From an uncultured Woeseiaceae bacterium (lineage in GTDB: Bacteria; Pseudomonadota; Gammaproteobacteria; Steroidobacterales; UBA11654): a stretch of DNA of 64,000 nucleotides. Both the position numbers and the translations under genes were made by a program. Shown piece after piece: positions 1 through 64,000 of the stretch. Location of the stretch: positions 4,753 through 68,752 of the forward strand of contig CAZWGB010000001.1 of assembly GCA_964633465.1 (NCBI GenBank). The letters run 5' to 3'. The stretch's first letter is position 1; the number at the start of each line of letters is the position of its first letter. The notes under the pieces were generated by a model. The model did no database searches, was not told where the DNA came from, and worked only from the letters and a program-made list of their open reading frames with translations.

Positions 1-117
1 TGAATTTTGATCGGCATCTGAATAGACGGCAACTGTTCCAATACCCATTATTTGACAGGTTTTAATTACCCTACAGGCTATTTCTCCACGATTGGCAATG
101 AGTATTTTTTTAAACAT
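1..117 (-). CDS. Biotin carboxylase N-terminus of an acyl-CoA (probably propionyl-CoA) carboxylase alpha subunit; the gene continues beyond the left edge of the window
   Basis: Reverse strand from ATG (117-115) reads [39 protein letters not shown], the canonical biotin-carboxylase N-terminus. It starts 12 nt after the pccB-like stop. It is absent from the ORF track because it is truncated by the window edge. Confidence 0.75.
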
Positions 118-129
118 TTAAACTGTTGT

Positions 130-1662
130 TTACAGAGGAATGTTGTCGTGTTTACGCCAAGGGTTTGCTTGTTTTTTGTTTTTCAGCATTTCGAAGGAAT
201 GACATAATTTTCCACGTGTTTTATGAGGCAGGAAAATATCGTCGATATATCCACGGCTTGCAGCTATAAATGGGTTGGCAAATTTTGTTCTGTACTCCTC
301 AGTTCTTTTTTCAATCTTTTCCTCATCACCAATATCACCTCGGAAGATAATTTCTACAGCACCTTTAGGACCCATAACCGCAATTTCTGCAGAAGGCCAA
401 GCAAAATTGACATCTCCTCGGATATGTTTTGAACTCATAACATCGTATGCACCACCATAGGCCTTGCGAGTGATTAAGGTAACTTTGGGTACTGTTGCTT
501 CTGCATAAGCAAACAGCAATTTAGCACCGTGTTTAATAATGCCACCGTATTCCTGTGAAGTACCAGGCATAAATCCGGGGACATCGACTAGAGTCAATAT
601 TGGGATATTGAATGCATCACAAAAACGGATAAAACGACCGCCTTTAATTGATGCATCGATGTCGAGGCACCCTGCGAGTACGAGAGGTTGATTTGCAACC
701 ACGCCGATTGTAGAGCCGTTTAATCGGGTAAAGCCAACGACTATGTTTTGCGCATAATTTGGTTGGATTTCAAAAAATTCTCCGTCGTCAACAACTTTAT
801 AAATCACATCCTTTATATCATAAGGCTTTGCAGGATCTTCAGGCACTAGCTTATCCAACGCAGGCTCCTCTCTCTCGACGGGATCCTTGGTAGCCACCGT
901 TGGCGGTTTGCTTTGATTGTTTTGTGGCAAATAACTCAGAAATTCTCTGGTCATCAAAAGGGCCTCAGTATCGTTTTTGAATGTTAAATCAGCTACTCCT
1001 GATTTTCTGCTATGTGTTGAAGCTCCGCCCAACTCTTCAGCCGTTACTTCCTCATGGGTCACGGTTTTGACCACTTCAGGTCCGGTAACAAACATGTACG
1101 AACTGTCTTCAACCATAAAAATAAAATCTGTCATTGCAGGCGAATAAACCGCACCTCCTGCACAAGGACCCATGACCAGGGATATTTGCGGCACCACTCC
1201 TGAAGCAAGAACGTTTCTTTGAAATACCTCCGCATAGCCGCCCAGAGAGACGACTCCTTCTTGGATTCTGGCTCCACCCGAGTCATTTAATCCAATTAAG
1301 GGAGCACCATTACGAACCGCATGATCCATAACCTTACAAATTTTTTCAGCGTGTGCTTCGGACAGAGAACCACCAAAAACAGTGAAATCTTGACTAAAAA
1401 CATAAATCAGTTTTCCATTAATTTTTCCATATCCAGTAACCACACCATCTCCAGGTATTTTCTGCTCTTCCATTCCAAAGTCTACTGCTCTGTGTTCAAC
1501 AAACATGTCCCATTCTTGAAAGCTACCCTCGTCTAGCAGGATATCAAGCCGTTCTCGAGCAGTTAATTTGCCTTTTGCATGTTGTTTTTCGATTCGAGCA
1601 CTACCGCCACCTAATTTTGCTGCTGCGGCTCTTTTTTCAAGTTCCTTAATATTTTCCTTCAT
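130..1662 (-). CDS. pccB: Propionyl-CoA carboxylase beta subunit / methylmalonyl-CoA carboxyltransferase
   Basis: 510-aa ORF with carboxyltransferase-family sequence throughout ([33 protein letters not shown], tandem crotonase-like halves). It sits between a methylmalonyl-CoA mutase gene and a biotin carboxylase gene. Confidence 0.9.
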
Positions 1663-1669
1663 CAGTTGC

Positions 1670-3796
1670 TCAACTAATTAGTTTGATAACTTTCAACGCT
1701 GCTTCAGCGATATTGGTTCCAGGCCCAAATACAGCACCCACACCTTGTGATTCAAGATCGGGAACATCTTTCTCTGGAATGATGCCGCCACAGACAACAA
1801 TCACATTGTCGGCTTGTTCATGTTTCAGTGCTTCAATTAACATTGGCACCAAAGTTTTATGACCGGCTGCTTGGGTTGAAACTCCGATAATATGAACATC
1901 ATTCTCAATTGCTTGCTTGGCTGCTTCTTCAGGGGTTTGAAACAGTGGTCCAATATCAACGTCAAAACCCATATCAGCAAATGCTGTGGCTATAACTTTA
2001 GCTCCTCTGTCGTGACCATCTTGCCCTAATTTTGCGACCAGTATTCTCGGTCGTCTTCCAAAGTTCTTGGTAAAAGATGAAATATGTTCTTCAATTTTCA
2101 TGAAATTCTTATCTCCTTCATATTCACTGCGATACACGCCGCTGATTGATTGAGCCACTGCTTGGTGCCGACCAAAAACCCGTTCTAAAGCTAGAGAAAT
2201 CTCGCCAACTGTAGCTCTTGCTTTGGCAGCCTCAATTGCAATTTCAAGTAAATTAGATGTGTCATTCTTAGCTGCTGATTCCAGTTTCTCCAGAGCAGTT
2301 TCACATTGTTTCTCATTTCGTTTAGATTTCACAGCCATAATTTTCTTAATCTGTTGGTTTCTAACTTGCTGATTATCGATTGAGCGGATCTCTACGGAAT
2401 CTTGTTTCTTGGAGATGTATTTATTCACCCCAACTATTGTTTCTTCACCTTTATCAATTCTTGCTTGTCTAATTGCAGCTGATTCTTCAATTCGTAGCTT
2501 TGGAACCCCTGCTTGTACTGCTTTCGTCATACCTCCAAGCTCATCTGTTTCTTCTATCAATTTTCTTGCCTCATTGACAAGAGAGGCAGTTAAAGACTCG
2601 ATGTAATAAGAGCCTGCCAACGGATCAACAACATTGGTTATCCCGGATTCTTCTTTCAAGATCAATTGGGTAGTTCTGGCAATTTGGGCTGAGAAAGGAG
2701 TTGGCAGTGCTAGAGCCTCGTCAAAGGAATTGGTATGCAATGATTGAGTGCCACCAAGTACTGCTGCCATTGCTTCTATTGTGGTACGGATAATGTTGTT
2801 GTAAGGATCCTGACTGGTCAAACTTACCCCAGAGGTTTGACAATGAGTTCTCAACATAAGCGACTTAGGATTCTTGGGTTTAAACTCTTTTTCAATCAAC
2901 TCTGCCCACAGCAGCCTAGCGGCTCTTAATTTTGCAACTTCCATAAAAAAATTCATCCCAATACCGAAAAAGAAAGATAGTCTTGGAGCAAATGCATCAA
3001 CATTCAGTCCTTTTTTTACTGCTGCTCTTACATACTCAATACCGTCTGCTATCGTGTAGGCTAACTCTTGAGTGCATGTTGCTCCTGCCTCAAGCATGTG
3101 ATAGCCGGAAATTGATACCGAATTAAATTTTGGTAGTTTTTTTGATGCATAAGCGATGATGTCTGCAACTATACGCATCGAAGCTTTTGGCGGATAAATG
3201 TAGGTGTTTCGGACCATGAATTCTTTAAGGATGTCGTTCTGCAAAGTTCCATTCAGTTCCTCCTGAGCTACACCTTGTTCCTCAGCTGCGACAATAAACA
3301 TGGCCATAATGGGTATTACTGCACCATTCATGGTCATTGAAACCGAAATCTTATCGAGAGATATCTGATCAAAGAGTAATTGCATGTCTTCCACCGTGTC
3401 GATAGCAACACCCGCTTTGCCTACATCACCGGTAACTCGAGGGTGATCAGAGTCGTAACCTCGATGCGTAGCTAAATCAAAGGCAACCGACAACCCTGTC
3501 TGGCCTCCAGCGATATTATCACGATAAAATTTATTGGATTCTTCAGCGGTGGAAAATCCAGAATATTGCCTAACTGTCCATGGTCTTTTGGCATACATCG
3601 TCGCTTTGGGTCCCCTGACGTAAGGCGGAAGACCAGGAAATGAATCTAGGTGGCTGATTTCTTCAAGATCATCTGCGGTATATAGAGGTTTTACATCTAT
3701 ACCCTCCAATGTCTGCCAGGTTAAGCTATCGATTGCTGCGCCATCGAGCTCTTCAACTACTTTCTTCTCCCAATCTTTTTTGCTGGATTCCGTCAT
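1670..3796 (-). CDS. Methylmalonyl-CoA mutase, single-chain form with C-terminal B12-binding domain
   Basis: The track ORF starts at a TTG (3859); the first ATG at 3796 ([12 protein letters not shown]) is preferred. It has mutase barrel sequence ([38 protein letters not shown]) and a C-terminal cobalamin-binding DxHxxG motif ([11 protein letters not shown]). Confidence 0.9.
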
Positions 3797-3890
3797 TTTT
3801 CTCTTTTGTTTACAGTCAATACTTTTTATGGGTCTATTGTATAGATCTGTGCCTAGCAATCATAGAAGATCGGTAGTTAAAGTAATTTAA

Positions 3891-5390
3891 TTATTTTTTA
3901 AATTGTTGTTTTATAATATTTTTTTGTATTTTACCCATTGTGTTTCTAGGTAGGGTGGATACAAAAAAAACTGCTTTTGGAACCTTGTAACTTGCCAATT
4001 TTTGTTTGGCCAACTCAATGATTTCATTCTCATTTAACTGCGAGTCATCCTTTCTAACAACAATAGCAGTAACTACTTCTCCAAAATCATCATCAGGAAT
4101 CCCAACAATCGCGCACTCTACAACACCCTTGATATCATTGATCACTTTTTCAACTTCGACGGGATAGACATTAAGCCCACCTGTAATAATCAAGTCGGTT
4201 TTTCTACCAACAATTGTAATGTAGCCATCCGCATCTTCCCTCGCTTGATCGCCAGTTTTGAAAAATCCATCCACAGTCAGTGACTGTTTAGAGTCTTCTT
4301 CTTTTCGCCAATACCCCATGCAAAGATTTGGTCCTTTAATCTCTAGTTCTCCTACCTCATTGATTGGGTTGGAGATTCTTATTGAAATACCTTGCAAGGG
4401 CAAACCTACGGAGCCAGATTTCCTTCGACCATCCACTGGATTACTGGTATTCATCAATGTTTCAGTCATGCCATAACGTTCAACGATCTCATGATTTGTG
4501 GCTTGCCTGAAATCATTGAATGTATTGATACTAAGAGGCGCTGATCCAGAGATAAAGAGTCGCATATTCTTGCATTTTGAGTGACTTAATAGCCCGGTGT
4601 TTAAGAGTCGAGTGTAATAAGTCGGAACGCCCATCATAAGTGTTGCATGGGGAATGCAATCAATCACCGTTTTTGGGTCAAAATGAGGTAAGAAAATCAT
4701 AGAACCACCGGTTAACAGACTGCTGTTTATAGCCACGAATAAACCGTGGACATGGAAAATTGGTAAAGCATGGATCAAACAGTCTGTTTCTGATAATTTC
4801 CAAGTTTTGATGAGGGTTTCAGTATTGCTGACGAGATTATTGTGGCTTAACATGATTCCTTTAGGTTTCCCAGTTGTTCCTGAAGAATAAACCAATGCTG
4901 CAAGAGTATCTGTTGCACAAGCATGGGCTCTATACTCTGCGGACTGGGATTTAGATCTTGAAATAAGACTTCCTTTATCTTGATGTGAAAGAGTTAAAAT
5001 GGGAATTTTCTTAGGTAAGCCAAATAGGGTTTTATAGATTTTTTCATTTTTTGGGTCGCAAATGATAATTGCTGGATCTGCATCCTCAAAAAAATAAGAA
5101 ACCTCTGAAGATGTATAAGCCGGGTTTAGTGGATGGTAAACAAACCCACCTCTCAGGCAGGCTAGATACAGGGCAATTGAATCGGCAACTTTTTCAGTCT
5201 GGATTGAAATACGATCTCCTGGTTTTGCATTCAATGATTTCAGAGTATTGGCTATCCTGGCGGACTGCATTATCATACTCTCCCGGCTAACTTTCAGACC
5301 GTTTTCGAGAACCAAGAGAGTCTTCTCCAAATCTTTACTCAGGACATTATCAAAGGCATTATAGAGATTGTTTTTAATTTCTTGCATCAA
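3891..5390 (-). CDS. AMP-forming acyl-CoA synthetase, malonyl/methylmalonyl-CoA synthetase (MatB)-like
   Basis: AMP-binding motif YSSGTTGKPKGIML, later GYW and TGD motifs, about 500 aa. It is the first gene of the mutase/carboxylase operon. Substrate cannot be assigned from sequence alone. Confidence 0.75.
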   Translation of the reverse strand: MMQEIKNNLYNAFDNVLSKDLEKTLLVLENGLKVSRESMIMQSARIANTLKSLNAKPGDRISIQTEKVADSIALYLACLRGGFVYHPLNPAYTSSEVSYFFEDADPAIIICDPKNEKIYKTLFGLPKKIPILTLSHQDKGSLISRSKSQSAEYRAHACATDTLAALVYSSGTTGKPKGIMLSHNNLVSNTETLIKTWKLSETDCLIHALPIFHVHGLFVAINSSLLTGGSMIFLPHFDPKTVIDCIPHATLMMGVPTYYTRLLNTGLLSHSKCKNMRLFISGSAPLSINTFNDFRQATNHEIVERYGMTETLMNTSNPVDGRRKSGSVGLPLQGISIRISNPINEVGELEIKGPNLCMGYWRKEEDSKQSLTVDGFFKTGDQAREDADGYITIVGRKTDLIITGGLNVYPVEVEKVINDIKGVVECAIVGIPDDDFGEVVTAIVVRKDDSQLNENEIIELAKQKLASYKVPKAVFFVSTLPRNTMGKIQKNIIKQQFKK

Positions 5391-5519
5391 AGGAGTTTAT
5401 CAAAGAGATCATTGTCTAGAGGAGCAATGATAACATTAGGATATTTTCTGTAAGAAATACAAACGACCCAAGATAAACTTATATTTTGGATTATTTTTAA
5501 TAATGACATAGAGACAAAC

Positions 5520-6560
5520 ATGAAATTAGGAATGGGATTAGGTTATTCACCAGCCAAGCTAACAATACCTGTGGAAGATATTTTGGAGGCAGAAAAACTA
5601 GGATTTGATTCAGTTTGGTCTGCAGAGTCCTATGGTTCTGATGCCGTTTCTGTCGCGGCTTATGTTTTGGCCTTAACCAGTAAGATCAACGTAGGAACTG
5701 CTATTATGCAAATGCAGGCAAGAACTCCTACCATGACTGCTATGACTGCTTTATCGCTGAATGCACTTTCTGGAGGTCGGTTTTTGCTCGGGCTTGGACC
5801 CTCAGGACCTCAAGTGGTGGAGGGTTGGTATGGAGAACCCTACGGCCGACCGCTTACAAGAACAAAAGAGTACATCTCAATTGTCAGGAAAATAGTTGCC
5901 AGAGAAGAAGCTTTAACTCATCAAGGCTTTCATTACCAAATTCCATACACGGGTGAAGGTTCAAGCGGTCTTGGGAAGCCATTGAAGAGCATCCTTCATA
6001 GCACCAGTGATTTAAAAATATACACGGCATCAATCACCCCTGCAGGCTTGAGATGTGCCGGTGAAGTTTCTGATGGTGTTTTCCCTATTTGGATGAACCC
6101 TGAGAAATTTAATCTGATCGGCGAGCATGTTGAAGAAGGATTCGCAAAAACAGGACAAAACAAAGGTTACGAGCATTTTGATGTTGCCCCTTTTGTGCCG
6201 GTCGCAATGGGAGACAATGTTGATTTTTGTATCCAGATGATGAAACCAATGATGGCGCTCTACATCGGTGGTATGGGCGCTAAATCCAAGAATTTTTATA
6301 ATGACTATGCCAAAAGATTAGGATATGAAGAAGCTGCTGAAACCATTCAAGATCTTTATTTGGAAGGAAAGAAGGAAGAAGCTGCTATGGCTGTTCCAAA
6401 TGAATTGGTTGATGAGTGTGCCTTAATTGGCCCAGCTGAGAGAATTAAAGAACACCTGCAGCCATGGAAAGAATTAGATAAATCAGGAAAAATTGGCACC
6501 TTGGTTTTGGGCAATGCATCAAAAAAAGCTCAAAGAGTAATTGCAGAAGAAGTATTGTAG
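5520..6560 (+). CDS. Luciferase-like monooxygenase (LLM) family oxidoreductase, probably F420-dependent
   Basis: The N-terminus MKLGMGLGY...LGFDSVWSAESYGSDAVS and the 346-aa size resemble the LLM class F420-dependent oxidoreductases. A complete F420 biosynthesis operon lies 2 kb away. Confidence 0.7.
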   Translation: MKLGMGLGYSPAKLTIPVEDILEAEKLGFDSVWSAESYGSDAVSVAAYVLALTSKINVGTAIMQMQARTPTMTAMTALSLNALSGGRFLLGLGPSGPQVVEGWYGEPYGRPLTRTKEYISIVRKIVAREEALTHQGFHYQIPYTGEGSSGLGKPLKSILHSTSDLKIYTASITPAGLRCAGEVSDGVFPIWMNPEKFNLIGEHVEEGFAKTGQNKGYEHFDVAPFVPVAMGDNVDFCIQMMKPMMALYIGGMGAKSKNFYNDYAKRLGYEEAAETIQDLYLEGKKEEAAMAVPNELVDECALIGPAERIKEHLQPWKELDKSGKIGTLVLGNASKKAQRVIAEEVL

Positions 6561-6571
6561 AGGAGTAAACA

Positions 6572-6964
6572 ATGAACTATAAATCTGTGTTTCGTTTTTT
6601 AATTATTGTACCGATATTGTTCATTTTCGTTGCTGTTGGGCTCGATTTTGCTTACCCCTTTCCAGAATCTGTGAGTAGTTATTACGGCGATCTTGCCGCA
6701 TTTGGCTTCAGTTGGAAATATAATGCCATGTTATTTTGTACCCTCGCTGCTTTTGCCGCAGATCTGTGTCTTTGTTTCTTTGTCAAGAACTCTCGCGAGA
6801 TCTGGTTGATGCTGATGGCGATTTTTTTCATATTCTCGGCATCCATGCCAGAGCTGACGATCATGTCACCATTGTCAATTGTTCTGATACAAGTGGCTTG
6901 GTTAATGGCAGGGATTAAGATATCAATGGCCTATCTGTCTCCTCCAATCAGAGATCTGTTTTAA
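6572..6964 (+). CDS. Small integral membrane protein, unknown function (about 4 predicted TM segments)
   Basis: 130-aa hydrophobic ORF beginning 11 nt after the LLM gene and followed by a clear terminator. Confidence 0.5.
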   Translation: MNYKSVFRFLIIVPILFIFVAVGLDFAYPFPESVSSYYGDLAAFGFSWKYNAMLFCTLAAFAADLCLCFFVKNSREIWLMLMAIFFIFSASMPELTIMSPLSIVLIQVAWLMAGIKISMAYLSPPIRDLF

Positions 6965-6981
6965 TCGGCATTCAATATATT

Positions 6982-7009
6982 AAAAAAAGGGGGCTGTTTG
7001 CCCCCTTTT
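6982..7009. terminator. Bidirectional rho-independent terminator between convergent genes
   Basis: Stem gggggc (6989-6994) pairs with gccccc (7000-7005), loop tgttt. An A7 run lies on the left and a T4 run on the right, so it reads as hairpin plus U-tract on both strands. Confidence 0.65.
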
Positions 7010-7015
7010 CATTGC

Positions 7016-7465
7016 TTATCCCAACAACTTCTTTTTTGAAGTGAGTGATATTTTTTTGGGTCTTTGGTGATCAGGAATAACGCTCTCCATGCCAATGTAT
7101 AACATTCCATTGGATAGAGCTGCACCCTTGACAACCATGTCGTCAGACAAGACAAACTTTCTGATAAAGCTTCTTGCTGCTAGACCTTGATGGACCAAAC
7201 CTTCAGAGGCTTCTTGTGGGCTATTGCCGCTGATGGTTAGATTCTCTCCTGCGACCTCAACGTCAATATCTTTTTCGTCGAAACCAGCTACTGCCAGCTC
7301 AATGGTATATTGATCGTCAGAGACCTTACGGATATTGTAAGGTGGATAATTGGTGCTTTGAGATTTCGAATTTGCCAGAATCGACAAGGTATCAAATGTC
7401 CTGTCAAAGCCAACGGCAAATGGTGAGATATCTCTCCAAACCGAGTCAAATATTGTATTAACCAT
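7016..7465 (-). CDS. ibpA: Small heat-shock protein, IbpA/Hsp20 family
   Basis: 149 aa with an alpha-crystallin domain. AVGFDRTFD...YPPYNI...Y.IELAVAGF...NGMLYI closely parallels E. coli IbpA. AAGGAG RBS upstream. Confidence 0.85.
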   Translation of the reverse strand: MVNTIFDSVWRDISPFAVGFDRTFDTLSILANSKSQSTNYPPYNIRKVSDDQYTIELAVAGFDEKDIDVEVAGENLTISGNSPQEASEGLVHQGLAARSFIRKFVLSDDMVVKGAALSNGMLYIGMESVIPDHQRPKKISLTSKKKLLG

Positions 7466-7534
7466 AATCTTCTCCTTTATTAAGCAAGTTAATTATTAAT
7501 TCAGTAGATCCATTGTTGGCATCTACCATTGATA

Positions 7535-7561
7535 TATATGGGTCCTTTTGTGGACTTCAAG
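7535..7561 (-). promoter_or_regulatory. Sigma-32 (heat-shock) type promoter for the ibpA-like gene
   Basis: The minus strand reads CTTGAAG (7561-7555), a 13-nt spacer, then CCCATATA (7542-7535). The consensus is CTTGAAA-N13/14-CCCCATNT. It lies about 70 nt upstream of the start codon. Confidence 0.45.
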
Positions 7562-7592
7562 TGAGCAGATAAGAATATTGCAATGACTGGAT

Positions 7593-8492
7593 TTAGAAGT
7601 AGAATTTTCTCCAGAGTCTAATGCCAAAAGTTAAAGAGAGCATCCAAAGTATAAATTCAATCCAATTAGGATTGCTGTTGTAGCCAAAAAAGCCTTTAAG
7701 AAATACACCAATTCTGCCTTTATCATGCATCACATGCGTATATTTATTTTTGCCACCAAGGTTGTATGTGTAGTAAGTGGAGTTTTCACTTTCAGTGAGT
7801 TCTGATATAGGTTCCAGTATGTTCCAAACCCTTGCAATGTCTTGTTTTTCTTTCAATCCCACCCATTCTAAGTGATCGCCTTTAACTATAAATTCTTCTG
7901 CTTCATGGGTGCCATAGGCTACCATTCCTGATGCAAAAATGACCAATAACAGGGTAGTGGCTTGGAAAAATGAGCGAAGATTAATACGCCTGCCTTGAAT
8001 CACAACAAAATAACCGATCAGGATCGCAGCAAACATTCCAGTAAAAAACCCAATGTAGGAAAATGTTTGTAATATTGAAAAGCTGCCCATTAAGAAAATA
8101 GCAGTCTCAAATCCTTCACGTAAAATTGCAAAAAAAACTACCAAAAAGACTCCGATACCTGAAGTCGCAATGGCCTTTTTGGTCTGACCTTCAAGCTCAA
8201 CACGATCGCTGACATGCTTGGAGAGCCAAAAAATAACATACCAAAGCAGTCCAGCAGTTAGGAACATGAACACTGATTCAAACAATGCTTGTATGGAGGC
8301 ATTGCCAATTGATTGTTTGATGCCATTTAATAGAATTCCAAGAATGCCACTGGCAATTAAAGCAAAAAAAACTCCCAGCCAGAGTTGTTTAATTTCACGG
8401 TCAAGGTTATTTTTTTCCAGAAGGGTATAGATAATGCCTACAATGAGACAGGCTTCAAGACTCTCACGAAAAACAATTATAAATTCATTCAT
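7593..8492 (-). CDS. FTR1/EfeU-family high-affinity iron permease
   Basis: Two REXXE-type motifs (FRESLEA near the N-terminus; LREGFET mid-protein) in a multi-TM protein of 299 aa. Confidence 0.8.
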   Translation of the reverse strand: MNEFIIVFRESLEACLIVGIIYTLLEKNNLDREIKQLWLGVFFALIASGILGILLNGIKQSIGNASIQALFESVFMFLTAGLLWYVIFWLSKHVSDRVELEGQTKKAIATSGIGVFLVVFFAILREGFETAIFLMGSFSILQTFSYIGFFTGMFAAILIGYFVVIQGRRINLRSFFQATTLLLVIFASGMVAYGTHEAEEFIVKGDHLEWVGLKEKQDIARVWNILEPISELTESENSTYYTYNLGGKNKYTHVMHDKGRIGVFLKGFFGYNSNPNWIEFILWMLSLTFGIRLWRKFYF

Positions 8493-8582
8493 GCTTGCTA
8501 ACCTTATCTTCGTTTAAAAATAGGCAGGAAATACCTTAAGAGACAAGCTTATGGTAATTTTTTACTGTTATTAATAGTGTAG

Positions 8583-8614
8583 GTTATTAATAATCATTAT
8601 CATTTGCAAATGAT
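8583..8614 (-). promoter_or_regulatory. Fur box / iron-responsive operator upstream of the FTR1 permease
   Basis: gttattaataatcattatc (8583-8601) matches the 19-bp Fur consensus gataatgataatcattatc at 16/19 positions. It overlaps a perfect 16-bp palindrome, atcatttgcaaatgat (8599-8614). It lies 90-120 nt upstream of the permease start. Confidence 0.55.
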
Positions 8615-8633
8615 TTTTCCTGTCCTAGGATGC

Positions 8634-11027
8634 TTAATTCGTAGGGTAGGCGCTGTCTAAAAGTGTTTGTAATTTTTGAGAAATATCTACTCTGGGTTGG
8701 TAGTTTGGAATTGTTGGTTCAATCGTGTTGTATAGAGTGTCCCTAAGTCTTGGAGTTCTTTGAGAATTTTTTATAAAGGATTCCATTTTTTCAGGAGTAA
8801 ATTCCTGGCCATGGATACTTCCTGCAGCTTTTGATATTGACTCATTCATCAACGTTCCACCCATATCGTTGACACCCGCATTGAGACAGGCTTCAGCACC
8901 AGCTTGTCCCAGTTTGACCCAACTCGCTTGAATATTGGTGATCAACGGATTCAGGCTTAATCTTGCGATTGCATGCATCAACAGAACTTCTCTGAAAGTA
9001 GGTCCTGGACGAGCATGGCCACGTTTGTACATGGGCGACTCCATGCTGACGAAGGGCAAGGGTATGAATTCTGTAATGCCTCCCGTACGGTTTTGCAGAT
9101 TCCTTAATTTTAGAAGATGGGTAGCCCAATCAGATATATTTTCTTGATGACCAAACATAATGGTCGAAGTGGTATTAATGCCAATTTCGTGAGCCGTTGC
9201 AATGACTTCCAACCACCTTTCACTGTTGATTTTATCAGGACAAATTCTATCTCTGACTCGATCATCTAAAATTTCTGCTGCAGTCCCTGGCATCGTTTTC
9301 AAGCCTGCTTCTTTCAATTTCAGTAAGAAATCCTTAATGGAACTCCCCAAAGTCATGGCCCCATGATGAATTTCTAAAGGCGAGAATGCGTGGATATGCA
9401 TTTCAGGTACTTTTGCTTTGATTGTCCTGCAAATATCCAGGTAAGTATTGCCATCAAAATGGGGATGAATACCACCCTGAAGACAGACTTCAGTGCCACC
9501 TCTTTGCCAGGCTTCCATCGTTCGGTCTGCAATTTCATCATAAGAAATCAGATAAGGTTTACCTCTCAAATTTTCCTTAGTTTTACCTTTGGAGAAAGCA
9601 CAGAAGTGACAGGTATATTTGCAGATATTGGTGTAGTTAATGTTTCGTGTGATGACGTAACTGACAACATCGCCGTTGATTTTTTGTCTCAGAGCGTTGG
9701 CATGGTTAAGTATGTAATGCAAACGGTTTCCTCTTGATTTGAAGAGTTCAATGACCTCACTGTGGTCCAGTGATTGTCCTTTGAGTGCTTTTTTAACGGC
9801 AACAACGATGGAGGAATTCGGTTGCAAATGATTGCTATTCATCCAGTTTTGTGGACGACCTGTATCTGGAATTTGCAGCGATTCTCCACATCGCCACAGG
9901 TTGTGTCTAGCGAATCCTTCAGAGTCTGAAAGTTCATGAATGGAACGTTTTAAGCCTAGGTCAAACCAATTTTTTCCTGCGGTGATGTATTCAGGATATA
10001 TAGTCAATCGTTCTTGAAGTTGTTTGCCTGCATTATTTGTTGCCTTTTTCAAAAGTTCCAATTCTGGCCAGGGGGATTCGGGATTCACATGGTCTTGGGT
10101 AACCGGTGAAACGCCACCCCAATCATTAATTCCTGCCGCAATCAGTTCTGGCAGAACTTTCATGTTGAGATTGGGTGGACACTGAATATTCATGTCTGGT
10201 CCAAAAACAATTCTAGCCATTGCAAGAGTCCACAACAATTCCTCTATTTCGGGCGCTGGAAAATTCCTCATTTTTGTATCAGGTTTGGGAATGAAATTCT
10301 GAACAATAATTTCCTGAATGTGATCGAATTCAAGGTGGATCTCTTTAATTGCCAGGAGACTTTCAATACGCTCCCTTCTGGTCTCCCCAATGCCAATGAG
10401 AATACCCGTAGTTAAAGGCACTGAAGCTTTACCAGCGGCTCGAATGGTATTCAGTCTAAGAGCTGGCTCTTTGTCAGGAGAGCCAAAGTGTGGCTGACTT
10501 TTTCCACACAACCTGTTAGAGGAGGATTCCAGCATGATCCCCATTGAAGGCGCCACCTCTCTGAGTTGGAGCATTTGTTCAATGGTCATGGTTCCAGGGT
10601 TTAAATGGGGCAGAAGACCGGTTTCTTCCAACACCAGTTTTGCCATGGCTTGCAGATAATCCAAGGTTGTTTTGTAACCCAAAAACTGGAGATCTTTTTT
10701 TGCTATTTTATATCGTAGTTCAGGTTTTTCACCAAGTGTGAACAAAGCTTCTTTGCATTGCTTTGCTTTTCCCTCTTGGGCAATTTTCAGAATTTCTTCG
10801 GGCCTGAGATAAGGATTGTTTAACTTTCTAGGCACTTTTGCAAAAGTGCAATAATGACAAACATCCCGGCAAAGCATGGTTAACGGTATGAAGACTTTTT
10901 TCGAAAAAGTGATAACTTTTTTGCTTTCGTCTCTGAGTAAGGATGCCTGTTGCAAAAGTTGCTCGGGTCTGAGGGAATGGCTCAAGTCCAGATATTCATT
11001 GATTTGTCTTGGAGCTTGTTTAAGCAT
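8634..11027 (-). CDS. fbiC: FO synthase, fused CofG/CofH (7,8-didemethyl-8-hydroxy-5-deazariboflavin synthase)
   Basis: 797 aa with two radical-SAM CxxxCxxC motifs (CRDVCHYCTF and CKYTCHFCAF), one in each half. Last gene of the F420 operon. Confidence 0.9.
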   Translation of the reverse strand: MLKQAPRQINEYLDLSHSLRPEQLLQQASLLRDESKKVITFSKKVFIPLTMLCRDVCHYCTFAKVPRKLNNPYLRPEEILKIAQEGKAKQCKEALFTLGEKPELRYKIAKKDLQFLGYKTTLDYLQAMAKLVLEETGLLPHLNPGTMTIEQMLQLREVAPSMGIMLESSSNRLCGKSQPHFGSPDKEPALRLNTIRAAGKASVPLTTGILIGIGETRRERIESLLAIKEIHLEFDHIQEIIVQNFIPKPDTKMRNFPAPEIEELLWTLAMARIVFGPDMNIQCPPNLNMKVLPELIAAGINDWGGVSPVTQDHVNPESPWPELELLKKATNNAGKQLQERLTIYPEYITAGKNWFDLGLKRSIHELSDSEGFARHNLWRCGESLQIPDTGRPQNWMNSNHLQPNSSIVVAVKKALKGQSLDHSEVIELFKSRGNRLHYILNHANALRQKINGDVVSYVITRNINYTNICKYTCHFCAFSKGKTKENLRGKPYLISYDEIADRTMEAWQRGGTEVCLQGGIHPHFDGNTYLDICRTIKAKVPEMHIHAFSPLEIHHGAMTLGSSIKDFLLKLKEAGLKTMPGTAAEILDDRVRDRICPDKINSERWLEVIATAHEIGINTTSTIMFGHQENISDWATHLLKLRNLQNRTGGITEFIPLPFVSMESPMYKRGHARPGPTFREVLLMHAIARLSLNPLITNIQASWVKLGQAGAEACLNAGVNDMGGTLMNESISKAAGSIHGQEFTPEKMESFIKNSQRTPRLRDTLYNTIEPTIPNYQPRVDISQKLQTLLDSAYPTN

Positions 11028-11076
11028 GTACTAGTTATAACCTCAAATTTGTTTCATCTCAACGACAAATTTCCAA

Positions 11077-11703
11077 TTACAAATTGTGTCTTTGTATAAA
11101 GTTCAAAAATTGAGTATTTATAGAGCTCTTTTTGAATTCCTGAAGATCATTCCACGTATCAACATCAAGACTCAGGTTCTTGATTTCTATAATTTTTGTG
11201 TTGATCTTTTGTGCCTTAGCTGCTGCAAGGTGTTTATCAAAACTATTGACACCAAATTGGAATTCCAAAATTGCTGGAAGGTCGAGAATCAGTGCATTAG
11301 TCCCATTTTCTTTGTGTGCTTTAACAATGGATAAACCACCTTGGTGCTCGGCTATGAACTTTGCTATATCTGTTTCTTGTACAAATGGTAGGTCAACAGA
11401 TAAGTAGAGCATCTGCTGGATTCCCTGATTTTGAATCCATTTTGCGGCATGGGTTATCTTTGCTTTTAGCTTCTTTATTTCGGGGTCTTTGAGAATGGTT
11501 ATTTTTTGATTATCAAATGACTTTAACCATTCTTTTTCGTTGCTTAAAACAACTATTTTTTCAATGCTCCGAATAGAGCAAAGCGCTTCAAGAACCTGAG
11601 TGGCTAATATTTGTGTCAGTTCTCTGCGTCGATCACTATCAAGGTGTTTTGATAGTCTTGAGAATGATTCAGAAAAATCATTGATTGGGATCAAAGCCCA
11701 CAT
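11077..11703 (-). CDS. cofC: F420 biosynthesis guanylyltransferase CofC/FbiD family
   Basis: 208 aa with N-terminal ALIPIN....SRL nucleotidyltransferase-type motif. ATGA overlap with cofD. The call relies heavily on context. Confidence 0.7.
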   Translation of the reverse strand: MWALIPINDFSESFSRLSKHLDSDRRRELTQILATQVLEALCSIRSIEKIVVLSNEKEWLKSFDNQKITILKDPEIKKLKAKITHAAKWIQNQGIQQMLYLSVDLPFVQETDIAKFIAEHQGGLSIVKAHKENGTNALILDLPAILEFQFGVNSFDKHLAAAKAQKINTKIIEIKNLSLDVDTWNDLQEFKKSSINTQFLNFIQRHNL

Positions 11704-12677
11704 CAGATAAGGCCTTTTTTAGTGTTGAATTTTTGACTAAATACGATCAGATCTTGGGCTAGTTGAATTTTATCTGCATCGGTTTTCATTATCGTATTGG
11801 TTACTTCAACTTCGATACCCATGGACTGAATTTCAGAAGCCATAGTTTTGTCTCTTTCGTCAATAATCAGACCATCTATCAACGGTTGATAATGTTGAGC
11901 TACACTGGCAACAGTTACTGGTATACCCATTTCATTCATGATCTTTGCAGCAGGTCCTCTCAGTGCTTTTCCCGCAACGATTGGCGAAACAGCAATCACA
12001 GGTGCAGCAGATGATTGAATGTATGATTTGATTTCCTTGATTGATAGGATCGGGTCAATGCTTAAATATGGATTTGAAGGACAAAAAATTATGGCAGCAT
12101 ACTCATTGTTTTCTATCGCAGACATAAGTTCGGGTGAGATGGTAGCTTTGGCACTGCCTTTGAATGAAATTTTTCTGATACTAGGCTTGGATTGATGTTT
12201 AACAAAATATTCCTGGAACGGCAAACAACCGATGTCCGATTCAATGACGGTTAGAACTGGATCATCACTCATAGGTAAGATACGGCTTTTTAAACCAAAT
12301 TGTTGGGCAATGCTTTGAGTAATTTCGGTAAGTCTTAAGCCTTTTCCCCTTAGTTCATTGCGGTAAAAATGCAATGCCAGATCTTTATCACCAATCTGGA
12401 ACCAATTCTCTAAACCCAATTCACCTAAAGCAGAGTGCGTCTTCCAGGTTTCGTCGGCTCTCCCCCATCCCTTTCCAGGATCGTTGACTCCAGCAAGGGT
12501 GTATATCAAAGTGTCTGAATCTGGGGAGATATACAAGCCAAGGTGTGTAAAGTCATCGCCTGTGTTGGCGATGATAGTCAGGGTATCCTGTGCTGCAATC
12601 TGATCCAGACCCCAGCTCAGTTTCGCTCCACCAACACCACCGCTTAGGGCAAGAATGTTATCCCCGTTCATAGTCAA
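11703..12677 (-). CDS. cofD: 2-phospho-L-lactate transferase (LPPG:FO transferase) CofD/FbiA
   Basis: N-terminal LSGGVGGAKL motif, 324 aa, overlaps both neighbours by 1-4 nt. Confidence 0.9.
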   Translation of the reverse strand: MTMNGDNILALSGGVGGAKLSWGLDQIAAQDTLTIIANTGDDFTHLGLYISPDSDTLIYTLAGVNDPGKGWGRADETWKTHSALGELGLENWFQIGDKDLALHFYRNELRGKGLRLTEITQSIAQQFGLKSRILPMSDDPVLTVIESDIGCLPFQEYFVKHQSKPSIRKISFKGSAKATISPELMSAIENNEYAAIIFCPSNPYLSIDPILSIKEIKSYIQSSAAPVIAVSPIVAGKALRGPAAKIMNEMGIPVTVASVAQHYQPLIDGLIIDERDKTMASEIQSMGIEVEVTNTIMKTDADKIQLAQDLIVFSQKFNTKKGLI

Positions 12678-13459
12678 CGAAACAAATCTTCTTTCTTTGG
12701 GCGAATAAGGTCTTGGATAGAGTCTTCGGCAGAATCTATATCTAATCCTTGAATCAATACCACAGGAGTTGCTTCATTAGTTTCACCCATCACCAAAGAG
12801 GCAGCTGCAGCAAGCTGATCTGCCCAAGCAATGCATGTAACTTGCAACTCTCGTTCAAATAAATCTTTGGCTTTGAATCTTAAGTCCATTAGTGCTTTTA
12901 CTCCAGCAGAACCAATGGCATGTCCTATTGTTCCCAATCGCCAAGCTCGCCCGATGCTGTCCGTGATAATAATACCAACGTCAATACCAGTTTTTTCTTT
13001 AATTTGATCCTTAATTCTCATAGCAGATTTATCGGGATTGAGTGGCAGCAATAAGGCTACTTCATCCTTTTGTTTTGATTCAATGTTGGAGCGATCCACG
13101 CCAGCATTGGCTAAGACATGACCCAAACGATGTTCGACAATGATCACGCCATCACTTATTCGAATAACCTCATTGGATTCTTGAAGAATCAATTCAACCA
13201 ATCTTGGGTCTTTATTTGCTTGATGCGCTATATCCAATGCATCTTGGGACGGATCAACGTCGGATAAACTGACTAGGCGTCCTTCTGCTTTAGAAACAAT
13301 TTTTTGGGCAACAGCAACCACATCATTAGTTTCAATAACAATGTTATTGTCAGCCAAGCCAGATAAGATTAATTCTCCAAGATCATCATTCTTTTCAATC
13401 AATGGCAAGCCGGTAAGAGCAGTTAAGGATATCGAAGGTGGTTGTGACTTGAAATGCAT
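12674..13459 (-). CDS. cofE: Coenzyme F420:L-glutamate ligase CofE, stand-alone form with no C-terminal nitroreductase-like domain
   Basis: 261 aa with VVAVAQKIVSKAEGR and ANAGVD motifs typical of CofE. The length is only compatible with the single-domain form. Confidence 0.85.
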   Translation of the reverse strand: MHFKSQPPSISLTALTGLPLIEKNDDLGELILSGLADNNIVIETNDVVAVAQKIVSKAEGRLVSLSDVDPSQDALDIAHQANKDPRLVELILQESNEVIRISDGVIIVEHRLGHVLANAGVDRSNIESKQKDEVALLLPLNPDKSAMRIKDQIKEKTGIDVGIIITDSIGRAWRLGTIGHAIGSAGVKALMDLRFKAKDLFERELQVTCIAWADQLAAAASLVMGETNEATPVVLIQGLDIDSAEDSIQDLIRPKKEDLFR

Positions 13460-13491
13460 GGCAATCAGGGTGTGTCCAGAAAGAGCCTATA

Positions 13492-14148
13492 TCAGTGAGA
13501 TGTGATTTTGATGCCAGAAGATTTACGTTTGTACTTCTTATTAATCGAAATAAGAATCGATGTTAGTGCTTCTGCGGCAGCAGAATTTTCCAGCGGACCA
13601 ACGTGCCAAGAACGTAAACCTAATTCTCCCACAAGTTCAGTGACAAGATTAAGTGCTGCTTCGTTGTTTCCAGAGATCAAAACTTCAGCATCAATTCTGT
13701 CATCAGAATTTAACAAATGCGATCCAATATTCTGCAGTGCAGCTATGACGGTAACATCATCTCCCAGGATATTTTGTGCTTCAACAGCCACTGATCCAGT
13801 CTTTGGCAGGGAAACCTTTGTAACTTCTTTTTGGAGAGGCACGGTTGTATCGACAAGTATTTTACCTTGCAAGTATTCTTTTACAATTTTCAGAATTGTT
13901 TCGTGACTGCTGTAGGGCACTGTGAGTACCGCAAGGTCACACAGTTTTGCAGCTTCTGCCAATTCAAATCCATTTATGGTTTCCAAATCCAATTCTTCTC
14001 GCATCGAGCGAGCAAAACTTGTTGCTTTTTCTTTGGACCGTGAGCCTATGATGATTCTATAGCCTTTCTGTGCCCATTTTTTTGCAAGAGCTGAGCCCAG
14101 ATCTCCAGTTCCACCTAAAATTGCAATTGTTAGATCCCTGCTAGGCAT
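13492..14148 (-). CDS. npdG: NADPH-dependent F420 reductase (Fno/NpdG)
   Basis: [35 protein letters not shown] dinucleotide-binding N-terminus. The preferred ATG at 14148 gives an 8-nt overlap (ATGCCTAG) with the ilvD stop; the track ORF extends to 14184. Confidence 0.8.
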
Positions 14149-15994
14149 CTGTATTCTCATCGGGCAAAACCCGGACAGCTCCATCTGAAGCAGAAGAGGC
14201 CATCATTGCATAGGCTTTCAAGGCTAGACTTACCTCGCGATTTCGACTTGAGGGTTTCCAGGCACTTGATCCTGTTTCATCCATAGCAATTCTTCTGTTT
14301 TCAAGATCTTCTGGTAAAAGATTTACATTGATTTTTCTCTTGGGGATATCAATATCAATAATGTCCCCATTTTTTATCAGCCCAATGGCTCCTCCAGAAG
14401 CTGCTTCAGGTGAAATATGCCCAATTGAAAGACCAGATGTTCCACCAGAGAATCTGCCATCAGTAATCAGGGCACATTTTTTCCCTAAGCCCTTTGACTT
14501 CAAGTAACTGGTTGGATACAGCATTTCTTGCATGCCTGGTCCACCTCTTGGCCCTTCGTATCGTATGACGATGACTTCACCGGCTTTGACTTCGTCGTTC
14601 AAAATACCTTCAATCGCATGGTCTTGACTTTCAAATATGTGTGCTGGGCCACTAAAAACCAAACTGTTTTCGTCAACACCAGCAGTTTTGACTATACAGC
14701 CATCCAAGGCAATGTTGCCCTTGAGCACTGCCAAGCCTCCATCAAGACTATATGCATGATCAATTTCTCGAATACAACCTCGGCTTCGATCTAAGTCCAG
14801 TTCATCGTAACGTTTTTTTTGAGAAAATGGTTCAGTTGTTGGGATCATTCCAGGTGCGGCTGAATAGAATTCCAGTACCTGTTTGTTAGGAGTTCTACTG
14901 ATGTCCCATTTAGCGATTGCTGCTTGCATTGTTTTACTATGAATGGTGCCAGTATCCACATTAAGTAATTTTCCTTTTTCAAGCTGGCCAAGAATAGCCA
15001 TCACTCCTCCTGCACGATGCACATCTTCCAAATGGTAGTGACTGCTTGGCGCTACTTTGCAAAGATTAGGCACGCGTCTGGACAGGCGATCAATATCTTC
15101 CATGGAAAAATCAAGATGTGCTTCTTTTGCTGCTGCTAGGATGTGCAAAACGGTATTGGTAGAACCACCCATTGCAATGTCTAGCGTCATTGCGTTTTCG
15201 AATGCTTTTTTACCAGCTATCTTACGAGGTAAAACCTCTGTATTGTTATCTTCATAATAATCTTTTGCTAATTTAACAATCAGTTTTCCTGCATCCAAAA
15301 ATAGCTGTTTTCTATCTGCGTGTGTTGCCAAGACACTCCCATTACCAGGCAATGCAAGGCCCAATGCTTCTACCAAGCAATTCATTGAGTTTGCAGTAAA
15401 CATTCCCGAACACGACCCACAAGTTGGGCAGGCAGATCGTTCAATCGCAGCCAGATCCTCATCCGATACGGAATCGTCTCCAGCAAAGACCATTGCATCA
15501 ATCAAATCGAGTGTAGTTTCCACACCCTTAACCTTGCTTTTTCCCGCCTCCATGGGACCACCAGAAACAAAAATGGTTGGTATATTCAACCGCATTGCTG
15601 CCATCAACATGCCGGGTGTAATTTTGTCACAGTTTGACAGGCAAACCATTGCGTCTGCACAGTGAGCATTGACCATGTATTCTACTGCATCTGCTATGAG
15701 TTCTCGAGAAGGCAGGCTATAGAGCATGCCCGGGTGTCCCATAGCAATTCCATCATCAACTGCAATGGTATTGAACTCTTTAGCAACCCCTCCTTGTACT
15801 TGGATTTCTTTAGCAACCAGTTGTCCTAAATCTTTGAGATGCACATGCCCCGGTACAAACTGAGTAAAAGAGTTTGCGATGGCAATAATTGGCTTGCCAA
15901 AATCATCATCAGTCATCCCTGTAGCACGCCAGAGAGCCCTAGCACCAGCCATATTTCTTCCATGTGTTGAGGTTTTTGATCTATATTCAGGCAT
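14141..15994 (-). CDS. ilvD: Dihydroxy-acid dehydratase
   Basis: 617 aa. The N-terminus [53 protein letters not shown] is nearly identical to E. coli IlvD as I recall it. Confidence 0.95.
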
Positions 15995-16151
15995 CTCTCT
16001 TTTTAATCTATTTAAGCGGTAATTTTCTTAGGATATTATTATCTCATTTATTGCTAATAATTCTAATTCTCATGGTACAGTAGTGTCAGAAAATTATTGA
16101 TTTTTGATCGATTTGTCTCAAGTTTTTATATGGTATTTATCAGAATTTAAT

Positions 16152-18764
16152 ATGAGCGAACAAAAAAAAACAGCCAAAGTAATTGATTTAAATTCGTCGC
16201 AACAAAAATACTTCGAACAAGAATGGAAGACTGAATTAAATGAATGGATAGAGTCTCTAGATTCTATCAAACACAGCTATGGCAGCCGACAAGTTAAGGA
16301 GCTTTTACGGTCCTTGCAAAACCATGCTTTAAGTAGCGGTGTTAGTCTTGGCGAGGCCACACTGAACACACCCTATAGAAACTCAATTCATGTGAGTGAT
16401 CAGCCAGATTACCCAGGCGATATACAGATGGAGAAAAGAATTGAAAATATCATCCGTTGGAATGCTATGGCAATGGTTCTCCAGGCTAATGACAATGGTT
16501 CAGGAGTTGGAGGACATATTGCCACCTATGCTTCAGCAGCAACCCTCATGGAAGTGATGCTAAATCACTTTGTTCGTTCAAGAACCGATGATTATCAAGG
16601 CGATATGTTTAATATCCAAGCACATGCTTCTCCAGGTATTTATTCAAGAGCTTTTTTAGAAGGACGATTAACCATTGAAGAGTTAGCTAATTTCAGAAGA
16701 GAATTACAACCCGATGGCGGTTTACCTTCTTATCCTCATCCAAGGAGAAGACCAAATTTGTGGCCAAGTCCGTGTGCATCTATGGGACTGAGTGCTGTTT
16801 CTGCAATCTACTATGCAAGGTTTGCAAAATATCTTGAAAATAGGGGTTTAACAGACAAAAAAGGCGGCAAAATCTGGGCCATTCTTGGTGATGGTGAGAT
16901 GGACGAACCGGAAACTCTGGGTACCATCAATATTGCCTCAAGAGAAGGACTGGATAATCTCATCTTTGTTGTTAATTGCAATTTACAACGTCTTGATGGA
17001 CCGGTTAGAGGCAACGGCAAAATTATCCAAGAACTTGAAGCAGTTTTCAGAGGCTCACAATGGAATGTATTGAAGGTCATATGGGGCTCAGAATGGGATC
17101 CTTTATTTGCAATTGACCATAACGATGTAATGCAAAAAAGAATGGATGAAGTTTTAGACGGTGAATACCAAATGTATTCGGTGATATCAGGTAAAGAACA
17201 ATTGAATCACTGGGCTAAAGACAATCCCGAGCTAAAAGAAATTATGTCCGGTCTTACTGATGAAGAAGTTAAAAAAATTAAGCGAGGAGGCTTTGATCGC
17301 AAAAAGCTATATGCAGCTTTTGAGCGAGCTGTGAACACCAAAGGCAAGCCTACCGTAATACTGATTAAAACCTTGAAAGGCTATGGGTTGGGTGAAAGAG
17401 CGGAAGGAACTAATACTACCCATCAAAAAAAGCAAATGTCTGATGATGAGCGACTGGAGATTGCACATCGACTTGATATACCGCTCAGTGAAAAAGCAAT
17501 AAAAGAGGCCCAATTTTTTGTGCCAGATTCAGACTCAAAAGAGATGCAATATCTACACGAGCAGCGGGAAAGACTCGGTGGGTATCAACCCATAAGATTC
17601 AATGATTGCAAATCTATAAAAACTCCTAGTATTGAAATTTTTCAGGATTTCTTAGACGGTATTGACCGCTCTGTCTCCACCACACTTTCTTTGGTCAGAA
17701 TGATTTCAAAACTTCTCAGAGATAAAGAATTGGGAAAATATTTAGTCCCCATTGTTCCGGATGAGGCGAGAACGTTTGGTATGGACGGTTTATTCCCACA
17801 GGCAGGAATCTATTCATCTGAAGGACAGAATTACGAACCGGTTGATGCTGGAACCCTTTCGCCTTATAAAGAAGCAAAGGATGGGCAAATTCTCCAGGAG
17901 GGTATTTGCGAAGCTGGCGCCTTGGCATCTTTTATGGCTGCAGGCACTGCTTATGCTCATTTTCAGCTACCCATGATTCCGTTTTACATTTTTTACTCAA
18001 TCTTTGGGTTGCAACGAGTCGGTGACATGGTTTGGGCTTGTGGTGATGCATTGACACGTGGTTTCTTGATCGGCGGCACTGCAGGCAGGACAACACTGAA
18101 TGGCGAGGGAGTTCAACACCAGGATGGTCATTCACATGTTTTAGCTGCGACCTATCCTAACTTGATGACCTACGATCCATGTTTTGCTTATGAATTGGCG
18201 ATAATCATTCGAGAGGGCATTCGAAGGATGTATGAGGAGCAAGAAGATATTTTCTACTACTTAACCGTTTACAATGAAAATCATACCCATCCGAAGATGC
18301 CAGAGGGAGTAGAAGAGGGAATCTTGAAGGGAATTTATTGCTTTAATAGAGGACCAGAATCTTTAAAGAAAAAATATAAAGGGGAGCCAATCCATCTTTT
18401 GGGCAGTGGGAGCATCATGCAACAGGTTATCAAAGCACAAAAACAATTAATTGATCAGGGTATCCCAACCGATGTTTGGAGTGTTACCAGCTACAACTTA
18501 CTGCATAAAGACTACGTTGATTGCCAACAAACAGGCAAAGATCCTTATCTGGTTCAAGTATTAAAAAATGAGTTCGGTCATTTTATTGCAGTTAGCGATT
18601 ACATGAGATTGCTTCCAGATAGCCTTGCTCACTTGTTCCCTGGCAACTTTACCTCCCTTGGAACCGATGGATATGGTCTCAGCGAGTCAAGAGATGAACT
18701 GAGAAATTATTTTGGTATCAGTACGGAATCTATTGTTGACAAGGTCGTTGAAATCACTAAGTAA
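16152..18764 (+). CDS. aceE: Pyruvate dehydrogenase E1 component, homodimeric type
   Basis: About 870 aa from ATG 16152 (MSEQKKTAKV); the track ORF starts 48 nt earlier. ThDP-binding GDGEMDEPE motif and overall AceE-like sequence. No E2/E3 genes follow. Confidence 0.9.
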   Translation: MSEQKKTAKVIDLNSSQQKYFEQEWKTELNEWIESLDSIKHSYGSRQVKELLRSLQNHALSSGVSLGEATLNTPYRNSIHVSDQPDYPGDIQMEKRIENIIRWNAMAMVLQANDNGSGVGGHIATYASAATLMEVMLNHFVRSRTDDYQGDMFNIQAHASPGIYSRAFLEGRLTIEELANFRRELQPDGGLPSYPHPRRRPNLWPSPCASMGLSAVSAIYYARFAKYLENRGLTDKKGGKIWAILGDGEMDEPETLGTINIASREGLDNLIFVVNCNLQRLDGPVRGNGKIIQELEAVFRGSQWNVLKVIWGSEWDPLFAIDHNDVMQKRMDEVLDGEYQMYSVISGKEQLNHWAKDNPELKEIMSGLTDEEVKKIKRGGFDRKKLYAAFERAVNTKGKPTVILIKTLKGYGLGERAEGTNTTHQKKQMSDDERLEIAHRLDIPLSEKAIKEAQFFVPDSDSKEMQYLHEQRERLGGYQPIRFNDCKSIKTPSIEIFQDFLDGIDRSVSTTLSLVRMISKLLRDKELGKYLVPIVPDEARTFGMDGLFPQAGIYSSEGQNYEPVDAGTLSPYKEAKDGQILQEGICEAGALASFMAAGTAYAHFQLPMIPFYIFYSIFGLQRVGDMVWACGDALTRGFLIGGTAGRTTLNGEGVQHQDGHSHVLAATYPNLMTYDPCFAYELAIIIREGIRRMYEEQEDIFYYLTVYNENHTHPKMPEGVEEGILKGIYCFNRGPESLKKKYKGEPIHLLGSGSIMQQVIKAQKQLIDQGIPTDVWSVTSYNLLHKDYVDCQQTGKDPYLVQVLKNEFGHFIAVSDYMRLLPDSLAHLFPGNFTSLGTDGYGLSESRDELRNYFGISTESIVDKVVEITK

Positions 18765-18838
18765 TCGCCTTCATTTCTTATGCTTTAAAAAGATTGTGTA
18801 AGTCTCTCACTTAACAGCTAAACAAGATTTTAAAAAAA

Positions 18839-20029
18839 ATGAGAAATTTTGAGATAGATAGTTCAGAAATTTTAAAACCACAAGATTGGGCTTTTCCTGT
18901 TCCTATTTCATATGGTCCAGGAAGATTGAGCGAGATCGGTAAATTTTGCGAATCACTAAAGATTAAAAATCCACTAATAGTTACAGATCGCGGCAGTATA
19001 GAATTACCTTTTGTTGAAGAACTAAAAAAGTTTTTAATCCAATCAAATATAGGTTCAGATCTCTTTTTTGAAATTTCACCAAACCCACGAGATGACGAAA
19101 TAGCGAGCGGTAGTTCCAAGTTTCGCTCAGGAAAGCACGATTCAATAATAACAATAGGTGGGGGTAGTGCAATGGATGGTGGAAAAGCTATTTGTTTAAC
19201 TGCTAATAACGACATCCCACTTTGGGATTTTGAGCTTGAGCAACCCTCTCCACAGTTAAGTAAAGACAATCCTTTTCCAAAATTAATCTGTATTCCAACA
19301 ACAGCAGGTACTGGAGCAGAAACAGATAGCACAGCTATGGTTACGCATCTTGAAAAACGTATGAAGTTTTGTATTTTTCATCCCGAGTTAAAACCTTCGT
19401 TAGCCCTCCTTGATCCAGAATTAACATTACAGCTGCCTGCTACCTTAACTGCCTGGACTGGAGCAGATGCAATGACACATGCTATAGAGGGATATTGTGT
19501 GAGCGGATTTAACCCGATGTGTGATGGCGCTGCTTTGGAAAGTCTCTCGTTAATTTCAAAGAGTCTTTATTTAGCTGTTGAGGAACCTCAAAATCTGGCC
19601 GCACGTGGTGGTATGCTTGTAGCTTCCTGTCTTGGCGGCATTGCATTCTTAAAAGGATTGGGTCTAGTGCATGCCATATCACATATGGTCGGCGCGGAGT
19701 ATAACACTCATCATGGGCTTACAAATGCAATAGTTTTACCTGTCGTTTTACGTTTCAATTTACCAACTATGGAAGAAAAAGTTAGACGAATGTCTGAGGC
19801 CATGCAATTTGATGATCATTCAGTTGGATCGTTTATATCCAATATTGAAAAACTTTTGGATAGAATTCAAATTCCCCGAAGTCTAAGCGAGATAGGCGTA
19901 CCCGCAAGTTGCGCAGGCAGAATTACAGAAAAAGCTATGAAAGATCTGGCTTATGCAACCAACCCAAGGTCAGCAACCTTTAAGGAAATGCATGAGTTGG
20001 TTCTGGCAAGTATAAAGAAGGCAAGATAA
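18839..20029 (+). CDS. Iron-containing (group III) alcohol dehydrogenase
   Basis: GGGSAMDGGKA motif and His-rich metal site (HAISHMVGAEYNTHHG); 396 aa. Confidence 0.85.
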   Translation: MRNFEIDSSEILKPQDWAFPVPISYGPGRLSEIGKFCESLKIKNPLIVTDRGSIELPFVEELKKFLIQSNIGSDLFFEISPNPRDDEIASGSSKFRSGKHDSIITIGGGSAMDGGKAICLTANNDIPLWDFELEQPSPQLSKDNPFPKLICIPTTAGTGAETDSTAMVTHLEKRMKFCIFHPELKPSLALLDPELTLQLPATLTAWTGADAMTHAIEGYCVSGFNPMCDGAALESLSLISKSLYLAVEEPQNLAARGGMLVASCLGGIAFLKGLGLVHAISHMVGAEYNTHHGLTNAIVLPVVLRFNLPTMEEKVRRMSEAMQFDDHSVGSFISNIEKLLDRIQIPRSLSEIGVPASCAGRITEKAMKDLAYATNPRSATFKEMHELVLASIKKAR

Positions 20030-20032
20030 AAG

Positions 20033-21499
20033 ATGGTTGTGAAGGTAGAGGTGGGACTTGAAGATCTATCTGCAGAAAAAATTGTTTCCCAAATTTTTTC
20101 AAAACAAATAACTGCTGAAGAAGTTGTTTCACATTATCTCGCACGCATAAATAGGTTCAATCATTCTTTAAAAGCTATTGTTTCGCTTAAAGATGAGGAA
20201 ACAATTAGAGAAGAAGCTAAAAATAAACAACTGCGACAAATTAATAAATACCCAGACAAATTATTATTTGGTCTTCCCTTAGCAGTTAAAGATCTATTTG
20301 ATGTAAAAGGACTTCCAACATCTCATGGTTTGCCGGAGTTTAAGAACAATATAGCAACTAAAAACTCCATAATAGTCGAACGCCTAATAAATCATGGCGC
20401 AATAATAATTGGTAAAACCAATACCCCTGAACTGGGAGTAGGCTCTCACACCACGAATAAGCTATTTGGTGCTACAGCAAATGTTTACGATACTGCAAAA
20501 TCAGCTGGGGGCTCCAGCGGTGGTGCGGCCTCGGCAGTAGCAGCATCTCTGATTCCTTTTGCAGATGGTTCAGATATGATGGGATCGTGTCGTAATCCTG
20601 CTGCGTATGCAAACCTATATGGATTTAGGCCAACACCTGGCTTAATTCCTGAACATCGAAATGTTAAAACAGATAATAAATTTCCACTTTTATCTACTCC
20701 CGGTTGCTTGGCTCGAACCCCTAATGAAATGGGGTTGTTGCTTGATGCAATAACTGGAAAACATGCATCGGACCCATTCTCTTTCAATGCTTTATCTTCT
20801 TTCAGAGAAAATCAAATGAGTGACGATGCATTTTCCAAGCTCAAAATAGGGTGGCTTTCAGATATGAATGGTCACTATGAATTTGAGACCGGAATAATAG
20901 ATATGTGTGAAAAAGTACTGAATGGTCTAGAGACAACCAAAGTCCAAGTTGAGCACTTAAAATCACAGATTAGCCCAACAGATTTGTGGGATAGTTGGAC
21001 AACTCTTCGTGCAAAAAATATTTTTGATGAATTAAGTGAAATCAATTTAATCAATCAAGTCAGTTTGGGCTTTCCAGTTCAATGGGAATATCAAAAAGGG
21101 GAGAAAATAAAATTTGATGATACTGAATTGGCCTTGGTGCAAAGAAAAAAATGTATGGATCAGGCGGAAAAGCTTTTTAAAAATTTTGATTTTCTTGTTA
21201 TACCTTCTGCACAAATTTTTCCTTTTAAAAAAGAATTAAACTATCCTGAAAAAATTTCTGGACACACTTTAGATACTTATCATCGATGGATGGAGGTTGT
21301 AATTCTTGCAAGCTTGCTGGGTTTACCGGCAATATCAGTACCTGTGGGATTTAATCAAAAAGGTTTACCTATGGGAATGCAGATTATTGGGAAAAAAGGT
21401 GATGACTTGAAAGTGGTTTCTTTTGCTAAGAAATATGAAGAGCTCTTCACTTTTTCTCAAAACAGGCCTAAAAATTTTTTTAACTTAAAGACACCCTGA
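20033..21499 (+). CDS. Amidase-signature family amidase
   Basis: GGSSGGAASAVAA signature and Ser-cisSer-Lys region; starts 3 nt after the Fe-ADH stop. Confidence 0.85.
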   Translation: MVVKVEVGLEDLSAEKIVSQIFSKQITAEEVVSHYLARINRFNHSLKAIVSLKDEETIREEAKNKQLRQINKYPDKLLFGLPLAVKDLFDVKGLPTSHGLPEFKNNIATKNSIIVERLINHGAIIIGKTNTPELGVGSHTTNKLFGATANVYDTAKSAGGSSGGAASAVAASLIPFADGSDMMGSCRNPAAYANLYGFRPTPGLIPEHRNVKTDNKFPLLSTPGCLARTPNEMGLLLDAITGKHASDPFSFNALSSFRENQMSDDAFSKLKIGWLSDMNGHYEFETGIIDMCEKVLNGLETTKVQVEHLKSQISPTDLWDSWTTLRAKNIFDELSEINLINQVSLGFPVQWEYQKGEKIKFDDTELALVQRKKCMDQAEKLFKNFDFLVIPSAQIFPFKKELNYPEKISGHTLDTYHRWMEVVILASLLGLPAISVPVGFNQKGLPMGMQIIGKKGDDLKVVSFAKKYEELFTFSQNRPKNFFNLKTP

Positions 21500-21546
21500 G
21501 TAACTTGCCTAAATGGAGAGGGGGATTATTCCTAAGGTTGCCTGGT

Positions 21547-22440
21547 CTATTGTTTCAATTCATCGGCAATTCTTTTAATGTGTTCCGGTCTTGTTGTGCA
21601 GCAGCCACCAACCACATAAGCGCCCTCATCAATCCAAATTTTAGCCTCTTTTGCATATTCCTCAGCTGTAATGGGCAGGGTATTTGCATAGTGATTTACA
21701 TCTATATCTACAGTTTCTCCCAGATCCTGAATTGATTTTTGTTCTTTGAGTTTTCTAGAGTTGGCATAGATTCCAAAATTTATTGCTTTTTTAAGTATTC
21801 CTATTGTATTTGTGGCTATATCAGCAGCACAGCAGTTGATTAACTGGCATTCGATATCCAACTGATTGGCCTCCGTTATGGCGTCTATTAATTTTTCCCC
21901 ACTGGGTAATGTGTCTCCTGAAACCCCTTTGTTGGTCCAGCTCAGCCAAACATGGTCACTAAATTCCAAGGCATTCTTTGCTGCATTGATGCCTTCTCTA
22001 ATGGAACCCATTGTTTCACATATGATTAAGTCCACGTTTTGTTGTATGAATGATCCAAGATTTGAATAATAGTCATCAAGCACATCATTGCTGGGTGTAA
22101 GGTCTGGCCGAAAATTGGTCTCAATAGGTGGAAAGGATCCGGCTATGAGAACCTCAGGAAATCCTTGTCTAGATTCTTCAGCTAGATCAATTGCCAATCT
22201 GGTTAGATTTTCAAATTCGCTTTCAATGCCTTCTCTTTTGAGTATGTTTGGTGTGACGTAGTAATTGTTGGTGATGATCACATTACAGCCTGCTTTGATG
22301 TTGTCTTTATGTATTTCAACCACTGCATTGGGAGATTTAATTAGTGCCGAGACCGACCAAATGGAAGTTTTCCAATCAGGGACCTCAAAGCCACGTTGAT
22401 GCAGTTCATCACCCATGCCGCTGTCTAGAAGATATTTCAT
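21547..22440 (-). CDS. Homocysteine S-methyltransferase family protein (MmuM/BHMT-like)
   Basis: 297 aa with a C-terminal GGCCTT zinc-ligand motif and an N-terminal LLDSGMG..L motif of the Hcy-binding domain. Confidence 0.8.
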   Translation of the reverse strand: MKYLLDSGMGDELHQRGFEVPDWKTSIWSVSALIKSPNAVVEIHKDNIKAGCNVIITNNYYVTPNILKREGIESEFENLTRLAIDLAEESRQGFPEVLIAGSFPPIETNFRPDLTPSNDVLDDYYSNLGSFIQQNVDLIICETMGSIREGINAAKNALEFSDHVWLSWTNKGVSGDTLPSGEKLIDAITEANQLDIECQLINCCAADIATNTIGILKKAINFGIYANSRKLKEQKSIQDLGETVDIDVNHYANTLPITAEEYAKEAKIWIDEGAYVVGGCCTTRPEHIKRIADELKQ

Positions 22441-22464
22441 AATGTTTTTTTAAATATTGAATTC

Positions 22465-22644
22465 TTAATGGTCTTCTTCAAATCGAGAGATCGTACAAAT
22501 TGAAAGGCCTGTTAAATGTTTAATTTCCCGATGCGTGTATCCCTGATCCAGTAAATGAATAACAAGGGGAGTTGTATTAGAGTATCTTTCTTTTTTGCTA
22601 CCAATGCTCATCTCATCGTCATTGATGTAATCGTTTTTCTTCAT
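22465..22644 (-). CDS. 59-aa helix-turn-helix protein with an IS30-transposase-like HTH (not in ORF track, just below 60 aa)
   Basis: ATG at 22644 is preceded by taAGGAGaaataataa. Translation: MKKNDYINDDEMSIGSKKERYSNTTPLVIHLLDQGYTHREIKHLTGLSICTISRFEEDH. The segment GYTHREIKHLTGLSICTISRF resembles the G(Y/L)S.R.IA..LGRS.STISRE motif of IS30-type N-terminal HTH domains. Confidence 0.5.
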   Translation of the reverse strand: MKKNDYINDDEMSIGSKKERYSNTTPLVIHLLDQGYTHREIKHLTGLSICTISRFEEDH

Positions 22645-22677
22645 TTATTATTTCTCCTTACTTATCTTGAGTCCATT

Positions 22678-22709
22678 AAAAAAAAACTTGCCAGCATTTG
22701 CTAAACAAG
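22678..22709 (-). terminator. Possible rho-independent terminator after the four-gene minus-strand operon
   Basis: The minus strand reads cttgtttagcaaatgctggcaag (imperfect hairpin: CTTG/CAAG outer stem, AGC/GCT inner stem) followed by T9. The stem is weak. Confidence 0.35.
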
Positions 22710-22855
22710 TTCTCGATCAAAGTAGAGATCCTCTTTAGCGGTATTTATTAAGCACCCGCAAGCCGGTACAAATCGGTGCTATGTCATGAAGTATTAACTG
22801 CAATTAAGAAATAATCAAGTATTAATTCTGCTATAGATATTGCCTTAGGGAATAA

Positions 22856-23062
22856 TCAAAAATTTATTTTAGGAGATTTATCCGTTTGGTAATAATAAAT
22901 GTACAAAATCGGCAATAATCCTGCTGAATTGATTATAAATAAAACGAGAAACCATCCAAGTTGTCGGTTTCTAGCAGCCTTCCAAAGGGAAATTGCTTTC
23001 CAAGTTATAGACCATATAATCAAAGGGATCATCCAATAATAAAGTAATGGTTGCTCAAGCAT
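22856..23062 (-). CDS. Small two-TM membrane protein (resembles the DUF5652 family)
   Basis: 68 aa. The pattern W..ISLWKAARN.Q..WF..LFIINS.G.LPILY matches my recollection of DUF5652 proteins. Starts 6 nt after the kinase-like gene. Confidence 0.55.
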   Translation of the reverse strand: MLEQPLLYYWMIPLIIWSITWKAISLWKAARNRQLGWFLVLFIINSAGLLPILYIYYYQTDKSPKINF

Positions 23063-23068
23063 TTTCGC

Positions 23069-23797
23069 TCATTCTTTTTTCTGCTCTCTTTTTTTTCTGA
23101 ATCGTCTAAGAGTTAGTGTACGCCATAATTTTCTGGTCAGTCTAATTAATTTATCCAGTTTACCTGATGAATAATAGGTGAGATCATCTTTTGTAATCTC
23201 ATTGTATTGTCTGAAGTATTTGTGTTTAATCCAGGCATTAAGATCCGTTTGTTTAGAGAAATTGTAAAGCCAGCGTTTAATGAATTGATTTTTGGAATTA
23301 AGACTCATAGCCGCACCAAAATCAATCAGGTAAGGTTGGTTCTTCTCACCAATTAAAATGTTGTCCTTTCGTTTTAAATCGCCATGACTGACTCCGGCTT
23401 CATGGATTGATAAAATAAGAGCGAGTAGATCTATAAAAAACTGATCTCGATTCTCAAGCGTATATTCTTTTTCTCTGTAAGAATCGCCATCTATGTATTC
23501 GAGGATTAGACTGCCATCGTCACTCAGCCCATAACATTTAGGAATGCCCGCGATGCCTTCTAATCTTTGATAAATTTTGTATTCATGCTGGATAAAATGT
23601 TTGCTGACACGTCTTGTAAAAACACCAATTTTATTGGTTCTTTTAATTAAAAAAAATTGCTCATCCACCAGCACTTTAAATGCAATTCCTTGATGACCTT
23701 GATTTGTTAGTCGAACCAAATCAATATCTTCGTCTGAACGAAGTCTTTGGTTAATATTTTCGAAAATCTTTTTCGGTAATTGAGTTTTTGATGTCAT
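23069..23797 (-). CDS. Protein-kinase-like fold protein (RIO / Kdo-lipid kinase-like)
   Basis: Catalytic loop HGDLKRKDNIL and DFG motif (LIDFGAA), with a basic C-terminal tail. TAATG overlap with the upstream methyltransferase gene. Confidence 0.65.
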   Translation of the reverse strand: MTSKTQLPKKIFENINQRLRSDEDIDLVRLTNQGHQGIAFKVLVDEQFFLIKRTNKIGVFTRRVSKHFIQHEYKIYQRLEGIAGIPKCYGLSDDGSLILEYIDGDSYREKEYTLENRDQFFIDLLALILSIHEAGVSHGDLKRKDNILIGEKNQPYLIDFGAAMSLNSKNQFIKRWLYNFSKQTDLNAWIKHKYFRQYNEITKDDLTYYSSGKLDKLIRLTRKLWRTLTLRRFRKKREQKKE

Positions 23798-24399
23798 TAC
23801 AACCTGTTGGTTAGGAGTATCAACCAGAATAAAATAAAGACAAAAATTACTGGCTCATAATTATTCTTTAGGCTTTTTTCCCAAGACCATTGAGTAAGAT
23901 TCAAACTGTTGAATTTAAATTTAGGCATTAAGGCAGGTGTTTGCTGAGACCAAGAATCCCATGTTTCAGAAAACAGTGATTTTAATTTTCGGTCCTCATA
24001 CTCAATTGCAGTCGGGTAGTAAAACCAAAAAAAGATAATTGAGATCAGAAAAGCTGAGATAAAACCAGTAGCAAAAGACATGCCAGTGAGAATCAAGATA
24101 TTGCCTGTGTAAAGAGGATGTCTGATATAGGCATAAGGACCTGATGTTGACAGTTCTTTGTTCTTTAACACGAACCCAGAGGCATATAAACGAATAAGCA
24201 AACCATCCAAAACTAATACGCATCCAAGAATAAAAAGATATAAAGTGGGCTCAGCAAATACAGCGAAAAGTACAACTAGTATTGCACCAATGCTCTGTCT
24301 TGAAAATTCATGGTATCGAAGTTCTCGAATAAAATACTGGATCCCTGTTAATTCTTTGAGTCCCTCAGTTCGGTGTGACACGGTTCTAGGATGCTCCAC
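23797..24399 (-). CDS. Isoprenylcysteine carboxyl methyltransferase (ICMT)/phospholipid methyltransferase family membrane protein
   Basis: Multi-TM protein with the GPY.YIRHPLYTG motif typical of ICMT/PEMT-type enzymes. There is no ATG near the 5' end, so the start must be GTG at 24399 or GTG at 24381. Confidence 0.7.
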   Translation of the reverse strand: MEHPRTVSHRTEGLKELTGIQYFIRELRYHEFSRQSIGAILVVLFAVFAEPTLYLFILGCVLVLDGLLIRLYASGFVLKNKELSTSGPYAYIRHPLYTGNILILTGMSFATGFISAFLISIIFFWFYYPTAIEYEDRKLKSLFSETWDSWSQQTPALMPKFKFNSLNLTQWSWEKSLKNNYEPVIFVFILFWLILLTNRL

Positions 24400-25273
24400 T
24401 CCGTTTTTGATTGATCATTTCGACAAAAGATTGGTTTACTTCGGTAATGCCTTGTTTTTTTGCTTCTGCAATGATTCCTTTTAATGCGGTTTTAACAAAG
24501 ACTTTTGGAATACCGGTTAGCTGTTTACAGGCATTCTCTGTAAATGTTACTTCTGTATCAATTCTATTCGCGATGTACATCACAGCATCGTGTTTGGCGC
24601 CTTTTCCTTCTGGGGTTGGTAACCAAAAAGCTTTTTTATGTTTTGCAAACCAGAATTGGTTGGCATTTCTAAATCCAAAACTAATAGGCATATTCGGTAT
24701 TTTCATATCATCGCCTAAATCTAAATTTTTTCTCCAGCGTTCCCGTAAAAAGATATGATTAATTTTAAGCAAAAGGTACTCGGTATCTTCAGTTCCTTTA
24801 TAGTGGAAATCTTCAGGGTTATCATTTAATTCACATTCACACACTTGAAATGCATTCTTAATTATTTTTGGTCTATCTGGGTCATTTCGATAAGCAATAG
24901 TTGGAGTTTCCTCAAGTTCAAAAGGACAATCTTTCATTTTGTCTTCGGGTTCCTGGCCTGGGTAGCCTAAATCTACTATGGGTTTTATTTTGCTCTGATC
25001 ATATTCTATCCAATGCATCGCGCATTTTTTGACTCTTTTTAAGTTAGTTGAAGTATTTGATCCTCTTCTCGAGATAACAATCCATTCTCTTCTGTTGATT
25101 ACACCAAATGGGAAAGAAAGCTGATAAGGACCAATAGTTGTTATGCCTTTTTCACTTACAGTTGTAATAAGAGCAAAAGAGCTTAGGAAATAAGCACTGG
25201 ATTGATACCAGTTATTGTGCATAGGGCTTTCAACCCAATTATCTTTTGTTTTTTTCTTAAAAAAATTAAGCAA
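24386..25273 (-). CDS. Flavin-reductase-like (split-barrel) domain protein with a C-terminal PCP_red-like domain
   Basis: N-terminal FALITTVSEKG.....P..F..VI......ISRRG.SNT..NL pattern of FMN-binding split-barrel proteins. The C-terminal FTENACKQLTGIPKVFVKTALKGIIAEAKKQGITEV resembles the PCP_red (ChlB C-terminal) domain. Start is TTG 25273 or ATG 25222. Confidence 0.5.
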   Translation of the reverse strand: MLNFFKKKTKDNWVESPMHNNWYQSSAYFLSSFALITTVSEKGITTIGPYQLSFPFGVINRREWIVISRRGSNTSTNLKRVKKCAMHWIEYDQSKIKPIVDLGYPGQEPEDKMKDCPFELEETPTIAYRNDPDRPKIIKNAFQVCECELNDNPEDFHYKGTEDTEYLLLKINHIFLRERWRKNLDLGDDMKIPNMPISFGFRNANQFWFAKHKKAFWLPTPEGKGAKHDAVMYIANRIDTEVTFTENACKQLTGIPKVFVKTALKGIIAEAKKQGITEVNQSFVEMINQKRSGAS

Positions 25274-25360
25274 TGGAGTATCCCCTTTTTTGCTAACAAA
25301 GATTCTAACCGTTTTATGTTTAAAGTAATAATGCTAATTTATATTTCTAGTTTAATAAAA

Positions 25361-26170
25361 ATGGTAAATAAGATGACTCGGGGATTTATACCACTCTTTT
25401 TATACATTTTCAGTGTTAGTGTGCAAGCTGTTCCAACATCCGAGGAGCTAGATAATGCTGATTATTTAAAAGGCAAGCAAGCTTTTCAACAACGTTGCAG
25501 TGCTTGCCATACCTTAACTGAAAACAGTGCCAATATAATTGGGCCAAATCTCTGGCATATATTTGATGCGGGTGTTGGTGATGATATCAATTTTAGCTAC
25601 TCAGCCTCAATGGGTTCCTCTGATTTAATTTGGGATATAGAATTGATCTATAAATTTTTGCGAGACCCTCGAAAGTTCTTTCCAGATACCAATATGATTA
25701 TCCCTGAGCCCGTTCCGAAAGAATTGTTGGCCGACATGATTGCTTTTATGATGCTTGAAACAGATGCTCCGAATAAACCAAACATAGAGAGAGTATTTAT
25801 TGCAGAAAACATGGACAAAAGTCTTCCTATTTCTGAACGCTTTCCTAGCTTTTGGAATCATTTAATGTCCAACACAACTCACTACAGATTGGTTACCAAT
25901 AATACTGAGTTTGAATTTGATGCTTATTTTAATACCAATGGTTCCGTTTCAACTAACCTTAAGGGTGTAGAGGGTTTTTGGCATGTAACAGATCAGGATA
26001 TGTTTTGCTATGCAATTCATCGTCTACCCTTTTTGACATCAGAATTTGTTGAATGCTTCCCAATAGCTGCAATGGCAATACCTCGATTTGCTAAAGAGCT
26101 TTGGCGCTCAAAACCCATCGAAGGTACAATTCTTCATGGCGGGATTTTGCCCGGAAGACCCACAAAATAA
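25361..26170 (+). CDS. Secreted class I cytochrome c (c2/mitochondrial-like) fused to an approximately 190-aa C-terminal domain of unknown function
   Basis: From ATG 25361: signal peptide MVNKMTRGFIPLFLYIFSVSVQA, then GKQAFQQRCSACHTL...GPNLWHIF...FLRDPRKFFPDTNM, which parallels GKKIF.QKCAQCHT..GPNL.G.F..YL.NPKKYIPGTKM of mitochondrial-type cytochrome c. The remainder is unrecognised. Confidence 0.7.
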   Translation: MVNKMTRGFIPLFLYIFSVSVQAVPTSEELDNADYLKGKQAFQQRCSACHTLTENSANIIGPNLWHIFDAGVGDDINFSYSASMGSSDLIWDIELIYKFLRDPRKFFPDTNMIIPEPVPKELLADMIAFMMLETDAPNKPNIERVFIAENMDKSLPISERFPSFWNHLMSNTTHYRLVTNNTEFEFDAYFNTNGSVSTNLKGVEGFWHVTDQDMFCYAIHRLPFLTSEFVECFPIAAMAIPRFAKELWRSKPIEGTILHGGILPGRPTK

Positions 26171-26190
26171 AAAAAGTTATAATTGAAAAA

Positions 26191-27153
26191 ATGATAGATC
26201 TCAAAGAACTCAGTGATTCGCTTATCGGTAAGGTTAGAGGTAACCCGGTTGCTATTAGTTTGTTTAAAGAGGCAATACCTACATCCTACCAACAACAAAA
26301 AGTTGTTCCATGTTCGATTGTTCGTCATGCCATGGACAAAGGGGAAATTGTTTCCTTTGATCAACACCATCATGATTGCACTACTGGAGTTTACACTGCC
26401 GGTGTCGATCCTGGCACAGAGGAGATTAGAAATGGGCAGTATTTAGCAAGAAACATACCTGCTTACACAGATCTAGGCGCTGAAAGGATTAAAACAGGTG
26501 ATTATGTTTTGCCTCAAAATACAGTAGTTGGGATTGGAGCAGCACCTCTTGCAAATGTACCCCAAGGCATCCAGGTTGACTGGGTCGTTGTGGTTTGTAC
26601 CCCACATTGGGCTAATTTTATCGGAGGTGCACGCACCGTCATAGACGGGACTCCTCCCAGAGGTGCATGCGGTTCATCATTTTGCAGTGATCTTTTTGCT
26701 ACGCCTTGGCACGATGACAATGTTGTCATCACTCCTGGAGATTTGGGCGGTCGAATGAACAACCGTCTTAAACCCGAAGAAATGTTTGTAGTTGTTCCCA
26801 ATCAATACCTAGAGAGTTTGTTTAATATTATGACTTCCACTCCCGATGCAAGGGCAGTTTTGGAAGCGACTAAACCTGAAGATTCTGAATATTGGGAAAA
26901 ACGCAAACGATCTAAACAGGCAAAAAAAGCCAAGGCTTCCAAAACATCCAAGGACAGCTTGGATGCAAAACTGAGTATGTCTTGGGAACAAGAAGCAAAA
27001 GATCTGATTGCCATGACGCCTCCTGGAATTATTGAAATGGCAATAAACAATGTGGAAGATTTTGCTAGAGACATGGGTGTGGAGCGTATTACTAAAACCG
27101 TGGTTCTTGATCAGATGAAGAGTATTGGCATGGATCCATCGATGCTGAATTAA
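26191..27153 (+). CDS. DUF169-like protein with a Lys-rich linker and a C-terminal PCP_red-like domain
   Basis: From ATG 26191: NPVAISLFKE.....C.I.R.A.....F......DC..G.Y..G pattern reminiscent of DUF169 (COG2043). Then KRKRSKQAKKAKASK, followed by WEQEAKDLIAMTPPGIIEMAINNVEDFARDMGVERIT (PCP_red-like). Confidence 0.55.
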   Translation: MIDLKELSDSLIGKVRGNPVAISLFKEAIPTSYQQQKVVPCSIVRHAMDKGEIVSFDQHHHDCTTGVYTAGVDPGTEEIRNGQYLARNIPAYTDLGAERIKTGDYVLPQNTVVGIGAAPLANVPQGIQVDWVVVVCTPHWANFIGGARTVIDGTPPRGACGSSFCSDLFATPWHDDNVVITPGDLGGRMNNRLKPEEMFVVVPNQYLESLFNIMTSTPDARAVLEATKPEDSEYWEKRKRSKQAKKAKASKTSKDSLDAKLSMSWEQEAKDLIAMTPPGIIEMAINNVEDFARDMGVERITKTVVLDQMKSIGMDPSMLN

Positions 27154-27158
27154 CTTTC

Positions 27159-28025
27159 ATGAAAGACAAAATATGCTTAATCACTGGGACAGCCAGTGGG
27201 ATGGGAAGAGTTGCAGCTAAATCACTAGCAGAAAAAGGTACTACCCTAATCTTGGTAGATTTTGATACTGAAAATGGTCTTACCGCACGAGATGAAATTA
27301 TCGAAGCCACTGGTAACAAGTCAATTGAATACATCGATTGTGATGTTTCTTCCTTTTCAGAGCTACACCGTTTGTCCGACCATATTCATGAACATTATCC
27401 ACGTTTGGATGTTTTGATCAACAATGCAGGCATCACCGAGTCGATGAGGAGAGAAAACGAAGACGGGTTTGAGATGACATTGGCAACCAATTTTTTAGGT
27501 CCATTTTTGCTGACTCATCTTTTACTTGATTTGCTGCAAGCTGCAGTGCCATCAAGGATTATTAATATCTCTTCGGATGCTCATAGAATGGTTAAAGAAT
27601 TTGATTTTGATGACATCAACAATAGAAAACGTTGGAATAAAATCAACCATGGAACTGGATTCCAGGCATATGCACGTTCGAAAGCTTGTCTGAATGCATT
27701 CTCATTCAGGCTTGCTAGAAACCTGGCTGAAACCGGGATATCGGTTTACGCGGTTTCACCAGGATACTTTATCAACACCAATGCTCACCGTCATATGAGA
27801 GGAGCTTACGGGCTTTTAGTGAAAATAATTCGTCCTTTTCTTCAATCAGCAGACAGAGGTGCTTTGAATCACATAATGATGGCATCGGAAGAAAAATACC
27901 AAAACCAAACAGGATTCTACTGGGAGCATGGGGAAACCAAAGACGCATCAGCTTTTTCCTACGATCCTGTTTTCATTGACTTCGTTTGGAAGTATGCTTG
28001 TGATGCAACAAAGATTAGTGAATGA
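27159..28025 (+). CDS. Short-chain dehydrogenase/reductase (SDR) family oxidoreductase
   Basis: TGTASGMG cofactor motif, NNAG, and catalytic YARSK (YxxxK). Confidence 0.85.
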   Translation: MKDKICLITGTASGMGRVAAKSLAEKGTTLILVDFDTENGLTARDEIIEATGNKSIEYIDCDVSSFSELHRLSDHIHEHYPRLDVLINNAGITESMRRENEDGFEMTLATNFLGPFLLTHLLLDLLQAAVPSRIINISSDAHRMVKEFDFDDINNRKRWNKINHGTGFQAYARSKACLNAFSFRLARNLAETGISVYAVSPGYFINTNAHRHMRGAYGLLVKIIRPFLQSADRGALNHIMMASEEKYQNQTGFYWEHGETKDASAFSYDPVFIDFVWKYACDATKISE

Positions 28026-29788
28026 TCTTGGTCGATTACATGAAACAAGAAAAAAGAAAATACTTAGTTAACAAAGCTGAAATCACGAAACTGCGACTCT
28101 TATTTTTATTGTTAATAGCATTTACCTTAATTGCTTCATGCAACACTTATCCTCCATCAATGGAGCCCGAATTGATTGTCTTCAATGCCGATATCCGCAC
28201 CGTTGATCAAAACCAGATTCGAGCAGAAGCTTTTGCGATTAAGGATGGACGCTTTGTTGCTGTAGGCAACAATGAAGAGGTGCTAGATCTTAAAGCTGCA
28301 ACCACAGAATCCATCAATGCAAATGGGGCTACCATAGTCCCAGGCTTTATAGATAGCCATACTCATTTATCTTCCGGCTCTAAAATTGTCACCGGAATTA
28401 ACTTAACTGGTGTCAGAGAAAAATCCGTTTGGCTGGAAATGATTGCAGAAAGGGTTAAGACAATGGAACCCGGTGAATGGTTATTGGGCGGTCGCTGGGA
28501 TTATACTTTTGAGAATAAAGGCCTACCTACCCGTTGGGAATTAGATAATGTGTCTCCGAATAATCCAGTTGCACTTTCAGACATTGATGGACACTCCATG
28601 TGGGTAAATTCTTTGGCTATTGAAAAAGCTAATATAAGAGCGAATTCAGAAGTCCCACTAGGTGGGCAAATACTTGTTAATGAGTCATCCGGTGAACCAA
28701 ATGGAATCCTGCTCGAAGGTGCAATGCAGCTCATTTGGGATGCCCCAACTTATGTTAGAGATTCTAATCTATCCAGAGATCAGATAGAGCAGGTTTTGGA
28801 TTATGCCAACTCATTTGGTATTACTAGTGTCCATGACATGTCCAGTCGTATTGAATTAGATAAATATAAAGATTTGGCCAGCAATCAGAAATTATATGTC
28901 AGGATTTTTTGGGGAGAGCATTCAAAATTCAGTCAAGAAGAAGATAGCACTAATAATGCAAAACGCATCAATCAACTCATCAGCGATTATAAATTTCATG
29001 ATCAAGGTCGAGGACCCTTGATTGAATATGGATTTATTAAATATGTGATTGATGGAGTGCTATCCACCCATACAGCAGCGTTGATAGACCCCTATTCTGA
29101 TCGACCTGAGATTGTCGGAGAGCCATTCTATATTCAGGGAGAGATAAATCGATTAGTTAAACGTGCTAATAACCTTGGACTGCCAGTGGCAATTCATGCC
29201 ATCGGTGATAGAGGGGTTAAGATGGCTTTAAATGCATTTGAGTACAGTGGTAATGCATCTTTAGCCAACCGGATTGAGCATATTGAAATTATTGAACCTA
29301 GTGATATAGATAGATTTAAGAAGCTGAATGTCACAGCCTCAATGCAGCCCAATCACGGAACAGGAGTGATTGGTAAATACATTACTCCTAGAGTGGGTGT
29401 AGAAAGAGAGAAATATGCTTATGTGTGGAATGATTTTCTAAGATCTGAAGTTCGTCTAGCACTGAGCAGCGATTTTTCGACCTCTCCTTTTTCACCTCTG
29501 GTTCAATTGGCAGATGCAGTCTTCAGAGAAAGCCCAAGTGGCTTATATGAAAGCCCATGGTATCCTCAGCAGGCACTTACTTTTGAGCAAGCCCTGTATG
29601 CCTATACACAAGTTGGTGCAGATCTAGCAGGGTGGGGAGATCAAATTGGTAGCATCAGTGTTGGAAAATGGGCTGATTTCGTAGTCTTGGATGGTGCACT
29701 CAATGATCCTGTAGGTCGTGAGCTCAAACAACGCAATGTAGCCAATACATATTTCGCTGGACGAAAAGTTTTTTCAACAGACGATTAA
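28022..29788 (+). CDS. Amidohydrolase-family (Amidohydro_3-type) metal-dependent hydrolase, probable lipoprotein
   Basis: Lipobox-like LIASC after a hydrophobic leader. GFIDSHTH metal-binding motif and later HAIGD. ATGA overlap with the SDR gene; an alternative ATG lies at 28040. Confidence 0.8.
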   Translation: MILVDYMKQEKRKYLVNKAEITKLRLLFLLLIAFTLIASCNTYPPSMEPELIVFNADIRTVDQNQIRAEAFAIKDGRFVAVGNNEEVLDLKAATTESINANGATIVPGFIDSHTHLSSGSKIVTGINLTGVREKSVWLEMIAERVKTMEPGEWLLGGRWDYTFENKGLPTRWELDNVSPNNPVALSDIDGHSMWVNSLAIEKANIRANSEVPLGGQILVNESSGEPNGILLEGAMQLIWDAPTYVRDSNLSRDQIEQVLDYANSFGITSVHDMSSRIELDKYKDLASNQKLYVRIFWGEHSKFSQEEDSTNNAKRINQLISDYKFHDQGRGPLIEYGFIKYVIDGVLSTHTAALIDPYSDRPEIVGEPFYIQGEINRLVKRANNLGLPVAIHAIGDRGVKMALNAFEYSGNASLANRIEHIEIIEPSDIDRFKKLNVTASMQPNHGTGVIGKYITPRVGVEREKYAYVWNDFLRSEVRLALSSDFSTSPFSPLVQLADAVFRESPSGLYESPWYPQQALTFEQALYAYTQVGADLAGWGDQIGSISVGKWADFVVLDGALNDPVGRELKQRNVANTYFAGRKVFSTDD

Positions 29789-29806
29789 ATCAAAAGGAGC
29801 AAAGAT

Positions 29807-30157
29807 ATTTCAGATCTAGACACAATTGTTTTAACGACAGCTCCAACAGTAGCCAATAGAGAGATAGATCATGAAATAGAAGTGATTACGGCTGAATGTG
29901 TTTTTGGCATGAATATTTTCAGGGATTTTTTTGCTGGGATTCGCGACATATTCGGCGGCAGAAGTGAAGCCAGTCAGAAAGTCTTGAAAGATGCACGGCA
30001 GACCTGTCTGCGAGAATTGAAACTAGAAGCCGATGAACTTGGTGCTGATGCAATTATCGGTATTGATCTTGACTACCAAGAGTTCTCAGGGAAGGGTAAA
30101 GGCATGTTGTTTTTGGTGGCTTCCGGGACAGCTGTTAAATTAAAACCTCTAAGCTAA
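29807..30157 (+). CDS. ybjQ: YbjQ/UPF0145 family protein, apparently initiated at a non-canonical ATT codon
   Basis: [18 protein letters not shown]...[12 protein letters not shown] is a strong YbjQ match. The conserved N-terminal part ([10 protein letters not shown]...EVITAE) lies upstream of the only canonical start (GTG 29882). In that frame only ATT codons are available: 29807, which is 7 nt after AAGGAG; and 29825, which aligns with E. coli Met1. Confidence 0.75.
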
Positions 30158-30158
30158 T

Positions 30159-30788
30159 CTATAGTAAAACTAAGATTTTTTTAACGTCCATGCTAAGTTC
30201 TTTCGGAGTTGCTGTGGGCTTGAAAGAGGCAACCAGTTTGCCATCAGGGTTGGTTAAAAATAAGCCAGCCGTATGATTCATCTCGTAAAGATAATCCTCC
30301 TCGTCATCACCAATTTTTTGGAAATAAACACTTAAGTTAGCCGTTAATTTTTTTATTTCATCCAGAGTACCCGTAACACCGATAAATTCAGGGTTGAAAG
30401 CAGTCAAATACTCTTTCAATGTTTCTGGCTTGTCTCTGTCTGGGTCAATGGATACAAAAATGACTTGAGGTTGTTTGACGGCTTTGTCTTCATCAAGAAT
30501 TTTATAAATTTCTGTCAGTTTGAAAACCGTGGTTGGACAAACGTCGGGGCATTTACTGTAGCCAAAAAATATCAGAGACCATTTTTCTTTTAAATCCTTA
30601 TGTTGAAAAGGTTTGCCTGTATGATCTATAAGATCAAATGCCACCAATTCCATTGGTTGAGCCAGTGCTTTGCCTGTCTCCAAAACGGTTGTTTTGCTGA
30701 TAAAAGTAGGCAAATTTATTGCCAGACTGTAGGCAGCAATAACGACAAAAATTATAAGACCAAGAAAAAAGCCTGTTTTTTTATTCAC
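30159..30788 (-). CDS. SCO1/SenC family copper chaperone / thiol-disulfide oxidoreductase
   Basis: N-terminal TM anchor, a CPDVCP (CxxxC) motif in a thioredoxin-like fold, and a downstream conserved His region (NHTAGLFL). Confidence 0.85.
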   Translation of the reverse strand: MNKKTGFFLGLIIFVVIAAYSLAINLPTFISKTTVLETGKALAQPMELVAFDLIDHTGKPFQHKDLKEKWSLIFFGYSKCPDVCPTTVFKLTEIYKILDEDKAVKQPQVIFVSIDPDRDKPETLKEYLTAFNPEFIGVTGTLDEIKKLTANLSVYFQKIGDDEEDYLYEMNHTAGLFLTNPDGKLVASFKPTATPKELSMDVKKILVLL

Positions 30789-30819
30789 GACTAATCCCTT
30801 TATGGTTATACATGAGTAT

Positions 30820-30972
30820 CTATACTCTGGGTCCGCAAATTACTGCAACCGGGTTGTATTCAGGAAAGAAAATTGGAGACAGATAACCCCAACCATTAAA
30901 TACAATAAGGATAATGAAGGGAATCATGACGATTACCGCTATAACGAAGAAATATTTCTTGTCTTGATCCAT
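30820..30972 (-). CDS. Possible 50-aa single-TM protein (not in ORF track)
   Basis: ATG 30972: MDQDKKYFFVIAVIVMIPFIILIVFNGWGYLSPIFFPEYNPVAVICGPRV. It fills the gap between the flavoprotein and SCO1 genes on the same strand. No clear RBS and no homology recognised. Confidence 0.3.
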   Translation of the reverse strand: MDQDKKYFFVIAVIVMIPFIILIVFNGWGYLSPIFFPEYNPVAVICGPRV

Positions 30973-31006
30973 TTTTAAAGTCAGCCTATTTTATATTTTT
31001 TTATCT

Positions 31007-32194
31007 TCAAATAAAACGATCGGGACGAAAATCAGCCAATAAATTTGTTTCTGTTCCATCAAGTAATTCCATGGCAACCAGCTCCCCAATGATAGGTGCA
31101 AGGGTAACTCCACTGTGCATGGTTGCAAGATAAGTCCCAGGAGTATTTTTAACGTGGCCCACAACAGGTCTTTCATCGTTTGGTAAAGGTCTCCAACCAA
31201 TCACAACTTCCTCCAATTCAATGGCTTCCAACTGGGGGACAAATTGTTGTGCAATAGCCAGAATGCGTTCGCTATGCTGCATTTCAAATGCTGCACTAGG
31301 AAACGATTCAGGTTTCAAGTCAAGGCGTTCCAGATGAGACATGGGCGCACCTGTTTGTTCCCCGATTACCACTGTTCCATCGTTTTGTTGATGGATATGC
31401 ACACCCGGTGCCACAATTACTCGATCAATGACTTTTTTCATTGGCTGGGTTCTGAGAATGATTCCCGGTTTAGACGTTTTGAGAACATCAATCTTGAGTA
31501 AATCATCGGTATCAACACCACAAGCAAAAACCACTTGATCAGCCTCAATTTCCCCGGCAGATGTCTTGATAGCTACGATTTTTTGTCCAATAGTCTTCAA
31601 GCCTTCATAAGTTACAGGGTGAAAAATATCACCGCCTAAACTAACGGTTTTGCTGAGAAATCTATCCACCAACTTAACCGCATCAACGGCTCCATCTATT
31701 TGTGAAAAAGCAATTTTGGCATTTTTGTCAAATTTTACGTTTGGTTCAAGCTCTTTGGCTTTTTCATCACTGATCATCTCAATGGGAACTCCATAGTCTT
31801 GTTGAATCTTGATTTCTTGTGTAAGCATTTTTTGATTCTCTGGTGACGTGAACCATTCCAAAGAGCCACCCCAATGAACATCAATACCAATTTTAGTCTC
31901 CAGTCTGTGATAGGCGAGTAAACTGAGTCGCGATAGATGATGATAGCTGTAGGGTTTTTTTGGATAAGAGGCATTGATCCAGGCAAAAGATTTGCCACTC
32001 GCATGTGCGGCTGGTTGATCACGTTCAATAACAGTGACTTCAGCTCCCATTTTTGTAAGATGATAAGCAATTGAGGAGCCGACAATACCTGCGCCTACAA
32101 CAACAATCCGATTGCCATTTATCAGTGCTTTTAAGCCAGAAGACCTTGCTATGAGTGCACTGCTCAATAGTTTTGCAAATGTGCGTCTATCCAT
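31007..32194 (-). CDS. FAD-dependent oxidoreductase (DAO/D-amino-acid-oxidase-type) with a twin-arginine signal
   Basis: MDRRTFAKLL Tat-like motif, followed by the VVVGAGIVGSSIAYHL dinucleotide-binding motif; 395 aa. Confidence 0.8.
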   Translation of the reverse strand: MDRRTFAKLLSSALIARSSGLKALINGNRIVVVGAGIVGSSIAYHLTKMGAEVTVIERDQPAAHASGKSFAWINASYPKKPYSYHHLSRLSLLAYHRLETKIGIDVHWGGSLEWFTSPENQKMLTQEIKIQQDYGVPIEMISDEKAKELEPNVKFDKNAKIAFSQIDGAVDAVKLVDRFLSKTVSLGGDIFHPVTYEGLKTIGQKIVAIKTSAGEIEADQVVFACGVDTDDLLKIDVLKTSKPGIILRTQPMKKVIDRVIVAPGVHIHQQNDGTVVIGEQTGAPMSHLERLDLKPESFPSAAFEMQHSERILAIAQQFVPQLEAIELEEVVIGWRPLPNDERPVVGHVKNTPGTYLATMHSGVTLAPIIGELVAMELLDGTETNLLADFRPDRFI

Positions 32195-32289
32195 GAGATT
32201 ATTTTCTCATTTTTTCAATACAAATGTTTGTAATCACTTAAGAACTAGAGCAAACTACTTTCATTTTAAAAATCCCAGAGAATCAAAAT

Positions 32290-34602
32290 ATGGGTGGAAG
32301 CTTTTCAGCACTAAAAATCTTCATAATTATTGTTGTTATGAATGCAATTTTTTCTGCCTTTTCCAATGCTGCAATCACGATCGATGGACGTTTGGACGAA
32401 TTGGAATGGAAGCAAGCACAGCGATTTGTAAGCTTTGTCGAAACCCGTCCTTTCAGCTTAAAGGAATCGACAATTCCTACCGAGGTTTTGGTACTAACTG
32501 ATGAAAAAGGAATTTATATTGGGTTTATCAACCAACAATCATGGGATACTCGATACAGAAGGAAGCAAGAGCGTGATGCAATGTGGTCTGATTCCGACCG
32601 AAATTTCCTCTCCATTGATTTTGATGGCAAAGCCAACATAGGCTACTTTTTTGGCGTCTCTCTGGGAGGTTCCATGAGTGATGGCTCAATCAGCGGTGAG
32701 AGCCAGATGGATAGAGATTGGGATGGGGATTGGGAAGTGAAAGTATCTGAATCTGAAACCCATTGGTATTCGGAATTTTTTCTTCCCTGGACTGTGGTGC
32801 CAATGATGTCAGACAAGCAAAGTACCAGAGATATCGGTGTTTATTTTTCCCGACAAATGATGGATGAAGGAAAAGTGGTCGGATTTCCAGGAATTAATTA
32901 TGAGAGAAAAAAATTTCTCTCTCGTTTCCATCCGGTTACTGTCAATCAATACGATTCGACTAAATTCGTTGCTTTTCCTTATGCAGTAAGTTCGTATGAT
33001 AATTTGCAAGATTCTGCTGAATATCAGGCAGGATTGGATCTGTTTTGGGCTTTGGGCAATGGTCGGGAGCTGAACATGACTGTAAATCCTGACTTTGGGC
33101 AGGTTGAAAGTGATGAAGTGGTAATAAATTTTTCTCCTGTTGAAACGTGGCTTTCAGACAGAAGACCATTTTTCGCTGAAAACCAAGGGCTATTTAACAT
33201 TTCCTCCGGCGACTATGGCCTTATCAATACCCGCAGAATTGGTAGTTCTCCTGACTATAATTGCGATGAATTCTCAACTGCAAATGGTGGTTCTGATGTT
33301 TTGCAGGACTCCTGTAAGAATGAACAAAAGGCAAACAATGACATTGACACGGCTTTAAAGTTTACCCAACTAGGAGAAAATACCGATGTTGGTTTGTTTG
33401 CTGCTTTTGAGGATGATGAAGCATTTAGTAAAGGACGTGAATTTTATTCTATCAGAGCCCTGAGGAGATTAAACCAGCATAAGATTGGGTATCTTGCTAC
33501 TCACGTTCAAAGAGATGCCTTGGATAGAAGCGCTACCGTCCATGCTTTTGATTACGAGAATCAAGCAACGGAGGCTCTGACGTTAAATAGTTTACTGATG
33601 TATTCAGACACTGCCGATGAAAGTGGCTTCGGGATGCGTTTTGGTATGAGTTACGATCCTAATAAAAACTGGAATAATGGCATTTCTTATTACCGTTTTG
33701 ACGATGAATTAAATATCAATGATATGGGTTACATGTCCCGGAATAATTTGAGTAATCTTAGAACTTTTACCATGTATACTCAGACCGATTTTGAGACAGC
33801 CTCAAAAATTTTAGAACGTAAATACATTTTTGATTTTTCAAAACGAGCAGATACTCATGGTCTTCAATTGGTGCAAAGAGCCAATCTCTCCTTTAGCCAA
33901 TCATTTAAAGATACTTCTGGTTTTGAAATTAAGGTAGGGCTTGACTCATCGGGAAAAAATGATCTATTGACTCGAGGCAGTGTGTTGGCACCCTTTGTTA
34001 AATTTGGTCAAGAACAGGAGTTTGCATTGACTTACTACAGTAGACAAAACGAGAGTTGGAGTTATTGGGCACATTTTGAAAAAGAAAGACAATCGTATCC
34101 ATTATTTACTGATAGTGCAAAGAGCATAGGGGTGGGTGGAAATTATTACCCTTCAGACGATCTAAAATTGAGTATGAGGCTACATAAGCGTGAGTCTACG
34201 AGTTGGATCAATTGGATTGGGGACAACAAGATTGGAGTTTACCCACTTGATCGTTTCTCCATCAGAATCAACGCCACTTGGTTTCCAAAAGAAAATCACG
34301 AACTGCGTATTAAATTTCAAACCACTGTTATGGAAACTGAGACTGGAGTCGAGTGGTTGGCTGACACCAACGGTAACTTGAGTTCTACCAATACTTCAGC
34401 TGCTGGGTTTGATCTTGGGCAATTGGCGTTCCAGATCAGGTATAAATATGAAATTAGCTCACTGTCGCATTTCTATGCTGTCTATACCCGAGGAGGCAGA
34501 CATTACGAAGATGATGATGTGAGTGTTGGTAAGATAATTAGTGGAACCTGGGACAACCCAAAAGAAAACAGATTTACATTGAAGCTAAGAATAAAGTTTT
34601 GA
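32290..34602 (+). CDS. Large secreted/outer-membrane protein, CBM9-like N-terminal domain plus DUF5916-like beta-rich region
   Basis: Signal peptide, then ITIDGRLDELEWKQAQ...E..V..D..GIYIGF pattern typical of CBM9-like/DUF5916 proteins. The aromatic-rich alternating sequence and the terminal ...RIKF are consistent with an outer-membrane beta-barrel. Confidence 0.55.
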   Translation: MGGSFSALKIFIIIVVMNAIFSAFSNAAITIDGRLDELEWKQAQRFVSFVETRPFSLKESTIPTEVLVLTDEKGIYIGFINQQSWDTRYRRKQERDAMWSDSDRNFLSIDFDGKANIGYFFGVSLGGSMSDGSISGESQMDRDWDGDWEVKVSESETHWYSEFFLPWTVVPMMSDKQSTRDIGVYFSRQMMDEGKVVGFPGINYERKKFLSRFHPVTVNQYDSTKFVAFPYAVSSYDNLQDSAEYQAGLDLFWALGNGRELNMTVNPDFGQVESDEVVINFSPVETWLSDRRPFFAENQGLFNISSGDYGLINTRRIGSSPDYNCDEFSTANGGSDVLQDSCKNEQKANNDIDTALKFTQLGENTDVGLFAAFEDDEAFSKGREFYSIRALRRLNQHKIGYLATHVQRDALDRSATVHAFDYENQATEALTLNSLLMYSDTADESGFGMRFGMSYDPNKNWNNGISYYRFDDELNINDMGYMSRNNLSNLRTFTMYTQTDFETASKILERKYIFDFSKRADTHGLQLVQRANLSFSQSFKDTSGFEIKVGLDSSGKNDLLTRGSVLAPFVKFGQEQEFALTYYSRQNESWSYWAHFEKERQSYPLFTDSAKSIGVGGNYYPSDDLKLSMRLHKRESTSWINWIGDNKIGVYPLDRFSIRINATWFPKENHELRIKFQTTVMETETGVEWLADTNGNLSSTNTSAAGFDLGQLAFQIRYKYEISSLSHFYAVYTRGGRHYEDDDVSVGKIISGTWDNPKENRFTLKLRIKF

Positions 34603-34676
34603 TCTAAGGTCTAAAGAATAAGCCACCATCTGCAGATTACATCCGCTGCTGAAAAACCTAACAAATAGAAAATCTA

Positions 34677-34694
34677 AGCCAACAGTAGTTGGCT
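34677..34694. terminator. Hairpin between convergent genes (possible bidirectional terminator)
   Basis: agccaac (34677-34683) pairs with gttggct (34688-34694), loop agta. T-rich sequence follows on both strands (ctttatctt / ttagattttct). Confidence 0.4.
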
Positions 34695-34696
34695 CT

Positions 34697-34891
34697 TTAT
34701 CTTGGGATTTCGGTTTGGTTTTCTTTGTTGATTTTGTCTTTGTAGAGCAATTTTTCTTTTTTTAAAGTTCGTATTATTTGCCAGGTATTGCTGCTACGGT
34801 CTTGATCTCTTAATTCTTCTAGTTGATCAATTTTAGTTTTTAAATAGTTGTGTTCTTCTTTTAGTTTTTTGAGTTTTTTAGATGCTTTCAT
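34697..34891 (-). CDS. DUF465/YdcH-like small coiled-coil protein
   Basis: From ATG 34891: MKASKKLKKLKEEHNYLKTKIDQLEE....LKKEKLLYKDKI matches the DUF465 pattern (..EH..L...I..LE......LKK.KL.LKD.I). The longer track ORF (to 34987) overlaps the upstream gene. Confidence 0.6.
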   Translation of the reverse strand: MKASKKLKKLKEEHNYLKTKIDQLEELRDQDRSSNTWQIIRTLKKEKLLYKDKINKENQTEIPR

Positions 34892-34899
34892 GAATAATT

Positions 34900-35535
34900 C
34901 TAGGTTTCTCCTATTTGATTTAGCCACTTCCAATTTAGCAGAAAAATGAAAGATAAACCAATCAAAATAACCACCACGATTAACCAATTACTCAGTTCAC
35001 CCTGTGCAGCATTGTCTACAGAGAGAACCAAAAACCAAATACCGGAAGATGCGGATAAAGCAGTTAGTCCATGAAACAATTGCGCTTTTGTTCTTATCAG
35101 CAAGTTGAAGAAATAAAGGGTCATCACTACGGTTGCTAGCTGGAGAAAAATAATGGGATCCGAAAAGATATAGAATCCGATTATGACATTGAGCAAACCT
35201 ATGATGCTGATAGGAAAGAAAACAAGCTGCTCTTTAATGTAAAAAATTGGAGTTGTTAGTATTGCCAGCACAGCAGTCCAAAGAATCCAGTTGGCATTAC
35301 CCATCAATGCGATAAGGATGAACGCTTGCCCGGTTAAAATAAAAAAAGTAAAAAGACCATCGAACAATCCAGACTCTTTCCCGCTTGCAGTTTCAGCGGT
35401 TATGTACCAGTGATCTTTGGTATTTTGAATAATTTCAAAAAGACTGCCCACAATAAGACAACTCGAGGCATAATACAGAAAATCAGGTCGATGAATTGTT
35501 TCACTTAGGTAGCCTGAATGCTTCTCGACCATCAT
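34900..35535 (-). CDS. Integral membrane protein, unknown function (about 6 TM)
   Basis: 211-aa hydrophobic ORF. An open, TM-like in-frame extension without a canonical start exists upstream (see noticed_but_rejected). Confidence 0.55.
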   Translation of the reverse strand: MMVEKHSGYLSETIHRPDFLYYASSCLIVGSLFEIIQNTKDHWYITAETASGKESGLFDGLFTFFILTGQAFILIALMGNANWILWTAVLAILTTPIFYIKEQLVFFPISIIGLLNVIIGFYIFSDPIIFLQLATVVMTLYFFNLLIRTKAQLFHGLTALSASSGIWFLVLSVDNAAQGELSNWLIVVVILIGLSFIFLLNWKWLNQIGET

Positions 35536-35718
35536 AACAATTGCTAAGGGTACCAGCAGAGCATATGCATGTGCGGAGAATACCCAAATGGCAGTATTCC
35601 AAGGCAGTCTAATATATTTTTTTAGTGTGCTCAGGTTTCTAATATTTTGAAGATTGACTTACAGCAATCATACATTATATGTTTGTGTTGTAGACCAAGA
35701 GTAAATTTTTTATTGATT

Positions 35719-36357
35719 ATGGAAGCTGAAAGAGCAAAGCTTATAGAGACCCTAAGAGATCAGGGTATCAAGAATCAAGAAGTACTGAATTGTATTGCCA
35801 AGATTCCAAGACATCTCTACGTCGATGAGTTTTACCAACATCGAGCATATTGGAATCGTCCATTGCCCATCGATGAGGGACAGACAATCTCCCAGCCTTA
35901 CATCGTCGCTCTGATGACAGAGACATTGTTAAGCAACGATTTTAAAAAAGTAAATAACAAGAAAGTATTGGAAATCGGTACCGGTTCTGGATATCAAACA
36001 GCCGTGTTGGCACGCTTGTATAAGGAAGTTTATACAGTAGAGAGAATTAAAAACCTGATGGAAAGAGCTCATAGAGTTAATCAATCTTTTGATATTGAAA
36101 ACATTATTTATAAGAATGCTGATGGTTGGTTGGGTTGGCCCGAAGAAGCTCCATTTGATGGGATCATAGTAACTGCAACTTGTGGGACAGTCCCTAATTT
36201 CTTGATAGACCAGCTTAAAGTAGGGGCTAATTTAATTGTACCGATCGGTCCAAAGTCCTCACAAATACTCTACCGTATCAATAAAACTGAGAACAGCTAC
36301 AATCAGGAAGCACTGTGTGCTGTATCTTTTGTACCTATGCTAGAAGGTTTATCTTGA
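35719..36357 (+). CDS. pcm: Protein-L-isoaspartate O-methyltransferase
   Basis: From ATG 35719: ...QTISQPYIVALMTE...VLEIGTGSGYQTAVLA..., classic Pcm motifs. Confidence 0.9.
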   Translation: MEAERAKLIETLRDQGIKNQEVLNCIAKIPRHLYVDEFYQHRAYWNRPLPIDEGQTISQPYIVALMTETLLSNDFKKVNNKKVLEIGTGSGYQTAVLARLYKEVYTVERIKNLMERAHRVNQSFDIENIIYKNADGWLGWPEEAPFDGIIVTATCGTVPNFLIDQLKVGANLIVPIGPKSSQILYRINKTENSYNQEALCAVSFVPMLEGLS

Positions 36358-36383
36358 AACCTTGCTTGAATTCACTTACGGGT

Positions 36384-37499
36384 TTACCGAAAAGCACTGT
36401 TGAGATTTTTTGAGCCAGGTTGTGAAAGGAGAATTTGCCACAAATGATTCGAACGTGAACGAAACGAAGCAGCACTGAGCAACAACCAATAGGTCCACAT
36501 TCGATAAAATCTTCGATCGTAGTTGTGTTTGAGGGATTGATAGTGCTTCGTAAAATTACTGTGCCAGCACATTATTGTCTTATCATAATCCGGGCCAAAA
36601 TTATGCCAGTCATCAATCTTGAAGAGTCCTTCAATAGCTCCTGTTATCTGTTTAGAAGAAGGCATCATGCCATTGGGGAAAATATACTTTTCAACCCAAG
36701 GATCTGTCGAAGTTGTTGATTGGTCAATACCAATGGTATGGAGTAAAAAAACACCTTCCTTCTTCAAACAACGATGGACAACTTCAAAATATGTCTTGTA
36801 ATTCTTATAACCAACTGCCTCAAACATACCGATGGAGTATATGGCGTCAAATTTTTCGTCTAATTCTCGGTAATCTGAGAGACGAATATCAACATCTAAA
36901 CCAGCGCATGTCTCCCGTGCTAATTTAGCTTGTTGCTGGGAAATTGTTATACCGACTATGTGCACATCGTGAGTCTCAGCAAAATATTTAGCAGCGCCAC
37001 CCCAGCCACAGCCAATATCGAGTATTTTCATGCCGGGCTGCAAATTTAGTTTTAGAGCGACAAGGTCCAACTTTGCTTTTTGAGACTCTTCAAGATTGGA
37101 AACTTCCTTTGGCCAATAACCGCAGGTGTATATCATTCGCTTATCAAGCATTACTGAAAAAAGGTCATTACCAATGTCGTAATGTTTTTCCCCCACCATA
37201 AAGGCTCGAGAAATGGACTGTAAATTCGTTAATCGACTTCTAACCATTGTCAGTAATGCCGGCATGCTTCCAATTTTATAGTCGATTCCTTTTCTTAAAA
37301 TCTTTTCAAAAAATACATCGAGTTGTTCGCAGTCAAACCATCCATCCATATATGATTCACCCAATCCAATTGAGCCATTCAATAGGATACGTTTGAACAT
37401 CTTTGAATTTTTAATTGCGATATCCCAAGGTCTCGAGCCATTGATTTTTACGTCAATCTCATCGAGTAACTTTTGATAGTAACTTTCTAATACCGCCAT
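36384..37499 (-). CDS. cfa: Cyclopropane-fatty-acyl-phospholipid synthase family methyltransferase
   Basis: HYD.GNDLF, the ILDIGCGWGG SAM motif, and a 371-aa length typical of Cfa. Confidence 0.85.
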   Translation of the reverse strand: MAVLESYYQKLLDEIDVKINGSRPWDIAIKNSKMFKRILLNGSIGLGESYMDGWFDCEQLDVFFEKILRKGIDYKIGSMPALLTMVRSRLTNLQSISRAFMVGEKHYDIGNDLFSVMLDKRMIYTCGYWPKEVSNLEESQKAKLDLVALKLNLQPGMKILDIGCGWGGAAKYFAETHDVHIVGITISQQQAKLARETCAGLDVDIRLSDYRELDEKFDAIYSIGMFEAVGYKNYKTYFEVVHRCLKKEGVFLLHTIGIDQSTTSTDPWVEKYIFPNGMMPSSKQITGAIEGLFKIDDWHNFGPDYDKTIMCWHSNFTKHYQSLKHNYDRRFYRMWTYWLLLSAASFRSRSNHLWQILLSQPGSKNLNSAFR

Positions 37500-37639
37500 T
37501 GGTCTATTATCATACTAGCACATATTTTGAACAACTCATTTGCAACTCAGTTTGTTATGACCTGATGCCAGATCTTGATACCATTTCTGAATACTCATAT
37601 ATGCAATTTGATTGAGTCTTTGTTAATTTGTGTTATTAG

Positions 37640-38614
37640 ATGAAGAACCAAATTATAATTGCGACATTCTTTTTCACATTTAATTGTTTTGCTGGCATGA
37701 ACACAGAAGACACCTCTATATCAGAAGAATCTACTACAAAACCAGTAATTGTGATCCATGGAGGGGCAGGCTGGAGTAAAAATACGAGTGATGAGATACA
37801 AGATGCTATTAAAGCGGGGTTAAAAACAGCACTCGATGCTGGCTATTCCATCTTGGAATCCGGCGGATCAAGCTTGGATGCTGTCGAAGCTGCAATAGTT
37901 ACTCTTGAGAACAACCCAGTTTTTAATGCAGGTCGAGGTTCTGTTTATACAACAGAAGAGAATCAGGAAATGGATGCTTCAATAATGAGTGGGATTGATC
38001 AAGATGCTGGCGCAGTGGCTTCTATTTCTCGGGTAAAAAATCCAATAAAACTCGCACGATACATAATGGAGCATACGGACCATGTAATGATGGCAGGCCA
38101 GGGTGCTGAGAAAATAGCTGAGCAAGGCGGACTTGATCTCGTTGATCCAAGCTATTTTCATTCAGAAAATAGATTGAAAAGAGTGAAAAAACAAAAAGCT
38201 AAAAAGAACAGCACGGTTGGAGCACTTGCTATTGATAAGTGGGGCAATATTACAGCCGGAACATCAACTGGCGGTAGGAGTAATAAACTCCCAGGCAGGA
38301 TTGGCGATTCACCCATTATCGGGGCCGGTACCTGGGCGCAGAACAATGTTTGTGGCGTTTCAGGGACAGGTCATGGGGAATATTTTATTCGTTACAATGT
38401 TGCTCGTGAAATATGTGCCAGGATGGAATATTTACAGCTTTCTGTTGGAGAGGCTTCGTCACAAGTTATTGGTCAATTAACAGCAATAGATATTGAAGGT
38501 GGTGTTATTGTTTTGGATAAGAATGGCAATATTTCGATGGAATTTAATACCGATGGCATGGCAAGGGCTTATCGAAATTCCGAAGGGAACGAAATAATTG
38601 CAATCTATAAATGA
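37640..38614 (+). CDS. iaaA: Isoaspartyl peptidase / L-asparaginase (plant-type, Ntn hydrolase), secreted
   Basis: Signal peptide; HGGAG; autoprocessing site GTVGALAID; GTSTGG and GAGT motifs. Confidence 0.85.
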   Translation: MKNQIIIATFFFTFNCFAGMNTEDTSISEESTTKPVIVIHGGAGWSKNTSDEIQDAIKAGLKTALDAGYSILESGGSSLDAVEAAIVTLENNPVFNAGRGSVYTTEENQEMDASIMSGIDQDAGAVASISRVKNPIKLARYIMEHTDHVMMAGQGAEKIAEQGGLDLVDPSYFHSENRLKRVKKQKAKKNSTVGALAIDKWGNITAGTSTGGRSNKLPGRIGDSPIIGAGTWAQNNVCGVSGTGHGEYFIRYNVAREICARMEYLQLSVGEASSQVIGQLTAIDIEGGVIVLDKNGNISMEFNTDGMARAYRNSEGNEIIAIYK

Positions 38615-38700
38615 TAAAACTATATGGCTCCCCAAGGTCAAGAACATCAAGAGTTCTATGGTGCTTAGAAGAAAATTTAGACATTCTTTCTGTTAATTAA
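38611..38700 (+). pseudogene. Truncated glutathione S-transferase N-terminal remnant (29 codons)
   Basis: ATG 38611 (ATGA overlap with the iaaA stop) reads MIKLYGSPRSRTSRVLWCLEENLD, a typical GST N-terminus, then ILSVN-stop. The next gene starts 5 nt later. Confidence 0.5.
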
Positions 38701-38704
38701 GAAA

Positions 38705-39886
38705 ATGCCCTACAGTAAAAAGAAAGTTAATAATTGTCTCAATATCAGAGATTTAAGAGCTTTAGCCAGAAAGAATCTTCCTGATGCCATGTTTCATTAT
38801 ATGGACGGGGCAGCTGACGATGAAATTACATTGGCTCGCAATACCCAGGCCTTTAATAACTATGAGTTGATGCCCAACTATTTGGTTGATGTGGAAGAAG
38901 TTAAGCTAGAGACAAAAATTTTTGGCCAAAAACTAGACCTGCCTTTCTTTTTGTCACCCACAGGCATGAATAGATTGTTCCATCATGAAAAGGAATTGGC
39001 AGTAGCGAGAGTAGCAGATTCATTTGGAACTCTTTATTCACTTTCTACTGTAGCAACATCAAGTATTGAAGAAATTTCTGCAGCAATTGATGGACCAAAA
39101 ATGTTCCAAATATATATTCATAAAGACGAAGGTCTGACTAGAGAATTTGTTCAACGAAGTAAGGATTCTGGTTATGCGGCGCTTTGCTTAACTGTTGATG
39201 TGCCCACGGCTGGCAATCGAGAACGTGAATTATTCTACGGTATGTCTATGCCTCCGAAATTACGATACGGTAACATTATTGATTTTCTGAAACATCCGAC
39301 TTGGACGTCAAAGTTATTTCTCCACCCCGATTTTAAGCTTGCCAATGTCGTGGCAAGAAAGGACGTCATAGGTAAAGGTGTGATTAGTTTGATGGATTAT
39401 TTTAATACCCAGCTAATACCAAATGTGACTTGGGATCATGCAGAATGGCTGATTGAAGAGTGGGGTGGGCCTTTTGCTATCAAGGGTTTGTTAACCAAAG
39501 AGGATGCAATCAGAGCTAGGAACATCGGGGCTAGTGCCGTCATGATTTCCAATCATGGTGGCAGACAATTGGATTCGGCGCCTGCACCTGTTGACTGTGT
39601 GACCGAGATTCGAGATGCAGTTGGGGATGATTTGGAGCTTATTGTGGATGGAGGAATTAGAAGGGGTACTGATATTTTGAAAGCTCTTGCACTGGGCGCC
39701 AATGCCGTTTCCATCGGCAGAGCCTATCTGTTTGGACTTGCAGCAGGTGGGGAATTTGGTGTGTTAAGGGCTCTGAGTTTATTGAGAGATGAAGTTATCA
39801 GGGACATGGCTTTATTGGGAACCCCGACAGTCCAAGACATCGGCAGCAAAAACGTTCGATTGAGCAAAACCCCAGTTAAATCTTGA
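38705..39886 (+). CDS. FMN-dependent alpha-hydroxy-acid dehydrogenase/oxidase (LldD/glycolate-oxidase family)
   Basis: 393 aa; SNHGGRQLD active-site motif, DGGIRRG, and the N-terminal family pattern (Y..GGA.DE.T...N). Confidence 0.85.
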   Translation: MPYSKKKVNNCLNIRDLRALARKNLPDAMFHYMDGAADDEITLARNTQAFNNYELMPNYLVDVEEVKLETKIFGQKLDLPFFLSPTGMNRLFHHEKELAVARVADSFGTLYSLSTVATSSIEEISAAIDGPKMFQIYIHKDEGLTREFVQRSKDSGYAALCLTVDVPTAGNRERELFYGMSMPPKLRYGNIIDFLKHPTWTSKLFLHPDFKLANVVARKDVIGKGVISLMDYFNTQLIPNVTWDHAEWLIEEWGGPFAIKGLLTKEDAIRARNIGASAVMISNHGGRQLDSAPAPVDCVTEIRDAVGDDLELIVDGGIRRGTDILKALALGANAVSIGRAYLFGLAAGGEFGVLRALSLLRDEVIRDMALLGTPTVQDIGSKNVRLSKTPVKS

Positions 39887-42168
39887 GTTTTAAGGAATTG
39901 TTGCTTTATAAAAAAATACTCCCTTTGATTTGTTTGCTGCTTTCCACAGCAGTATTAGGGGTTGATATTAACCACGAAATTGAAGTTGCCAAAGAGAATG
40001 CAACAAAAATTAATAACAATGATGTTTTTAATGCCTTTATTTCTGCTGCCGACGACTCTTATATTGAAAATAGGATTGGCAGCATGCTTGATAAAGGTCT
40101 AAATCCCATACCTATAGCCATAAAAGATAACATTGACGTTCGTGGATTGGCCAATACCGCAGGATCCATTGCCCTGAAAAATAATTTCCCTAGAAACGAT
40201 GCTTATCTAATAACAAAACTCAAAAAGGGTGGTTACTATGTTATCGGGAAAACCAATCTTTCAGAATGGGCAAACTTCAGATCCTATGAATCGGCAAGCG
40301 GTTGGTCAAGTATTGGTGGGCAGACCCAAAACCCATATGGTGAAAACAGGAATCCCTGTGGTTCCAGTTCTGGATCAGCAGTCGCTGTGGCTGCGGGGTT
40401 GGTTCCTGTTGCAATAGGTACTGAAACCAATGGTTCCATTTCATGCCCTTCTTCAGTAAATGGAGTAGTCGGTATCAAGCCGACAGTTGGATTAGTCAGC
40501 CGTTCGGGAATTATTCCAATCTCAAAGACACAGGACACGGCAGGGCCAATGGCTAAAACCGTGAAGGAAGCAGCAAGGGTCCTTGAGTATATGGCTGGTT
40601 ACGACCCCAAGGATAAAAGAACAAGTACTATTCCAGCAGATTTCAATTTTCAATTTGCAAAGAATTTAAACGAGCTGTCGCTTCAGTCTAAAAGGATTGG
40701 TTTGTTGTCTTCTGGATCTGAAGATTCAGAAGGTAGTAAATTATTGACAAAGGCTACTGAAATATTTCGAAAACTTGGTGCAGATGTAATACTCATGTCT
40801 GAAACCAAAGAGTACCCTGGCGAAGAAGAGTTTTTTGTACTACTTTTTGAATTTCGAGAAGGGATCAATAAATACTTAAGAAAAGCTAATATAAATTTAC
40901 AAAATTTAAATCAACTAATTGCATTCAACAATGAGAATAGGGATGTGGCAATGGAACACTTTGGCCAAGAAATTTTCATTGAAAGTGCTGAAACGCTAGG
41001 TCAGAGGAGTAAATACATGCGTTCTGTTGAGTTAACAACAAGAGAATCAAGAAATTACATAGATAGTCTTTTAGAGGAATACAGCCTTGATGCTTTGGTT
41101 GGTTTAACCCGTGGACCAGCTTGGCTGATTAATTACAATGGAGGAGATGAACAGGCAATAGAAGATCAGCGATCATGGGGAACTGGAGGGTTTGCAGCCA
41201 TGTCGGGGTATCCTCACATCACTATACCATTTGATCTTGTTGATGGCTTACCTGTGGGTATTTCATTCATTTCCACTGCTTGGGATGACAAATCCATTAT
41301 AGAAATGGCATATGCTTTTGAGCAAGAAAATGAGTTTAATGAATTGCATCAACCACCAAAGAAAAGTGAAAATGAACAGCGTCTTAAAAAAATACTTTTA
41401 TCATCAAGACCTATTGATGCTGGAAAATCTCTCTGGACTGATGAATTGACCTGGATGGAGGTTCGCGATCTCATAGAAAATGGATACACTCAAGTGATAA
41501 TTCCAACCGGTGGCATCGAACAAAACGGACCCTTTCTTGCTACGGGTAAACACAATGTAATTCTTAAAGCCGCCTGTCCAGAAATTGCTAAAAAATTAGG
41601 AAATACCCTGTGTGCACCGATCATCAAATTCGTACCAGAAGGCAACATTGAGCCTCCATCTGGGGCGATGCGTTTTCCTGGAACAATCAGTCTTCGTTCA
41701 GAAACTTATCGAATGCTCTTGGACGATATAGCGAGTAGCCTTAAACAGTCGGGTTTTAAGAATATAATTTTCATAGGTGACAGTGGGGGTAATCAAATAG
41801 GCATGGAGATCGTTGCTAAAAAACTCAATCAACGCTGGAGTGGTTCCGGAATTCTGGCTCACTATATACCTGAGTACTACAATCCTGGTTGGGAAAAAAC
41901 AGAGCGTTTTACAAAAGAAGTTCTTGGAGTTGAAGAGACAAGCAACGATGGCCACCATGACGATATTTGGGTGACTGCAATGATGATGGTGACTGATCCA
42001 GAACAGGTTCGTCATCGGCAACGAATCGATGCCGGACTTGCATCTATCAATGGAGTAGATATCACGCCAATTGAAGAAACAATTGAGTTGGGACGCAAGA
42101 TGCTCGAGTTTCGCACTGAATTTACTGCAGACGCAATCCGTAAGGCCATTCAAAGCTCAAAGCAGTAA
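39883..42168 (+). CDS. Secreted fusion protein: amidase-signature domain plus a creatininase-family domain with substituted metal-ligand motifs
   Basis: TTG start overlapping the upstream stop (TTGA), followed by a signal peptide. N-terminal about 480 aa carry the GSSSGSAVAVAAG amidase signature. The C-terminal about 250 aa resemble creatinine amidohydrolase family proteins (LTWMEVRDL...VIIPTGGIEQNGPF...IGDSGGN). Confidence 0.75.
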   Translation: MSFKELLLYKKILPLICLLLSTAVLGVDINHEIEVAKENATKINNNDVFNAFISAADDSYIENRIGSMLDKGLNPIPIAIKDNIDVRGLANTAGSIALKNNFPRNDAYLITKLKKGGYYVIGKTNLSEWANFRSYESASGWSSIGGQTQNPYGENRNPCGSSSGSAVAVAAGLVPVAIGTETNGSISCPSSVNGVVGIKPTVGLVSRSGIIPISKTQDTAGPMAKTVKEAARVLEYMAGYDPKDKRTSTIPADFNFQFAKNLNELSLQSKRIGLLSSGSEDSEGSKLLTKATEIFRKLGADVILMSETKEYPGEEEFFVLLFEFREGINKYLRKANINLQNLNQLIAFNNENRDVAMEHFGQEIFIESAETLGQRSKYMRSVELTTRESRNYIDSLLEEYSLDALVGLTRGPAWLINYNGGDEQAIEDQRSWGTGGFAAMSGYPHITIPFDLVDGLPVGISFISTAWDDKSIIEMAYAFEQENEFNELHQPPKKSENEQRLKKILLSSRPIDAGKSLWTDELTWMEVRDLIENGYTQVIIPTGGIEQNGPFLATGKHNVILKAACPEIAKKLGNTLCAPIIKFVPEGNIEPPSGAMRFPGTISLRSETYRMLLDDIASSLKQSGFKNIIFIGDSGGNQIGMEIVAKKLNQRWSGSGILAHYIPEYYNPGWEKTERFTKEVLGVEETSNDGHHDDIWVTAMMMVTDPEQVRHRQRIDAGLASINGVDITPIEETIELGRKMLEFRTEFTADAIRKAIQSSKQ

Positions 42169-42201
42169 ATTGGTTACTATTAGGTATTTGCAGATCTGCG
42201 T

Positions 42202-44121
42202 CTAGCAAGACATACAATTGTTGTTGTTTTTAGCTCCGAGTTGTTCCAATAGATCAATGGTTTTACGATAAGGTATTACACGTTCGATAGGTCCATTTGC
42301 CATGTCGACAGTTGTTTGTCCTTTGCGGCTAACAACCATAACATCAGCTCCCTTTTCAAGGAGATATCTAATAACTTTGTTATCTCCTCGTGATGCTGCA
42401 TGATGCAGTGATGTATATCCATTGGCATCACGTAAGTTAACATCCGCCCCACATTCTTCAACTAAAAATTTAACAACCGGTAACCAATTGCCTGGAGCAT
42501 ACTGGTGTGCAGTACCGACAAAATACTGACCATATCCTGCTCCCGCTGCCAGATGGATTGGGTAGATTGAAGGCCCTCCATCTGGAATCGGTGGTAAACC
42601 TGAATAATCTATTTCTTCTTTGACCTGTTTTTCAGGGTCAGCTGCTTGGTCCATTGGTCTGCGTCGTTTCGGTCGTTTGGTATTAGCTATATCTGGATTG
42701 GCTCCATATTTTTTTAGCAGTCGCATGGCTTCTAGATCAAGAGCTTGTGTCGCACGCCAGAATGGTGTGGCTCCTGCAAAGTGAATTCCACCACTGCTCA
42801 TGATGAAGAATGTGTATTCGGTATACCAGAGATGTTGATTCATCTTTATGTTTGGATCTGCACCAGATTTAAGCAGTGCTCTTATAACATCAAGATGCGT
42901 TGCTTGTTGTTGCTGATGTTCAATTGGATGTGCATACGAAGCTTTAGGAGCCCATTTTCTTTCTAAAACTGCAAACAATGGTGATGTGCCAGCAGCACTG
43001 ACAGTATTAGGATTTGCTCCTTTTTCTATTAGTTTCATTGCAAGATCAAATTGTCCATTGATAGCAGCCATCAATAGGGGAGTGGTGCCATCTCCGGATG
43101 GTTGATTAATATCAACATTGTTATCCAGTAACACATCCACTGCTTCCTCATGACCCTGTCTTATTGCATGCAAAAGTGGTGTGAGGCCACCCCATTTACC
43201 GACCATTTTTCCGTAGGATTGCCGTGATGGTTCTTTTCCTTCTTCGGTCTCTGAATTAAGTTCATAGACCGGTTCACCATCTGCATTATAAGTTACCACG
43301 GTCGGTAAATCGGACTGCCTTATTGCAACCGATTGTTGAAATTCTGCTCCTGTATCTAACATAGCATTTTCTTTATCTTCTTCCGCTTTTTGAATAGCTG
43401 ACCAATTGCGTTGAATTTCACGACCCGATTCAATGGCTGCTTGAACTTGAATGGCTGTTGGTAACCAATCAGTACCTCCACCTTCCTTTTCTTTGAATTG
43501 GGCAATGATTTCGTTAATTCTTTTTTCTGCTGATTGATCAGCTTTCTCCATTTGTATGACATCAACAATATTTGATGACAATGCAGAATCAGCCCCTGCA
43601 TCAAGCAATGCATGCATTACACCAAAATGATTTGCAGCTGCAGCAAAAATAAGAGGCGTTTGTCCCCAAGCATTTTCCCGAGCGTTGGTCTGAGCTCCTG
43701 CCAAAAGCAGAGAAGTTACACTTTCTATATTGCCGGATGCAGAAGCTAGATGTAGGGCAGTTGAGCCGGAATTAGCGGTTTTTATGTTTGGATCAATGCC
43801 TGTATCCAATATAATTTTTATTATGTCTGCATTGCCTTTTTTAGCTGCTAAATGCAATGGTTTGTATTGTCCAATTCTAGTTCCAGCCATTGGATTAGCA
43901 CCGGCATAGATCAAAACCTCTGCTAATTCCGAATTTCCTCTTTCTGCTGCCCAATGAAGGGCAGTCATGCCATCTCCCTGAGGTTTATTGACTTCAGCGC
44001 CCTCTTTTAACAATTGCTTTATTAGAGCTATATCACCATTCTCCGCAGCATCAGCCACAGTATTTTCTAGAGCATTTGCTTCGGCCAATAGAAGTGGAAA
44101 CAAGAGGAAAAAAATTTTCAT
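42202..44121 (-). CDS. Exported ankyrin-repeat protein
   Basis: From ATG 44121: signal peptide MKIFFLLFPLLLAEANA (the track ORF begins at GTG 44151). Multiple ANK repeats (G.TALHWAAERGN.E....L...GA.PN...). Ends in NNNNCMSC. Confidence 0.85.
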   Translation of the reverse strand: MKIFFLLFPLLLAEANALENTVADAAENGDIALIKQLLKEGAEVNKPQGDGMTALHWAAERGNSELAEVLIYAGANPMAGTRIGQYKPLHLAAKKGNADIIKIILDTGIDPNIKTANSGSTALHLASASGNIESVTSLLLAGAQTNARENAWGQTPLIFAAAANHFGVMHALLDAGADSALSSNIVDVIQMEKADQSAEKRINEIIAQFKEKEGGGTDWLPTAIQVQAAIESGREIQRNWSAIQKAEEDKENAMLDTGAEFQQSVAIRQSDLPTVVTYNADGEPVYELNSETEEGKEPSRQSYGKMVGKWGGLTPLLHAIRQGHEEAVDVLLDNNVDINQPSGDGTTPLLMAAINGQFDLAMKLIEKGANPNTVSAAGTSPLFAVLERKWAPKASYAHPIEHQQQQATHLDVIRALLKSGADPNIKMNQHLWYTEYTFFIMSSGGIHFAGATPFWRATQALDLEAMRLLKKYGANPDIANTKRPKRRRPMDQAADPEKQVKEEIDYSGLPPIPDGGPSIYPIHLAAGAGYGQYFVGTAHQYAPGNWLPVVKFLVEECGADVNLRDANGYTSLHHAASRGDNKVIRYLLEKGADVMVVSRKGQTTVDMANGPIERVIPYRKTIDLLEQLGAKNNNNCMSC

Positions 44122-44171
44122 ATTTGGCAACTTAATTTTGATGACTTCCACGATTGTGTTGTATTACTCAA

Positions 44172-45542
44172 TTAGAGCGACATAGTGCTGGTACTGTCAC
44201 CAAAACTCTCCAGATCATGGCCAAGTTTTTGTAGCAATGCAAGCATGGCATTAGCCATGGGAGTTCCATTCGTTGCTTTAATATGTTTCCCTCCACTCAA
44301 TTGACCATTGGCTCCACCAAAAACAATTAAAGGGCATCGACGATGGTTATGGAGATTAGCATCTCCCATTGGCGAACCCCAGATGATCATCGACTGATCC
44401 AGGAGACTTTGTCCGCCATCATAAGTTTCTTCAAGTCGTTTCAAGAAATAAGCCATTTGACCAACTCTGTATTGGCATATCTTGTTGAATTCCAAAACTC
44501 CTTTCTCCTTATCTCCATGATGAGATGCCGGGTGAAAGGCACGATCAGAATCACTTTCAGGGAAAGTACGATTGGAAGCATCACGACCCGTTTTAAAGGA
44601 TATGACGCGAGTCATGTCGGTCTGAAAAGCAAGAATTTGCAAATCAAACATAAGCTGCATGTGTTCTGAGAATGAATCTGGAACACCAGGAGGCGCTCCG
44701 GGTAATTCACGTACTTCAACATTGGTGTTATCAGTTTCAATTTTTTGTATGCGGCGTTCAATTTCACGTACACTCTCCAAATAACTGTTCATGCGCCTAC
44801 GATCAACTGAGCTAAGTTGCCTATTCATCTGGGCGATTTCTGTTATAACCCAATCAAGGATGCTGCTTTGTGTTTTACGTCTGGCTGTTCGCTCCTCTTT
44901 AGTGCCCCCAGCACCAAAAAGCATATCGAATGCAGTACGTGGATTTCGGATCATAGTCATTGGAGTCGTCGGTGAGGCCCAGCTGATGCAGTCCGTATAG
45001 GAACAAGAATAGTTGTAATCACAACCGCCACCCTTATCTGTTGGCTCAATGCAAAGCTGCAATGAAGGCAGTATAGTAGCCTCTCCGAAACGTTGTGCAT
45101 GCAGTTGATCCAAAGAAATGCCACAATGAAGATCCGAACCTTGTGTTTGCTTGGGATGTGCATGAGTGAGGAATACAGCCGAGGAACGAAAATGATCCCC
45201 ACCAATTTCAGCGGGATTTATCGGTTCTGCCATACGGGCGTCTGTATTGCTGATAATGGTGAAATGTTCACGCCAAGATTCAAGAGATTTTAGTGGGTTT
45301 TCTGGTACCAATTGATAGTCATATCCAACGCTCGATGGAGCGAACAACAACTTCTCTGCTCCCTGTTTATTGCAGCCGGCGAGACCATGAACTTCTTCAA
45401 TGCAAACAAGACGAGTCTTGTTTGACTCATCAGCAGCTGCAAATGCAGGAATCATCGCATCAAGTAATGGTAAGGCAATGCCCACTCCAGCACTTTGGAG
45501 AAATCGTCTTCGATGAATTTTTCTTCTTGTTATAAAATTCAT
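44172..45542 (-). CDS. DUF1552 family protein with a twin-arginine signal
   Basis: N-terminal RRRFLQSAGVGIALPLLDAM is the characteristic DUF1552 start. 456 aa, and paired with a DUF1592-type gene. Confidence 0.8.
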   Translation of the reverse strand: MNFITRRKIHRRRFLQSAGVGIALPLLDAMIPAFAAADESNKTRLVCIEEVHGLAGCNKQGAEKLLFAPSSVGYDYQLVPENPLKSLESWREHFTIISNTDARMAEPINPAEIGGDHFRSSAVFLTHAHPKQTQGSDLHCGISLDQLHAQRFGEATILPSLQLCIEPTDKGGGCDYNYSCSYTDCISWASPTTPMTMIRNPRTAFDMLFGAGGTKEERTARRKTQSSILDWVITEIAQMNRQLSSVDRRRMNSYLESVREIERRIQKIETDNTNVEVRELPGAPPGVPDSFSEHMQLMFDLQILAFQTDMTRVISFKTGRDASNRTFPESDSDRAFHPASHHGDKEKGVLEFNKICQYRVGQMAYFLKRLEETYDGGQSLLDQSMIIWGSPMGDANLHNHRRCPLIVFGGANGQLSGGKHIKATNGTPMANAMLALLQKLGHDLESFGDSTSTMSL

Positions 45543-45574
45543 GTAGGCATCCTTTAATCTTTCAATTTTTACTA

Positions 45575-47962
45575 TTAATGTGCAACATTATCAAGTGTGA
45601 TCTCATCAGCATAAACCGCTTTTTTCTTCCTAAATTCATCACTCATAACTACATTTATTATAAATGAAGACATACGGTAATCATTCTTCTCGGCTGCTGC
45701 TACAATTTTGCGGACTGTCGGTTGATCTGTAGCTTCAATCCGTCTACCAAGCCCAAAAGCCATTAGGTTTTGTGTGAATTGTCTAACCAAGGGTATCGGT
45801 CGCTCAAGCAGCTTTTGCGAAAGATCAGCAGGCGTGGCTATGGGTGTTCCATCGTAGAAGGTGCTTTGGGTATCAAGAGGTGAGCCATGCTCACGAATAC
45901 GCCATTTGCCAGTGACATCAAAATTGTCTAATGCCAGACCAATGGGATCCATAAGTCTGTGGCATGCGGCACAGACTGGATTTGAACGATGCATTTCAAG
46001 ACGCTCTCTGGTGGTTAAAATTCTCCCAGACTCTGAATCTGTTGTTTCTTCCAGGTCTGGTATACCAGGCGGCGGCGGTGGTGGTGGTGCACCTAGCAGT
46101 ACTTCCAACACCCACTTACCTCTAAGTACTGGTGAGGTGCGATTACCCAGCGAAGTTTGCACCAAGATACTGCCATGACCTAAGATTCCACGTCGTTTAC
46201 CATCGATGTATTCAACTCTTCGAAATTGTTCACCGAGAATACTGGGTATTCCATAATGCTCAGCCAGTCGTTGGTTGATGAAGCTATAGTTGGCATTATA
46301 GAGCTCCAGTATGCTGCGATCTTCGCGTACCAAGTTATAAAAGAAGAGTTCTGTTTCTCGACGCATAGCAGTCATCAACTGTTGACTGTAGTTTGGGAAC
46401 CAGAAGGCATCCGGTTCTACTTTTTCTAAATCTTGCAGTCGCAGCCACAAGGAAGCAAATCGTGTTGCGAGTGCCTCAGATCTGGGATCAGTCAGCATTC
46501 GCTGCACCTGTGCTTTCAGTACTCGATTTCTCGATAACTTACCCTGATTTGCAAGCTTAAGTAATTCAGCATCTGGATTAGTACCCCAGATAAAGAATGA
46601 TAAGCGTTTTGCCAGAGCCATATCATCAAGTGTGTAGACATCGCCAGGGGCAATCTGAATTGGTTCATGTTCCATACGCAATAAGAAGTGAGGGCTTGAT
46701 AGGATTGCTTCAAGTGCGTAGCGAATCCCGATTTCAAAACCACCGTCTTCTGCTCCCATTGAGTAAAATTTCAACAGAGCATCGATATCGTCTTGTGAGG
46801 TGTTTCGTCCATAAGCTTTACTTGCAAGTTGGATCAGAATTTTCTTGGCACAGGGAGCTTCTTCGGCCAAGGAGGTAGGGCGGCAGGTAAAAATTTGTTT
46901 TCTTGTTCGATTCTCTGAAACGCCGGTAGGATTATATGGTCCTTCAATTGTTAACCTCATCAGGTGTGGTAACGAAGTTGTACCATAGCTTGCTTCAGTG
47001 CCTGTTAGTGACCAGTCGTTGGGACGAATAAGATCCTCATAAGGGCCGTCCATTTTTCGGATGAATGTAGCTGTTGCTCTACGTTCTCCAGCACGGATAA
47101 AAACAGGATCTGTCTCCATTGGGAATTTTTTGCGTCCCTGAAAATCTATTTCGCCACCGTAACGAACGGTAGTGAGGTGTTCACCATCTATAGAGATGTC
47201 AATGTCGTGATAACGCTCACCCCAGCCGGACATGAATCCCATCTTAAAGATATATTCTCCATCTGCTGGAAAATTATGCAGTACGCTGATGCCACCTCTA
47301 GTCCCATATGGTGCGTCCTCAACTGGTTCCCACTCATGCTGAGATACCAATGGTGAATTGGTATAGGTTTTTGCAAGAATTGGCGCATTACTTTGGCCGA
47401 TCGCCCGCCTGGCAATATCGCTTGCAGCGTTTAGATAGGCTGTCATTGTTGTTGCAGAAATAATTTGTACGTCAGCTATGTTGTCAAAACTTGCACTGAT
47501 TTGATCTTCTGGCAACCATTCTGCAGAGTTGACAGTGAGTCCGAGAATATCCTTGATTTGTTGGGCGTATTCAGCTCGGTTCAGACGTTGGAAAGGACGA
47601 GTGCCAGGATCATTGCGTTTTCGAGCAGCTTTGTCTAGTTTTGTTTCCATAGACTTTACCAGCAGTTGCAATGTTTGCTGGTCTGGTTTTAGAGCTTCTT
47701 GTGGAGGCATCATTCCAGCACGCAATTTGAGGATCATTTTTTCTGCCAATACTGGATTCATTTCTGGGTGATCGGCATCAAAATGTTGCAAGCTCATGCC
47801 TCCTTGTAGGATGACATCGTTGTGACAAAGAACACAATATTGTTTGATGATAGGCGACACTGACTGTTTTTCTTTAGCAAACGTTGATGTTGATAGAATG
47901 ACAAGGACAATCAAAACCGTGAAAGAATTTCCCCATGGGACACTTTGCTTTTGATTATTCAT
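45575..47962 (-). CDS. DUF1592/DUF1595/DUF1587/DUF1588/DUF1585 (PSD-type) multi-domain putative cytochrome
   Basis: 795 aa with a signal peptide. CxxCH at CVLCHND (N-terminal) and CAACHRLMDPIGLALDNFD (C-terminal), plus a GAPPPPPPPG run. The architecture is as in planctomycete-type PSD proteins. Confidence 0.8.
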   Translation of the reverse strand: MNNQKQSVPWGNSFTVLIVLVILSTSTFAKEKQSVSPIIKQYCVLCHNDVILQGGMSLQHFDADHPEMNPVLAEKMILKLRAGMMPPQEALKPDQQTLQLLVKSMETKLDKAARKRNDPGTRPFQRLNRAEYAQQIKDILGLTVNSAEWLPEDQISASFDNIADVQIISATTMTAYLNAASDIARRAIGQSNAPILAKTYTNSPLVSQHEWEPVEDAPYGTRGGISVLHNFPADGEYIFKMGFMSGWGERYHDIDISIDGEHLTTVRYGGEIDFQGRKKFPMETDPVFIRAGERRATATFIRKMDGPYEDLIRPNDWSLTGTEASYGTTSLPHLMRLTIEGPYNPTGVSENRTRKQIFTCRPTSLAEEAPCAKKILIQLASKAYGRNTSQDDIDALLKFYSMGAEDGGFEIGIRYALEAILSSPHFLLRMEHEPIQIAPGDVYTLDDMALAKRLSFFIWGTNPDAELLKLANQGKLSRNRVLKAQVQRMLTDPRSEALATRFASLWLRLQDLEKVEPDAFWFPNYSQQLMTAMRRETELFFYNLVREDRSILELYNANYSFINQRLAEHYGIPSILGEQFRRVEYIDGKRRGILGHGSILVQTSLGNRTSPVLRGKWVLEVLLGAPPPPPPPGIPDLEETTDSESGRILTTRERLEMHRSNPVCAACHRLMDPIGLALDNFDVTGKWRIREHGSPLDTQSTFYDGTPIATPADLSQKLLERPIPLVRQFTQNLMAFGLGRRIEATDQPTVRKIVAAAEKNDYRMSSFIINVVMSDEFRKKKAVYADEITLDNVAH

Positions 47963-48182
47963 GTTCTGTATATCTTGGCAGATTGCTATTTATTAAGGCA
48001 AGCTATTCTCAATACACTAATCTGCTTTTTGGATAGCTTTGTTGTTGATTATAATGTCACATCATCTTCGGCAACGAAATGACTTCTCCATTTTTTCTTT
48101 AGTTTGAATTAAGTAGCAATAATCTATTCATTATGATGATGTTTATAGACCCCAGCAATGAGATAAATCACTTCACCTAATT

Positions 48183-49757
48183 TTAGATCACTTCACCCAA
48201 CTGTTTTGCCCGTTCAAGCTTACTTGATTCATCTTCTGGCAGATATCGACAGGCTAAAAGAAGCATAGTTGCAGAGATTATCAATACTCCCATTGAAGCG
48301 GCGAGGGCAGTTTTCAAACCTTCTGCGTCTGAGTACCCCTGGCTGATCAAGGCGTCACTGAGTAGGCCAACTGAATACGGCCCTAGGGCAAGGCCTAACA
48401 TGCTTACCATTAAAATATAAAAGGCGCCCGCTATGGCTCTCATTCTTGGCATCACCAAATCGGAAACTATGGCTGGCGCTATTCCTACCCACATGGGTGA
48501 TATCAATTGAACAATAAAGTTCCAGATATAAGAGACATAAAGGTTTTCCGAATATAGAACACCAAGATTAAAGGGTGCAATCAATAGAATAACTAGGAAG
48601 GCAACATAAAAGCGGCCATTGACATATTTTTTCCTTAATTTATCTCCGATAATTCCACCGAGAATAACTCCTGTCATTCCTGCTATAGCTGCAGTAAGGC
48701 CTAAAACGGTTGCAACTTCTCCTTCGCTGACTCCAAAGTTTCGCATGTAAAATGCCGGGCCAAATGCAGCCCCGGAATAAGTAATAAAAGAGAGGAAAGG
48801 AAAGCCGATAACAGAAAAAAGCAAAGCCTTGCTCTTGAAAATCATTGAGTAGGTTGCATAATCCCTAATTTGCAATCCTTGGATCCAACATGTCACGACA
48901 TAACATCCCAACCCGAATGCAATCCATTGAACCATGTCCCCCGTCAACAAAATTAAGAAATAGCTGGCTATGGCAATTATCAGGACAATCAAAAAATTAA
49001 TACCAAGGAGTTTTTTATATTGCTTGGAGCCCAGCAATGCCAGTGGGGTAATACCAACAAATTCATTCAGCATTTCTTTAAAGGGATGAGGATGCTCTGG
49101 AGTTTCTATTCCATCACTCATGCCCCTCTTGGGTTCTTTAATTTGCCATGTGAACAAGGCCAATATCAGTCCTGGGATCCCCACTCCCATAAAAGCTGCT
49201 TGCCATCCTCTTAACCCTAATGGCGCTAAGGATGGATCGGGATAGGCATTGTTCCACAATTCAACTATCCACCCACCTAAAAAAACCCCGATTCCTGCAC
49301 CTATGTAAACTCCGCTGGAATAAATAGCCAATATGGTGGTTCTAACTTTTGGTGGAAAGTAGTCGGAGAGCAGGGAATAGGAAGCTGGGCTGGCACTGGA
49401 TTCCCCTATGCCCACTCCGACTCTATAAACGGACAAGCTGAAGAAAGATTTAGCTGTGCCAGAAAGAGCAGTCATAATGCTCCAAGTTGCAAGACCAATG
49501 CTGATAAGTTTTTTTCTTGACCAGACATCAGCAAGCCTCCCCAAAGGTATGCCAAATATTGAGTAAAAAACTGCAAATGCTGTACCAAATAAAAAACCAA
49601 GATCACTGTCGGTAATATTTAGATCAGCCTTGATGTCTTCTGCCAGTACAGAAAGAATCTGCCTGTCTATGAAGTTGAAAACATAGACTATGACCAACAA
49701 AACCAGAGCGATTTTAGCGGACCGCCCTCCGATTTCAGGATGACTATTTTTGTTCAT
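48183..49757 (-). CDS. MFS transporter (spinster-like subfamily)
   Basis: 524 aa, about 12 TM, N-terminal FNFIDRQILSVL....I..DL..TD...G motif. Confidence 0.85.
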   Translation of the reverse strand: MNKNSHPEIGGRSAKIALVLLVIVYVFNFIDRQILSVLAEDIKADLNITDSDLGFLFGTAFAVFYSIFGIPLGRLADVWSRKKLISIGLATWSIMTALSGTAKSFFSLSVYRVGVGIGESSASPASYSLLSDYFPPKVRTTILAIYSSGVYIGAGIGVFLGGWIVELWNNAYPDPSLAPLGLRGWQAAFMGVGIPGLILALFTWQIKEPKRGMSDGIETPEHPHPFKEMLNEFVGITPLALLGSKQYKKLLGINFLIVLIIAIASYFLILLTGDMVQWIAFGLGCYVVTCWIQGLQIRDYATYSMIFKSKALLFSVIGFPFLSFITYSGAAFGPAFYMRNFGVSEGEVATVLGLTAAIAGMTGVILGGIIGDKLRKKYVNGRFYVAFLVILLIAPFNLGVLYSENLYVSYIWNFIVQLISPMWVGIAPAIVSDLVMPRMRAIAGAFYILMVSMLGLALGPYSVGLLSDALISQGYSDAEGLKTALAASMGVLIISATMLLLACRYLPEDESSKLERAKQLGEVI

Positions 49758-49883
49758 AAAAACCGATTGAAAGTGGGAATATTGCTTATCATATAATACT
49801 TATTAGCAATCTCCATTACTTCAATGAGATAAATGAAAGTAAAGGAGTGATTTTTCCGTTCAACTTTTAATGAGGAATTATAA

Positions 49884-50474
49884 ATGCCATTAGTGAAACC
49901 ACTTTCTCCAGAAAGCAACCCAGACGTCAGCAAATTGGCCGAATTTTTTAACGAGACTTTAGGATTTTGTCCAAATTCTGTGTTAACCATGCAAATAAGA
50001 CCTGAAATTGCACGATCTTTTATAAATTTAAATATGGCCGTAATGACCAACCATGGGAGAATTACTTCCGCTCTTAAAAGAATCATTGCCTGGGTGAGTA
50101 GCAACGCAGCAGGTTGCAAATACTGTCAGGCTCATGCCATCCGAGCTGCAGAGCGATACGGCGCTGAACAAGAACAACTGGATAATATTTGGGAATATAG
50201 AACCCATAAATCATTCAATGAGGCTGAAAGAGCTGCACTGGATTTTACATTGGCTGCATCACAGATTCCCAATGCAGTTGATAATGAGCTCCAACAGCGA
50301 CTGAATAGGTATTGGGATGATGGAGAAATCGTCGAAATTTTAGCTGTCGTATCTTTATTTGGTTATTTAAACCGATGGAATGACAGTATGGCAACCAGCA
50401 TTGAAAATGGAGCAATTGAGTCGGCTGAAAAATATTTAGCGAAAAGTGGATGGAACAAAGGCAAACATGCATAA
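49884..50474 (+). CDS. Carboxymuconolactone decarboxylase / AhpD-like (peroxidase-related) family protein
   Basis: 196 aa with a CKYCQAH (CxxC-x-H) motif in an AhpD-like context. Confidence 0.75.
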   Translation: MPLVKPLSPESNPDVSKLAEFFNETLGFCPNSVLTMQIRPEIARSFINLNMAVMTNHGRITSALKRIIAWVSSNAAGCKYCQAHAIRAAERYGAEQEQLDNIWEYRTHKSFNEAERAALDFTLAASQIPNAVDNELQQRLNRYWDDGEIVEILAVVSLFGYLNRWNDSMATSIENGAIESAEKYLAKSGWNKGKHA

Positions 50475-50532
50475 AATCCTATGGTATTAACTCCACCAAA
50501 TTCTATATAATCTTATATCTTTAGGAGAAGCA

Positions 50533-51540
50533 ATGATGTCAATCGCCAATAAAAAATGGATCTTAAAAACCAGACCTGTAGATTTAGTTAAAGAATCTGA
50601 TTTTGAGTTTATAGAAGAAGTTTTGCCCGATTTAGAGGACGGACAAATTCTTATCGCTAACAACTACCTCTCTGTCGATCCAACACAAAGGATGTGGTTG
50701 ACGGATGCTCCTGGATACTTGCCCCCTATACAAATAGGTGAAGTAGTTCGATCTGGAGGTATTGGTACGGTATTGGAGTCAAAGAATTCAAAATATACTG
50801 AGGGCGATTTGGTAACTGGTCTCGTTGGTTGGCAAACTCACACCATCAGCACAGGGAAGGCAGAAAATGCATTCCGAGTAATCCCCAATGTGCTCCCAAT
50901 TCCAACAATGCTCAACGTTCTCGGGACCACAGGAATAACTGCTTATTATGGTCTTTTAGATATTGGCCAACCAAAAGCTGGAGAGACTGTTTTAGTTTCA
51001 GGTGCGGCAGGCGCAACAGGTTCAGTGGTGGCTCAAATAGCTAAAATTAAGGGATGCAATGTTATTGGCATTGCCGGAGGCGAAGAAAAATGTGCCTGGT
51101 TAAAAGATTGTGGTTTAGATCATGTAATTGATTATAAAAATTCAGATGTTCATAAAGAGCTGCCTAAAGTTGCGAATTCAGGTATCGATGTCTATTTCGA
51201 CAATGTGGGTGGACCACTGCTTGAAACCGTTCTTTGGCATATCAATTTAAACGCAAGGGTTGTTATATGTGGAGCCATTTCAGGATATTTGGCTGGGGAA
51301 TTGCCACCAGGACCCAGGAATATAATTAATCTTTTAATACAAAGAGCTCGTATGGAAGGGTTTCTGGTGCTTGATTACCTGAGTAGGGCGGATGAGGCTA
51401 TTGAACATTTAGCTGCCTGGCTTATTGAGGGAAAAATAAAGCACAGGGAAGATATTCAAGAGGGTATCGAGAACTGCCCAGAGACTTTGAATAGATTATT
51501 CACGGGCAAAAATCTTGGCAAGCAAATGTTAAAAATATAA
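50533..51540 (+). CDS. NADP-dependent medium-chain reductase (YncB/CurA/prostaglandin-reductase-like)
   Basis: 335 aa, VSGAAGATGSVVAQIAKIKGC cofactor motif, and a C-terminal GKN.GK..L ending typical of this subfamily. Confidence 0.85.
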   Translation: MMSIANKKWILKTRPVDLVKESDFEFIEEVLPDLEDGQILIANNYLSVDPTQRMWLTDAPGYLPPIQIGEVVRSGGIGTVLESKNSKYTEGDLVTGLVGWQTHTISTGKAENAFRVIPNVLPIPTMLNVLGTTGITAYYGLLDIGQPKAGETVLVSGAAGATGSVVAQIAKIKGCNVIGIAGGEEKCAWLKDCGLDHVIDYKNSDVHKELPKVANSGIDVYFDNVGGPLLETVLWHINLNARVVICGAISGYLAGELPPGPRNIINLLIQRARMEGFLVLDYLSRADEAIEHLAAWLIEGKIKHREDIQEGIENCPETLNRLFTGKNLGKQMLKI

Positions 51541-51573
51541 TTTGAATGTCGATTGTAACCTGAGGAGAAAATT

Positions 51574-51885
51574 GTGAATCAGATCTGTAGGCTTTATTTA
51601 CTGTTGGCCGTTATCGGTGCCATTCTACCCATGACGCAGTTCATCCCTTGGATTCAGGCTGAAGGATGGTCCCTGTCACCGTTCATTCAAGCTTTATTTA
51701 CCACGCTTCCAGCAGCTGGGTTTACCCTAGATTTAGTCCTTACCTCCATTACTTTCTGGGTCTTTGTCTACAGCGAACAAAGAGCGTTAAATGCTAAATT
51801 ATTTGGTTTGGTCGCAGTTAATTTATTGATCGGACTTTCTTGCGCCCTTCCTCTGTACCTCTATTTAAGGATAAGAGAAAATTGA
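51574..51885 (+). CDS. Small membrane protein (DUF2834-like)
   Basis: 103 aa, GTG start, 3 TM. The pattern IPWI...G......F.......A..F..DL resembles DUF2834 as I recall it. Confidence 0.5.
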   Translation: MNQICRLYLLLAVIGAILPMTQFIPWIQAEGWSLSPFIQALFTTLPAAGFTLDLVLTSITFWVFVYSEQRALNAKLFGLVAVNLLIGLSCALPLYLYLRIREN

Positions 51886-51889
51886 AAGC

Positions 51890-52672
51890 ATGACTGAAAC
51901 AACAGAAAAAAAGGAATTAAACAAACCGGTGAAAGCCTACAAGAATCTTGATTTTCTCAACAGCAGAGATGCACGTACCTTACGAATCTTAGCTGAGTAT
52001 TTGCACCCAAGGACGCAGTTTCTATCCCAAGGATTGCAGAACACCATAGTTGTATTTGGTTCTGCCAGAGCCCCTGCTCCAGAGGACGTAGCGCAAATCA
52101 AAGTTGCCAATCCAAAAGACCCAAGACTCAAGCTTACAAAATATTACGAACAAACTGTTGAATTAACCAATCGATTGACGCAATGGTCCCTAGGTCTGGA
52201 TGCAGAGGAGCAGCCTTTTGTTGTTTGTACAGGTGCCGGACCTGGTGTAATGATGGCAGCTAACCGTGGTGCTCATGAGGCAGGAGGGAAAAATGCAGGC
52301 TTGGCTATTTCTCTGCCAAAGGAATCTGTTGTAAATCCTTATGTGACACCTGAACTTTATTTTGAATTTCATTATTTCTTTACCCGAAAATTCTGGTTTT
52401 CCTATTTTGCCAAGGCCTTGGTTATCATGCCGGGCGGTTTTGGAACTCTTGATGAACTATTTGAATTATTGACCCTGATTCAGACCAAGAAAATCGAGAG
52501 ACCACTTCCAATAGTTTTATTCGGCAAAGAATTTTGGAACAAATTGATAAATTTTGAAACATTGGTTGAATTTGGCACCATCAGCCCAGAAGATCTTAAT
52601 CTTTTCCATCTCAGTGACCAAGTTGAGGATGCGTTTCAATTTATTACCTCCAACTTGAAGGTTGAAAGATGA
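51890..52672 (+). CDS. LOG/TIGR00730-family Rossmann-fold nucleotide-binding protein (nucleotide N-glycosidase type)
   Basis: VVFGSAR..., GAGPGVMMAANRGA and PGGFGTLDELFE motifs. Confidence 0.8.
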   Translation: MTETTEKKELNKPVKAYKNLDFLNSRDARTLRILAEYLHPRTQFLSQGLQNTIVVFGSARAPAPEDVAQIKVANPKDPRLKLTKYYEQTVELTNRLTQWSLGLDAEEQPFVVCTGAGPGVMMAANRGAHEAGGKNAGLAISLPKESVVNPYVTPELYFEFHYFFTRKFWFSYFAKALVIMPGGFGTLDELFELLTLIQTKKIERPLPIVLFGKEFWNKLINFETLVEFGTISPEDLNLFHLSDQVEDAFQFITSNLKVER

Positions 52673-53400
52673 AATTCTTGAGCACTACATTTTTTAGAAA
52701 AGCCCACCGATGGCTCGGCCTGCTTGTGTCCATACAATTACTGATGTGGACTGCTTCTGGTTTATTTTTTTCAATTCCCGATATCACAGATGTCAGAGGT
52801 GAACAATATTTAAACCAGGGCTATTCAATTGATATCAACCAAGAGGCGAGAGAAAACATTGCACCAATTAGTGCAATTGTTGACATTGCAAAAGTCAATC
52901 TAGAGGCCAATGAGACTGTGCTGTTAAAATATCGAGCTGGGAGGTTGATTTATCAAGTGGAAAAAAATCCTCCAGGAGAAAATCTCATTTTTGATGCTCT
53001 CACTGGCCAACCCATGACTTATATTACCTCCAGCGAAGCGCTGTCCATCGTTTCTGAGCATACCGAACTAAGTCCAACTGAGGCAGTATTAATCAATCAA
53101 CCCAAAACTGGATCAGAATTCAGAGGTAGGAATCTGCCGTTGTACAAAGTCACGGTGACCAAGCCCAAAAAAGGTATTGTTTATGTCGATCCAGTGACCG
53201 GGGAAATAGCTGCAATACGAACAAAACTTTGGCGTGCTTGGGATTTTTTATGGTCTCTCCATATCATGGATTACCAGGAACGGGATGATTTTTCTCATTG
53301 GTTGCTGAGGTTATTCTCAGCACTAGGGGTATTGACTGTGCTCTCTGGAATTATCTTATGGTTCTATTCTGGAAAATTTCAGGATCGCGCACTCTCTTGA
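52669..53400 (+). CDS. PepSY-domain membrane protein
   Basis: N-terminal FRKAHRWLGLLVSIQLLMWTASGLFF (PepSY-associated TM helix), a periplasmic PepSY-like region, and a C-terminal TM. ATGA overlap with the LOG gene. Confidence 0.7.
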   Translation: MKFLSTTFFRKAHRWLGLLVSIQLLMWTASGLFFSIPDITDVRGEQYLNQGYSIDINQEARENIAPISAIVDIAKVNLEANETVLLKYRAGRLIYQVEKNPPGENLIFDALTGQPMTYITSSEALSIVSEHTELSPTEAVLINQPKTGSEFRGRNLPLYKVTVTKPKKGIVYVDPVTGEIAAIRTKLWRAWDFLWSLHIMDYQERDDFSHWLLRLFSALGVLTVLSGIILWFYSGKFQDRALS

Positions 53401-53402
53401 CC

Positions 53403-53855
53403 ATGCAAAAAAATTTCAGTGATGTAATGCCAGTACTTGCAAGACACAACGGCGAGTGGACGGGTGATTACATTTATTTTTCCTCACAAGGTGAAATCCT
53501 TGATCGTCACAAATCTCACTTAATATGCAGAATCACCGATGAGGAAAAATACCCATACTATCAACAAAATACTTACACATGGAACGATGGTAGGACTGAG
53601 CAATTTGAGCTCTATGCAACTTACAAACTAGCTCGAATATGGTTTGATACAGATCGTATACAAGGGTCTTGTTGGGAAATAGATTCTAAAACACTAATGC
53701 TCAATTGGACCCGTCAAGACATACCTAAAGGTTATTTCTATGAGATGATCCAGATCAATGAAGCAAACGATGCTCGTTCTCGAGTTTGGCATTGGTTTGA
53801 AAACGATGTTTTGATTAAACGAGTTTGCATCAGTGAGACTAAGATAATAACTTAG
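53403..53855 (+). CDS. Hypothetical 150-aa soluble protein (beta-rich, possibly lipocalin/calycin-like)
   Basis: ATG 53403 lies 2 nt after the PepSY stop (the track ORF starts earlier, inside PepSY). Trp/Tyr-rich alternating pattern; no family recognised with confidence. Confidence 0.5.
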   Translation: MQKNFSDVMPVLARHNGEWTGDYIYFSSQGEILDRHKSHLICRITDEEKYPYYQQNTYTWNDGRTEQFELYATYKLARIWFDTDRIQGSCWEIDSKTLMLNWTRQDIPKGYFYEMIQINEANDARSRVWHWFENDVLIKRVCISETKIIT

Positions 53856-53863
53856 AAGAGACA

Positions 53864-55006
53864 ATGAGAGGGTTTTTACCAGAAATAAATCCGTTAAGGG
53901 AGTATTCAATTGCTTCTCCTTCTCTGGGTAGATTGCAAGCAATAGCCGGCAATTTACCAAAATTGCTACTCACTGGTAGAGTTCCAAGTACGCTTGAATC
54001 CCTGCAACACGATGATTTTTCCATCGACGAATTGGTTGCAAAGAATTTAGACCAGGATTTAAGACTGGCTATGGCTCAACTCAGTTTTATTGCTCATGCC
54101 TACATCTGGGGTGGCATCAAGCCGCAAGGACACTTGCCTGAAGTGGTTGCAAAACCCTGGGTGCAGGTTGCCAAATTTTTCGATAGGCCTCCTGTCCTCA
54201 GTTATGCAAGCTATTGTCTCGATAACTGGTTTTTAATAGAGCCAGAAGAATCAATTTCTTTGGAAAATATCGGGTTGATCACCAATTTTTTAGGAGGCGT
54301 TGATGAAGATTGGTTTGTAACCGTTCATGTATGCATAGAATATGCTGCTGCTGATGCTATTGAAGCAGCAGAAATTATTGCAAAATGTACATCTGAATCA
54401 AGCGAGGAGGAGATTGCATCTCTTTTTCATCGTATTGAACGTTCTTTGATTGACGTCAACCAAATTTTTTCCAGGATGCCAGAAAGATGTGATCCCTATA
54501 TCTACTATCACCGAGTGAGACCGTTTATCTTTGGGTCCAAAGATAATCCTGACCTCAAAGGTGGACTGATTTATGAAAATCAGTTTAACAACGAGCCCCA
54601 ATTTTTCCGAGGAGAAACAGGAGCACAAAGCAGTATTATTCCTAGTTTGGATGGGGCCTTAGGCATCCAACATAGCACTGATAGTCTTAGGCATTACCTT
54701 AATGAGATGCGTGAATATATGCCTTTTGAGCACAGAAAATTCATAGAAAAAGTAGAAACTACATCTACAATCAAAGAACTTGTTGAAGAATCAAGGAATC
54801 TTCAGGATTCTTACAATGCCTGTCTTGAGCAAATAAGAGCTTTCCGTGCCCTCCATCTAAAATACGCCGGTGCCTATATTCATAAACAATCGCAACAAAA
54901 AAATCCATTTGGCAGCGGAGGCTCAACGATCAGGGGAACCGGTGGAACCCCTTTTATGTCTTATCTTAAAAAACACAGAGACGAGACTGAAAAACACAAA
55001 AAATAA
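53864..55006 (+). CDS. Indoleamine 2,3-dioxygenase (IDO) family heme enzyme
   Basis: PPVLSYASYCLDNW (human IDO1: PPILVYADCVLANW), GETGAQSSIIPSLD (GGSAGQSS..Q.FD), and the FRALHL...GTGGTPFMSYLK proximal-His region (GTGGT.LM.FLK). Confidence 0.8.
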   Translation: MRGFLPEINPLREYSIASPSLGRLQAIAGNLPKLLLTGRVPSTLESLQHDDFSIDELVAKNLDQDLRLAMAQLSFIAHAYIWGGIKPQGHLPEVVAKPWVQVAKFFDRPPVLSYASYCLDNWFLIEPEESISLENIGLITNFLGGVDEDWFVTVHVCIEYAAADAIEAAEIIAKCTSESSEEEIASLFHRIERSLIDVNQIFSRMPERCDPYIYYHRVRPFIFGSKDNPDLKGGLIYENQFNNEPQFFRGETGAQSSIIPSLDGALGIQHSTDSLRHYLNEMREYMPFEHRKFIEKVETTSTIKELVEESRNLQDSYNACLEQIRAFRALHLKYAGAYIHKQSQQKNPFGSGGSTIRGTGGTPFMSYLKKHRDETEKHKK

Positions 55007-55044
55007 AATCCTCTTAAATACCTGAAAAAAACGCTCTCTCACTA

Positions 55045-55073
55045 TTGTATTTAAGTAACTCCTTAAATATAAT
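55045..55073 (+). promoter_or_regulatory. Putative sigma-70 promoter for the TrpR-like/his operon
   Basis: TTGTAT (55045-55050), a 17-nt spacer, then a perfect TATAAT (55068-55073). The predicted start lies just before the tandem repeats. Confidence 0.4.
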
Positions 55074-55081
55074 GCTTTATC

Positions 55082-55105
55082 ACATTAATACATTAATACA
55101 TTGAT
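55082..55105 (+). repeat. Three tandem 8-mers ACATTAAT-ACATTAAT-ACATTGAT abutting the TrpR-like start codon (candidate operator)
   Basis: Read directly. It occupies the whole predicted 5' UTR where an RBS would normally lie. Confidence 0.6.
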
Positions 55106-55108
55106 ACC

Positions 55109-55423
55109 ATGAAATTAGATAGAAAATATACTGAAAAACAGGAAAGAGAAGTTGAAGATAAATTGTTTGAGGCCATTAAAACTTTAGATGGCTTTGAAGA
55201 GTATCGATCATTTTTTCTGGATATTCTTACTCCTGCAGAGTTCCAAGCCATAAAAGACAGATGGGCAGTAGCTGCACTTTTGTACGAAGGTTATACATAC
55301 AGAGAGATCAACAAAATTAGTGGTGTAAGCATTACCACGGTTGCACGTGTGGCAAGGTTTATATCCAATGGCTCAGGTGGATATCAACTAGCTCTTGAGA
55401 GAGTTAAGAAGAATAATGAATAA
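55109..55423 (+). CDS. TrpR-related YerC/YecD family DNA-binding protein
   Basis: 104 aa. LFEAI..L....E....F..D..TP.E......R..VA.LL.EG.TYREI....GVS..TVARV.R....GSGGYQLALER fits the YerC/YecD (Trp-repressor-like) pattern. Confidence 0.75.
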   Translation: MKLDRKYTEKQEREVEDKLFEAIKTLDGFEEYRSFFLDILTPAEFQAIKDRWAVAALLYEGYTYREINKISGVSITTVARVARFISNGSGGYQLALERVKKNNE

Positions 55424-56312
55424 AAAACGCATTAAAATTGCTATTCAAAAATCAGGCAGATTAGCCGATCATTCTTCTGATCTACTGAAAAAGTGTGGTT
55501 TGGTTGTTAGTCGAAATAAAGGACAGCTGATTGGCTATGCTGAAAATATGCCTTTTGATCTTTTGTTTGTAAGAGACGATGATATTCCAAGTCTGGTAAA
55601 AGATAATCTAGCTGATTTAGGCATAGTGGGTCTAAATGTTGTTTTGGAAAAACAATTTGAGTATACAAATTCCACACAAAAAGAGTTATTTTCCATTGAA
55701 GAATATTTAGATTTTGGTCAATGCAGACTGTCTTTCGCTTACCCAGAAGTTGGTGATATTCAATCACTGGACCAACTAGTAAATAAAAAAGTTGCTACTA
55801 GTTATCCATTTATTGTCGGTGATTATCTTGAAAGAGAGAATTTCGATGTAGAAGTAATAAAGTTTTCAGGTGCTCTTGAGCTGGCACCAAGTTTGGGCAG
55901 TGCGGATGCAATTTGCGATTTAGTGTCCTCAGGGAGGACATTGAGAGTCCATAATCTTAATGAAGGTGAGTCGATCTTAGAAAGCACGGCTGTAGTGATC
56001 AAATCTAAGAACATCTCGGACCCCTTTAAGCAAGAATGGATTAGGAAATTATTAGAACGTATTAGTGGCGTGTTGCAAGTTAGGGAGAGTAAATACGTCA
56101 TGATGCACGCTCCAAGGAATTCCATTGATAAGATCACTGAACTCATTCCTGGTACAGAATCGCCAACAATTATCCCACTCGAAGGGACAGATGAAACAGT
56201 TGCCTTGCACGTAGTGTGTAAGGAGGATGTTTTTTGGGAAACACTCGAAAATCTTAAGCAAGAAGGAGCATCGTCAATTTTAGTCGTCCCTGTCGAAAAA
56301 ATGTTGGTGTAA
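55416..56312 (+). CDS. hisG: ATP phosphoribosyltransferase, long form
   Basis: From ATG 55416 (MNKKRIKIAIQKSGRL), 298 aa, with a C-terminal regulatory domain. 8-nt overlap (ATGAATAA) with the TrpR-like gene. Confidence 0.9.
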   Translation: MNKKRIKIAIQKSGRLADHSSDLLKKCGLVVSRNKGQLIGYAENMPFDLLFVRDDDIPSLVKDNLADLGIVGLNVVLEKQFEYTNSTQKELFSIEEYLDFGQCRLSFAYPEVGDIQSLDQLVNKKVATSYPFIVGDYLERENFDVEVIKFSGALELAPSLGSADAICDLVSSGRTLRVHNLNEGESILESTAVVIKSKNISDPFKQEWIRKLLERISGVLQVRESKYVMMHAPRNSIDKITELIPGTESPTIIPLEGTDETVALHVVCKEDVFWETLENLKQEGASSILVVPVEKMLV

Positions 56313-56315
56313 ATT

Positions 56316-57620
56316 ATGGATCTCTTAGAAATTACTGATTGGAAATCGGCAACAGCAAAAAACCGTTTATCAGTTTTATCACGACCTGGTATTTCTCGAT
56401 CTGAGGATTTGGATTATCAAATCAAGGAAATCATCAATAATGTTCGTTTTGCAGGTGATGAAGCACTCAAGGAAATGACTTTAAAATACGATGATGTTTC
56501 ATTATCAGATTTTAAAATGACTCTGGATGAAATCGATCAAGCAATCAAGCAAACACCTCAGTCAATCAAAAAAGCAATCAAAATAGCAATTGCTAATGTT
56601 ACAAAATTCCACAAGCATAAAATGGAAACTTCTGTAGAATCCATTGAAGTTGTTCCAGGTGTCTTGTGTGGAGAAATAACAAAACCAATCCATTCTGTTG
56701 GTTTATATGTTCCATCTGGGAATAATCCACTTGCCTCCACTGCAATTATGCTAGGTGTCCCATCCTTATTGGCCAAATGTCCCCAGAGAATCTTATGTTC
56801 CCCACCAAACCAAGAAGGTTTGGTTGATAGAAACATTGTTACTGCTGCTTCTGCATGTGGGATATCAGATATTTACAAAATAGGCGGAGCACAAGCAATT
56901 GCAGCAATGGCATATGGAACAAAAACCATACCTAAAGTAGACAAAATATTTGGTCCTGGAAGTACATGGGTAACCATTGCAAAATCATTAATCGCTTCGA
57001 ATCATAATTCCGTTTCTATTGACATGCCTGCTGGTCCAACTGAAGTTATGGTAATTTCTGACGGCTCAATTGATCCATCCTTTGTCGCATTTGATTTACT
57101 GTCACAGGCAGAACATGGGCCTGACTCACAGGTTATATTGATTTGTACAAATCGGGATTTTGCAGAAAAGGTAAAATTTCAAGTTCATGAAATTCTAGGT
57201 GATTTATGCACCAAAGAGACTGCCCTGCAATCGCTAAAAAACAGCAGAGTTATTCTGGTTGATCATCTTGATAATGCATTCGAGATTGCAAACTCGTACG
57301 CGCCAGAACATTTAATCGTTGCATTGCCTGATGCAAGACAATACCTCGATAGTATTACTAATGCTGGTTCGATATTTCTTGGCTACTGGAGTCCAGAGTC
57401 TGCTGGGGATTATTGCAGTGGTACAAACCATGTTTTACCTACATATGGTTATGCAAAATCAATCAGTGGTATATCAGTGAGTAGTTTTACAAAGTCTATT
57501 TCTGTGCAAGAACTAACTCGAAGTGGATTGGCGAGACTATCAAGTACGATTATAGAATTGGCAAGAGCTGAAGGGTTGGAAGCACATGCAAGAGCTGTGG
57601 AAGTCCGATTAGAAAATTAA
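56316..57620 (+). CDS. hisD: Histidinol dehydrogenase
   Basis: 434 aa; IGGAQAIAAMAYGT, SQAEHG, GDY..GTNHVLPT motifs. Confidence 0.95.
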   Translation: MDLLEITDWKSATAKNRLSVLSRPGISRSEDLDYQIKEIINNVRFAGDEALKEMTLKYDDVSLSDFKMTLDEIDQAIKQTPQSIKKAIKIAIANVTKFHKHKMETSVESIEVVPGVLCGEITKPIHSVGLYVPSGNNPLASTAIMLGVPSLLAKCPQRILCSPPNQEGLVDRNIVTAASACGISDIYKIGGAQAIAAMAYGTKTIPKVDKIFGPGSTWVTIAKSLIASNHNSVSIDMPAGPTEVMVISDGSIDPSFVAFDLLSQAEHGPDSQVILICTNRDFAEKVKFQVHEILGDLCTKETALQSLKNSRVILVDHLDNAFEIANSYAPEHLIVALPDARQYLDSITNAGSIFLGYWSPESAGDYCSGTNHVLPTYGYAKSISGISVSSFTKSISVQELTRSGLARLSSTIIELARAEGLEAHARAVEVRLEN

Positions 57621-57621
57621 A

Positions 57622-58680
57622 GTGACTCTAGATATTAACAATCTTGTCAGGCCCGAAGTAATGGCACTTAAGCCATATAAACCTGCTCAATATTTACCGA
57701 ATATGATTCGGCTAAACGCCAATGAAAGTCCCTATACTTTATTTGATGAAAATGAAGATATGGCTTTGAATCTGTATCCTCAAGCCGTTCCTGTAAAAAT
57801 AAGGAATGCTGTTGCTGATTACTTAAATCTCAGTGTTGAGAAATGTGTTATTACACGGGGAAGCACTGAAGCAATCGATTTGCTTACAAGAGTTTTTTGT
57901 CGACCCAAAATAGATGAGGTAATTATTTTCCCTCCAACTTTTGAAATGTATCAGATGTATGCTTCAATCCAGGGGGCAAAAATTAAATCAGTGCCTTTGC
58001 TTGCAAATAAAAACTATGCTTTGGATGTTTCTGAATTAAAGAGACAAATTACCCCCGAAAGTAAATTGACCTTTCTGCCATCGCCATCTAATCCAACAGG
58101 CCATAGCTTTAATAAAAGAACAATTTTTGAAGTGTGCAAGTCTTTGAAGGGTTTTGGTTTGTTGATATTGGACGCTGCCTACATTGAATTTACGGACAAG
58201 GATTATACAAGTGAATTATTGAATGAGTTTGATAATGTTGTTGTCTTAAGAACACTCTCCAAGGCTTTCGGACTAGCTGGCTCTAGATGTGGCGCTATGT
58301 TGTCTTCTAAAGCAATCTGCGATCTTGTTATGAGGGTAATCCCACCTTATTCTTTTTCGGTGCCCGCAGAACAATCAGTTTTAAAGGCTTTGTCGGATAA
58401 AGGCATCACAAATTCAAAAAACAATATTAAGAAAATAATTGAAGAAAGAAAGTATTTGCTTGCTGAGTTTTCAAAGATAGATTGTATAAAAAAAGTGTTC
58501 CCTTCAGATGCTAATTTTATCCTGCTCAGGGTTGAAGATGCCGATCGATTCTATCAAAGGGCAATGGACGTTAAGTTACTCGTAAGGAATGTCAGTTATC
58601 AACCAACATTAGAAAACTGCATTAGGGTTACTGTTGGTAGTAGAGAACAAAATAATCTTCTTATTAAGGCCATCGCTTAA
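57622..58680 (+). CDS. hisC: Histidinol-phosphate aminotransferase
   Basis: GTG start 1 nt after the hisD stop; LNANE(S)P, SPSNPTG, and the RTLSKAFGLAG PLP-lysine motif. Confidence 0.9.
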   Translation: MTLDINNLVRPEVMALKPYKPAQYLPNMIRLNANESPYTLFDENEDMALNLYPQAVPVKIRNAVADYLNLSVEKCVITRGSTEAIDLLTRVFCRPKIDEVIIFPPTFEMYQMYASIQGAKIKSVPLLANKNYALDVSELKRQITPESKLTFLPSPSNPTGHSFNKRTIFEVCKSLKGFGLLILDAAYIEFTDKDYTSELLNEFDNVVVLRTLSKAFGLAGSRCGAMLSSKAICDLVMRVIPPYSFSVPAEQSVLKALSDKGITNSKNNIKKIIEERKYLLAEFSKIDCIKKVFPSDANFILLRVEDADRFYQRAMDVKLLVRNVSYQPTLENCIRVTVGSREQNNLLIKAIA

Positions 58681-58681
58681 A

Positions 58682-59758
58682 ATGAACACCAACAATACAA
58701 AAATCCTTTTCTTAGACCGAGATGGGACAATAATTTACGAGCCTGATGATTTTCAGGTCGATTCTATTGAAAAAATAAAATTGGTGCCCGGTGTCATCTC
58801 ATCACTTAACTCGTTATTGGAAAATGGTTATGAACTGGTAATGGTCAGTAATCAGGATGGTATGGGAACAAAAACTTTTCCTGCGCAAGACTTTCTCAAA
58901 GCACACAACTACATAATAGATTTATTTGAGTCACAAGGAATCAAGTTTAAGGATATATTCATCTGTCCTCATTTCAAATCCGATCGATGTGATTGCAGAA
59001 AACCTTCCACAGGCTTATTAACCGAATTTTTTGTAAAAAATAATATCGATAATGAAAGATCATATGTGATCGGTGATCGAAAAACCGATATGGAGTTAGC
59101 AAAAAAACTTACTTTAAAAGGTATCCAAATAGATCCGTATCGAGTTGGTGCATGGAAAAGTATTGAGAATGATATTCTGAGTGTTGACCGAAGATCAAAA
59201 ATTATTCGCGAGACTAGCGAAACGAAAATAAGTGCTGAAATTAACCTTGCTGTTTCAGAACCAGTAAACATTGATACAGGGATCGGTTTTTTTGATCACA
59301 TGTTAGAACAGTTAGCAAAACATGCAGATATATCGATTATTATCCAATGCCATGGTGATTTAAATATTGACGAACATCACTCTGTTGAGGATATAGCTCT
59401 TGCTCTTGGGCAGGCCTTTAGGCAGGCGCTGGGAAAGAAATATGGAATCAACCGTTATGGATTTACATTACCAATGGATGAATCCATTGCTTCCGTTACT
59501 TTGGATTTATCTGGCAGACCACACTTTTCTTTTAAAGGGCGCTTTAGTCGAGAAAAAGTAGGTGGTTTGCCAACAGAATTAATTCCCCATTTCTTTCAAT
59601 CATTAAGCCAATCTTTGAAAGCAAGTATCCATATAGAATTCAAAGGTGATGATAATCACCATATGATAGAGGCTTGTTTTAAAGCATTTGGGCGTGCATT
59701 TAAACAGGCAATTAGTCTTACCAGTAATAGTCTTCCATCCACAAAGGGTGTTTTGTGA
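58682..59758 (+). CDS. hisB: Bifunctional histidinol-phosphatase / imidazoleglycerol-phosphate dehydratase
   Basis: From ATG 58682: the HAD motif FLDRDGT, then IGPD motifs (GIGFFDHML, DEHHSVEDIALALG, NHHMIEACFKAFGRA). Confidence 0.95.
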   Translation: MNTNNTKILFLDRDGTIIYEPDDFQVDSIEKIKLVPGVISSLNSLLENGYELVMVSNQDGMGTKTFPAQDFLKAHNYIIDLFESQGIKFKDIFICPHFKSDRCDCRKPSTGLLTEFFVKNNIDNERSYVIGDRKTDMELAKKLTLKGIQIDPYRVGAWKSIENDILSVDRRSKIIRETSETKISAEINLAVSEPVNIDTGIGFFDHMLEQLAKHADISIIIQCHGDLNIDEHHSVEDIALALGQAFRQALGKKYGINRYGFTLPMDESIASVTLDLSGRPHFSFKGRFSREKVGGLPTELIPHFFQSLSQSLKASIHIEFKGDDNHHMIEACFKAFGRAFKQAISLTSNSLPSTKGVL

Positions 59759-60357
59759 GCCTTGAGACAAAAATTGCTGTAATAGATTATGGCGGTGCAA
59801 ATATTTCTTCACTCACATTTGCCCTAACTAGACTTAATGCCAAGTTTACAGTGACCAATAGAAGCGAAGAAATTTCGAGTGCAACCCACATAATACTTCC
59901 TGGAGTTGGAGCAGCTAAAGATGCAATGGAAAAACTTTCACAATCGAGCCTAATCAAGACAATCAAAAATCTTACTCAACCAACTTTGGGTATCTGTCTA
60001 GGAATGCAGCTTTTATTTGATTATTCAATGGAAGAAAACGTTAAGTGTTTAGGAATTATTGGAGGAGAATGTAGGAGTTTTGATCGCAAAAAAAATTTAC
60101 CAGTGCCACATATGGGATGGAACAATGTTTCGATAAATAAAAAAGTTCCATTGACTAATAATTTCAACGAAGGTTCTTACTTTTATTTTGTTCACAGTTT
60201 TTATACTCCATTGATTAATGAAACCGTGGCAACAACTAAATATGTTGTTCCTTTCTCAAGTATTGTGCAGAAAGAAAATTTTATGGGCACACAATTTCAT
60301 CCAGAAAAATCAGGAAAAGAAGGCTCAAAACTTCTAGGTTCATTTATCAATTTATAA
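59755..60357 (+). CDS. hisH: Imidazole glycerol phosphate synthase, glutamine amidotransferase subunit
   Basis: GTG start in a GTGA overlap with hisB; GICLGMQLL catalytic Cys motif; FHPEKS. Confidence 0.9.
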   Translation: MSLETKIAVIDYGGANISSLTFALTRLNAKFTVTNRSEEISSATHIILPGVGAAKDAMEKLSQSSLIKTIKNLTQPTLGICLGMQLLFDYSMEENVKCLGIIGGECRSFDRKKNLPVPHMGWNNVSINKKVPLTNNFNEGSYFYFVHSFYTPLINETVATTKYVVPFSSIVQKENFMGTQFHPEKSGKEGSKLLGSFINL

Positions 60358-60363
60358 AATTTT

Positions 60364-61101
60364 ATGAATTTAATACCAGCAATTGATCTTATGGATGGAC
60401 AATGCGTCAGATTATTTCAGGGTGGTTTTAATACTGTAACTTATTATGATTTCAATCCTACTGATTTAGCCAATAAATATGAGGAAATGGGTTTTTCAAA
60501 GCTACATATTGTTGATCTTGATGGGAGTAGAAAAGGATTTTCAAATAATTCAAGTGTAATTACCGAAATTATTAAATCCTCAGGCTTGATAGTTCAATTG
60601 GGCGGAGGGATTCGAAGTATAGATAAAATTAGAGAATGGATTGATATAGGGGTTGATCGAATAATATTAGGCAGCTATGCAATTCATAATATCAACAAAC
60701 TGAGAAATTCGTTGAATGACAATGAATGCTCCAAACTCATTATTGCTTTGGACGTTTTATTCAAAAACAATCTACCCGTAGTTATGACTCATGGATGGCA
60801 GAAATCAAGCGGCAAATCTTTGTGGTCATTACTGAAAAAATTTAATGAGGAAAATTTTGACAATTTTCTTGTCACTGATATATCAAAAGATGGAACGATG
60901 ATTGGACCAAATATCGAATTATATTCGAACTGTATAGAGTACTCTCCAGAGTCACGTTTTACTGCTTCCGGAGGCATATCTAATATCTCAGATGTCATTG
61001 AATTGTCTGATTTAGGTTTAGATTCAACTGTCACTGGTAAAGCCCTATTAGAAAATACAATCACTGCAGAGGAGATAAAAAAATTCTTACGAAACGAATA
61101 A
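60364..61101 (+). CDS. hisA: ProFAR isomerase
   Basis: [18 protein letters not shown]-terminus and GGGIRS motif; 245 aa. Confidence 0.9.
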
Positions 61102-61850
61102 TCCCATGTCTAGATGTTAAGGAAGGCTCGGTGGTAAAAGGAGTTCGCTTTCAGAATCATGAGGTGATTGGAGATATCTTGGATTTAGCTTCGAAATATA
61201 ATCTTGAAGGAGCAGATGAGCTCGTCTTTTACGATATTACAGCAAGTCCAGATAATAGATCTGTTGATAAAAAATGGATTCATAAAATTGCTAAAAAACT
61301 GGATATTCCTTTCTGCGTAGCAGGAGGTATTAAATCAGTTGCAGAAGCTGAAGAGGTTTTGAATTATGGAGCTGACAAAATATCAATCAATACGCCAGCT
61401 TTGTTAAACCCAGATCTAATTGATAATTTAGCAGAACGTTTTGGTTCCCAGTGTGTGGTAGTAGGCATAGACAGTTTTCAAGAAGATTCCGAATATAGAG
61501 TTTACAGTTATACAGGTGACCCAAATAAAACGGTTAATACCTTAAAGAACACTTTTGATTGGGTGAAAGAAGTGCAACATAGAGGTGCTGGAGAGATTGT
61601 TCTAAATTGCATGAATCAAGATGGTGTTAAACGAGGTTTTGATATTGATCAGCTTCTGAGAGTTAGAGATCTATGCACAGTTCCATTGATTGCTTCTGGC
61701 GGGGCTGGGACCATGAAACATTTTGCAGAAGTAATAAAAAAAGCAGATGTCAGTGGGGCACTAGCAGCATCAGTTTTTCATAAAGAATTGATAGGTATAA
61801 CCCAGTTAAAACAATACTTAATCAAACAAGACATAGAGGTAAGAATATGA
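61083..61850 (+). CDS. hisF: Imidazole glycerol phosphate synthase cyclase subunit, apparently initiated at ATT
   Basis: The track ORF starts at GTG 61131, but the in-frame upstream codons read (ATT)[22 protein letters not shown]. This aligns residue for residue with E. coli His[24 protein letters not shown]. No ATG/GTG/TTG is available in that frame after the stop at 61038. AGGAG (61070-61074) lies 8 nt before ATT 61083. Confidence 0.9.
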
Positions 61851-62146
61851 GCAAAATATCCAATAAATTTATTTTTAAATTGGAAGACATTATAGATAAA
61901 AGAATAGTGGATCAGTCTGAAATGAGCTATACCGTTGACATTCTTAATAAAGGAGTCGGTCAAGTGGCAAAGAAACTCCTCGAAGAGAGCTCAGAACTTG
62001 CTTTCGCATCTGTAGAACAAAAGAGTACAGCAGATATTGTCCACGAAGCAGCAGATTTAATTTTTCATTTTTTAATCATGCTTAAAGCAACAGGTCTGAC
62101 ATTAAATGATGTTTCAGAGGAATTGGAAAGTAGACATAAAAACTAA
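61847..62146 (+). CDS. hisE: Phosphoribosyl-ATP pyrophosphatase
   Basis: 99 aa; SYT..LL..G......KK..EE..E pattern; ATGA overlap with hisF. Confidence 0.85.
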
Positions 62147-62163
62147 GAACTCATGTTCCCAGG

Positions 62164-62658
62164 CTATAGTTTGGTTGGGTTAGAAGTCTCAGAATAAACA
62201 ATCTCTGGATCAAAAACTTTTTCAGAATCACTGAAACTGAGCATGATTTTTTTATTCACTTTAAGATTCTGATTAAGTCTAATTTTTCGATAAAAACAAG
62301 AGCGATAACCCACGTGACAGCTTGCGCCCCCTGTTACTGTTACCTTTGCCCAAACAGCATCTTGATCGTCATCAATGACCAATTCGTTGACTTTTTGGAC
62401 AAAACCACTTGTTTCTCCTTTATGCCAAATGATTCCTCTACTTCGGCTGAAATAATGCATTTCTCCTTTTTGTATGGTGAGCCTAAAAGCCTCCCGATCC
62501 ATGTAAGCATGCATCAATAGTTCACCTGTTTCGAAATCGGTCGTGACGACTGGGATGAGTCCTTTTGAATCAAATTTAGGGGCTAGCTCATTACCTTCTT
62601 CAACTTGTTTTATGCTTCTTCTCTCAGAGAAAATATTTTCATTTTTCACTTGTTTCAT
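62164..62658 (-). CDS. hisI: Phosphoribosyl-AMP cyclohydrolase
   Basis: GLIPVVTTD...ELLMHAYMDREA...YFSRSR...WHKGETSG....V.....D.D.D.....V...G..CH.G..SCF; 164 aa with a C-terminal extension. Confidence 0.9.
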   Translation of the reverse strand: MKQVKNENIFSERRSIKQVEEGNELAPKFDSKGLIPVVTTDFETGELLMHAYMDREAFRLTIQKGEMHYFSRSRGIIWHKGETSGFVQKVNELVIDDDQDAVWAKVTVTGGASCHVGYRSCFYRKIRLNQNLKVNKKIMLSFSDSEKVFDPEIVYSETSNPTKL

Positions 62659-63766
62659 GTCTCCTATTTAACAACTCTGTTTCCAACTGGACGCTCAAAC
62701 CTGCCCTTATATTCTCAGTACGTTCAGCCAGTAGTGTTTTCCACCATGCCACCGTGTCCCTGGCTGTTTCTCTTGTGGGTCGATTCCAGAGTCCTTTAGC
62801 TACTGATCTCTTACCACTGACTAGAGCTGCACCAGCATATTCTGAAATGGGCGGTATCCAGATTGGAAATGCACCTTCATCGATATTGCCCTGAGCTTGG
62901 ATAAATTCATAGTCAACCCAGACTGGGACCATGTCGGCACCAGTAACCGCAAGACTGTCATTCAAAAGATCGCCCATTGTGAAAGTGCCTGCGGGCGTCA
63001 CTGTATTGTATGTGCCGATTATGTTCTTATCGGCCACATCGATGGTAAATTTTGCCAAATCCCGGACATCAATAATCTGGATCATGTCCTTCGGAGTTCC
63101 TGGCCAAACCATTTCACCACCCAGTAGGGTGCGTGCAAGCCAGTAGGTATAGCGATCGGTGTGATCACCTGGACCTGCAACATAGGTAGGACGAAGGATG
63201 GACAGTCGCTTTTCGCCAAATTCCTGTGCAACTCTTTTCTCACACAGTGCCTTAAGTGGACCATAGGTATCAGGGGTTACTTTTTCGATGCTTTCATCAG
63301 CAATTTTAGCCAGTGGTGCATCTTCGTTTAAAGGTTCAGCTAAACTGGCATAGGCTGAAACAGTGGAGGTATAAATGTAGTGAGAGGTGACAGGTGCCAG
63401 TAGCCTGGCTGAATCTCTAACGTGTCTTGGTACATAACCTGAGTTGTCAATAACCACATCCCAGCTGTTTCCATGCAGAGCATCCAATCCGTTATTTCTA
63501 TCGCCAATAAGGGTTTCTAAATCAGGGAATAAAGCGTTGTTGGTGCGACCTCTATTGAAAAGAGTTACATCATGTCCTCGTTTTAATGCTTCTCTAACCA
63601 TGTGTGGGCCTAGAAAACCAGTACCTCCTAGAATCAAAATACGCAGTGAATTTCCATTGAAGTCTACATAATTTTTAGCTTGAGATAGTTGGAGCGGACT
63701 TCCAAAAGCAAGTGCTCCGGTTCCTAATAATCCTCCCTTAAGGATCTGACGTCGTTTATTGTCCAT
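62639..63766 (-). CDS. NAD-dependent epimerase/dehydratase (extended SDR) family protein with a twin-arginine signal
   Basis: MDNKRRQILKGGLLGTGALAFG Tat-type leader, followed by ILILGGTGFLGPHMVREALKRGHDVTLFNRG. Its 3' end overlaps the hisI start by 20 nt. Confidence 0.8.
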   Translation of the reverse strand: MDNKRRQILKGGLLGTGALAFGSPLQLSQAKNYVDFNGNSLRILILGGTGFLGPHMVREALKRGHDVTLFNRGRTNNALFPDLETLIGDRNNGLDALHGNSWDVVIDNSGYVPRHVRDSARLLAPVTSHYIYTSTVSAYASLAEPLNEDAPLAKIADESIEKVTPDTYGPLKALCEKRVAQEFGEKRLSILRPTYVAGPGDHTDRYTYWLARTLLGGEMVWPGTPKDMIQIIDVRDLAKFTIDVADKNIIGTYNTVTPAGTFTMGDLLNDSLAVTGADMVPVWVDYEFIQAQGNIDEGAFPIWIPPISEYAGAALVSGKRSVAKGLWNRPTRETARDTVAWWKTLLAERTENIRAGLSVQLETELLNRRHETSEK

Positions 63767-63904
63767 TTATTTTGTAAGTTGTTGAATGATCAGTCACAAG
63801 TTTATATGAGGCTCTATTAGATATCTATTCACTCTTGTTGATCTGATCAACTTGAGGCACTGGGTTCGTTGAGGTAAGGTCTAAACATGAAAAAATTAGG
63901 CCAA

Positions 63905-63976
63905 TGGGGTGTAGCCAAGCGGTAAGGCAACAGGCTCTGACCCTGTGATTCGCAGGTTCGAATCCTGCCACCCCAG
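63905..63976 (+). tRNA. tRNA-Gln (anticodon CTG)
   Basis: Manual fold: acceptor TGGGGTG/CACCCCA, D arm GCC-AAGCGGTAA-GGC, anticodon stem ACAGG/CCTGT with loop CT-CTG-AC, T arm GCAGG-TTCGAAT-CCTGC, discriminator G, no encoded CCA. Very similar to E. coli tRNA-Gln. Confidence 0.9.
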
Positions 63977-64000
63977 AATTTACCGCATTGTTAAGCCAGA

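Follow-up and report, generated by a model that had tools for sequence, protein, structure and literature searches.

The 64-kb stretch of DNA analysed here (the window) very probably carries a complete proteobacterial-type module for coenzyme F420, placed behind ilvD and inherited across a lineage of uncultured marine Gammaproteobacteria. Six genes follow one another on the minus strand in the order ilvD-fno-cofE-cofD-cofC-fbiC (Table 1). For each of them, the NCBIfam score exceeds the curated cut-off and lies far beyond chance. An earlier note on this DNA had proposed the same assignments, and these hold, as do its reading-frame coordinates and strand; the profile searches on which it had staked cofC, cofD and cofE (TIGR03552, TIGR01819 and TIGR01916, respectively) all returned scores above the cut-offs. 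As a gene set for making and recharging F420, the array is of the standard proteobacterial type, with nothing unusual about it. The fno-cofE-cofD-cofC-fbiC cassette recurs in many Gamma- and Alphaproteobacteria, and among the loci compared it is also present in L015, L030, L031, L041, L048 (Litorivivens), L060, L062, L077 and L090.

Table 1. Features of the F420 locus and its plus-strand neighbours (window coordinates; model cut-offs in brackets)
Feature	Description	Position	Strand	Evidence or remark
LLM gene	LLM-class F420-dependent oxidoreductase, Rv3520c subfamily, 346 aa	5520..6560	+	TIGR03559 379 bits (335)
130-aa ORF	conserved, hydrophobic N-terminus	6572..6964	+	11 nt downstream of LLM gene
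hairpin	strong, 10 pairs of which 6 are G-C, between runs of A and T	6985..7009	.	top terminator-like match
fbiC	fused CofG (N-terminal)/CofH (C-terminal) radical-SAM FO synthase, 797 aa	8634..11027	-	NF006687 1084 bits (1018)
cofC	guanylyltransferase activating the C3-acid precursor, 208 aa	11077..11703	-	TIGR03552 135 bits (105)
cofD	phospholactyl/enolpyruvyl transferase, 322 aa from ATG 12671	11703..12671	-	TIGR01819 300 bits (257.45)
cofE	stand-alone F420-0:gamma-glutamyl ligase, 261 aa	12674..13459	-	TIGR01916 266 bits (180.65)
fno/npdG	NADPH-dependent F420 reductase, 218 aa from ATG 14148	13492..14148	-	TIGR01915 183 bits (149.8)
ilvD	dihydroxy-acid dehydratase, 617 aa	14141..15994	-	NF009103 1145 bits (710); PF00920 + PF24877
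candidate promoter	putative promoter for all six genes	16060..16121	-	two best sigma-70-like matches, ilvD-aceE spacer

In the proposed scheme, FbiC would combine tyrosine with a riboflavin intermediate to give the deazaflavin FO, CofC would guanylylate a C3 acid for CofD to move onto FO, and the stand-alone CofE would attach the gamma-glutamyl tail; Fno would then load the cofactor with hydride from NADPH. FbiC unites both radical-SAM halves in one polypeptide, with TIGR03550 (CofG) matching residues 40-363 and TIGR03551 (CofH) residues 422-769. Besides its match to the family model, CofC has the key residues of the CofC/FbiD family, three aspartates that bind Mg and a serine that binds the carboxylate: Asp104, Asp180, Asp182 and Ser154 align with Asp116, Asp191, Asp193 and Ser165 of 7P97. 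Fno matches solved Fno structures (T. fusca 5N2I, 1.3e-33; 1JAX, 6.6e-28).

The array opens with ilvD, which encodes a housekeeping enzyme of branched-chain amino-acid metabolism, and the start of fno overlaps its end by 8 nt (ATGCCTAG). Three in-frame ATGs of fno (14148, 14160 and 14184) would give overlaps of 8, 20 or 44 nt, respectively. The 8-nt version, of the form ATGnnTAR, is kept in L007, L013 and L015, and its conservation in these relatives supports both the start at 14148 and the overlap as previously described. Four of five sublineages retain it, and the fifth has a 4-nt spacer. The further junctions measure +32 nt (fno/cofE), +2 or -4 nt (cofE/cofD), -1 nt (cofD/cofC, confirmed as TGATG) and +49 nt (cofC/fbiC). 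The 4-nt cofE/cofD overlap that the earlier note had read depends on a TTG at 12677 (324-aa product); it is doubtful and probably wrong, since metagenome gene calls start cofD at ATG 12671 (322 aa) and the resulting 2-nt spacer matches that of the L010 lineage. A 2-nt spacer thus appears to be the more likely junction. Short gaps and overlaps are the general pattern of packing throughout the window.

Through the 8-nt overlap, fno-cofE-cofD-cofC-fbiC would be translationally coupled to ilvD, and given this coupling and the position of the cassette directly behind ilvD, the six genes are probably read from the ilvD promoter. A single transcript from ilvD to fbiC is suggested by the shared strand, the junction spacing and the outcome of a sequence scan, which found no strong terminator-like site inside the array. 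Both sigma-70-like matches of the candidate promoter agree at 10/12 positions, yet the candidate is a weak one, as the region holds in total no more promoter-like sites than expected from shuffles. Promoters internal to ilvD may exist as well.

The position of ilvD upstream of the cassette is common to L001-L013 and L015, which a CofD tree (neighbour-joining, without support values) unites in a single clade, whereas ilvD adjoins the F420 cluster in 0/78 loci outside this clade. Identity of IlvD to its relatives in L007-L013 is 81-82%, and the ilvD-fno linkage extends to the MAG UBA11654, whose CofE is just 50% identical. Among the loci compared, the ilvD-coupled cassette was seen solely in this lineage, and, judged by these sequences, the ilvD-fno linkage marks out a monophyletic lineage among uncultured marine Gammaproteobacteria. 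A scan of genome contigs matched at least 600 stretches, with one close relative (L013) and one deeper one (L015) among the matches listed; the taxonomic extent of the clade is therefore a lower bound, read from the listed matches. The coupling of ilvD to fno, to which the earlier note had drawn attention, is real and is conserved lineage-wide rather than being a one-off; it fits positional coupling in a compact genome.

On the plus strand, the product of the LLM gene belongs to an F420-dependent family, as had been supposed, and this nearby, strongly conserved oxidoreductase is most likely a client of the cofactor. Wherever a clade locus extends far enough (L001-L004 and L007-L013), the gene is kept near the operon, and in the L010 lineage its product is 91% identical, versus just 73% for CofE. 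The 130-aa ORF that follows has no Pfam or NCBIfam match. Its homologues in L007-L013 are 62-64% identical, lie on the LLM strand and adjoin hsp20; in L007-L009 and L013 they come immediately behind the LLM gene, and in L010-L012 two small genes intervene. The hairpin between the 130-aa ORF (plus strand) and hsp20 (minus strand) likely acts as a bidirectional terminator that would close both units. Elsewhere in the window, a RIO/Pkinase-like neighbour at first prompted us to consider an archaeal origin, which we rejected, as a his operon, an AceE-type pyruvate dehydrogenase E1 and the source labels all indicate Gammaproteobacteria. The his operon encodes a long HisG and a fused HisB.

CofE bears out the earlier description of a single-domain ligase lacking a reductase domain. 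PF01996 is its sole Pfam content, and an alignment with the stand-alone CofE of A. fulgidus (2PHN, 254 residues) pairs residues 14-261, the final one included, with residues 10-245 of that enzyme, a full-length ligase match with no extra domain. Against the FbiB-type model NF009810 (449 positions), CofE covers positions 11-243 only, scores 195 bits (below the cut-off of 304) and lacks the C-terminal FMN-binding nitroreductase-fold domain that FbiB has fused to its ligase. In all 120 homologues listed, PF01996 is likewise the sole domain, and the length is ~250-270 aa in nearly every case. An HMM built from five cluster-linked FbiE-like nitroreductases of Chloroflexi loci found no such reductase when the window was read in all six frames (best E = 2.2), and PF00881 was absent from the ~55 window ORFs scanned against Pfam. 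Nor is there a linked FbiE-type reductase in L001-L013, judged from contig flanks of up to 20 kb. Across the loci sampled, a linked FbiE/FbiB-type reductase occurs in 5/52 from Proteobacteria versus 17/24 from Chloroflexi. Clustering of all neighbourhood ORFs returned only the known core, LLM genes and antisense artefacts of high-GC loci, and no recurrent unknown gene fit as reductase or kinase. The absence of a built-in reductase is normal for proteobacterial F420 clusters. The earlier choice between a precursor for which no reduction is required and an unlinked reductase is correct and also generic, applying to ~90% of the proteobacterial clusters sampled, and the missing reductase 'CofX' or kinase 'CofB' is a published question (PMC6450877, PMC8498797).

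As to the precursor, the specificity residues of CofC (Gly151, Leu79) are of the 2-phospho-L-lactate (2-PL)/PEP type, within which the sequence does not separate PEP from 2-PL, and neither do the published assays themselves (PMC8764529). The precursor may well be PEP, in which case the reductase would be unlinked or of a type other than FbiE; that dehydro-F420 is retained as the end product is improbable. A possible but more doubtful reading is that CofC activates 2-PL, as in the classical archaeal scheme, so that F420-0 would arise directly with no reductase in the genome. This would agree with the absence of a linked reductase from 13 clade loci and 47/52 proteobacterial loci; groups that do use a reductase, such as Chloroflexi, usually have it inside the cluster (17/24). 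In addition, CofD is nearer to M. mazei CofD (3C3D, 209 bits) than to M. smegmatis FbiA (6UVX, 167 bits), and a search with CofC at E <= 0.01 retrieves M. mazei CofC as well as the enzyme of Mycetohabitans, but not M. tuberculosis FbiD. Alphaproteobacterial CofCs also favour 2-PL in vitro, but this preference is uninformative, since the enzymes of known PEP users share it (PMC8764529). Moreover, an enzyme making 2-PL is known from no organism (PMC6450877), and reductase-bearing loci are interspersed with reductase-less ones in the CofD tree, so that phylogeny, too, leaves PEP versus 2-PL unsettled. The earlier note had also named 3-phosphoglycerate, which Mycetohabitans incorporates as 3-phospho-D-glycerate (3-PG), no reduction being needed. 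The single-domain CofE and the lack of a linked reductase are as in Mycetohabitans, and the best PDB match of CofC is indeed the 3-PG enzyme 7P97, at 36.7 bits only. However, Ser162, Met91, His145 and Cys95 of that enzyme are replaced by Gly151, Leu79, Asn133 and Ile83. Ser162 is the diagnostic residue for 3-PG in the Mycetohabitans enzyme, where any change except Thr abolishes the preference for this substrate (PMC8764529). Since the window CofC has Gly151 instead of Ser or Thr at this position (as 66/70 aligned homologues have Gly), production of 3PG-F420 is extremely unlikely.

Two further readings go beyond a standard module. That the lineage is devoid of FbiE/FbiB-type reductases genome-wide and finishes F420 by an undescribed step, be it a non-nitroreductase dehydro-F420 reductase (possibly the Rv3520c-type LLM enzyme) or a 2-PL-forming enzyme, is very improbable; if true, a genome this small and compact would lend itself well to the hunt for 'CofX' or 'CofB'. 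It is likewise most unlikely that the ilvD linkage is functional, with IlvD or branched-chain co-regulation contributing to F420 synthesis or use in the lineage. Although linkage and 8-nt overlap persist down to 50% CofE and 78% IlvD identity, IlvD is an orthodox and highly conserved equivalog (1145 bits), none of the loci outside the clade places ilvD beside the cluster, and one sublineage has replaced the overlap by a spacer. Besides, dense packing is general in the window, and we found no paper tying IlvD to F420.

With a complete module of the proteobacterial type, inherited with ilvD, an abundant uncultured marine gammaproteobacterial lineage joins the likely F420 producers; CofE clusters of this lineage occur in hundreds of contig-index blocks, many of them from ocean metagenome assemblies. 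New here are CofC Gly151, the monophyletic ilvD-fno lineage, the conserved 8-nt overlap and the revised cofE/cofD spacer. The recognised gap concerns how F420 is completed without FbiB or FbiE, or where 2-PL originates. For testing it, the window is no better than cultured Alphaproteobacteria, while the compact genomes of the lineage could reduce the ground that a comparative search for the missing enzyme has to cover.

Known F420 systems resemble the present one to varying degrees. In mycobacterial FbiABCD, PEP gives rise to dehydro-F420-0, which the FbiB C-terminal domain reduces (PMC6450877). The FbiC fusion is shared, and CofC/FbiD, CofD/FbiA and the CofE-like ligase domain are homologous; here, in contrast, no FMN-binding nitroreductase domain is found on CofE or in the window, and the match of CofD to FbiA is weaker than that to archaeal CofD. 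Thermomicrobium/Chloroflexi clusters, which carry the stand-alone reductase FbiE (Braga et al. 2020, as described in PMC8498797), have a stand-alone CofE, fno upstream of cofE and an LLM gene nearby in common with this locus. Their nitroreductase-like gene, often accompanied by PPOX-like and pyrophosphatase-like genes, lies between cofE and cofD, whereas these two genes abut here. The Mycetohabitans 3PG-F420 pathway shares a Gram-negative host, a single-domain CofE and no reductase (PMC8764529), but differs in the CofC residues, which are of the 2-PL/PEP type here. The clusters of Paracoccus denitrificans and Oligotropha carboxidovorans, so far as Ney et al. 2017 is reported in PMC8498797, are alike in their fused FbiC, separate CofC and CofD, single-domain CofE without a reductase domain, and Fno or LLM gene alongside; what sets the present locus apart from them is its uncultured marine gammaproteobacterial host and the coupling of the cassette to ilvD.

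The earlier note, working from the sequence alone, had proposed a complete F420 operon led by ilvD. Its observation was correct and its annotation sound. All six consecutive minus-strand ORFs score above their curated NCBIfam cut-offs (see table) and Pfam concurs. The N-terminal and C-terminal halves of FbiC match the CofG and CofH models, respectively, and, among solved structures, the window Fno matches the Fno entries 5N2I and 1JAX. CofE, described as lacking a nitroreductase-like domain, indeed carries PF01996 only, and its residues 14-261 can be aligned to positions 10-245 of the Archaeoglobus fulgidus CofE (254 residues); it is therefore a complete stand-alone ligase rather than a truncated FbiB. 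The F420-dependent LLM oxidoreductase was likewise recovered and is the obvious predicted client enzyme. Together with a 130-aa ORF, it remains near the operon in those loci of the clade that are of sufficient length, the LLM protein being 91% identical where CofE is just 73% identical.

Features of the window and of named comparison loci, the latter in coordinates of their own locus
Feature	Position	Strand	Evidence or remarks
ilvD-fno-cofE-cofD-cofC-fbiC	15994 to 8634	-	
ilvD			NF009103, 1145 bits (cut-off 710)
fno/npdG			TIGR01915, 183 bits (149.8)
cofE			TIGR01916, 266 bits (180.65)
cofD			TIGR01819, 300 bits (257.45)
cofC			TIGR03552, 135 bits (105)
fbiC			NF006687, 1084 bits (1018)
LLM-class F420-dependent oxidoreductase	5520-6560	+	Rv3520c subfamily; TIGR03559, 379 bits (335)
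130-aa ORF	6572-6964	+	directly after LLM gene, two small genes intervening in L010-L012; shares the LLM gene's strand across the lineage; hydrophobic N-terminus, no family match; 62-64% identical across L007-L013
Hairpin, strong	6985-7009		between LLM/130-aa ORF pair and hsp20
SAM-II (SAM_alpha) riboswitch match	22714-22789	-	37.8 bits, just above gathering 36
Homocysteine S-methyltransferase gene	21547-22440		
Conserved trio	22860-24399	-	Pkinase/RIO-like kinase (242 aa), DUF5652 small protein, PEMT/ICMT-like methyltransferase; also in L007, L010
Amidase-creatininase domain fusion	39883-42168	+	761 aa
Ankyrin-repeat, DUF1552 and planctomycete-type proteins	42202-47962	-	ankyrin protein 649 aa, nearly all repeats; planctomycete-type protein with DUF1592/DUF1588/DUF1585/DUF1587/DUF1595
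Indoleamine 2,3-dioxygenase homologue, bacterial	53864-55006	+	380 aa; PF01231 at 5e-87
his operon, hisG-D-C-B-H-A-F	55109-62658 region		long HisG, fused HisB
Trp-repressor-family gene	55109-55423		104 aa; precedes his operon
hisI	62164-62658		PRA-CH only; strand opposite to his operon
Reductase gene, proteobacterial L017			stand-alone, within cluster
Reductase gene, proteobacterial L032			stand-alone copy, within cluster, after fbiC
Reductase gene, proteobacterial L067			stand-alone copy, within cluster
FbiB-like cofE-nitroreductase fusion, alphaproteobacterial L066	6561-7979		472 aa
FbiB-like cofE-nitroreductase fusion, alphaproteobacterial L083	9884-11383		500 aa
LLM-family gene substituting for fno, L018, L027, L029, L042	~9000-10000		high-GC Alphaproteobacteria; immediately upstream of cofE, abutting or overlapping it

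The setting is that of a compact genome, with dense gene packing over the entire window and a G+C content of ~40% throughout that does not shift at the F420 operon. The long HisG and fused HisB of the his operon, an AceE-type pyruvate dehydrogenase E1 and an IbpA-like small heat-shock protein fit the gammaproteobacterial label that one member of the CofE cluster carries, and marine metagenome contigs encode proteins identical to those of the window. No hisE domain was seen with the his genes in the window scan. The grouping of ankyrin, DUF1552 and DUF1592-type proteins is unusual for a free-living marine gammaproteobacterium. Besides, the SAM-II match precedes a small Trp-repressor-like ORF and the homocysteine S-methyltransferase gene, and relatives have methionine-pathway genes (Cys_Met_Meta_PP, MTHFR) at this position. 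The kinase-containing trio is kept near the operon across the lineage.

Within the array, the fno start can be placed at any of three in-frame ATGs, giving an 8-, 20- or 44-nt overlap with ilvD, and metagenome gene calls use the 20-nt or the 8-nt version. The 8-nt overlap originally reported is supported because the exact ATGnnTAR arrangement is kept in two relatives (L007, L013) and in the distant MAG UBA11654 (L015); the L010 lineage has a 4-nt spacer there and no overlap. The 4-nt cofE/cofD overlap of the earlier note, in turn, depends on a TTG start at 12677 and probably gives way to a 2-nt spacer, favoured by the gene callers' choice of ATG 12671 (322-aa product) and by the identical spacing in L010. 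At the cofD/cofC junction, TGATG confirms the 1-nt overlap, while fno/cofE and cofC/fbiC are separated by 32 and 49 nt. A search for terminator-like hairpins inside the array yielded none that was convincing, and the region's two best promoter-like matches lie just upstream of ilvD, although promoter-like sites overall were not above shuffles.

The ilvD-fno coupling is real, yet no one-off: ilvD immediately precedes fno in all loci of the lineage (CofE identity 100%, 73%, 64% and 62%), and in MAG UBA11654 (CofE 50%, IlvD 78% identical) the end of a partial ilvD lies just ahead of fno. These ilvD-linked loci group as a single clade in a neighbour-joining tree of CofD, and ilvD was near the F420 cluster in 0 of the 78 other loci among the matches listed. 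Nothing supports a functional tie between ilvD and F420, no paper mentioning one was found, and the IlvD protein, highly conserved, is itself an orthodox equivalog. Most simply, a standard F420 cassette would have been placed after ilvD in an ancestral genome, and the coupling would have persisted in a compact genome, which fits the compaction originally suggested.

As to the side-chain precursor, 3-phosphoglycerate had been named as a possibility. Its use is diagnosed by Ser162 in the Mycetohabitans CofC, with contributions from Met91, Cys95 and His145 (Hasan et al., PMC8764529). Aligned to 7P97, the window CofC retains the three Mg-binding aspartates and the carboxylate-binding serine, yet has Gly151, Leu79, Ile83 and Asn133 at these four positions, making 3PG-F420 an unlikely product. 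Glycine occupies the Ser162 position in 66 of 70 CofC homologues, reductase-bearing clusters included. 2-Phospholactate and PEP are not separable by in vitro assays (PMC8764529). PEP would call for a dehydro-F420 reductase, and a Pfam scan of ~55 window ORFs returned no nitroreductase. An HMM built from five nitroreductase-like genes that separate cofE from cofD in Chloroflexi was positive in 17 of 24 Chloroflexi and 5 of 52 proteobacterial loci among those listed, had no match in this lineage (13 loci) and found nothing in the six-frame translation of the window (best E = 2.2). In six Anaerolineales loci (L016, L019, L022, L024, L037, L065), three genes lie between cofE and cofD: the FbiE-like nitroreductase-like gene, a PPOX/FDOR-like gene (~130 aa) and a gene with an inorganic-pyrophosphatase-like motif (~125 aa).

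An archaeal-like route from 2-phospholactate is weakly hinted at by CofD, which scores higher against Methanosarcina mazei CofD (209 bits) than against Mycobacterium smegmatis FbiA (167 bits), and by a CofC search in which M. tuberculosis FbiD was not among the hits at E <= 0.01. However, loci with and without a reductase are intermixed in the CofD tree, in which Chloroflexi nest within the proteobacterial radiation, and we know of no source of 2-phospholactate. We infer that PEP, combined with an unlinked or non-orthologous reductase, is slightly ahead of 2-phospholactate.

The additions made here are modest, namely evidence against 3-phosphoglycerate, recognition that the ilvD coupling marks a single lineage in which it is conserved, and the correction of one junction. 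A 2021 review distinguished three routes and identified the stand-alone Chloroflexi reductase as FbiE (PMC8498797). Completion of F420 without a linked reductase is already treated as unsolved in the literature, and our search of work from 2021 onward found no answer. Among the 80 listed loci from species-representative genomes, the order fno-cofE-cofD-cofC-fbiC was found repeatedly in Gamma- and Alphaproteobacteria (e.g. Litorivivens lipolytica and an HTCC2089-family MAG), and all 120 listed CofE homologues carry PF01996 only, nearly all being ~250-270 aa long. A single-domain CofE without a linked reductase is thus the proteobacterial norm; what is new about the array is its host lineage, the F420 module itself being of the ordinary proteobacterial type.

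Follow-up and report, generated by a model that had tools for sequence, protein, structure and literature searches.

The window, by which we mean the whole 64-kb stretch of DNA that was analysed, carries a hisR-hisGDCBHAFE operon that is, with a probability of about 80%, histidine-responsive and negatively autoregulated from a sigma-70-type promoter at 55045-55073. This reading draws on the family membership of the first gene product, the gene order, the overlap of hisR with hisG, conservation in relatives and a match to a published operator motif, all of which were observed. In the proposed mechanism histidine would act as co-repressor, and histidine-loaded HisR dimers would bind an operator at 55073-55108, which begins with the final base of the -10 box and ends immediately before the hisR start codon; HisR bound there would cover the predicted transcription start and thereby block initiation. 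Because hisR lies in the transcript and its stop codon overlaps the hisG start, repressor output would be proportional to that of the enzymes and the his operon would be negatively autoregulated, with feedback inhibition of the long-form HisG as a probable second layer of control.

A preliminary description of this DNA regarded the function of YerC/YecD proteins as not established, which is outdated: the protein known initially as B. subtilis YerC received the name HisR in 2022, as a repressor that depends on histidine (Ashniev et al. 2022, BMC Genomics 23(Suppl 6):558, PMC9413887). The sole experimentally tested member is that of Ruminococcus gnavus, for which a fluorescence polarisation assay found histidine to be required for DNA binding, and its motif (cacTTTA...TAAAgtg) is unlike the proteobacterial one (PMC9413887). 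The same study, which covers 51 gammaproteobacterial genomes, predicted his operons with hisR as first gene and an upstream site in 62 proteobacterial genomes, and treated the structure 3G1C as a HisR. The proposal that the small Trp-repressor-fold protein of the window regulates the his operon and thereby itself is essentially correct, yet was published in 2022; it is supported here by that literature, by the top match of an operator matrix, and by conserved linkage and a conserved predicted operator.

The hisR gene (55109-55423, + strand) encodes a YerC/YecD-type TrpR-family repressor of 104 aa, as previously described, matching both Pfam Trp_repressor (PF01371; 8.8e-22, 77.4 bits) and TIGR02531 yecD_yerC (3.8e-21, 75.3 bits, cutoff 42.2) above cutoff. 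The best solved structures are 3KOR, 3FRW and 3G1C (E 7.6e-15 to 1.4e-11), and no E. coli TrpR chain occurs among the solved-structure matches at E<=1. Residues E31, D38, E44, Y64, T77 and R80 are invariant in comparison with these three structures and 11 relatives. The HisR-specific residues, namely acidic ones in the long helix 2, a Tyr where TrpR has Arg69, and Thr81 and Arg84 in the recognition helix, are present when compared by eye with the published description (PMC9413887). Assignment to TrpR proper was rejected, the TrpR model TIGR01321 scoring 25 bits against a cutoff of 67.25 and the adjacent and downstream genes being his rather than trp or aro genes.

The TAA of hisR (55421-55423) and the ATG of hisG (55416) overlap by 8 nt in ATGAATAA (55416-55423), confirming the overlap that was noted earlier, and the arrangement may couple translation of the two genes. 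According to domain searches hisG (55416-56312) is of the long form (HisG + HisG_C), and its N-terminus, M-x-x-x-R-I-K-I-A-I-Q-K-S-G, is kept in relatives. It is followed on the + strand by hisD (56316-57620; TIGR00069, 1.6e-149), hisC (57622-58680; TIGR01141, 2.4e-96), hisB encoding a bifunctional histidinol-phosphatase / IGP dehydratase (58682-59758; NF003937, 1.3e-154), hisH (59755-60357; TIGR01855, 4.7e-64), hisA (60364-61101; TIGR00007, 5.2e-67, with 225.8 bits slightly below the curated cutoff of 228.95), hisF (61083-61850; TIGR00735, 3.2e-90, aligned from model position 18) and, as the last gene of the + strand operon, hisE (61847-62146; TIGR03188, 5.1e-23). The hisF start is probably the ATT at 61083: the ORF with a canonical start (GTG 61131) is without the conserved N-terminal RIIPCLD, and 11 in-frame residues of hisF are preceded by AGAGGAG, an arrangement also seen in the related locus L010. 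The convergent hisI (62164-62658, - strand; NF000768, 9.7e-45) overlaps the end of an epimerase-family gene and lies outside the proposed HisR-controlled transcript, while being inside a 7.2-kb block that is missing from a sister lineage; no HisR site was found 5' of hisI.

Recurrence of the yerC-hisG linkage across genomes had been named as a check, and the linkage does recur, with exceptions. In L001-L009, L020-L024, L033-L047 and L055-L059, with HisR identities of 50-99%, hisG starts within or directly after the end of hisR, and the two genes are linked in most of the related loci whose sequence continues beyond hisR. The exceptions are the orphan sister lineage discussed below and L010/L048, in which hisR comes after hisI. 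A scan of genome contigs yielded 10 loci, all with 56-61% identity.

The promoter consists of a -35 hexamer TTGTAT (55045-55050) and a -10 hexamer TATAAT (55068-55073), both on the + strand and separated by 17 nt. Its earlier designation as near-consensus holds for the -10 box, which matches the consensus at 6/6 positions, and the promoter is conserved, but the -35 box matches TTGACA at only 3/6 positions. A consensus promoter scan did not list the pair, with the -35 below threshold because of this 3/6 match; the promoter call was retained because of its conservation in relatives. TATAAT is invariant in an alignment of 14 sequences (A2) and almost invariant in relatives generally, a TTG-type -35 with a 17-nt spacer is found again even in relatives with as little as 50% protein identity, and promoter and operator are kept while the promoter spacer diverges. 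An imperfect inverted repeat spans the -35 and -10 boxes and was seen only in the closest relatives.

Transcription would start near 55080, giving a predicted 5' UTR of ~28 nt that is unstructured (-1.2 kcal/mol), and no Shine-Dalgarno sequence is present 5' of hisR. The reported lack of a his leader peptide or T-box was borne out: an Rfam search of 50000-64000 gave no match to either at E<=1 (a tRNA was the sole match), and there are no runs of >=3 His codons within 54000-56500.

Between the promoter and hisR, sequence inspection, an array search and TRF all identify three tandem 8-mers on the + strand (55082-55105), ACATTAAT at 55082-55089, ACATTAAT at 55090-55097 and ACATTGAT at 55098-55105, followed by ACC and the hisR ATG at 55109. 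The preliminary description had placed them 3 nt before the start codon, as is confirmed in the sequence, and the array search and randomisation indicate that they are not due to chance: with periods of 6 to 12 and <=1 mismatch allowed, no other 3-unit array occurs in the 64 kb of the window, and 100 first-order Markov randomisations contained 0 such 3-unit arrays. TRF reports a period of 8 with 3.2 copies and 94% matches, and ACATTARTACATTARTACA, with <=3 mismatches allowed, occurs at a single location, the array itself, against 0.07 matches expected. Read in half-site phase, the segment 55077-55108 becomes TTATCACA, TTAATACA, TTAATACA, TTGATACC; the three 8-mers are units of the predicted operator read in another phase.

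An operator matrix built solely from 22 published gammaproteobacterial HisR sites (PMC9413887) gave its top score over the whole window, 15.9 bits, at 55073-55092. This primary predicted operator, register A, reads TGCTTTAT-CACA-TTAATACA; its first base is also the last of the -10 box, and it extends across the predicted start site. Against the motif TGTAnTAr-N4-yTAnTACA its right half matches 8/8 and its left half 4/7 of the specified positions, the left half TGCTTTAT being degenerate with respect to TGTAyTAA (a repaired form would read TGTATTAA). Register B, 8 bp 3' of A (CACATTAA-TACA-TTAATACA, 55081-55100), scores 9.0 bits, the third-best value in the window, and sits, relative to the -10 box, where L003-L008 have their dyad. 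A weak register C, 16 bp 3' of A (TACATTAA-TACA-TTGATACC, 55089-55108), scores 4.1 bits, the seventh in the window, and its final base adjoins the hisR ATG. As single half-sites, TTAATACA at +8 scores 11.5 bits and TTGATACC at +16 scores 3.1 bits.

The 15.9 bits of register A are below the weakest training site (17.6) and exceed the average top score in shuffled windows (11.0 +/- 2.7; highest shuffle 20.2) by only ~1.8 sd, so that the significance of this predicted site rests on position and conservation, not on score alone. Applied to 280 kb from 63 related loci, the matrix gave >=12-bit matches that were in every case directly 5' of hisR, and relatives have full dyads at the homologous place, such as TGTATTAACGCATTAATACA in L024 (28.3 bits) and a site of 24.3 bits in L021. 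The second-best match in the window (37503-37522, 12.7 bits), next to the start of a cfa-like methyltransferase gene on the - strand, falls within the shuffled maxima and was rejected as a chance match; no further HisR site in the 64-kb window was accepted from the matrix and two IUPAC patterns.

Averaged over 17 lineages, which are not phylogenetically independent, half-sites score 5.2 bits at -8, 11.2 at 0 and 4.3 at +8, and all remaining offsets score -5 to -22 bits. The GC-richer relatives L055, L056 and L059 (50-55% identity) served as a partial stand-in for the published genomes in this 8-bp extension test. The number of units differs among relatives by steps of 8 bp, L024 having one unit fewer. 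The predicted operator is a 20-bp TrpR-like dyad, TGTAyTAA-N4-TTArTACA, with further TTArTACA-like units in 8-bp phase, and its position and sequence are kept in relatives at 50-99% protein identity. The tandem repeats, previously proposed to be the operator, do belong to it, but the predicted operator begins 9 bp earlier, at 55073, and comprises the dyad as well as the units. Half-sites phased at 8 bp suggest tandem dimer binding, and with E. coli TrpR at trpO as the analogue, the probable number of tandem HisR dimers is two or three, spaced by 8 bp.

The window resembles the proteobacterial HisR-his operons described for Legionella, Francisella, Fangia, Xanthomonadales and Caulobacterales (PMC9413887) in having a YerC/YecD-type gene first, before hisGDC and a bifunctional hisB, in having a 20-bp TrpR-like dyad (single in the published operons) ~20-100 nt from the hisR start, and in lacking a leader-peptide attenuator; the right half-site TTAATACA is identical in Legionella and Francisella sites. 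It differs from them in its host, an uncultured marine gammaproteobacterial clade outside that study, in the split of hisE and hisI with hisI on the opposite strand, in the degenerate left half-site, in an operator extending to the start codon in 8-bp-phased half-site-like units, and in the existence of a sister lineage with an orphan hisR. Tandem HisR sites are not mentioned in the published study (PMC9413887).

Firmicute HisR proteins (B. subtilis YerC, R. gnavus HisR, E. eligens 3G1C) belong to the same family and share its conserved residues, acidic ones in helix 2 and Tyr, Thr and Arg in the helix-turn-helix, and probably the logic of a histidine co-repressor. In contrast, their operator consensus cacTTTAnnnnnnTAAAgtg differs from that of the window, hisR usually lies apart from the his genes, in a regulon that often includes transporters, and the recognition helix has three differences (ITTVAR in the window vs. 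TATISR in E. eligens). The RNA-based systems of the same pathway, the enterobacterial his leader attenuator and the Firmicute His T-box, likewise respond to histidine supply, but do so by sensing charged tRNA-His, and both are absent from the window.

E. coli TrpR has the same fold, and its operators at trpEDCBA, aroH and trpR are 20-bp dyads with the same TGTA...TACA ends; there too the operator overlaps the -10 box and start site and the repressor gene is autoregulated. The 8-bp periodicity of trpO, ACTAGTTA ACTAGTAC, is comparable to ACATTAAT ACATTAAT in the window. Tandem binding of TrpR dimers at a spacing of 8 bp, together with auxiliary weak sites at trpO, is reportedly established (Lawson & Carey 1993; Jeeves et al. 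1999). Unlike TrpR, of which it is not an orthologue, the window HisR is expected to have histidine as its ligand, is encoded inside the operon that it would regulate, and has another target pathway.

Three other readings of the region explain the data less well. The repeats might act in RNA, either as an A/U-rich element that enhances translation or as a sequence to which a regulator binds, since the 5' UTR is nearly all (ACAUUAAU)n, with the DNA dyad being incidental. The 8-mers do lie downstream of the predicted transcription start, in a UTR that has neither structure nor a Shine-Dalgarno sequence, and UAG-containing units with 8-nt spacing occur in several relatives. Nevertheless, the segment fits a DNA motif whose derivation, from Legionella, Francisella and Xanthomonadales sites, was independent of it, the sites of relatives are truly dyad-symmetrical (TGTAyTAA / TTArTACA), a property that would be meaningless in single-stranded RNA, the left half coincides with or precedes the predicted start in L001, in L024 and in the window, and no RNA family of Rfam matches; we consider an RNA-level function improbable. 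It is extremely improbable that the 8-mers are a functionless product of slippage, a microsatellite in an AT-rich spacer. Slippage would give the 8-bp steps in unit number between relatives, but the array is the sole one of its kind in 64 kb, includes an exact match to a published operator half-site, and keeps its position and sequence at 50-99% protein identity while adjacent spacer bases diverge. A role in sensing tryptophan, kynurenine or another aromatic compound, tied functionally to the neighbouring IDO gene (PF01231, 5e-87), is suggested by the end of that gene 103 nt 5' of hisR, by the retention of this adjacency in the orphan lineage, and by the derivation of the family's name from the Trp repressor. 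The adjacency is, however, limited to the closest clade: elsewhere hisR neighbours leuCDB (L001, L006, L057), a Cys/Met-metabolism gene (L055/L056) or a Na/H antiporter gene (L018), and all that L018 retains of IDO is a remnant of its 3' end. Moreover, the predicted operator is located 3' and not 5' of IDO, the TrpR equivalog model falls short of its cutoff, and HisR has other residues at the positions where TrpR contacts Trp (PMC9413887). The unconserved linkage largely refutes an aromatic ligand, which we regard as very improbable, and the IDO neighbourhood is no evidence on the ligand; of the earlier suggestion of an aromatic or imidazole ligand, the imidazole part agrees with the literature on HisR, from which histidine would be the ligand here, and the argument from IDO position fails.

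A further alternative, compatible with rather than opposed to the preferred reading of the window, is that HisR serves as a broader histidine sensor for itself and for unlinked targets, e.g. histidine uptake, with the his operon as an optional passenger. It is prompted by the closest sister lineage, which is more abundant (one of its proteins, P0043, alone occurs on 321 contigs vs. 92 for the protein of the window) and has a HisR of 99 aa that is 80-89% identical. The gene order there is IDO-hisR-terminator-epimerase, with promoter and operator intact and the whole 7.2-kb his block absent, as seen from deletion junctions; NCBI proteins of this lineage are HIB25446.1, HIG34775.1 and MEY8243133.1. 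Because this lineage keeps hisR without his genes, HisR probably has at least one other target. Other findings on this side are the gap in identity among hisG homologues (90-99%, then <=69%, with none between), a dN/dS of ~0.19 between hisR of the window and the orphan copies, and auxotrophs described in the literature in which HisR is retained for a transporter and for hisR itself (PMC9413887). On the other hand, searches gave no second site in the 64 kb of the window and no other HisR target in 20 kb around four orphan hisR genes, and dN/dS inside the orphan lineage reaches 0.45-0.52, based on few substitutions, so that constraint may be relaxing. We regard this broader role, with the his operon as a mere passenger, as rather unlikely.

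Returning to the autoregulated his operon, a combined extension of this reading is put forward tentatively, at somewhat less than even odds: that operators of the proteobacterial HisR type are 8-bp-phased arrays and, jointly, that the 7.2-kb his block is a dispensable, recombining cassette. Such operators would bind two or three tandem dimers as at E. coli trpO, not act as single 20-bp dyads, and the number of units (2-4 in the window and relatives) would trade off with the quality of the left half, thereby tuning repression. Two contigs, L030/L031, carry a near-identical his block in a background that is ~19% diverged, and under the cassette proposal the block would have moved into this background; the sister lineage would have lost it and would then be auxotrophic for histidine, retaining an orphan, autoregulated HisR because of another target.

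The findings probably extend protein-based, non-attenuator control of his operons by HisR to abundant uncultured marine gammaproteobacteria, and genes of this clade annotated as 'YerC/YecD family TrpR-related' gain a specific, testable annotation. Beyond published work, the phased operator, the sister lineage with an orphan hisR and the his block in a diverged background are modest additions. Taking an 8-bp phase of the operator into account would sharpen the published 20-bp HisR motif and allow more sensitive site searches, and the presence or absence of the his block, together with the leftover orphan repressor, suggests that members of a marine population may be auxotrophic for histidine and exchange the pathway like a cassette.

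The histidine operon in the window begins with hisR (55109-55423, forward strand, TAA at 55421-55423), whose 104-aa product has the Trp_repressor fold of the YerC/YecD type (PF01371, 8.8e-22) and scores 75.3 bits against TIGR02531 (cutoff 42.2). Assignment as a TrpR equivalog was rejected, the protein failing that model (25 bits vs 67.25). In 2022 YerC was renamed HisR and described as a repressor of the TrpR family acting on genes for histidine biosynthesis and uptake, and the Ruminococcus gnavus protein needs histidine to bind its predicted site (Ashniev et al. 2022, PMC9413887). Proteobacterial genomes with hisR-first his operons have a predicted 20-bp site immediately upstream (consensus TGTAnTArnnnnyTnTTACA, near the TrpR motif), with examples from Legionella (tgttacactacgttaataca), Francisella (tgtactaatatgttaataca) and Fangia (tgtattaacacattaacaca) in the supplementary table (PMC9413887). 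The locus studied here is this published arrangement, with hisR as the first gene of a his operon predicted to be HisR-controlled. The preliminary description was correct in proposing the protein as regulator of the operon, in a system already published (PMC9413887), and its view of YerC/YecD proteins as lacking an established function was outdated. The clade of the window lies outside the published HisR set and is an addition to it.

The hisR stop codon overlaps the hisG ATG (55416) within ATGAATAA. The long-form hisG, which includes the regulatory C-terminal domain, is followed by hisD, hisC, a bifunctional hisB, hisH, hisA, hisF and hisE. The same order of hisR and hisG, with stop and start overlapping or abutting, recurs in related loci L001-L009, L020-L024, L033-L047 and L055-L059 (HisR identity 50-99%), and all HisR relatives come from uncultured marine Gammaproteobacteria (Tara, GORG single cells, MAGs). 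Both the linkage and the repeats, on whose conservation the early proposal had been staked, are kept in relatives. The hisF gene (start region 61068-61131) lacks a canonical start codon ahead of the conserved N-terminal RIIPCLD; an in-frame ATT at 61083, with AGAGGAG in front of it, falls where the Met normally aligns, and both this ATT and its Shine-Dalgarno sequence recur in locus L010 (about 1300-1366). The start is probably this ATT, giving a 19-nt overlap with the end of hisA. The hisI gene (62164-62658, reverse strand) is convergent to the operon and apart from hisE. Given this orientation and a 20-nt overlap with the 3' end of an epimerase/NAD-binding gene (62639-63766, reverse strand), hisI and that gene probably share a transcript outside HisR control. 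In L010 and L048 hisE and hisI point the same way, and hisR comes after hisI under a promoter and operator of its own. A tRNA gene (63905-63976; Rfam RF00005, 67.6 bits) adjoins the epimerase-family gene at the right end of the window.

All elements previously listed, namely promoter, 8-mers, ORF and hisG overlap, were found in the sequence. The promoter had been called near-consensus, which holds for the perfect -10 box (TATAAT, 55068-55073) and not for the -35 box (TTGTAT, 55045-55050, 17-nt spacer), which matches at 3/6 positions and was passed over by a consensus scan. The promoter is conserved: across a 14-sequence alignment TATAAT is unchanged and a TTG-type -35 box lies at 17 nt, while spacer and flanks have diverged. 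An imperfect inverted repeat (ATTGTATTTAAG ... CTTAAATATAAT, 55043-55074), shared with the closest relatives only, spans both hexamers, and the -35 region TGTATTTA looks like the left half-site of a HisR operator except for one extra or mismatched base. Downstream lie three 8-mers, ACATTAAT (55082-55089), ACATTAAT (55090-55097) and ACATTGAT (55098-55105), then ACC and the hisR ATG. This is the sole three-unit array with at most one mismatch in 64 kb (periods 6 to 12 scanned), none appeared in 100 Markov randomisations, and TRF reports period 8 with 3.2 copies; the repeat is not due to chance. No Shine-Dalgarno sequence precedes hisR in the window (55106-55111) or in the closest sister lineage, where the operator reaches the ATG; L003-L008 (56-59% relatives) have AGG/GGAA motifs upstream. 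Translation of hisR may start on an A/U-rich leader independently of a Shine-Dalgarno sequence.

We scanned the window with a symmetrised weight matrix trained on 22 published gammaproteobacterial HisR sites alone. The top match in 64 kb is 55073-55092 (TGCTTTAT-CACA-TTAATACA, 15.9 bits), and the registers at +8 (55081-55100) and +16 (55089-55108) rank third and seventh. With training sites at 17.6-29.5 bits and shuffled-window maxima averaging 11.0 +/- 2.7 (highest 20.2), the score by itself is not compelling; the position is. In 280 kb from 63 related loci, all matches of at least 12 bits lie directly upstream of the hisR start codon and none elsewhere, and far stronger dyads occupy the equivalent position in closer relatives (L024, TGTATTAACGCATTAATACA, 28.3 bits; L021, TGTTTTAGCACATTAATACA, 24.3 bits; L003, TGTACTAACACATTAGTACA, 26.5 bits). 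Because the matches in the window and its relatives sit there, the 8-mers belong to the predicted operator, as had been suggested; its first base is the final one of the -10 box, 9 bp ahead of them. Reaching from the -10 box up to the ATG, this operator-like array is conserved and agrees with the published motif. The second-best match in the window (TCTATTATCATACTAGCACA, 37503-37522, 12.7 bits), 4 nt upstream of a cyclopropane-fatty-acid-synthase-like gene (reverse strand), is inside the range of shuffled maxima and probably due to chance.

Scoring of 8-mers from 17 lineages with the published half-site matrix, at all offsets relative to the right half-site, gave peaks at -8, 0 and +8 only (means 5.2, 11.2 and 4.3 bits), the remaining offsets scoring -5 to -22 bits. 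In this phase the window reads TGCT, TTATCACA, TTAATACA, TTAATACA, TTGATACC, ATG; L024 is one unit shorter, the sister lineage has TTAATACA TTAGTACA TTAATACA, and L055 (50% identical, GC-richer) has TGTATTAA-CGTA-TTAATACA-TCGATACA, ending 3 nt ahead of the ATG. A degenerate left half (window, sister lineage, L010) tends to accompany stronger extra units, which is a hint only since the lineages are not independent. The 8-bp phasing is shared with E. coli trpO (ACTAGTTA ACTAGTAC), where tandem binding places TrpR dimers at 8-bp intervals and repression is increased by weaker auxiliary sites; Lawson & Carey 1993 and Jeeves et al. 1999 are said to have described these tandem dimers and auxiliary sites. 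The HisR paper cites the TrpR 8-bp half-site spacing and does not mention tandem HisR sites (PMC9413887), so the phased-array operator goes beyond the published picture.

The absence of a his leader or T-box, noted earlier, was confirmed: Rfam gave no match at E<=1, no run of His codons was found near the hisR start, and the predicted 5' UTR is unstructured. Transcription would start near 55080, and HisR dimers with histidine bound (probably two or three at 8-bp spacing) would occlude the -10 and +1 region. With hisR on the regulated transcript, the operon would be negatively autoregulated, hisG translation would be coupled to hisR, and feedback inhibition of HisG would provide a second layer of control.

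The adjacent IDO gene (PF01231, 5e-87) had been taken as a possible clue to an aromatic or imidazole ligand. The imidazole type is probably right, for a different reason, and the neighbourhood is uninformative about the ligand: IDO precedes hisR in the closest clade only, and the predicted operator lies downstream of it. Elsewhere the upstream neighbour is leuCDB (L001, L006, L057), a divergent Cys/Met-metabolism gene (L055, L056) or a Na/H antiporter (L018, which retains no more of IDO than a 3'-end remnant). A conserved PepSY-TM/DUF3598_N/bacterial IDO trio lies upstream of hisR (52669-55006); in L063 (8294-9898) gene calling gives one 534-aa product for DUF3598 and IDO together, which hints at a functional link between the two, and L016 and L062 have an additional glyoxalase-like ORF between IDO and hisR.

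In the sister lineage (L011-L017, L025-L029, L046, L060-L063), HisR has 99 aa and 80-89% identity, and one such protein (P0043) alone occurs on 321 contigs vs 92 for that of the window. The order is PepSY-DUF3598-IDO-hisR-epimerase with flanks 88-92% identical, and about 70 nt with a terminator-like hairpin replace the 7.2-kb hisG-hisI block (window 55416-62658). Promoter and operator are intact, the latter being the sole matrix match in 20 kb. A collection of 5.8 billion proteins holds hisG homologues at 90-99% and then at 69% identity or less, with none at 70-89%; because of this gap the lineage appears to have no orthologous hisG. The dN/dS of hisR is 0.19 between the window and the orphan copies and 0.45-0.52, from few changes, within the latter. 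Auxotrophs keeping HisR for a transporter are known (PMC9413887); no other target, such as a transporter, was found within 20 kb. The his block is a presence/absence polymorphism, hisGDCBHAFE and hisI being absent from the more abundant sister lineage, which suggests that histidine biosynthesis was lost and an autoregulated orphan repressor left.

Two contigs, L030 (1501-3306) and L031 (1501-3296), carry an orphan-type hisR (79%) and the terminator spacer, followed by hisG-hisD with 98-100% nucleotide identity to the window; where hisG starts (about 55409), identity jumps from 81% to 98%. The pattern points to a recent recombinational move of the block between diverged backgrounds. The two contigs were assembled independently, and a shared assembly chimera at the junction keeps a residual likelihood. 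While the rest repeats a published system, the phased operator, the orphan repressor and the cassette polymorphism are the parts worth following up.

Follow-up and report, generated by a model that had tools for sequence, protein, structure and literature searches.

The hisF gene of an uncultured Woeseiaceae bacterium is, on the sequence evidence assembled here, very probably translated from a near-cognate AUU codon at position 61083, by means of an upstream Shine-Dalgarno (SD) sequence, probably with coupling to the translation of hisA, and with a start codon that appears to be locked in place by the overlap of the two genes. All positions refer to the window, i.e., the whole 64,000-nt stretch of contig CAZWGB010000001.1 that was analyzed.

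The window carries a complete his operon on the plus strand, for which open reading frames (ORFs) and profile matches give the order hisG-D-C-B-H-A-F-E. Upstream in the same operon, hisH (59755..60357, plus strand; TIGR01855, 215.8 bits) encodes the glutaminase partner of HisF. It is followed by hisA (60364..61101, plus strand), whose 245-aa product, ProFAR isomerase, matches TIGR00007 over residues 3–237 with 225.8 bits, ∼3 bits below the curated cutoff of 228.95. The hisF gene itself (imidazole glycerol phosphate synthase cyclase subunit; 61083..61850, plus strand) encodes 255 aa when read from the ATT, and its stop codon is overlapped (ATGA) by the ATG of hisE (phosphoribosyl-ATP diphosphatase; 61847..62146, plus strand; TIGR03188, 81.1 bits).

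Several further observations concern the surroundings of the junction. An ORF on the minus strand (62164–62658) looks by its sequence like hisI (PRA-CH), representing a separate gene that is convergent with the his operon, and its counterpart in eleven close relatives (L001-L011) carries PF01502. Only hisE follows hisF in the window, and a fused hisIE follows hisF in the Steroidobacteraceae loci L095, L097, and L098. The TTG starts of the longest ORFs for hisG (55395–56312) and hisB (58634–59758) are probably too far upstream; in relatives, HisB comprises 358 aa and starts from the ATG of MNTNNTKILFLDRDG (∼58685). At a distance from the operon, the minus strand (22714–22789) matches the Rfam family SAM_alpha (SAM-II riboswitch, RF00521) with 37.8 bits versus a gathering score of 36. 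The match is located ∼270 nt upstream of an ORF on the same strand (21547–22440) that, by its translation, resembles a homocysteine S-methyltransferase. Most descriptions of the SAM_alpha family come from Alphaproteobacteria, whereas the remainder of the window appears to be gammaproteobacterial.

The 3′ end of hisA reads ...GAG GAG ATA AAA AAA TTC TTA CGA AAC GAA TAA, and its final 19 nt overlap hisF. Within the codons GAG GAG ATA lies a putative SD sequence for hisF, AGGAGAT (61070..61076, plus strand), and the ATT (61083..61085, plus strand) is found 8 nt 3′ of AGGAG (61070–61074) and 16 nt upstream of the hisA stop codon. The A of this ATT is the third base of the hisA Lys codon AAA (61081–61083), and the two Ts are the first two bases of the Phe codon TTC (61084–61086). 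In the hisF frame, a TAA at 61038–61040 is followed by a stretch that is open from 61041 and contains not a single ATG, GTG, or TTG until the GTG at 61131. A preliminary description of this DNA had reported both the open frame without a canonical start before 61131 and the placement of the ATT inside the final 19 nt of hisA, at a distance of 8 nt from AGGAG; re-reading the coordinates in the sequence confirmed these positions throughout. Two other start codons were considered and rejected: an ATT further upstream at 61047, which lacks an SD sequence and is not conserved, and codon 2 (CTT), a position that is CTT, CTC, CTG, or CCN across the clade described below.

The protein read from the ATT matches the NCBIfam hisF profile TIGR00735 with 336 bits (cutoff 294.55), its residues 2–254 aligning to profile positions 2–254 of 254. 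In a PDB alignment with residues 2–250 of Thermotoga maritima HisF, the N-terminus is free of gaps, the ATT falls on Met1, and the Asp of the CLDV motif (GAT, 61113..61115, plus strand) falls on Asp11. This agrees with the earlier placement of the ATT at the Met1 position and of the CLDV aspartate upstream of 61131. The Asp of the GID motif aligns with Asp130, and we take Asp11 and Asp130 (T. maritima numbering) from published enzymology to be the catalytic aspartates of HisF. Asp11 is part of the product only if translation begins at or before the ATT at 61083.

The first canonical in-frame start of hisF is the GTG at 61131..61133 (plus strand), which is listed among the ORFs and is the choice of Prodigal-type gene callers. 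Translation from this codon would yield a 239-aa HisF that lacks its first 16 residues, and this is the version present in public catalogues (P0001, P0002). Such a protein would, however, be deprived of strand β1 and Asp11, and codons 2–16, which it omits, encode conserved amino acids and vary synonymously across the clade. Moreover, there is no SD sequence ahead of 61131 (the preceding sequence reads AAGGAAGGCTCG GTG). The first canonical codon also shifts among relatives, being a TTG one codon earlier in L012-L014 and the GTG of the CLDV motif elsewhere, as expected of codons that occur by chance. We consider a start at 61131 extremely improbable.

The ATT start of hisF is already present in public annotation (GenBank/PGAP). 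NCBI proteins of 255–262 aa (P0007, P0009, P0014, P0022, P0034, P0092, and P0110) carry their initial M exactly where the DNA reads ATT, and the GenBank hisF genes of the cultured Steroidobacter denitrificans (CP011971.1) and of Povalibacter uvarum start at ATT. Cultured isolates of the ATT clade were recovered by a search from a Steroidobacteraceae member; a search for a cultured Woeseia isolate returned MAGs only. In the ENA, JGI, and Logan catalogues, the same genes are either truncated (235–250 aa) or over-extended (275–351 aa), and several of the truncated HisF proteins were shown to start past Asp11. Short HisF proteins in databases were discarded as evidence for a missing start, since for two of them (P0119 and P0102, 244 aa) the underlying gene is that of P0007 (255 aa), with the start placed at the GTG of the CLDV motif. 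Thus, protein lengths alone are uninformative, and the DNA was read instead.

The closest database proteins (P0001 and P0002) are 96–98% identical HisF proteins of 239 aa called from the same GTG as in the window. We therefore examined the junction at the DNA level in L001-L011, which stem from eleven different samples and several assemblers and belong to the same species as the window or to a sister species. All 11 of 11 read AGGAGATAAAAAAATTCTTACGA with exactly seven A residues, and they carry two haplotypes near the junction (A/V in HisA, K/R in HisF). Eleven independent assemblies that agree in A7 and differ nearby exclude a homopolymer error. A comparison of orthologous junctions had been proposed in the preliminary description; it thus yields A7 in each of the close assemblies and an ATT that is kept clade-wide. 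Homopolymers are error-prone on some sequencing platforms, and the full-length HisF is missed by gene callers, both of which would fit an artefact at the junction (a true A8 or A6) or a pseudogenized hisF. Against this stand the identical A7 in the eleven samples despite two haplotypes elsewhere in the junction, the conservation of an ATT without an A run across the set of 77 loci introduced below, and a HisF that shows no other defect, exceeds the curated cutoff, and is encoded in a complete his operon, so that artefact or decay retains a close to negligible probability. As a separate observation on this set, the hisH of L001 (1623–2087) is called with 154 aa versus 200 aa in all sister contigs, followed by a gap and then hisA, which suggests a frameshift or an assembly error in that contig.

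The ATT is also found far outside the species of the window. The metagenome contigs L012-L014 (∼73% identical) read GAGGTGAAACA ATT CTT ACA AGA AGA ATA ATT CCT TGT CTA GAT GTA, i.e., they carry ATT at the same codon, have no A run, and encode the N-terminus with many synonymous differences from the window. In a scan of GTDB species representatives, the closest 80 loci showed HisF identities of 62–74%, the best match being a Tara Oceans MAG (L015) with only 74%. The codon aligned with Met1 is ATT in 74 of these 80 loci, ATG in five, and GTT in one. The ATT-bearing GTDB loci range from 33 to 72% in GC content, and 72 of the 74 have kept the 19-nt overlap with hisA; in the remaining two (L060 and L074), the hisA stop codon directly follows the Phe codon (ATT CTG A), resulting in a 7-nt overlap. 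In the Steroidobacteraceae loci L095, L097, and L098, the ATT and the Phe codon are retained and the overlap is 37 nt, because Ile6 is encoded by ATC and not ATA, so that hisA runs on.

In a neighbour-joining tree of HisF, all ATT loci form a single clade, which according to record titles and look-ups takes in Woeseiales, Candidatus Rariloculales, Steroidobacterales, and many other Gammaproteobacteria. Four of the ATG sequences fall outside it (Thalassotalea, Psychrosphaera, and other Alteromonadales-like records). Judged from these alignments, the ATT start is a clade-wide trait and not a peculiarity of the window genome. Neither the window nor the ATT loci carry a canonical start before Asp11, with the exception of L034 and L092, where a GTG at codon 10 is too late to keep the N-terminus of HisF. 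In four loci (L016, L046, L069, and L091), a stop codon in the hisF frame lies two codons before the ATT, so that neither an upstream start nor a shift site could be accommodated.

Two loci without ATT are nested inside the clade. L039 (CAZFJU010000168.1, ∼3001) has an ATG in a rebuilt junction in which the end of hisA seems remodelled and the overlap apparently much shorter; this resembles an escape from the lock through such remodelling. L079 (2990–3010 of OZ250159.1, the chromosome of a Candidatus Rariloculaceae MAG) is the sole GTT member of the clade; its GTT at hisF codon 1 corresponds to a silent A-to-G change in hisA, and no canonical start is present ahead of Asp11. This locus could be explained by a long-read assembly error, by a gene that has lost its function, by another route to HisF, or by initiation at a codon without known start activity, and we counted it against the explanation of the ATT as a start codon.

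Selection at the junction was assessed in a column-by-column base table of 77 ATT loci, consisting of the window, L012, L014, and the 74 GTDB species representatives. With the A of the ATT as +1, positions −12 to −7 read G G A G (A/G) T, the consensus being found in 70, 77, 77, 77, 76 (54 A and 22 G), and 77 of the 77 loci, respectively, and positions +1 to +4 are A T T C in all 77. Three of these columns (−12, −9, and +1) coincide with hisA third positions and are conserved in 70/77, 77/77, and 77/77 loci, whereas the other hisA third positions (−24, −21, −18, −15, −6, and −3) retain only 0.08–0.47 bits and are near saturation. Thus, an SD sequence at a functional distance from the ATT is invariant even at silent hisA sites (G at −9; 77 loci), and the ATT itself is conserved beyond the needs of the overlapping hisA frame, with its silent A invariant in 77/77. 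All 13 of 13 low-GC loci use GAG for the conserved Glu codon from which GGAG takes its last G, compared to a GAA:GAG ratio of 206:101 within these genes. Third positions of hisA codons are occupied by A at a mean frequency of 0.14, falling to 0.03 in GC-rich genomes, versus 77/77 at +1. A naive joint probability of the invariant A at +1 amounts to ∼1e-69, a figure that ignores shared ancestry; despite shared ancestry, the saturation of neighbouring silent sites indicates that there has been ample time for change.

The pattern of variation differs between the two sides of the ATT. Among the 77 loci, the variable columns 3′ of the ATT are third positions of hisF codons, whereas on its 5′ side the first and second positions of the hisF frame vary freely, which indicates that protein-coding constraint in this frame starts at codon 2. 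In codons 5–12 (RIIPCLDV), first and second positions are kept and third positions vary. Such a signature argues that the N-terminal 16 codons of hisF are under protein-coding selection.

In the preliminary description, an ATT start had been preferred over a frameshift at the A7 run (61077..61083, plus strand), and this preference is supported by the invariance of the ATT in 77 loci of a monophyletic HisF clade. In the frameshift scenario, −1 ribosomal frameshifting or transcriptional slippage on the run would produce a HisA-HisF fusion as the functional source of HisF. The heptamer A_AAA_AAA is indeed placed such that a −1 shift would lead from the hisA into the hisF frame, and it is conserved in the 11 close relatives L001-L011. 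However, these are 96–98% identical in HisF, so that conservation among them says little; the A7 at the junction is restricted to the species of the window (L001-L011) and is absent from L012-L094. All of the more distant ATT loci lack the run, with, e.g., GAAACAATT in L012-L014 and GGAACAATT in L015, and in the four loci with a stop two codons before the ATT no slippery sequence follows that stop.

The arrangement in the window resembles dnaX-type −1 frameshifting (A_AAA_AAG) in that an A-rich heptamer is in register and an SD-like element is close by. Unlike in dnaX, the heptamer is not conserved, a downstream stimulatory structure is lacking, and the spacing of the SD sequence is wrong: AGGAG ends only 2 nt ahead of the heptamer, whereas stimulation of the dnaX type needs ∼10–14 nt. 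The 70 nt downstream (61084–61153) fold at −10.6 kcal/mol versus a shuffle mean of −12.8 kcal/mol (z = +0.82), and an Rfam scan of the window gave no match at the hisA/hisF junction. In a further difference from dnaX, the downstream frame, hisF, has a conserved start and SD sequence of its own. Transcriptional slippage is described as efficient on runs of ∼9 or more, compared to the seven A residues here.

The position of the run and its register in the hisA frame were thus described correctly, but the run is not unusual in its surroundings, as 35 runs of at least A7 are present on the plus strand of the window, where base composition predicts ∼9; hisF itself has one (61736), and hisH has an A8 (60088). 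We judge the run at the junction to be incidental, a consequence of two Lys residues being encoded by AAA in an AT-rich genome. The HisA-HisF fusion by a slip on A7 or by an extra A, which had been noted as an alternative, did not hold up, since the eleven close assemblies agree in A7, the run is absent outside the species of the window, and no structure is found downstream. Frameshifting is neither needed nor supported as a source of HisF, and we regard it as very unlikely; a trace of fusion by-product may arise but is not needed.

We favor a model in which the GGAG(A)U sequence 8 nt upstream, located inside the 3′ end of hisA, would position the 30S subunit and fMet-tRNA on the AUU. The product would be the full-length 255-aa HisF, with Met as the first residue and with strand β1 and Asp11 retained. 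With a start codon 19 nt within hisA, translation of the two genes is probably coupled: ribosomes that end hisA translation would hold the site unfolded and could reinitiate. Both the actual initiation with Met at the AUU and the reason why ATT has been kept instead of reverting to ATG are what we infer from this arrangement. The overlap would act as a lock, because the last two bases of the ATT are also the first two of the conserved HisA Phe codon TTC. With Phe at this position of HisA, the start of hisF must be NTT, and ATT alone among these codons has known initiation activity, so that the otherwise silent A in hisA would be held fixed, which could explain its invariance.

A comparison with ATG lineages illustrates how close the two states are. 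The Alteromonadales-type hisA-hisF junction has the same geometry as the window, with a 19-nt overlap and an SD sequence, GAGGAGG, inside hisA. In Thalassotalea (L085) and in L056 it reads GAGGAGGCxATyGC ATG CTG GCC AAA CGC ATAA, so that the HisA tail ends in ...EEAIACWPNA; the segment from GC ATG onward and the tail ...ACWPNA before the stop characterize the ATG lineages. E. coli itself presumably has an ATG junction of this type with a 19-nt overlap. The ATT clade instead reads ...NA TTC ... and its HisA tail ends in ...xF(L/R/S/Q)xx before the stop. A single G-to-T difference separates ATG combined with HisA Cys (TGC) from ATT combined with HisA Phe (TTC). Reversion to ATG is not seen in any overlap-keeping locus of the ATT clade, an indication that selection maintains the present state. 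The invariance of the A is compatible with either the HisA Phe or the weak hisF start as the selected state.

AUU initiates at 1–2% of the level of AUG in E. coli reporters according to one study (10.1101/063800) and 6- to 8-fold below AUG according to another (PMC3592434). As AUU is weak in these reporters, the supply of HisF may not match that of HisH, and we counted this against initiation at the AUU. The strong invariant SD sequence together with coupling to hisA would plausibly offset the weakness of the codon. It is also conceivable, though rather unlikely in our assessment, that the AUU of hisF is actively selected as a throttle that ties HisF to hisA translation and to the fidelity function of IF3.

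The genes cited as the only confirmed cases of AUU starts are infC and pcnB of E. coli (10.1101/063800; PMC3592434). Like these genes, hisF has a near-cognate AUU preceded by an SD sequence and conserved among orthologues. The AUU of infC serves as the sensor of the IF3 autoregulatory loop; in contrast, no such logic is evident for an enzyme of histidine biosynthesis. Unlike in infC and pcnB, the AUU of hisF lies inside the upstream gene and has bases in common with the HisA Phe codon, so that the constraint from the overlap may explain the retention of ATT without a regulatory role. A full-text literature search found no paper on an ATT/AUU start of hisF, and start codons are not addressed in a recent his operon review that covers overlap and coupling (PMC10138114). 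The conserved AUU start of hisF is thus a new, or at least undescribed, case of a known phenomenon and not a new mechanism.

One consequence concerns gene annotation. Metagenome catalogues based on Prodigal-type callers systematically mis-call HisF across the whole clade, whereas NCBI PGAP is correct, and users of such catalogues inherit the error in estimates of pathway completeness, structure prediction, and enzyme mining. With hisF, a housekeeping biosynthetic gene joins the very short list of conserved bacterial AUU starts, and a codon that is common to two genes offers a natural test of how an overlap can lock in a weak start codon. If the AUU indeed acted as a throttle, it would be the second deeply conserved and functionally meaningful AUU start besides infC, and it would determine the HisF:HisH:HisA ratio in several gammaproteobacterial orders.
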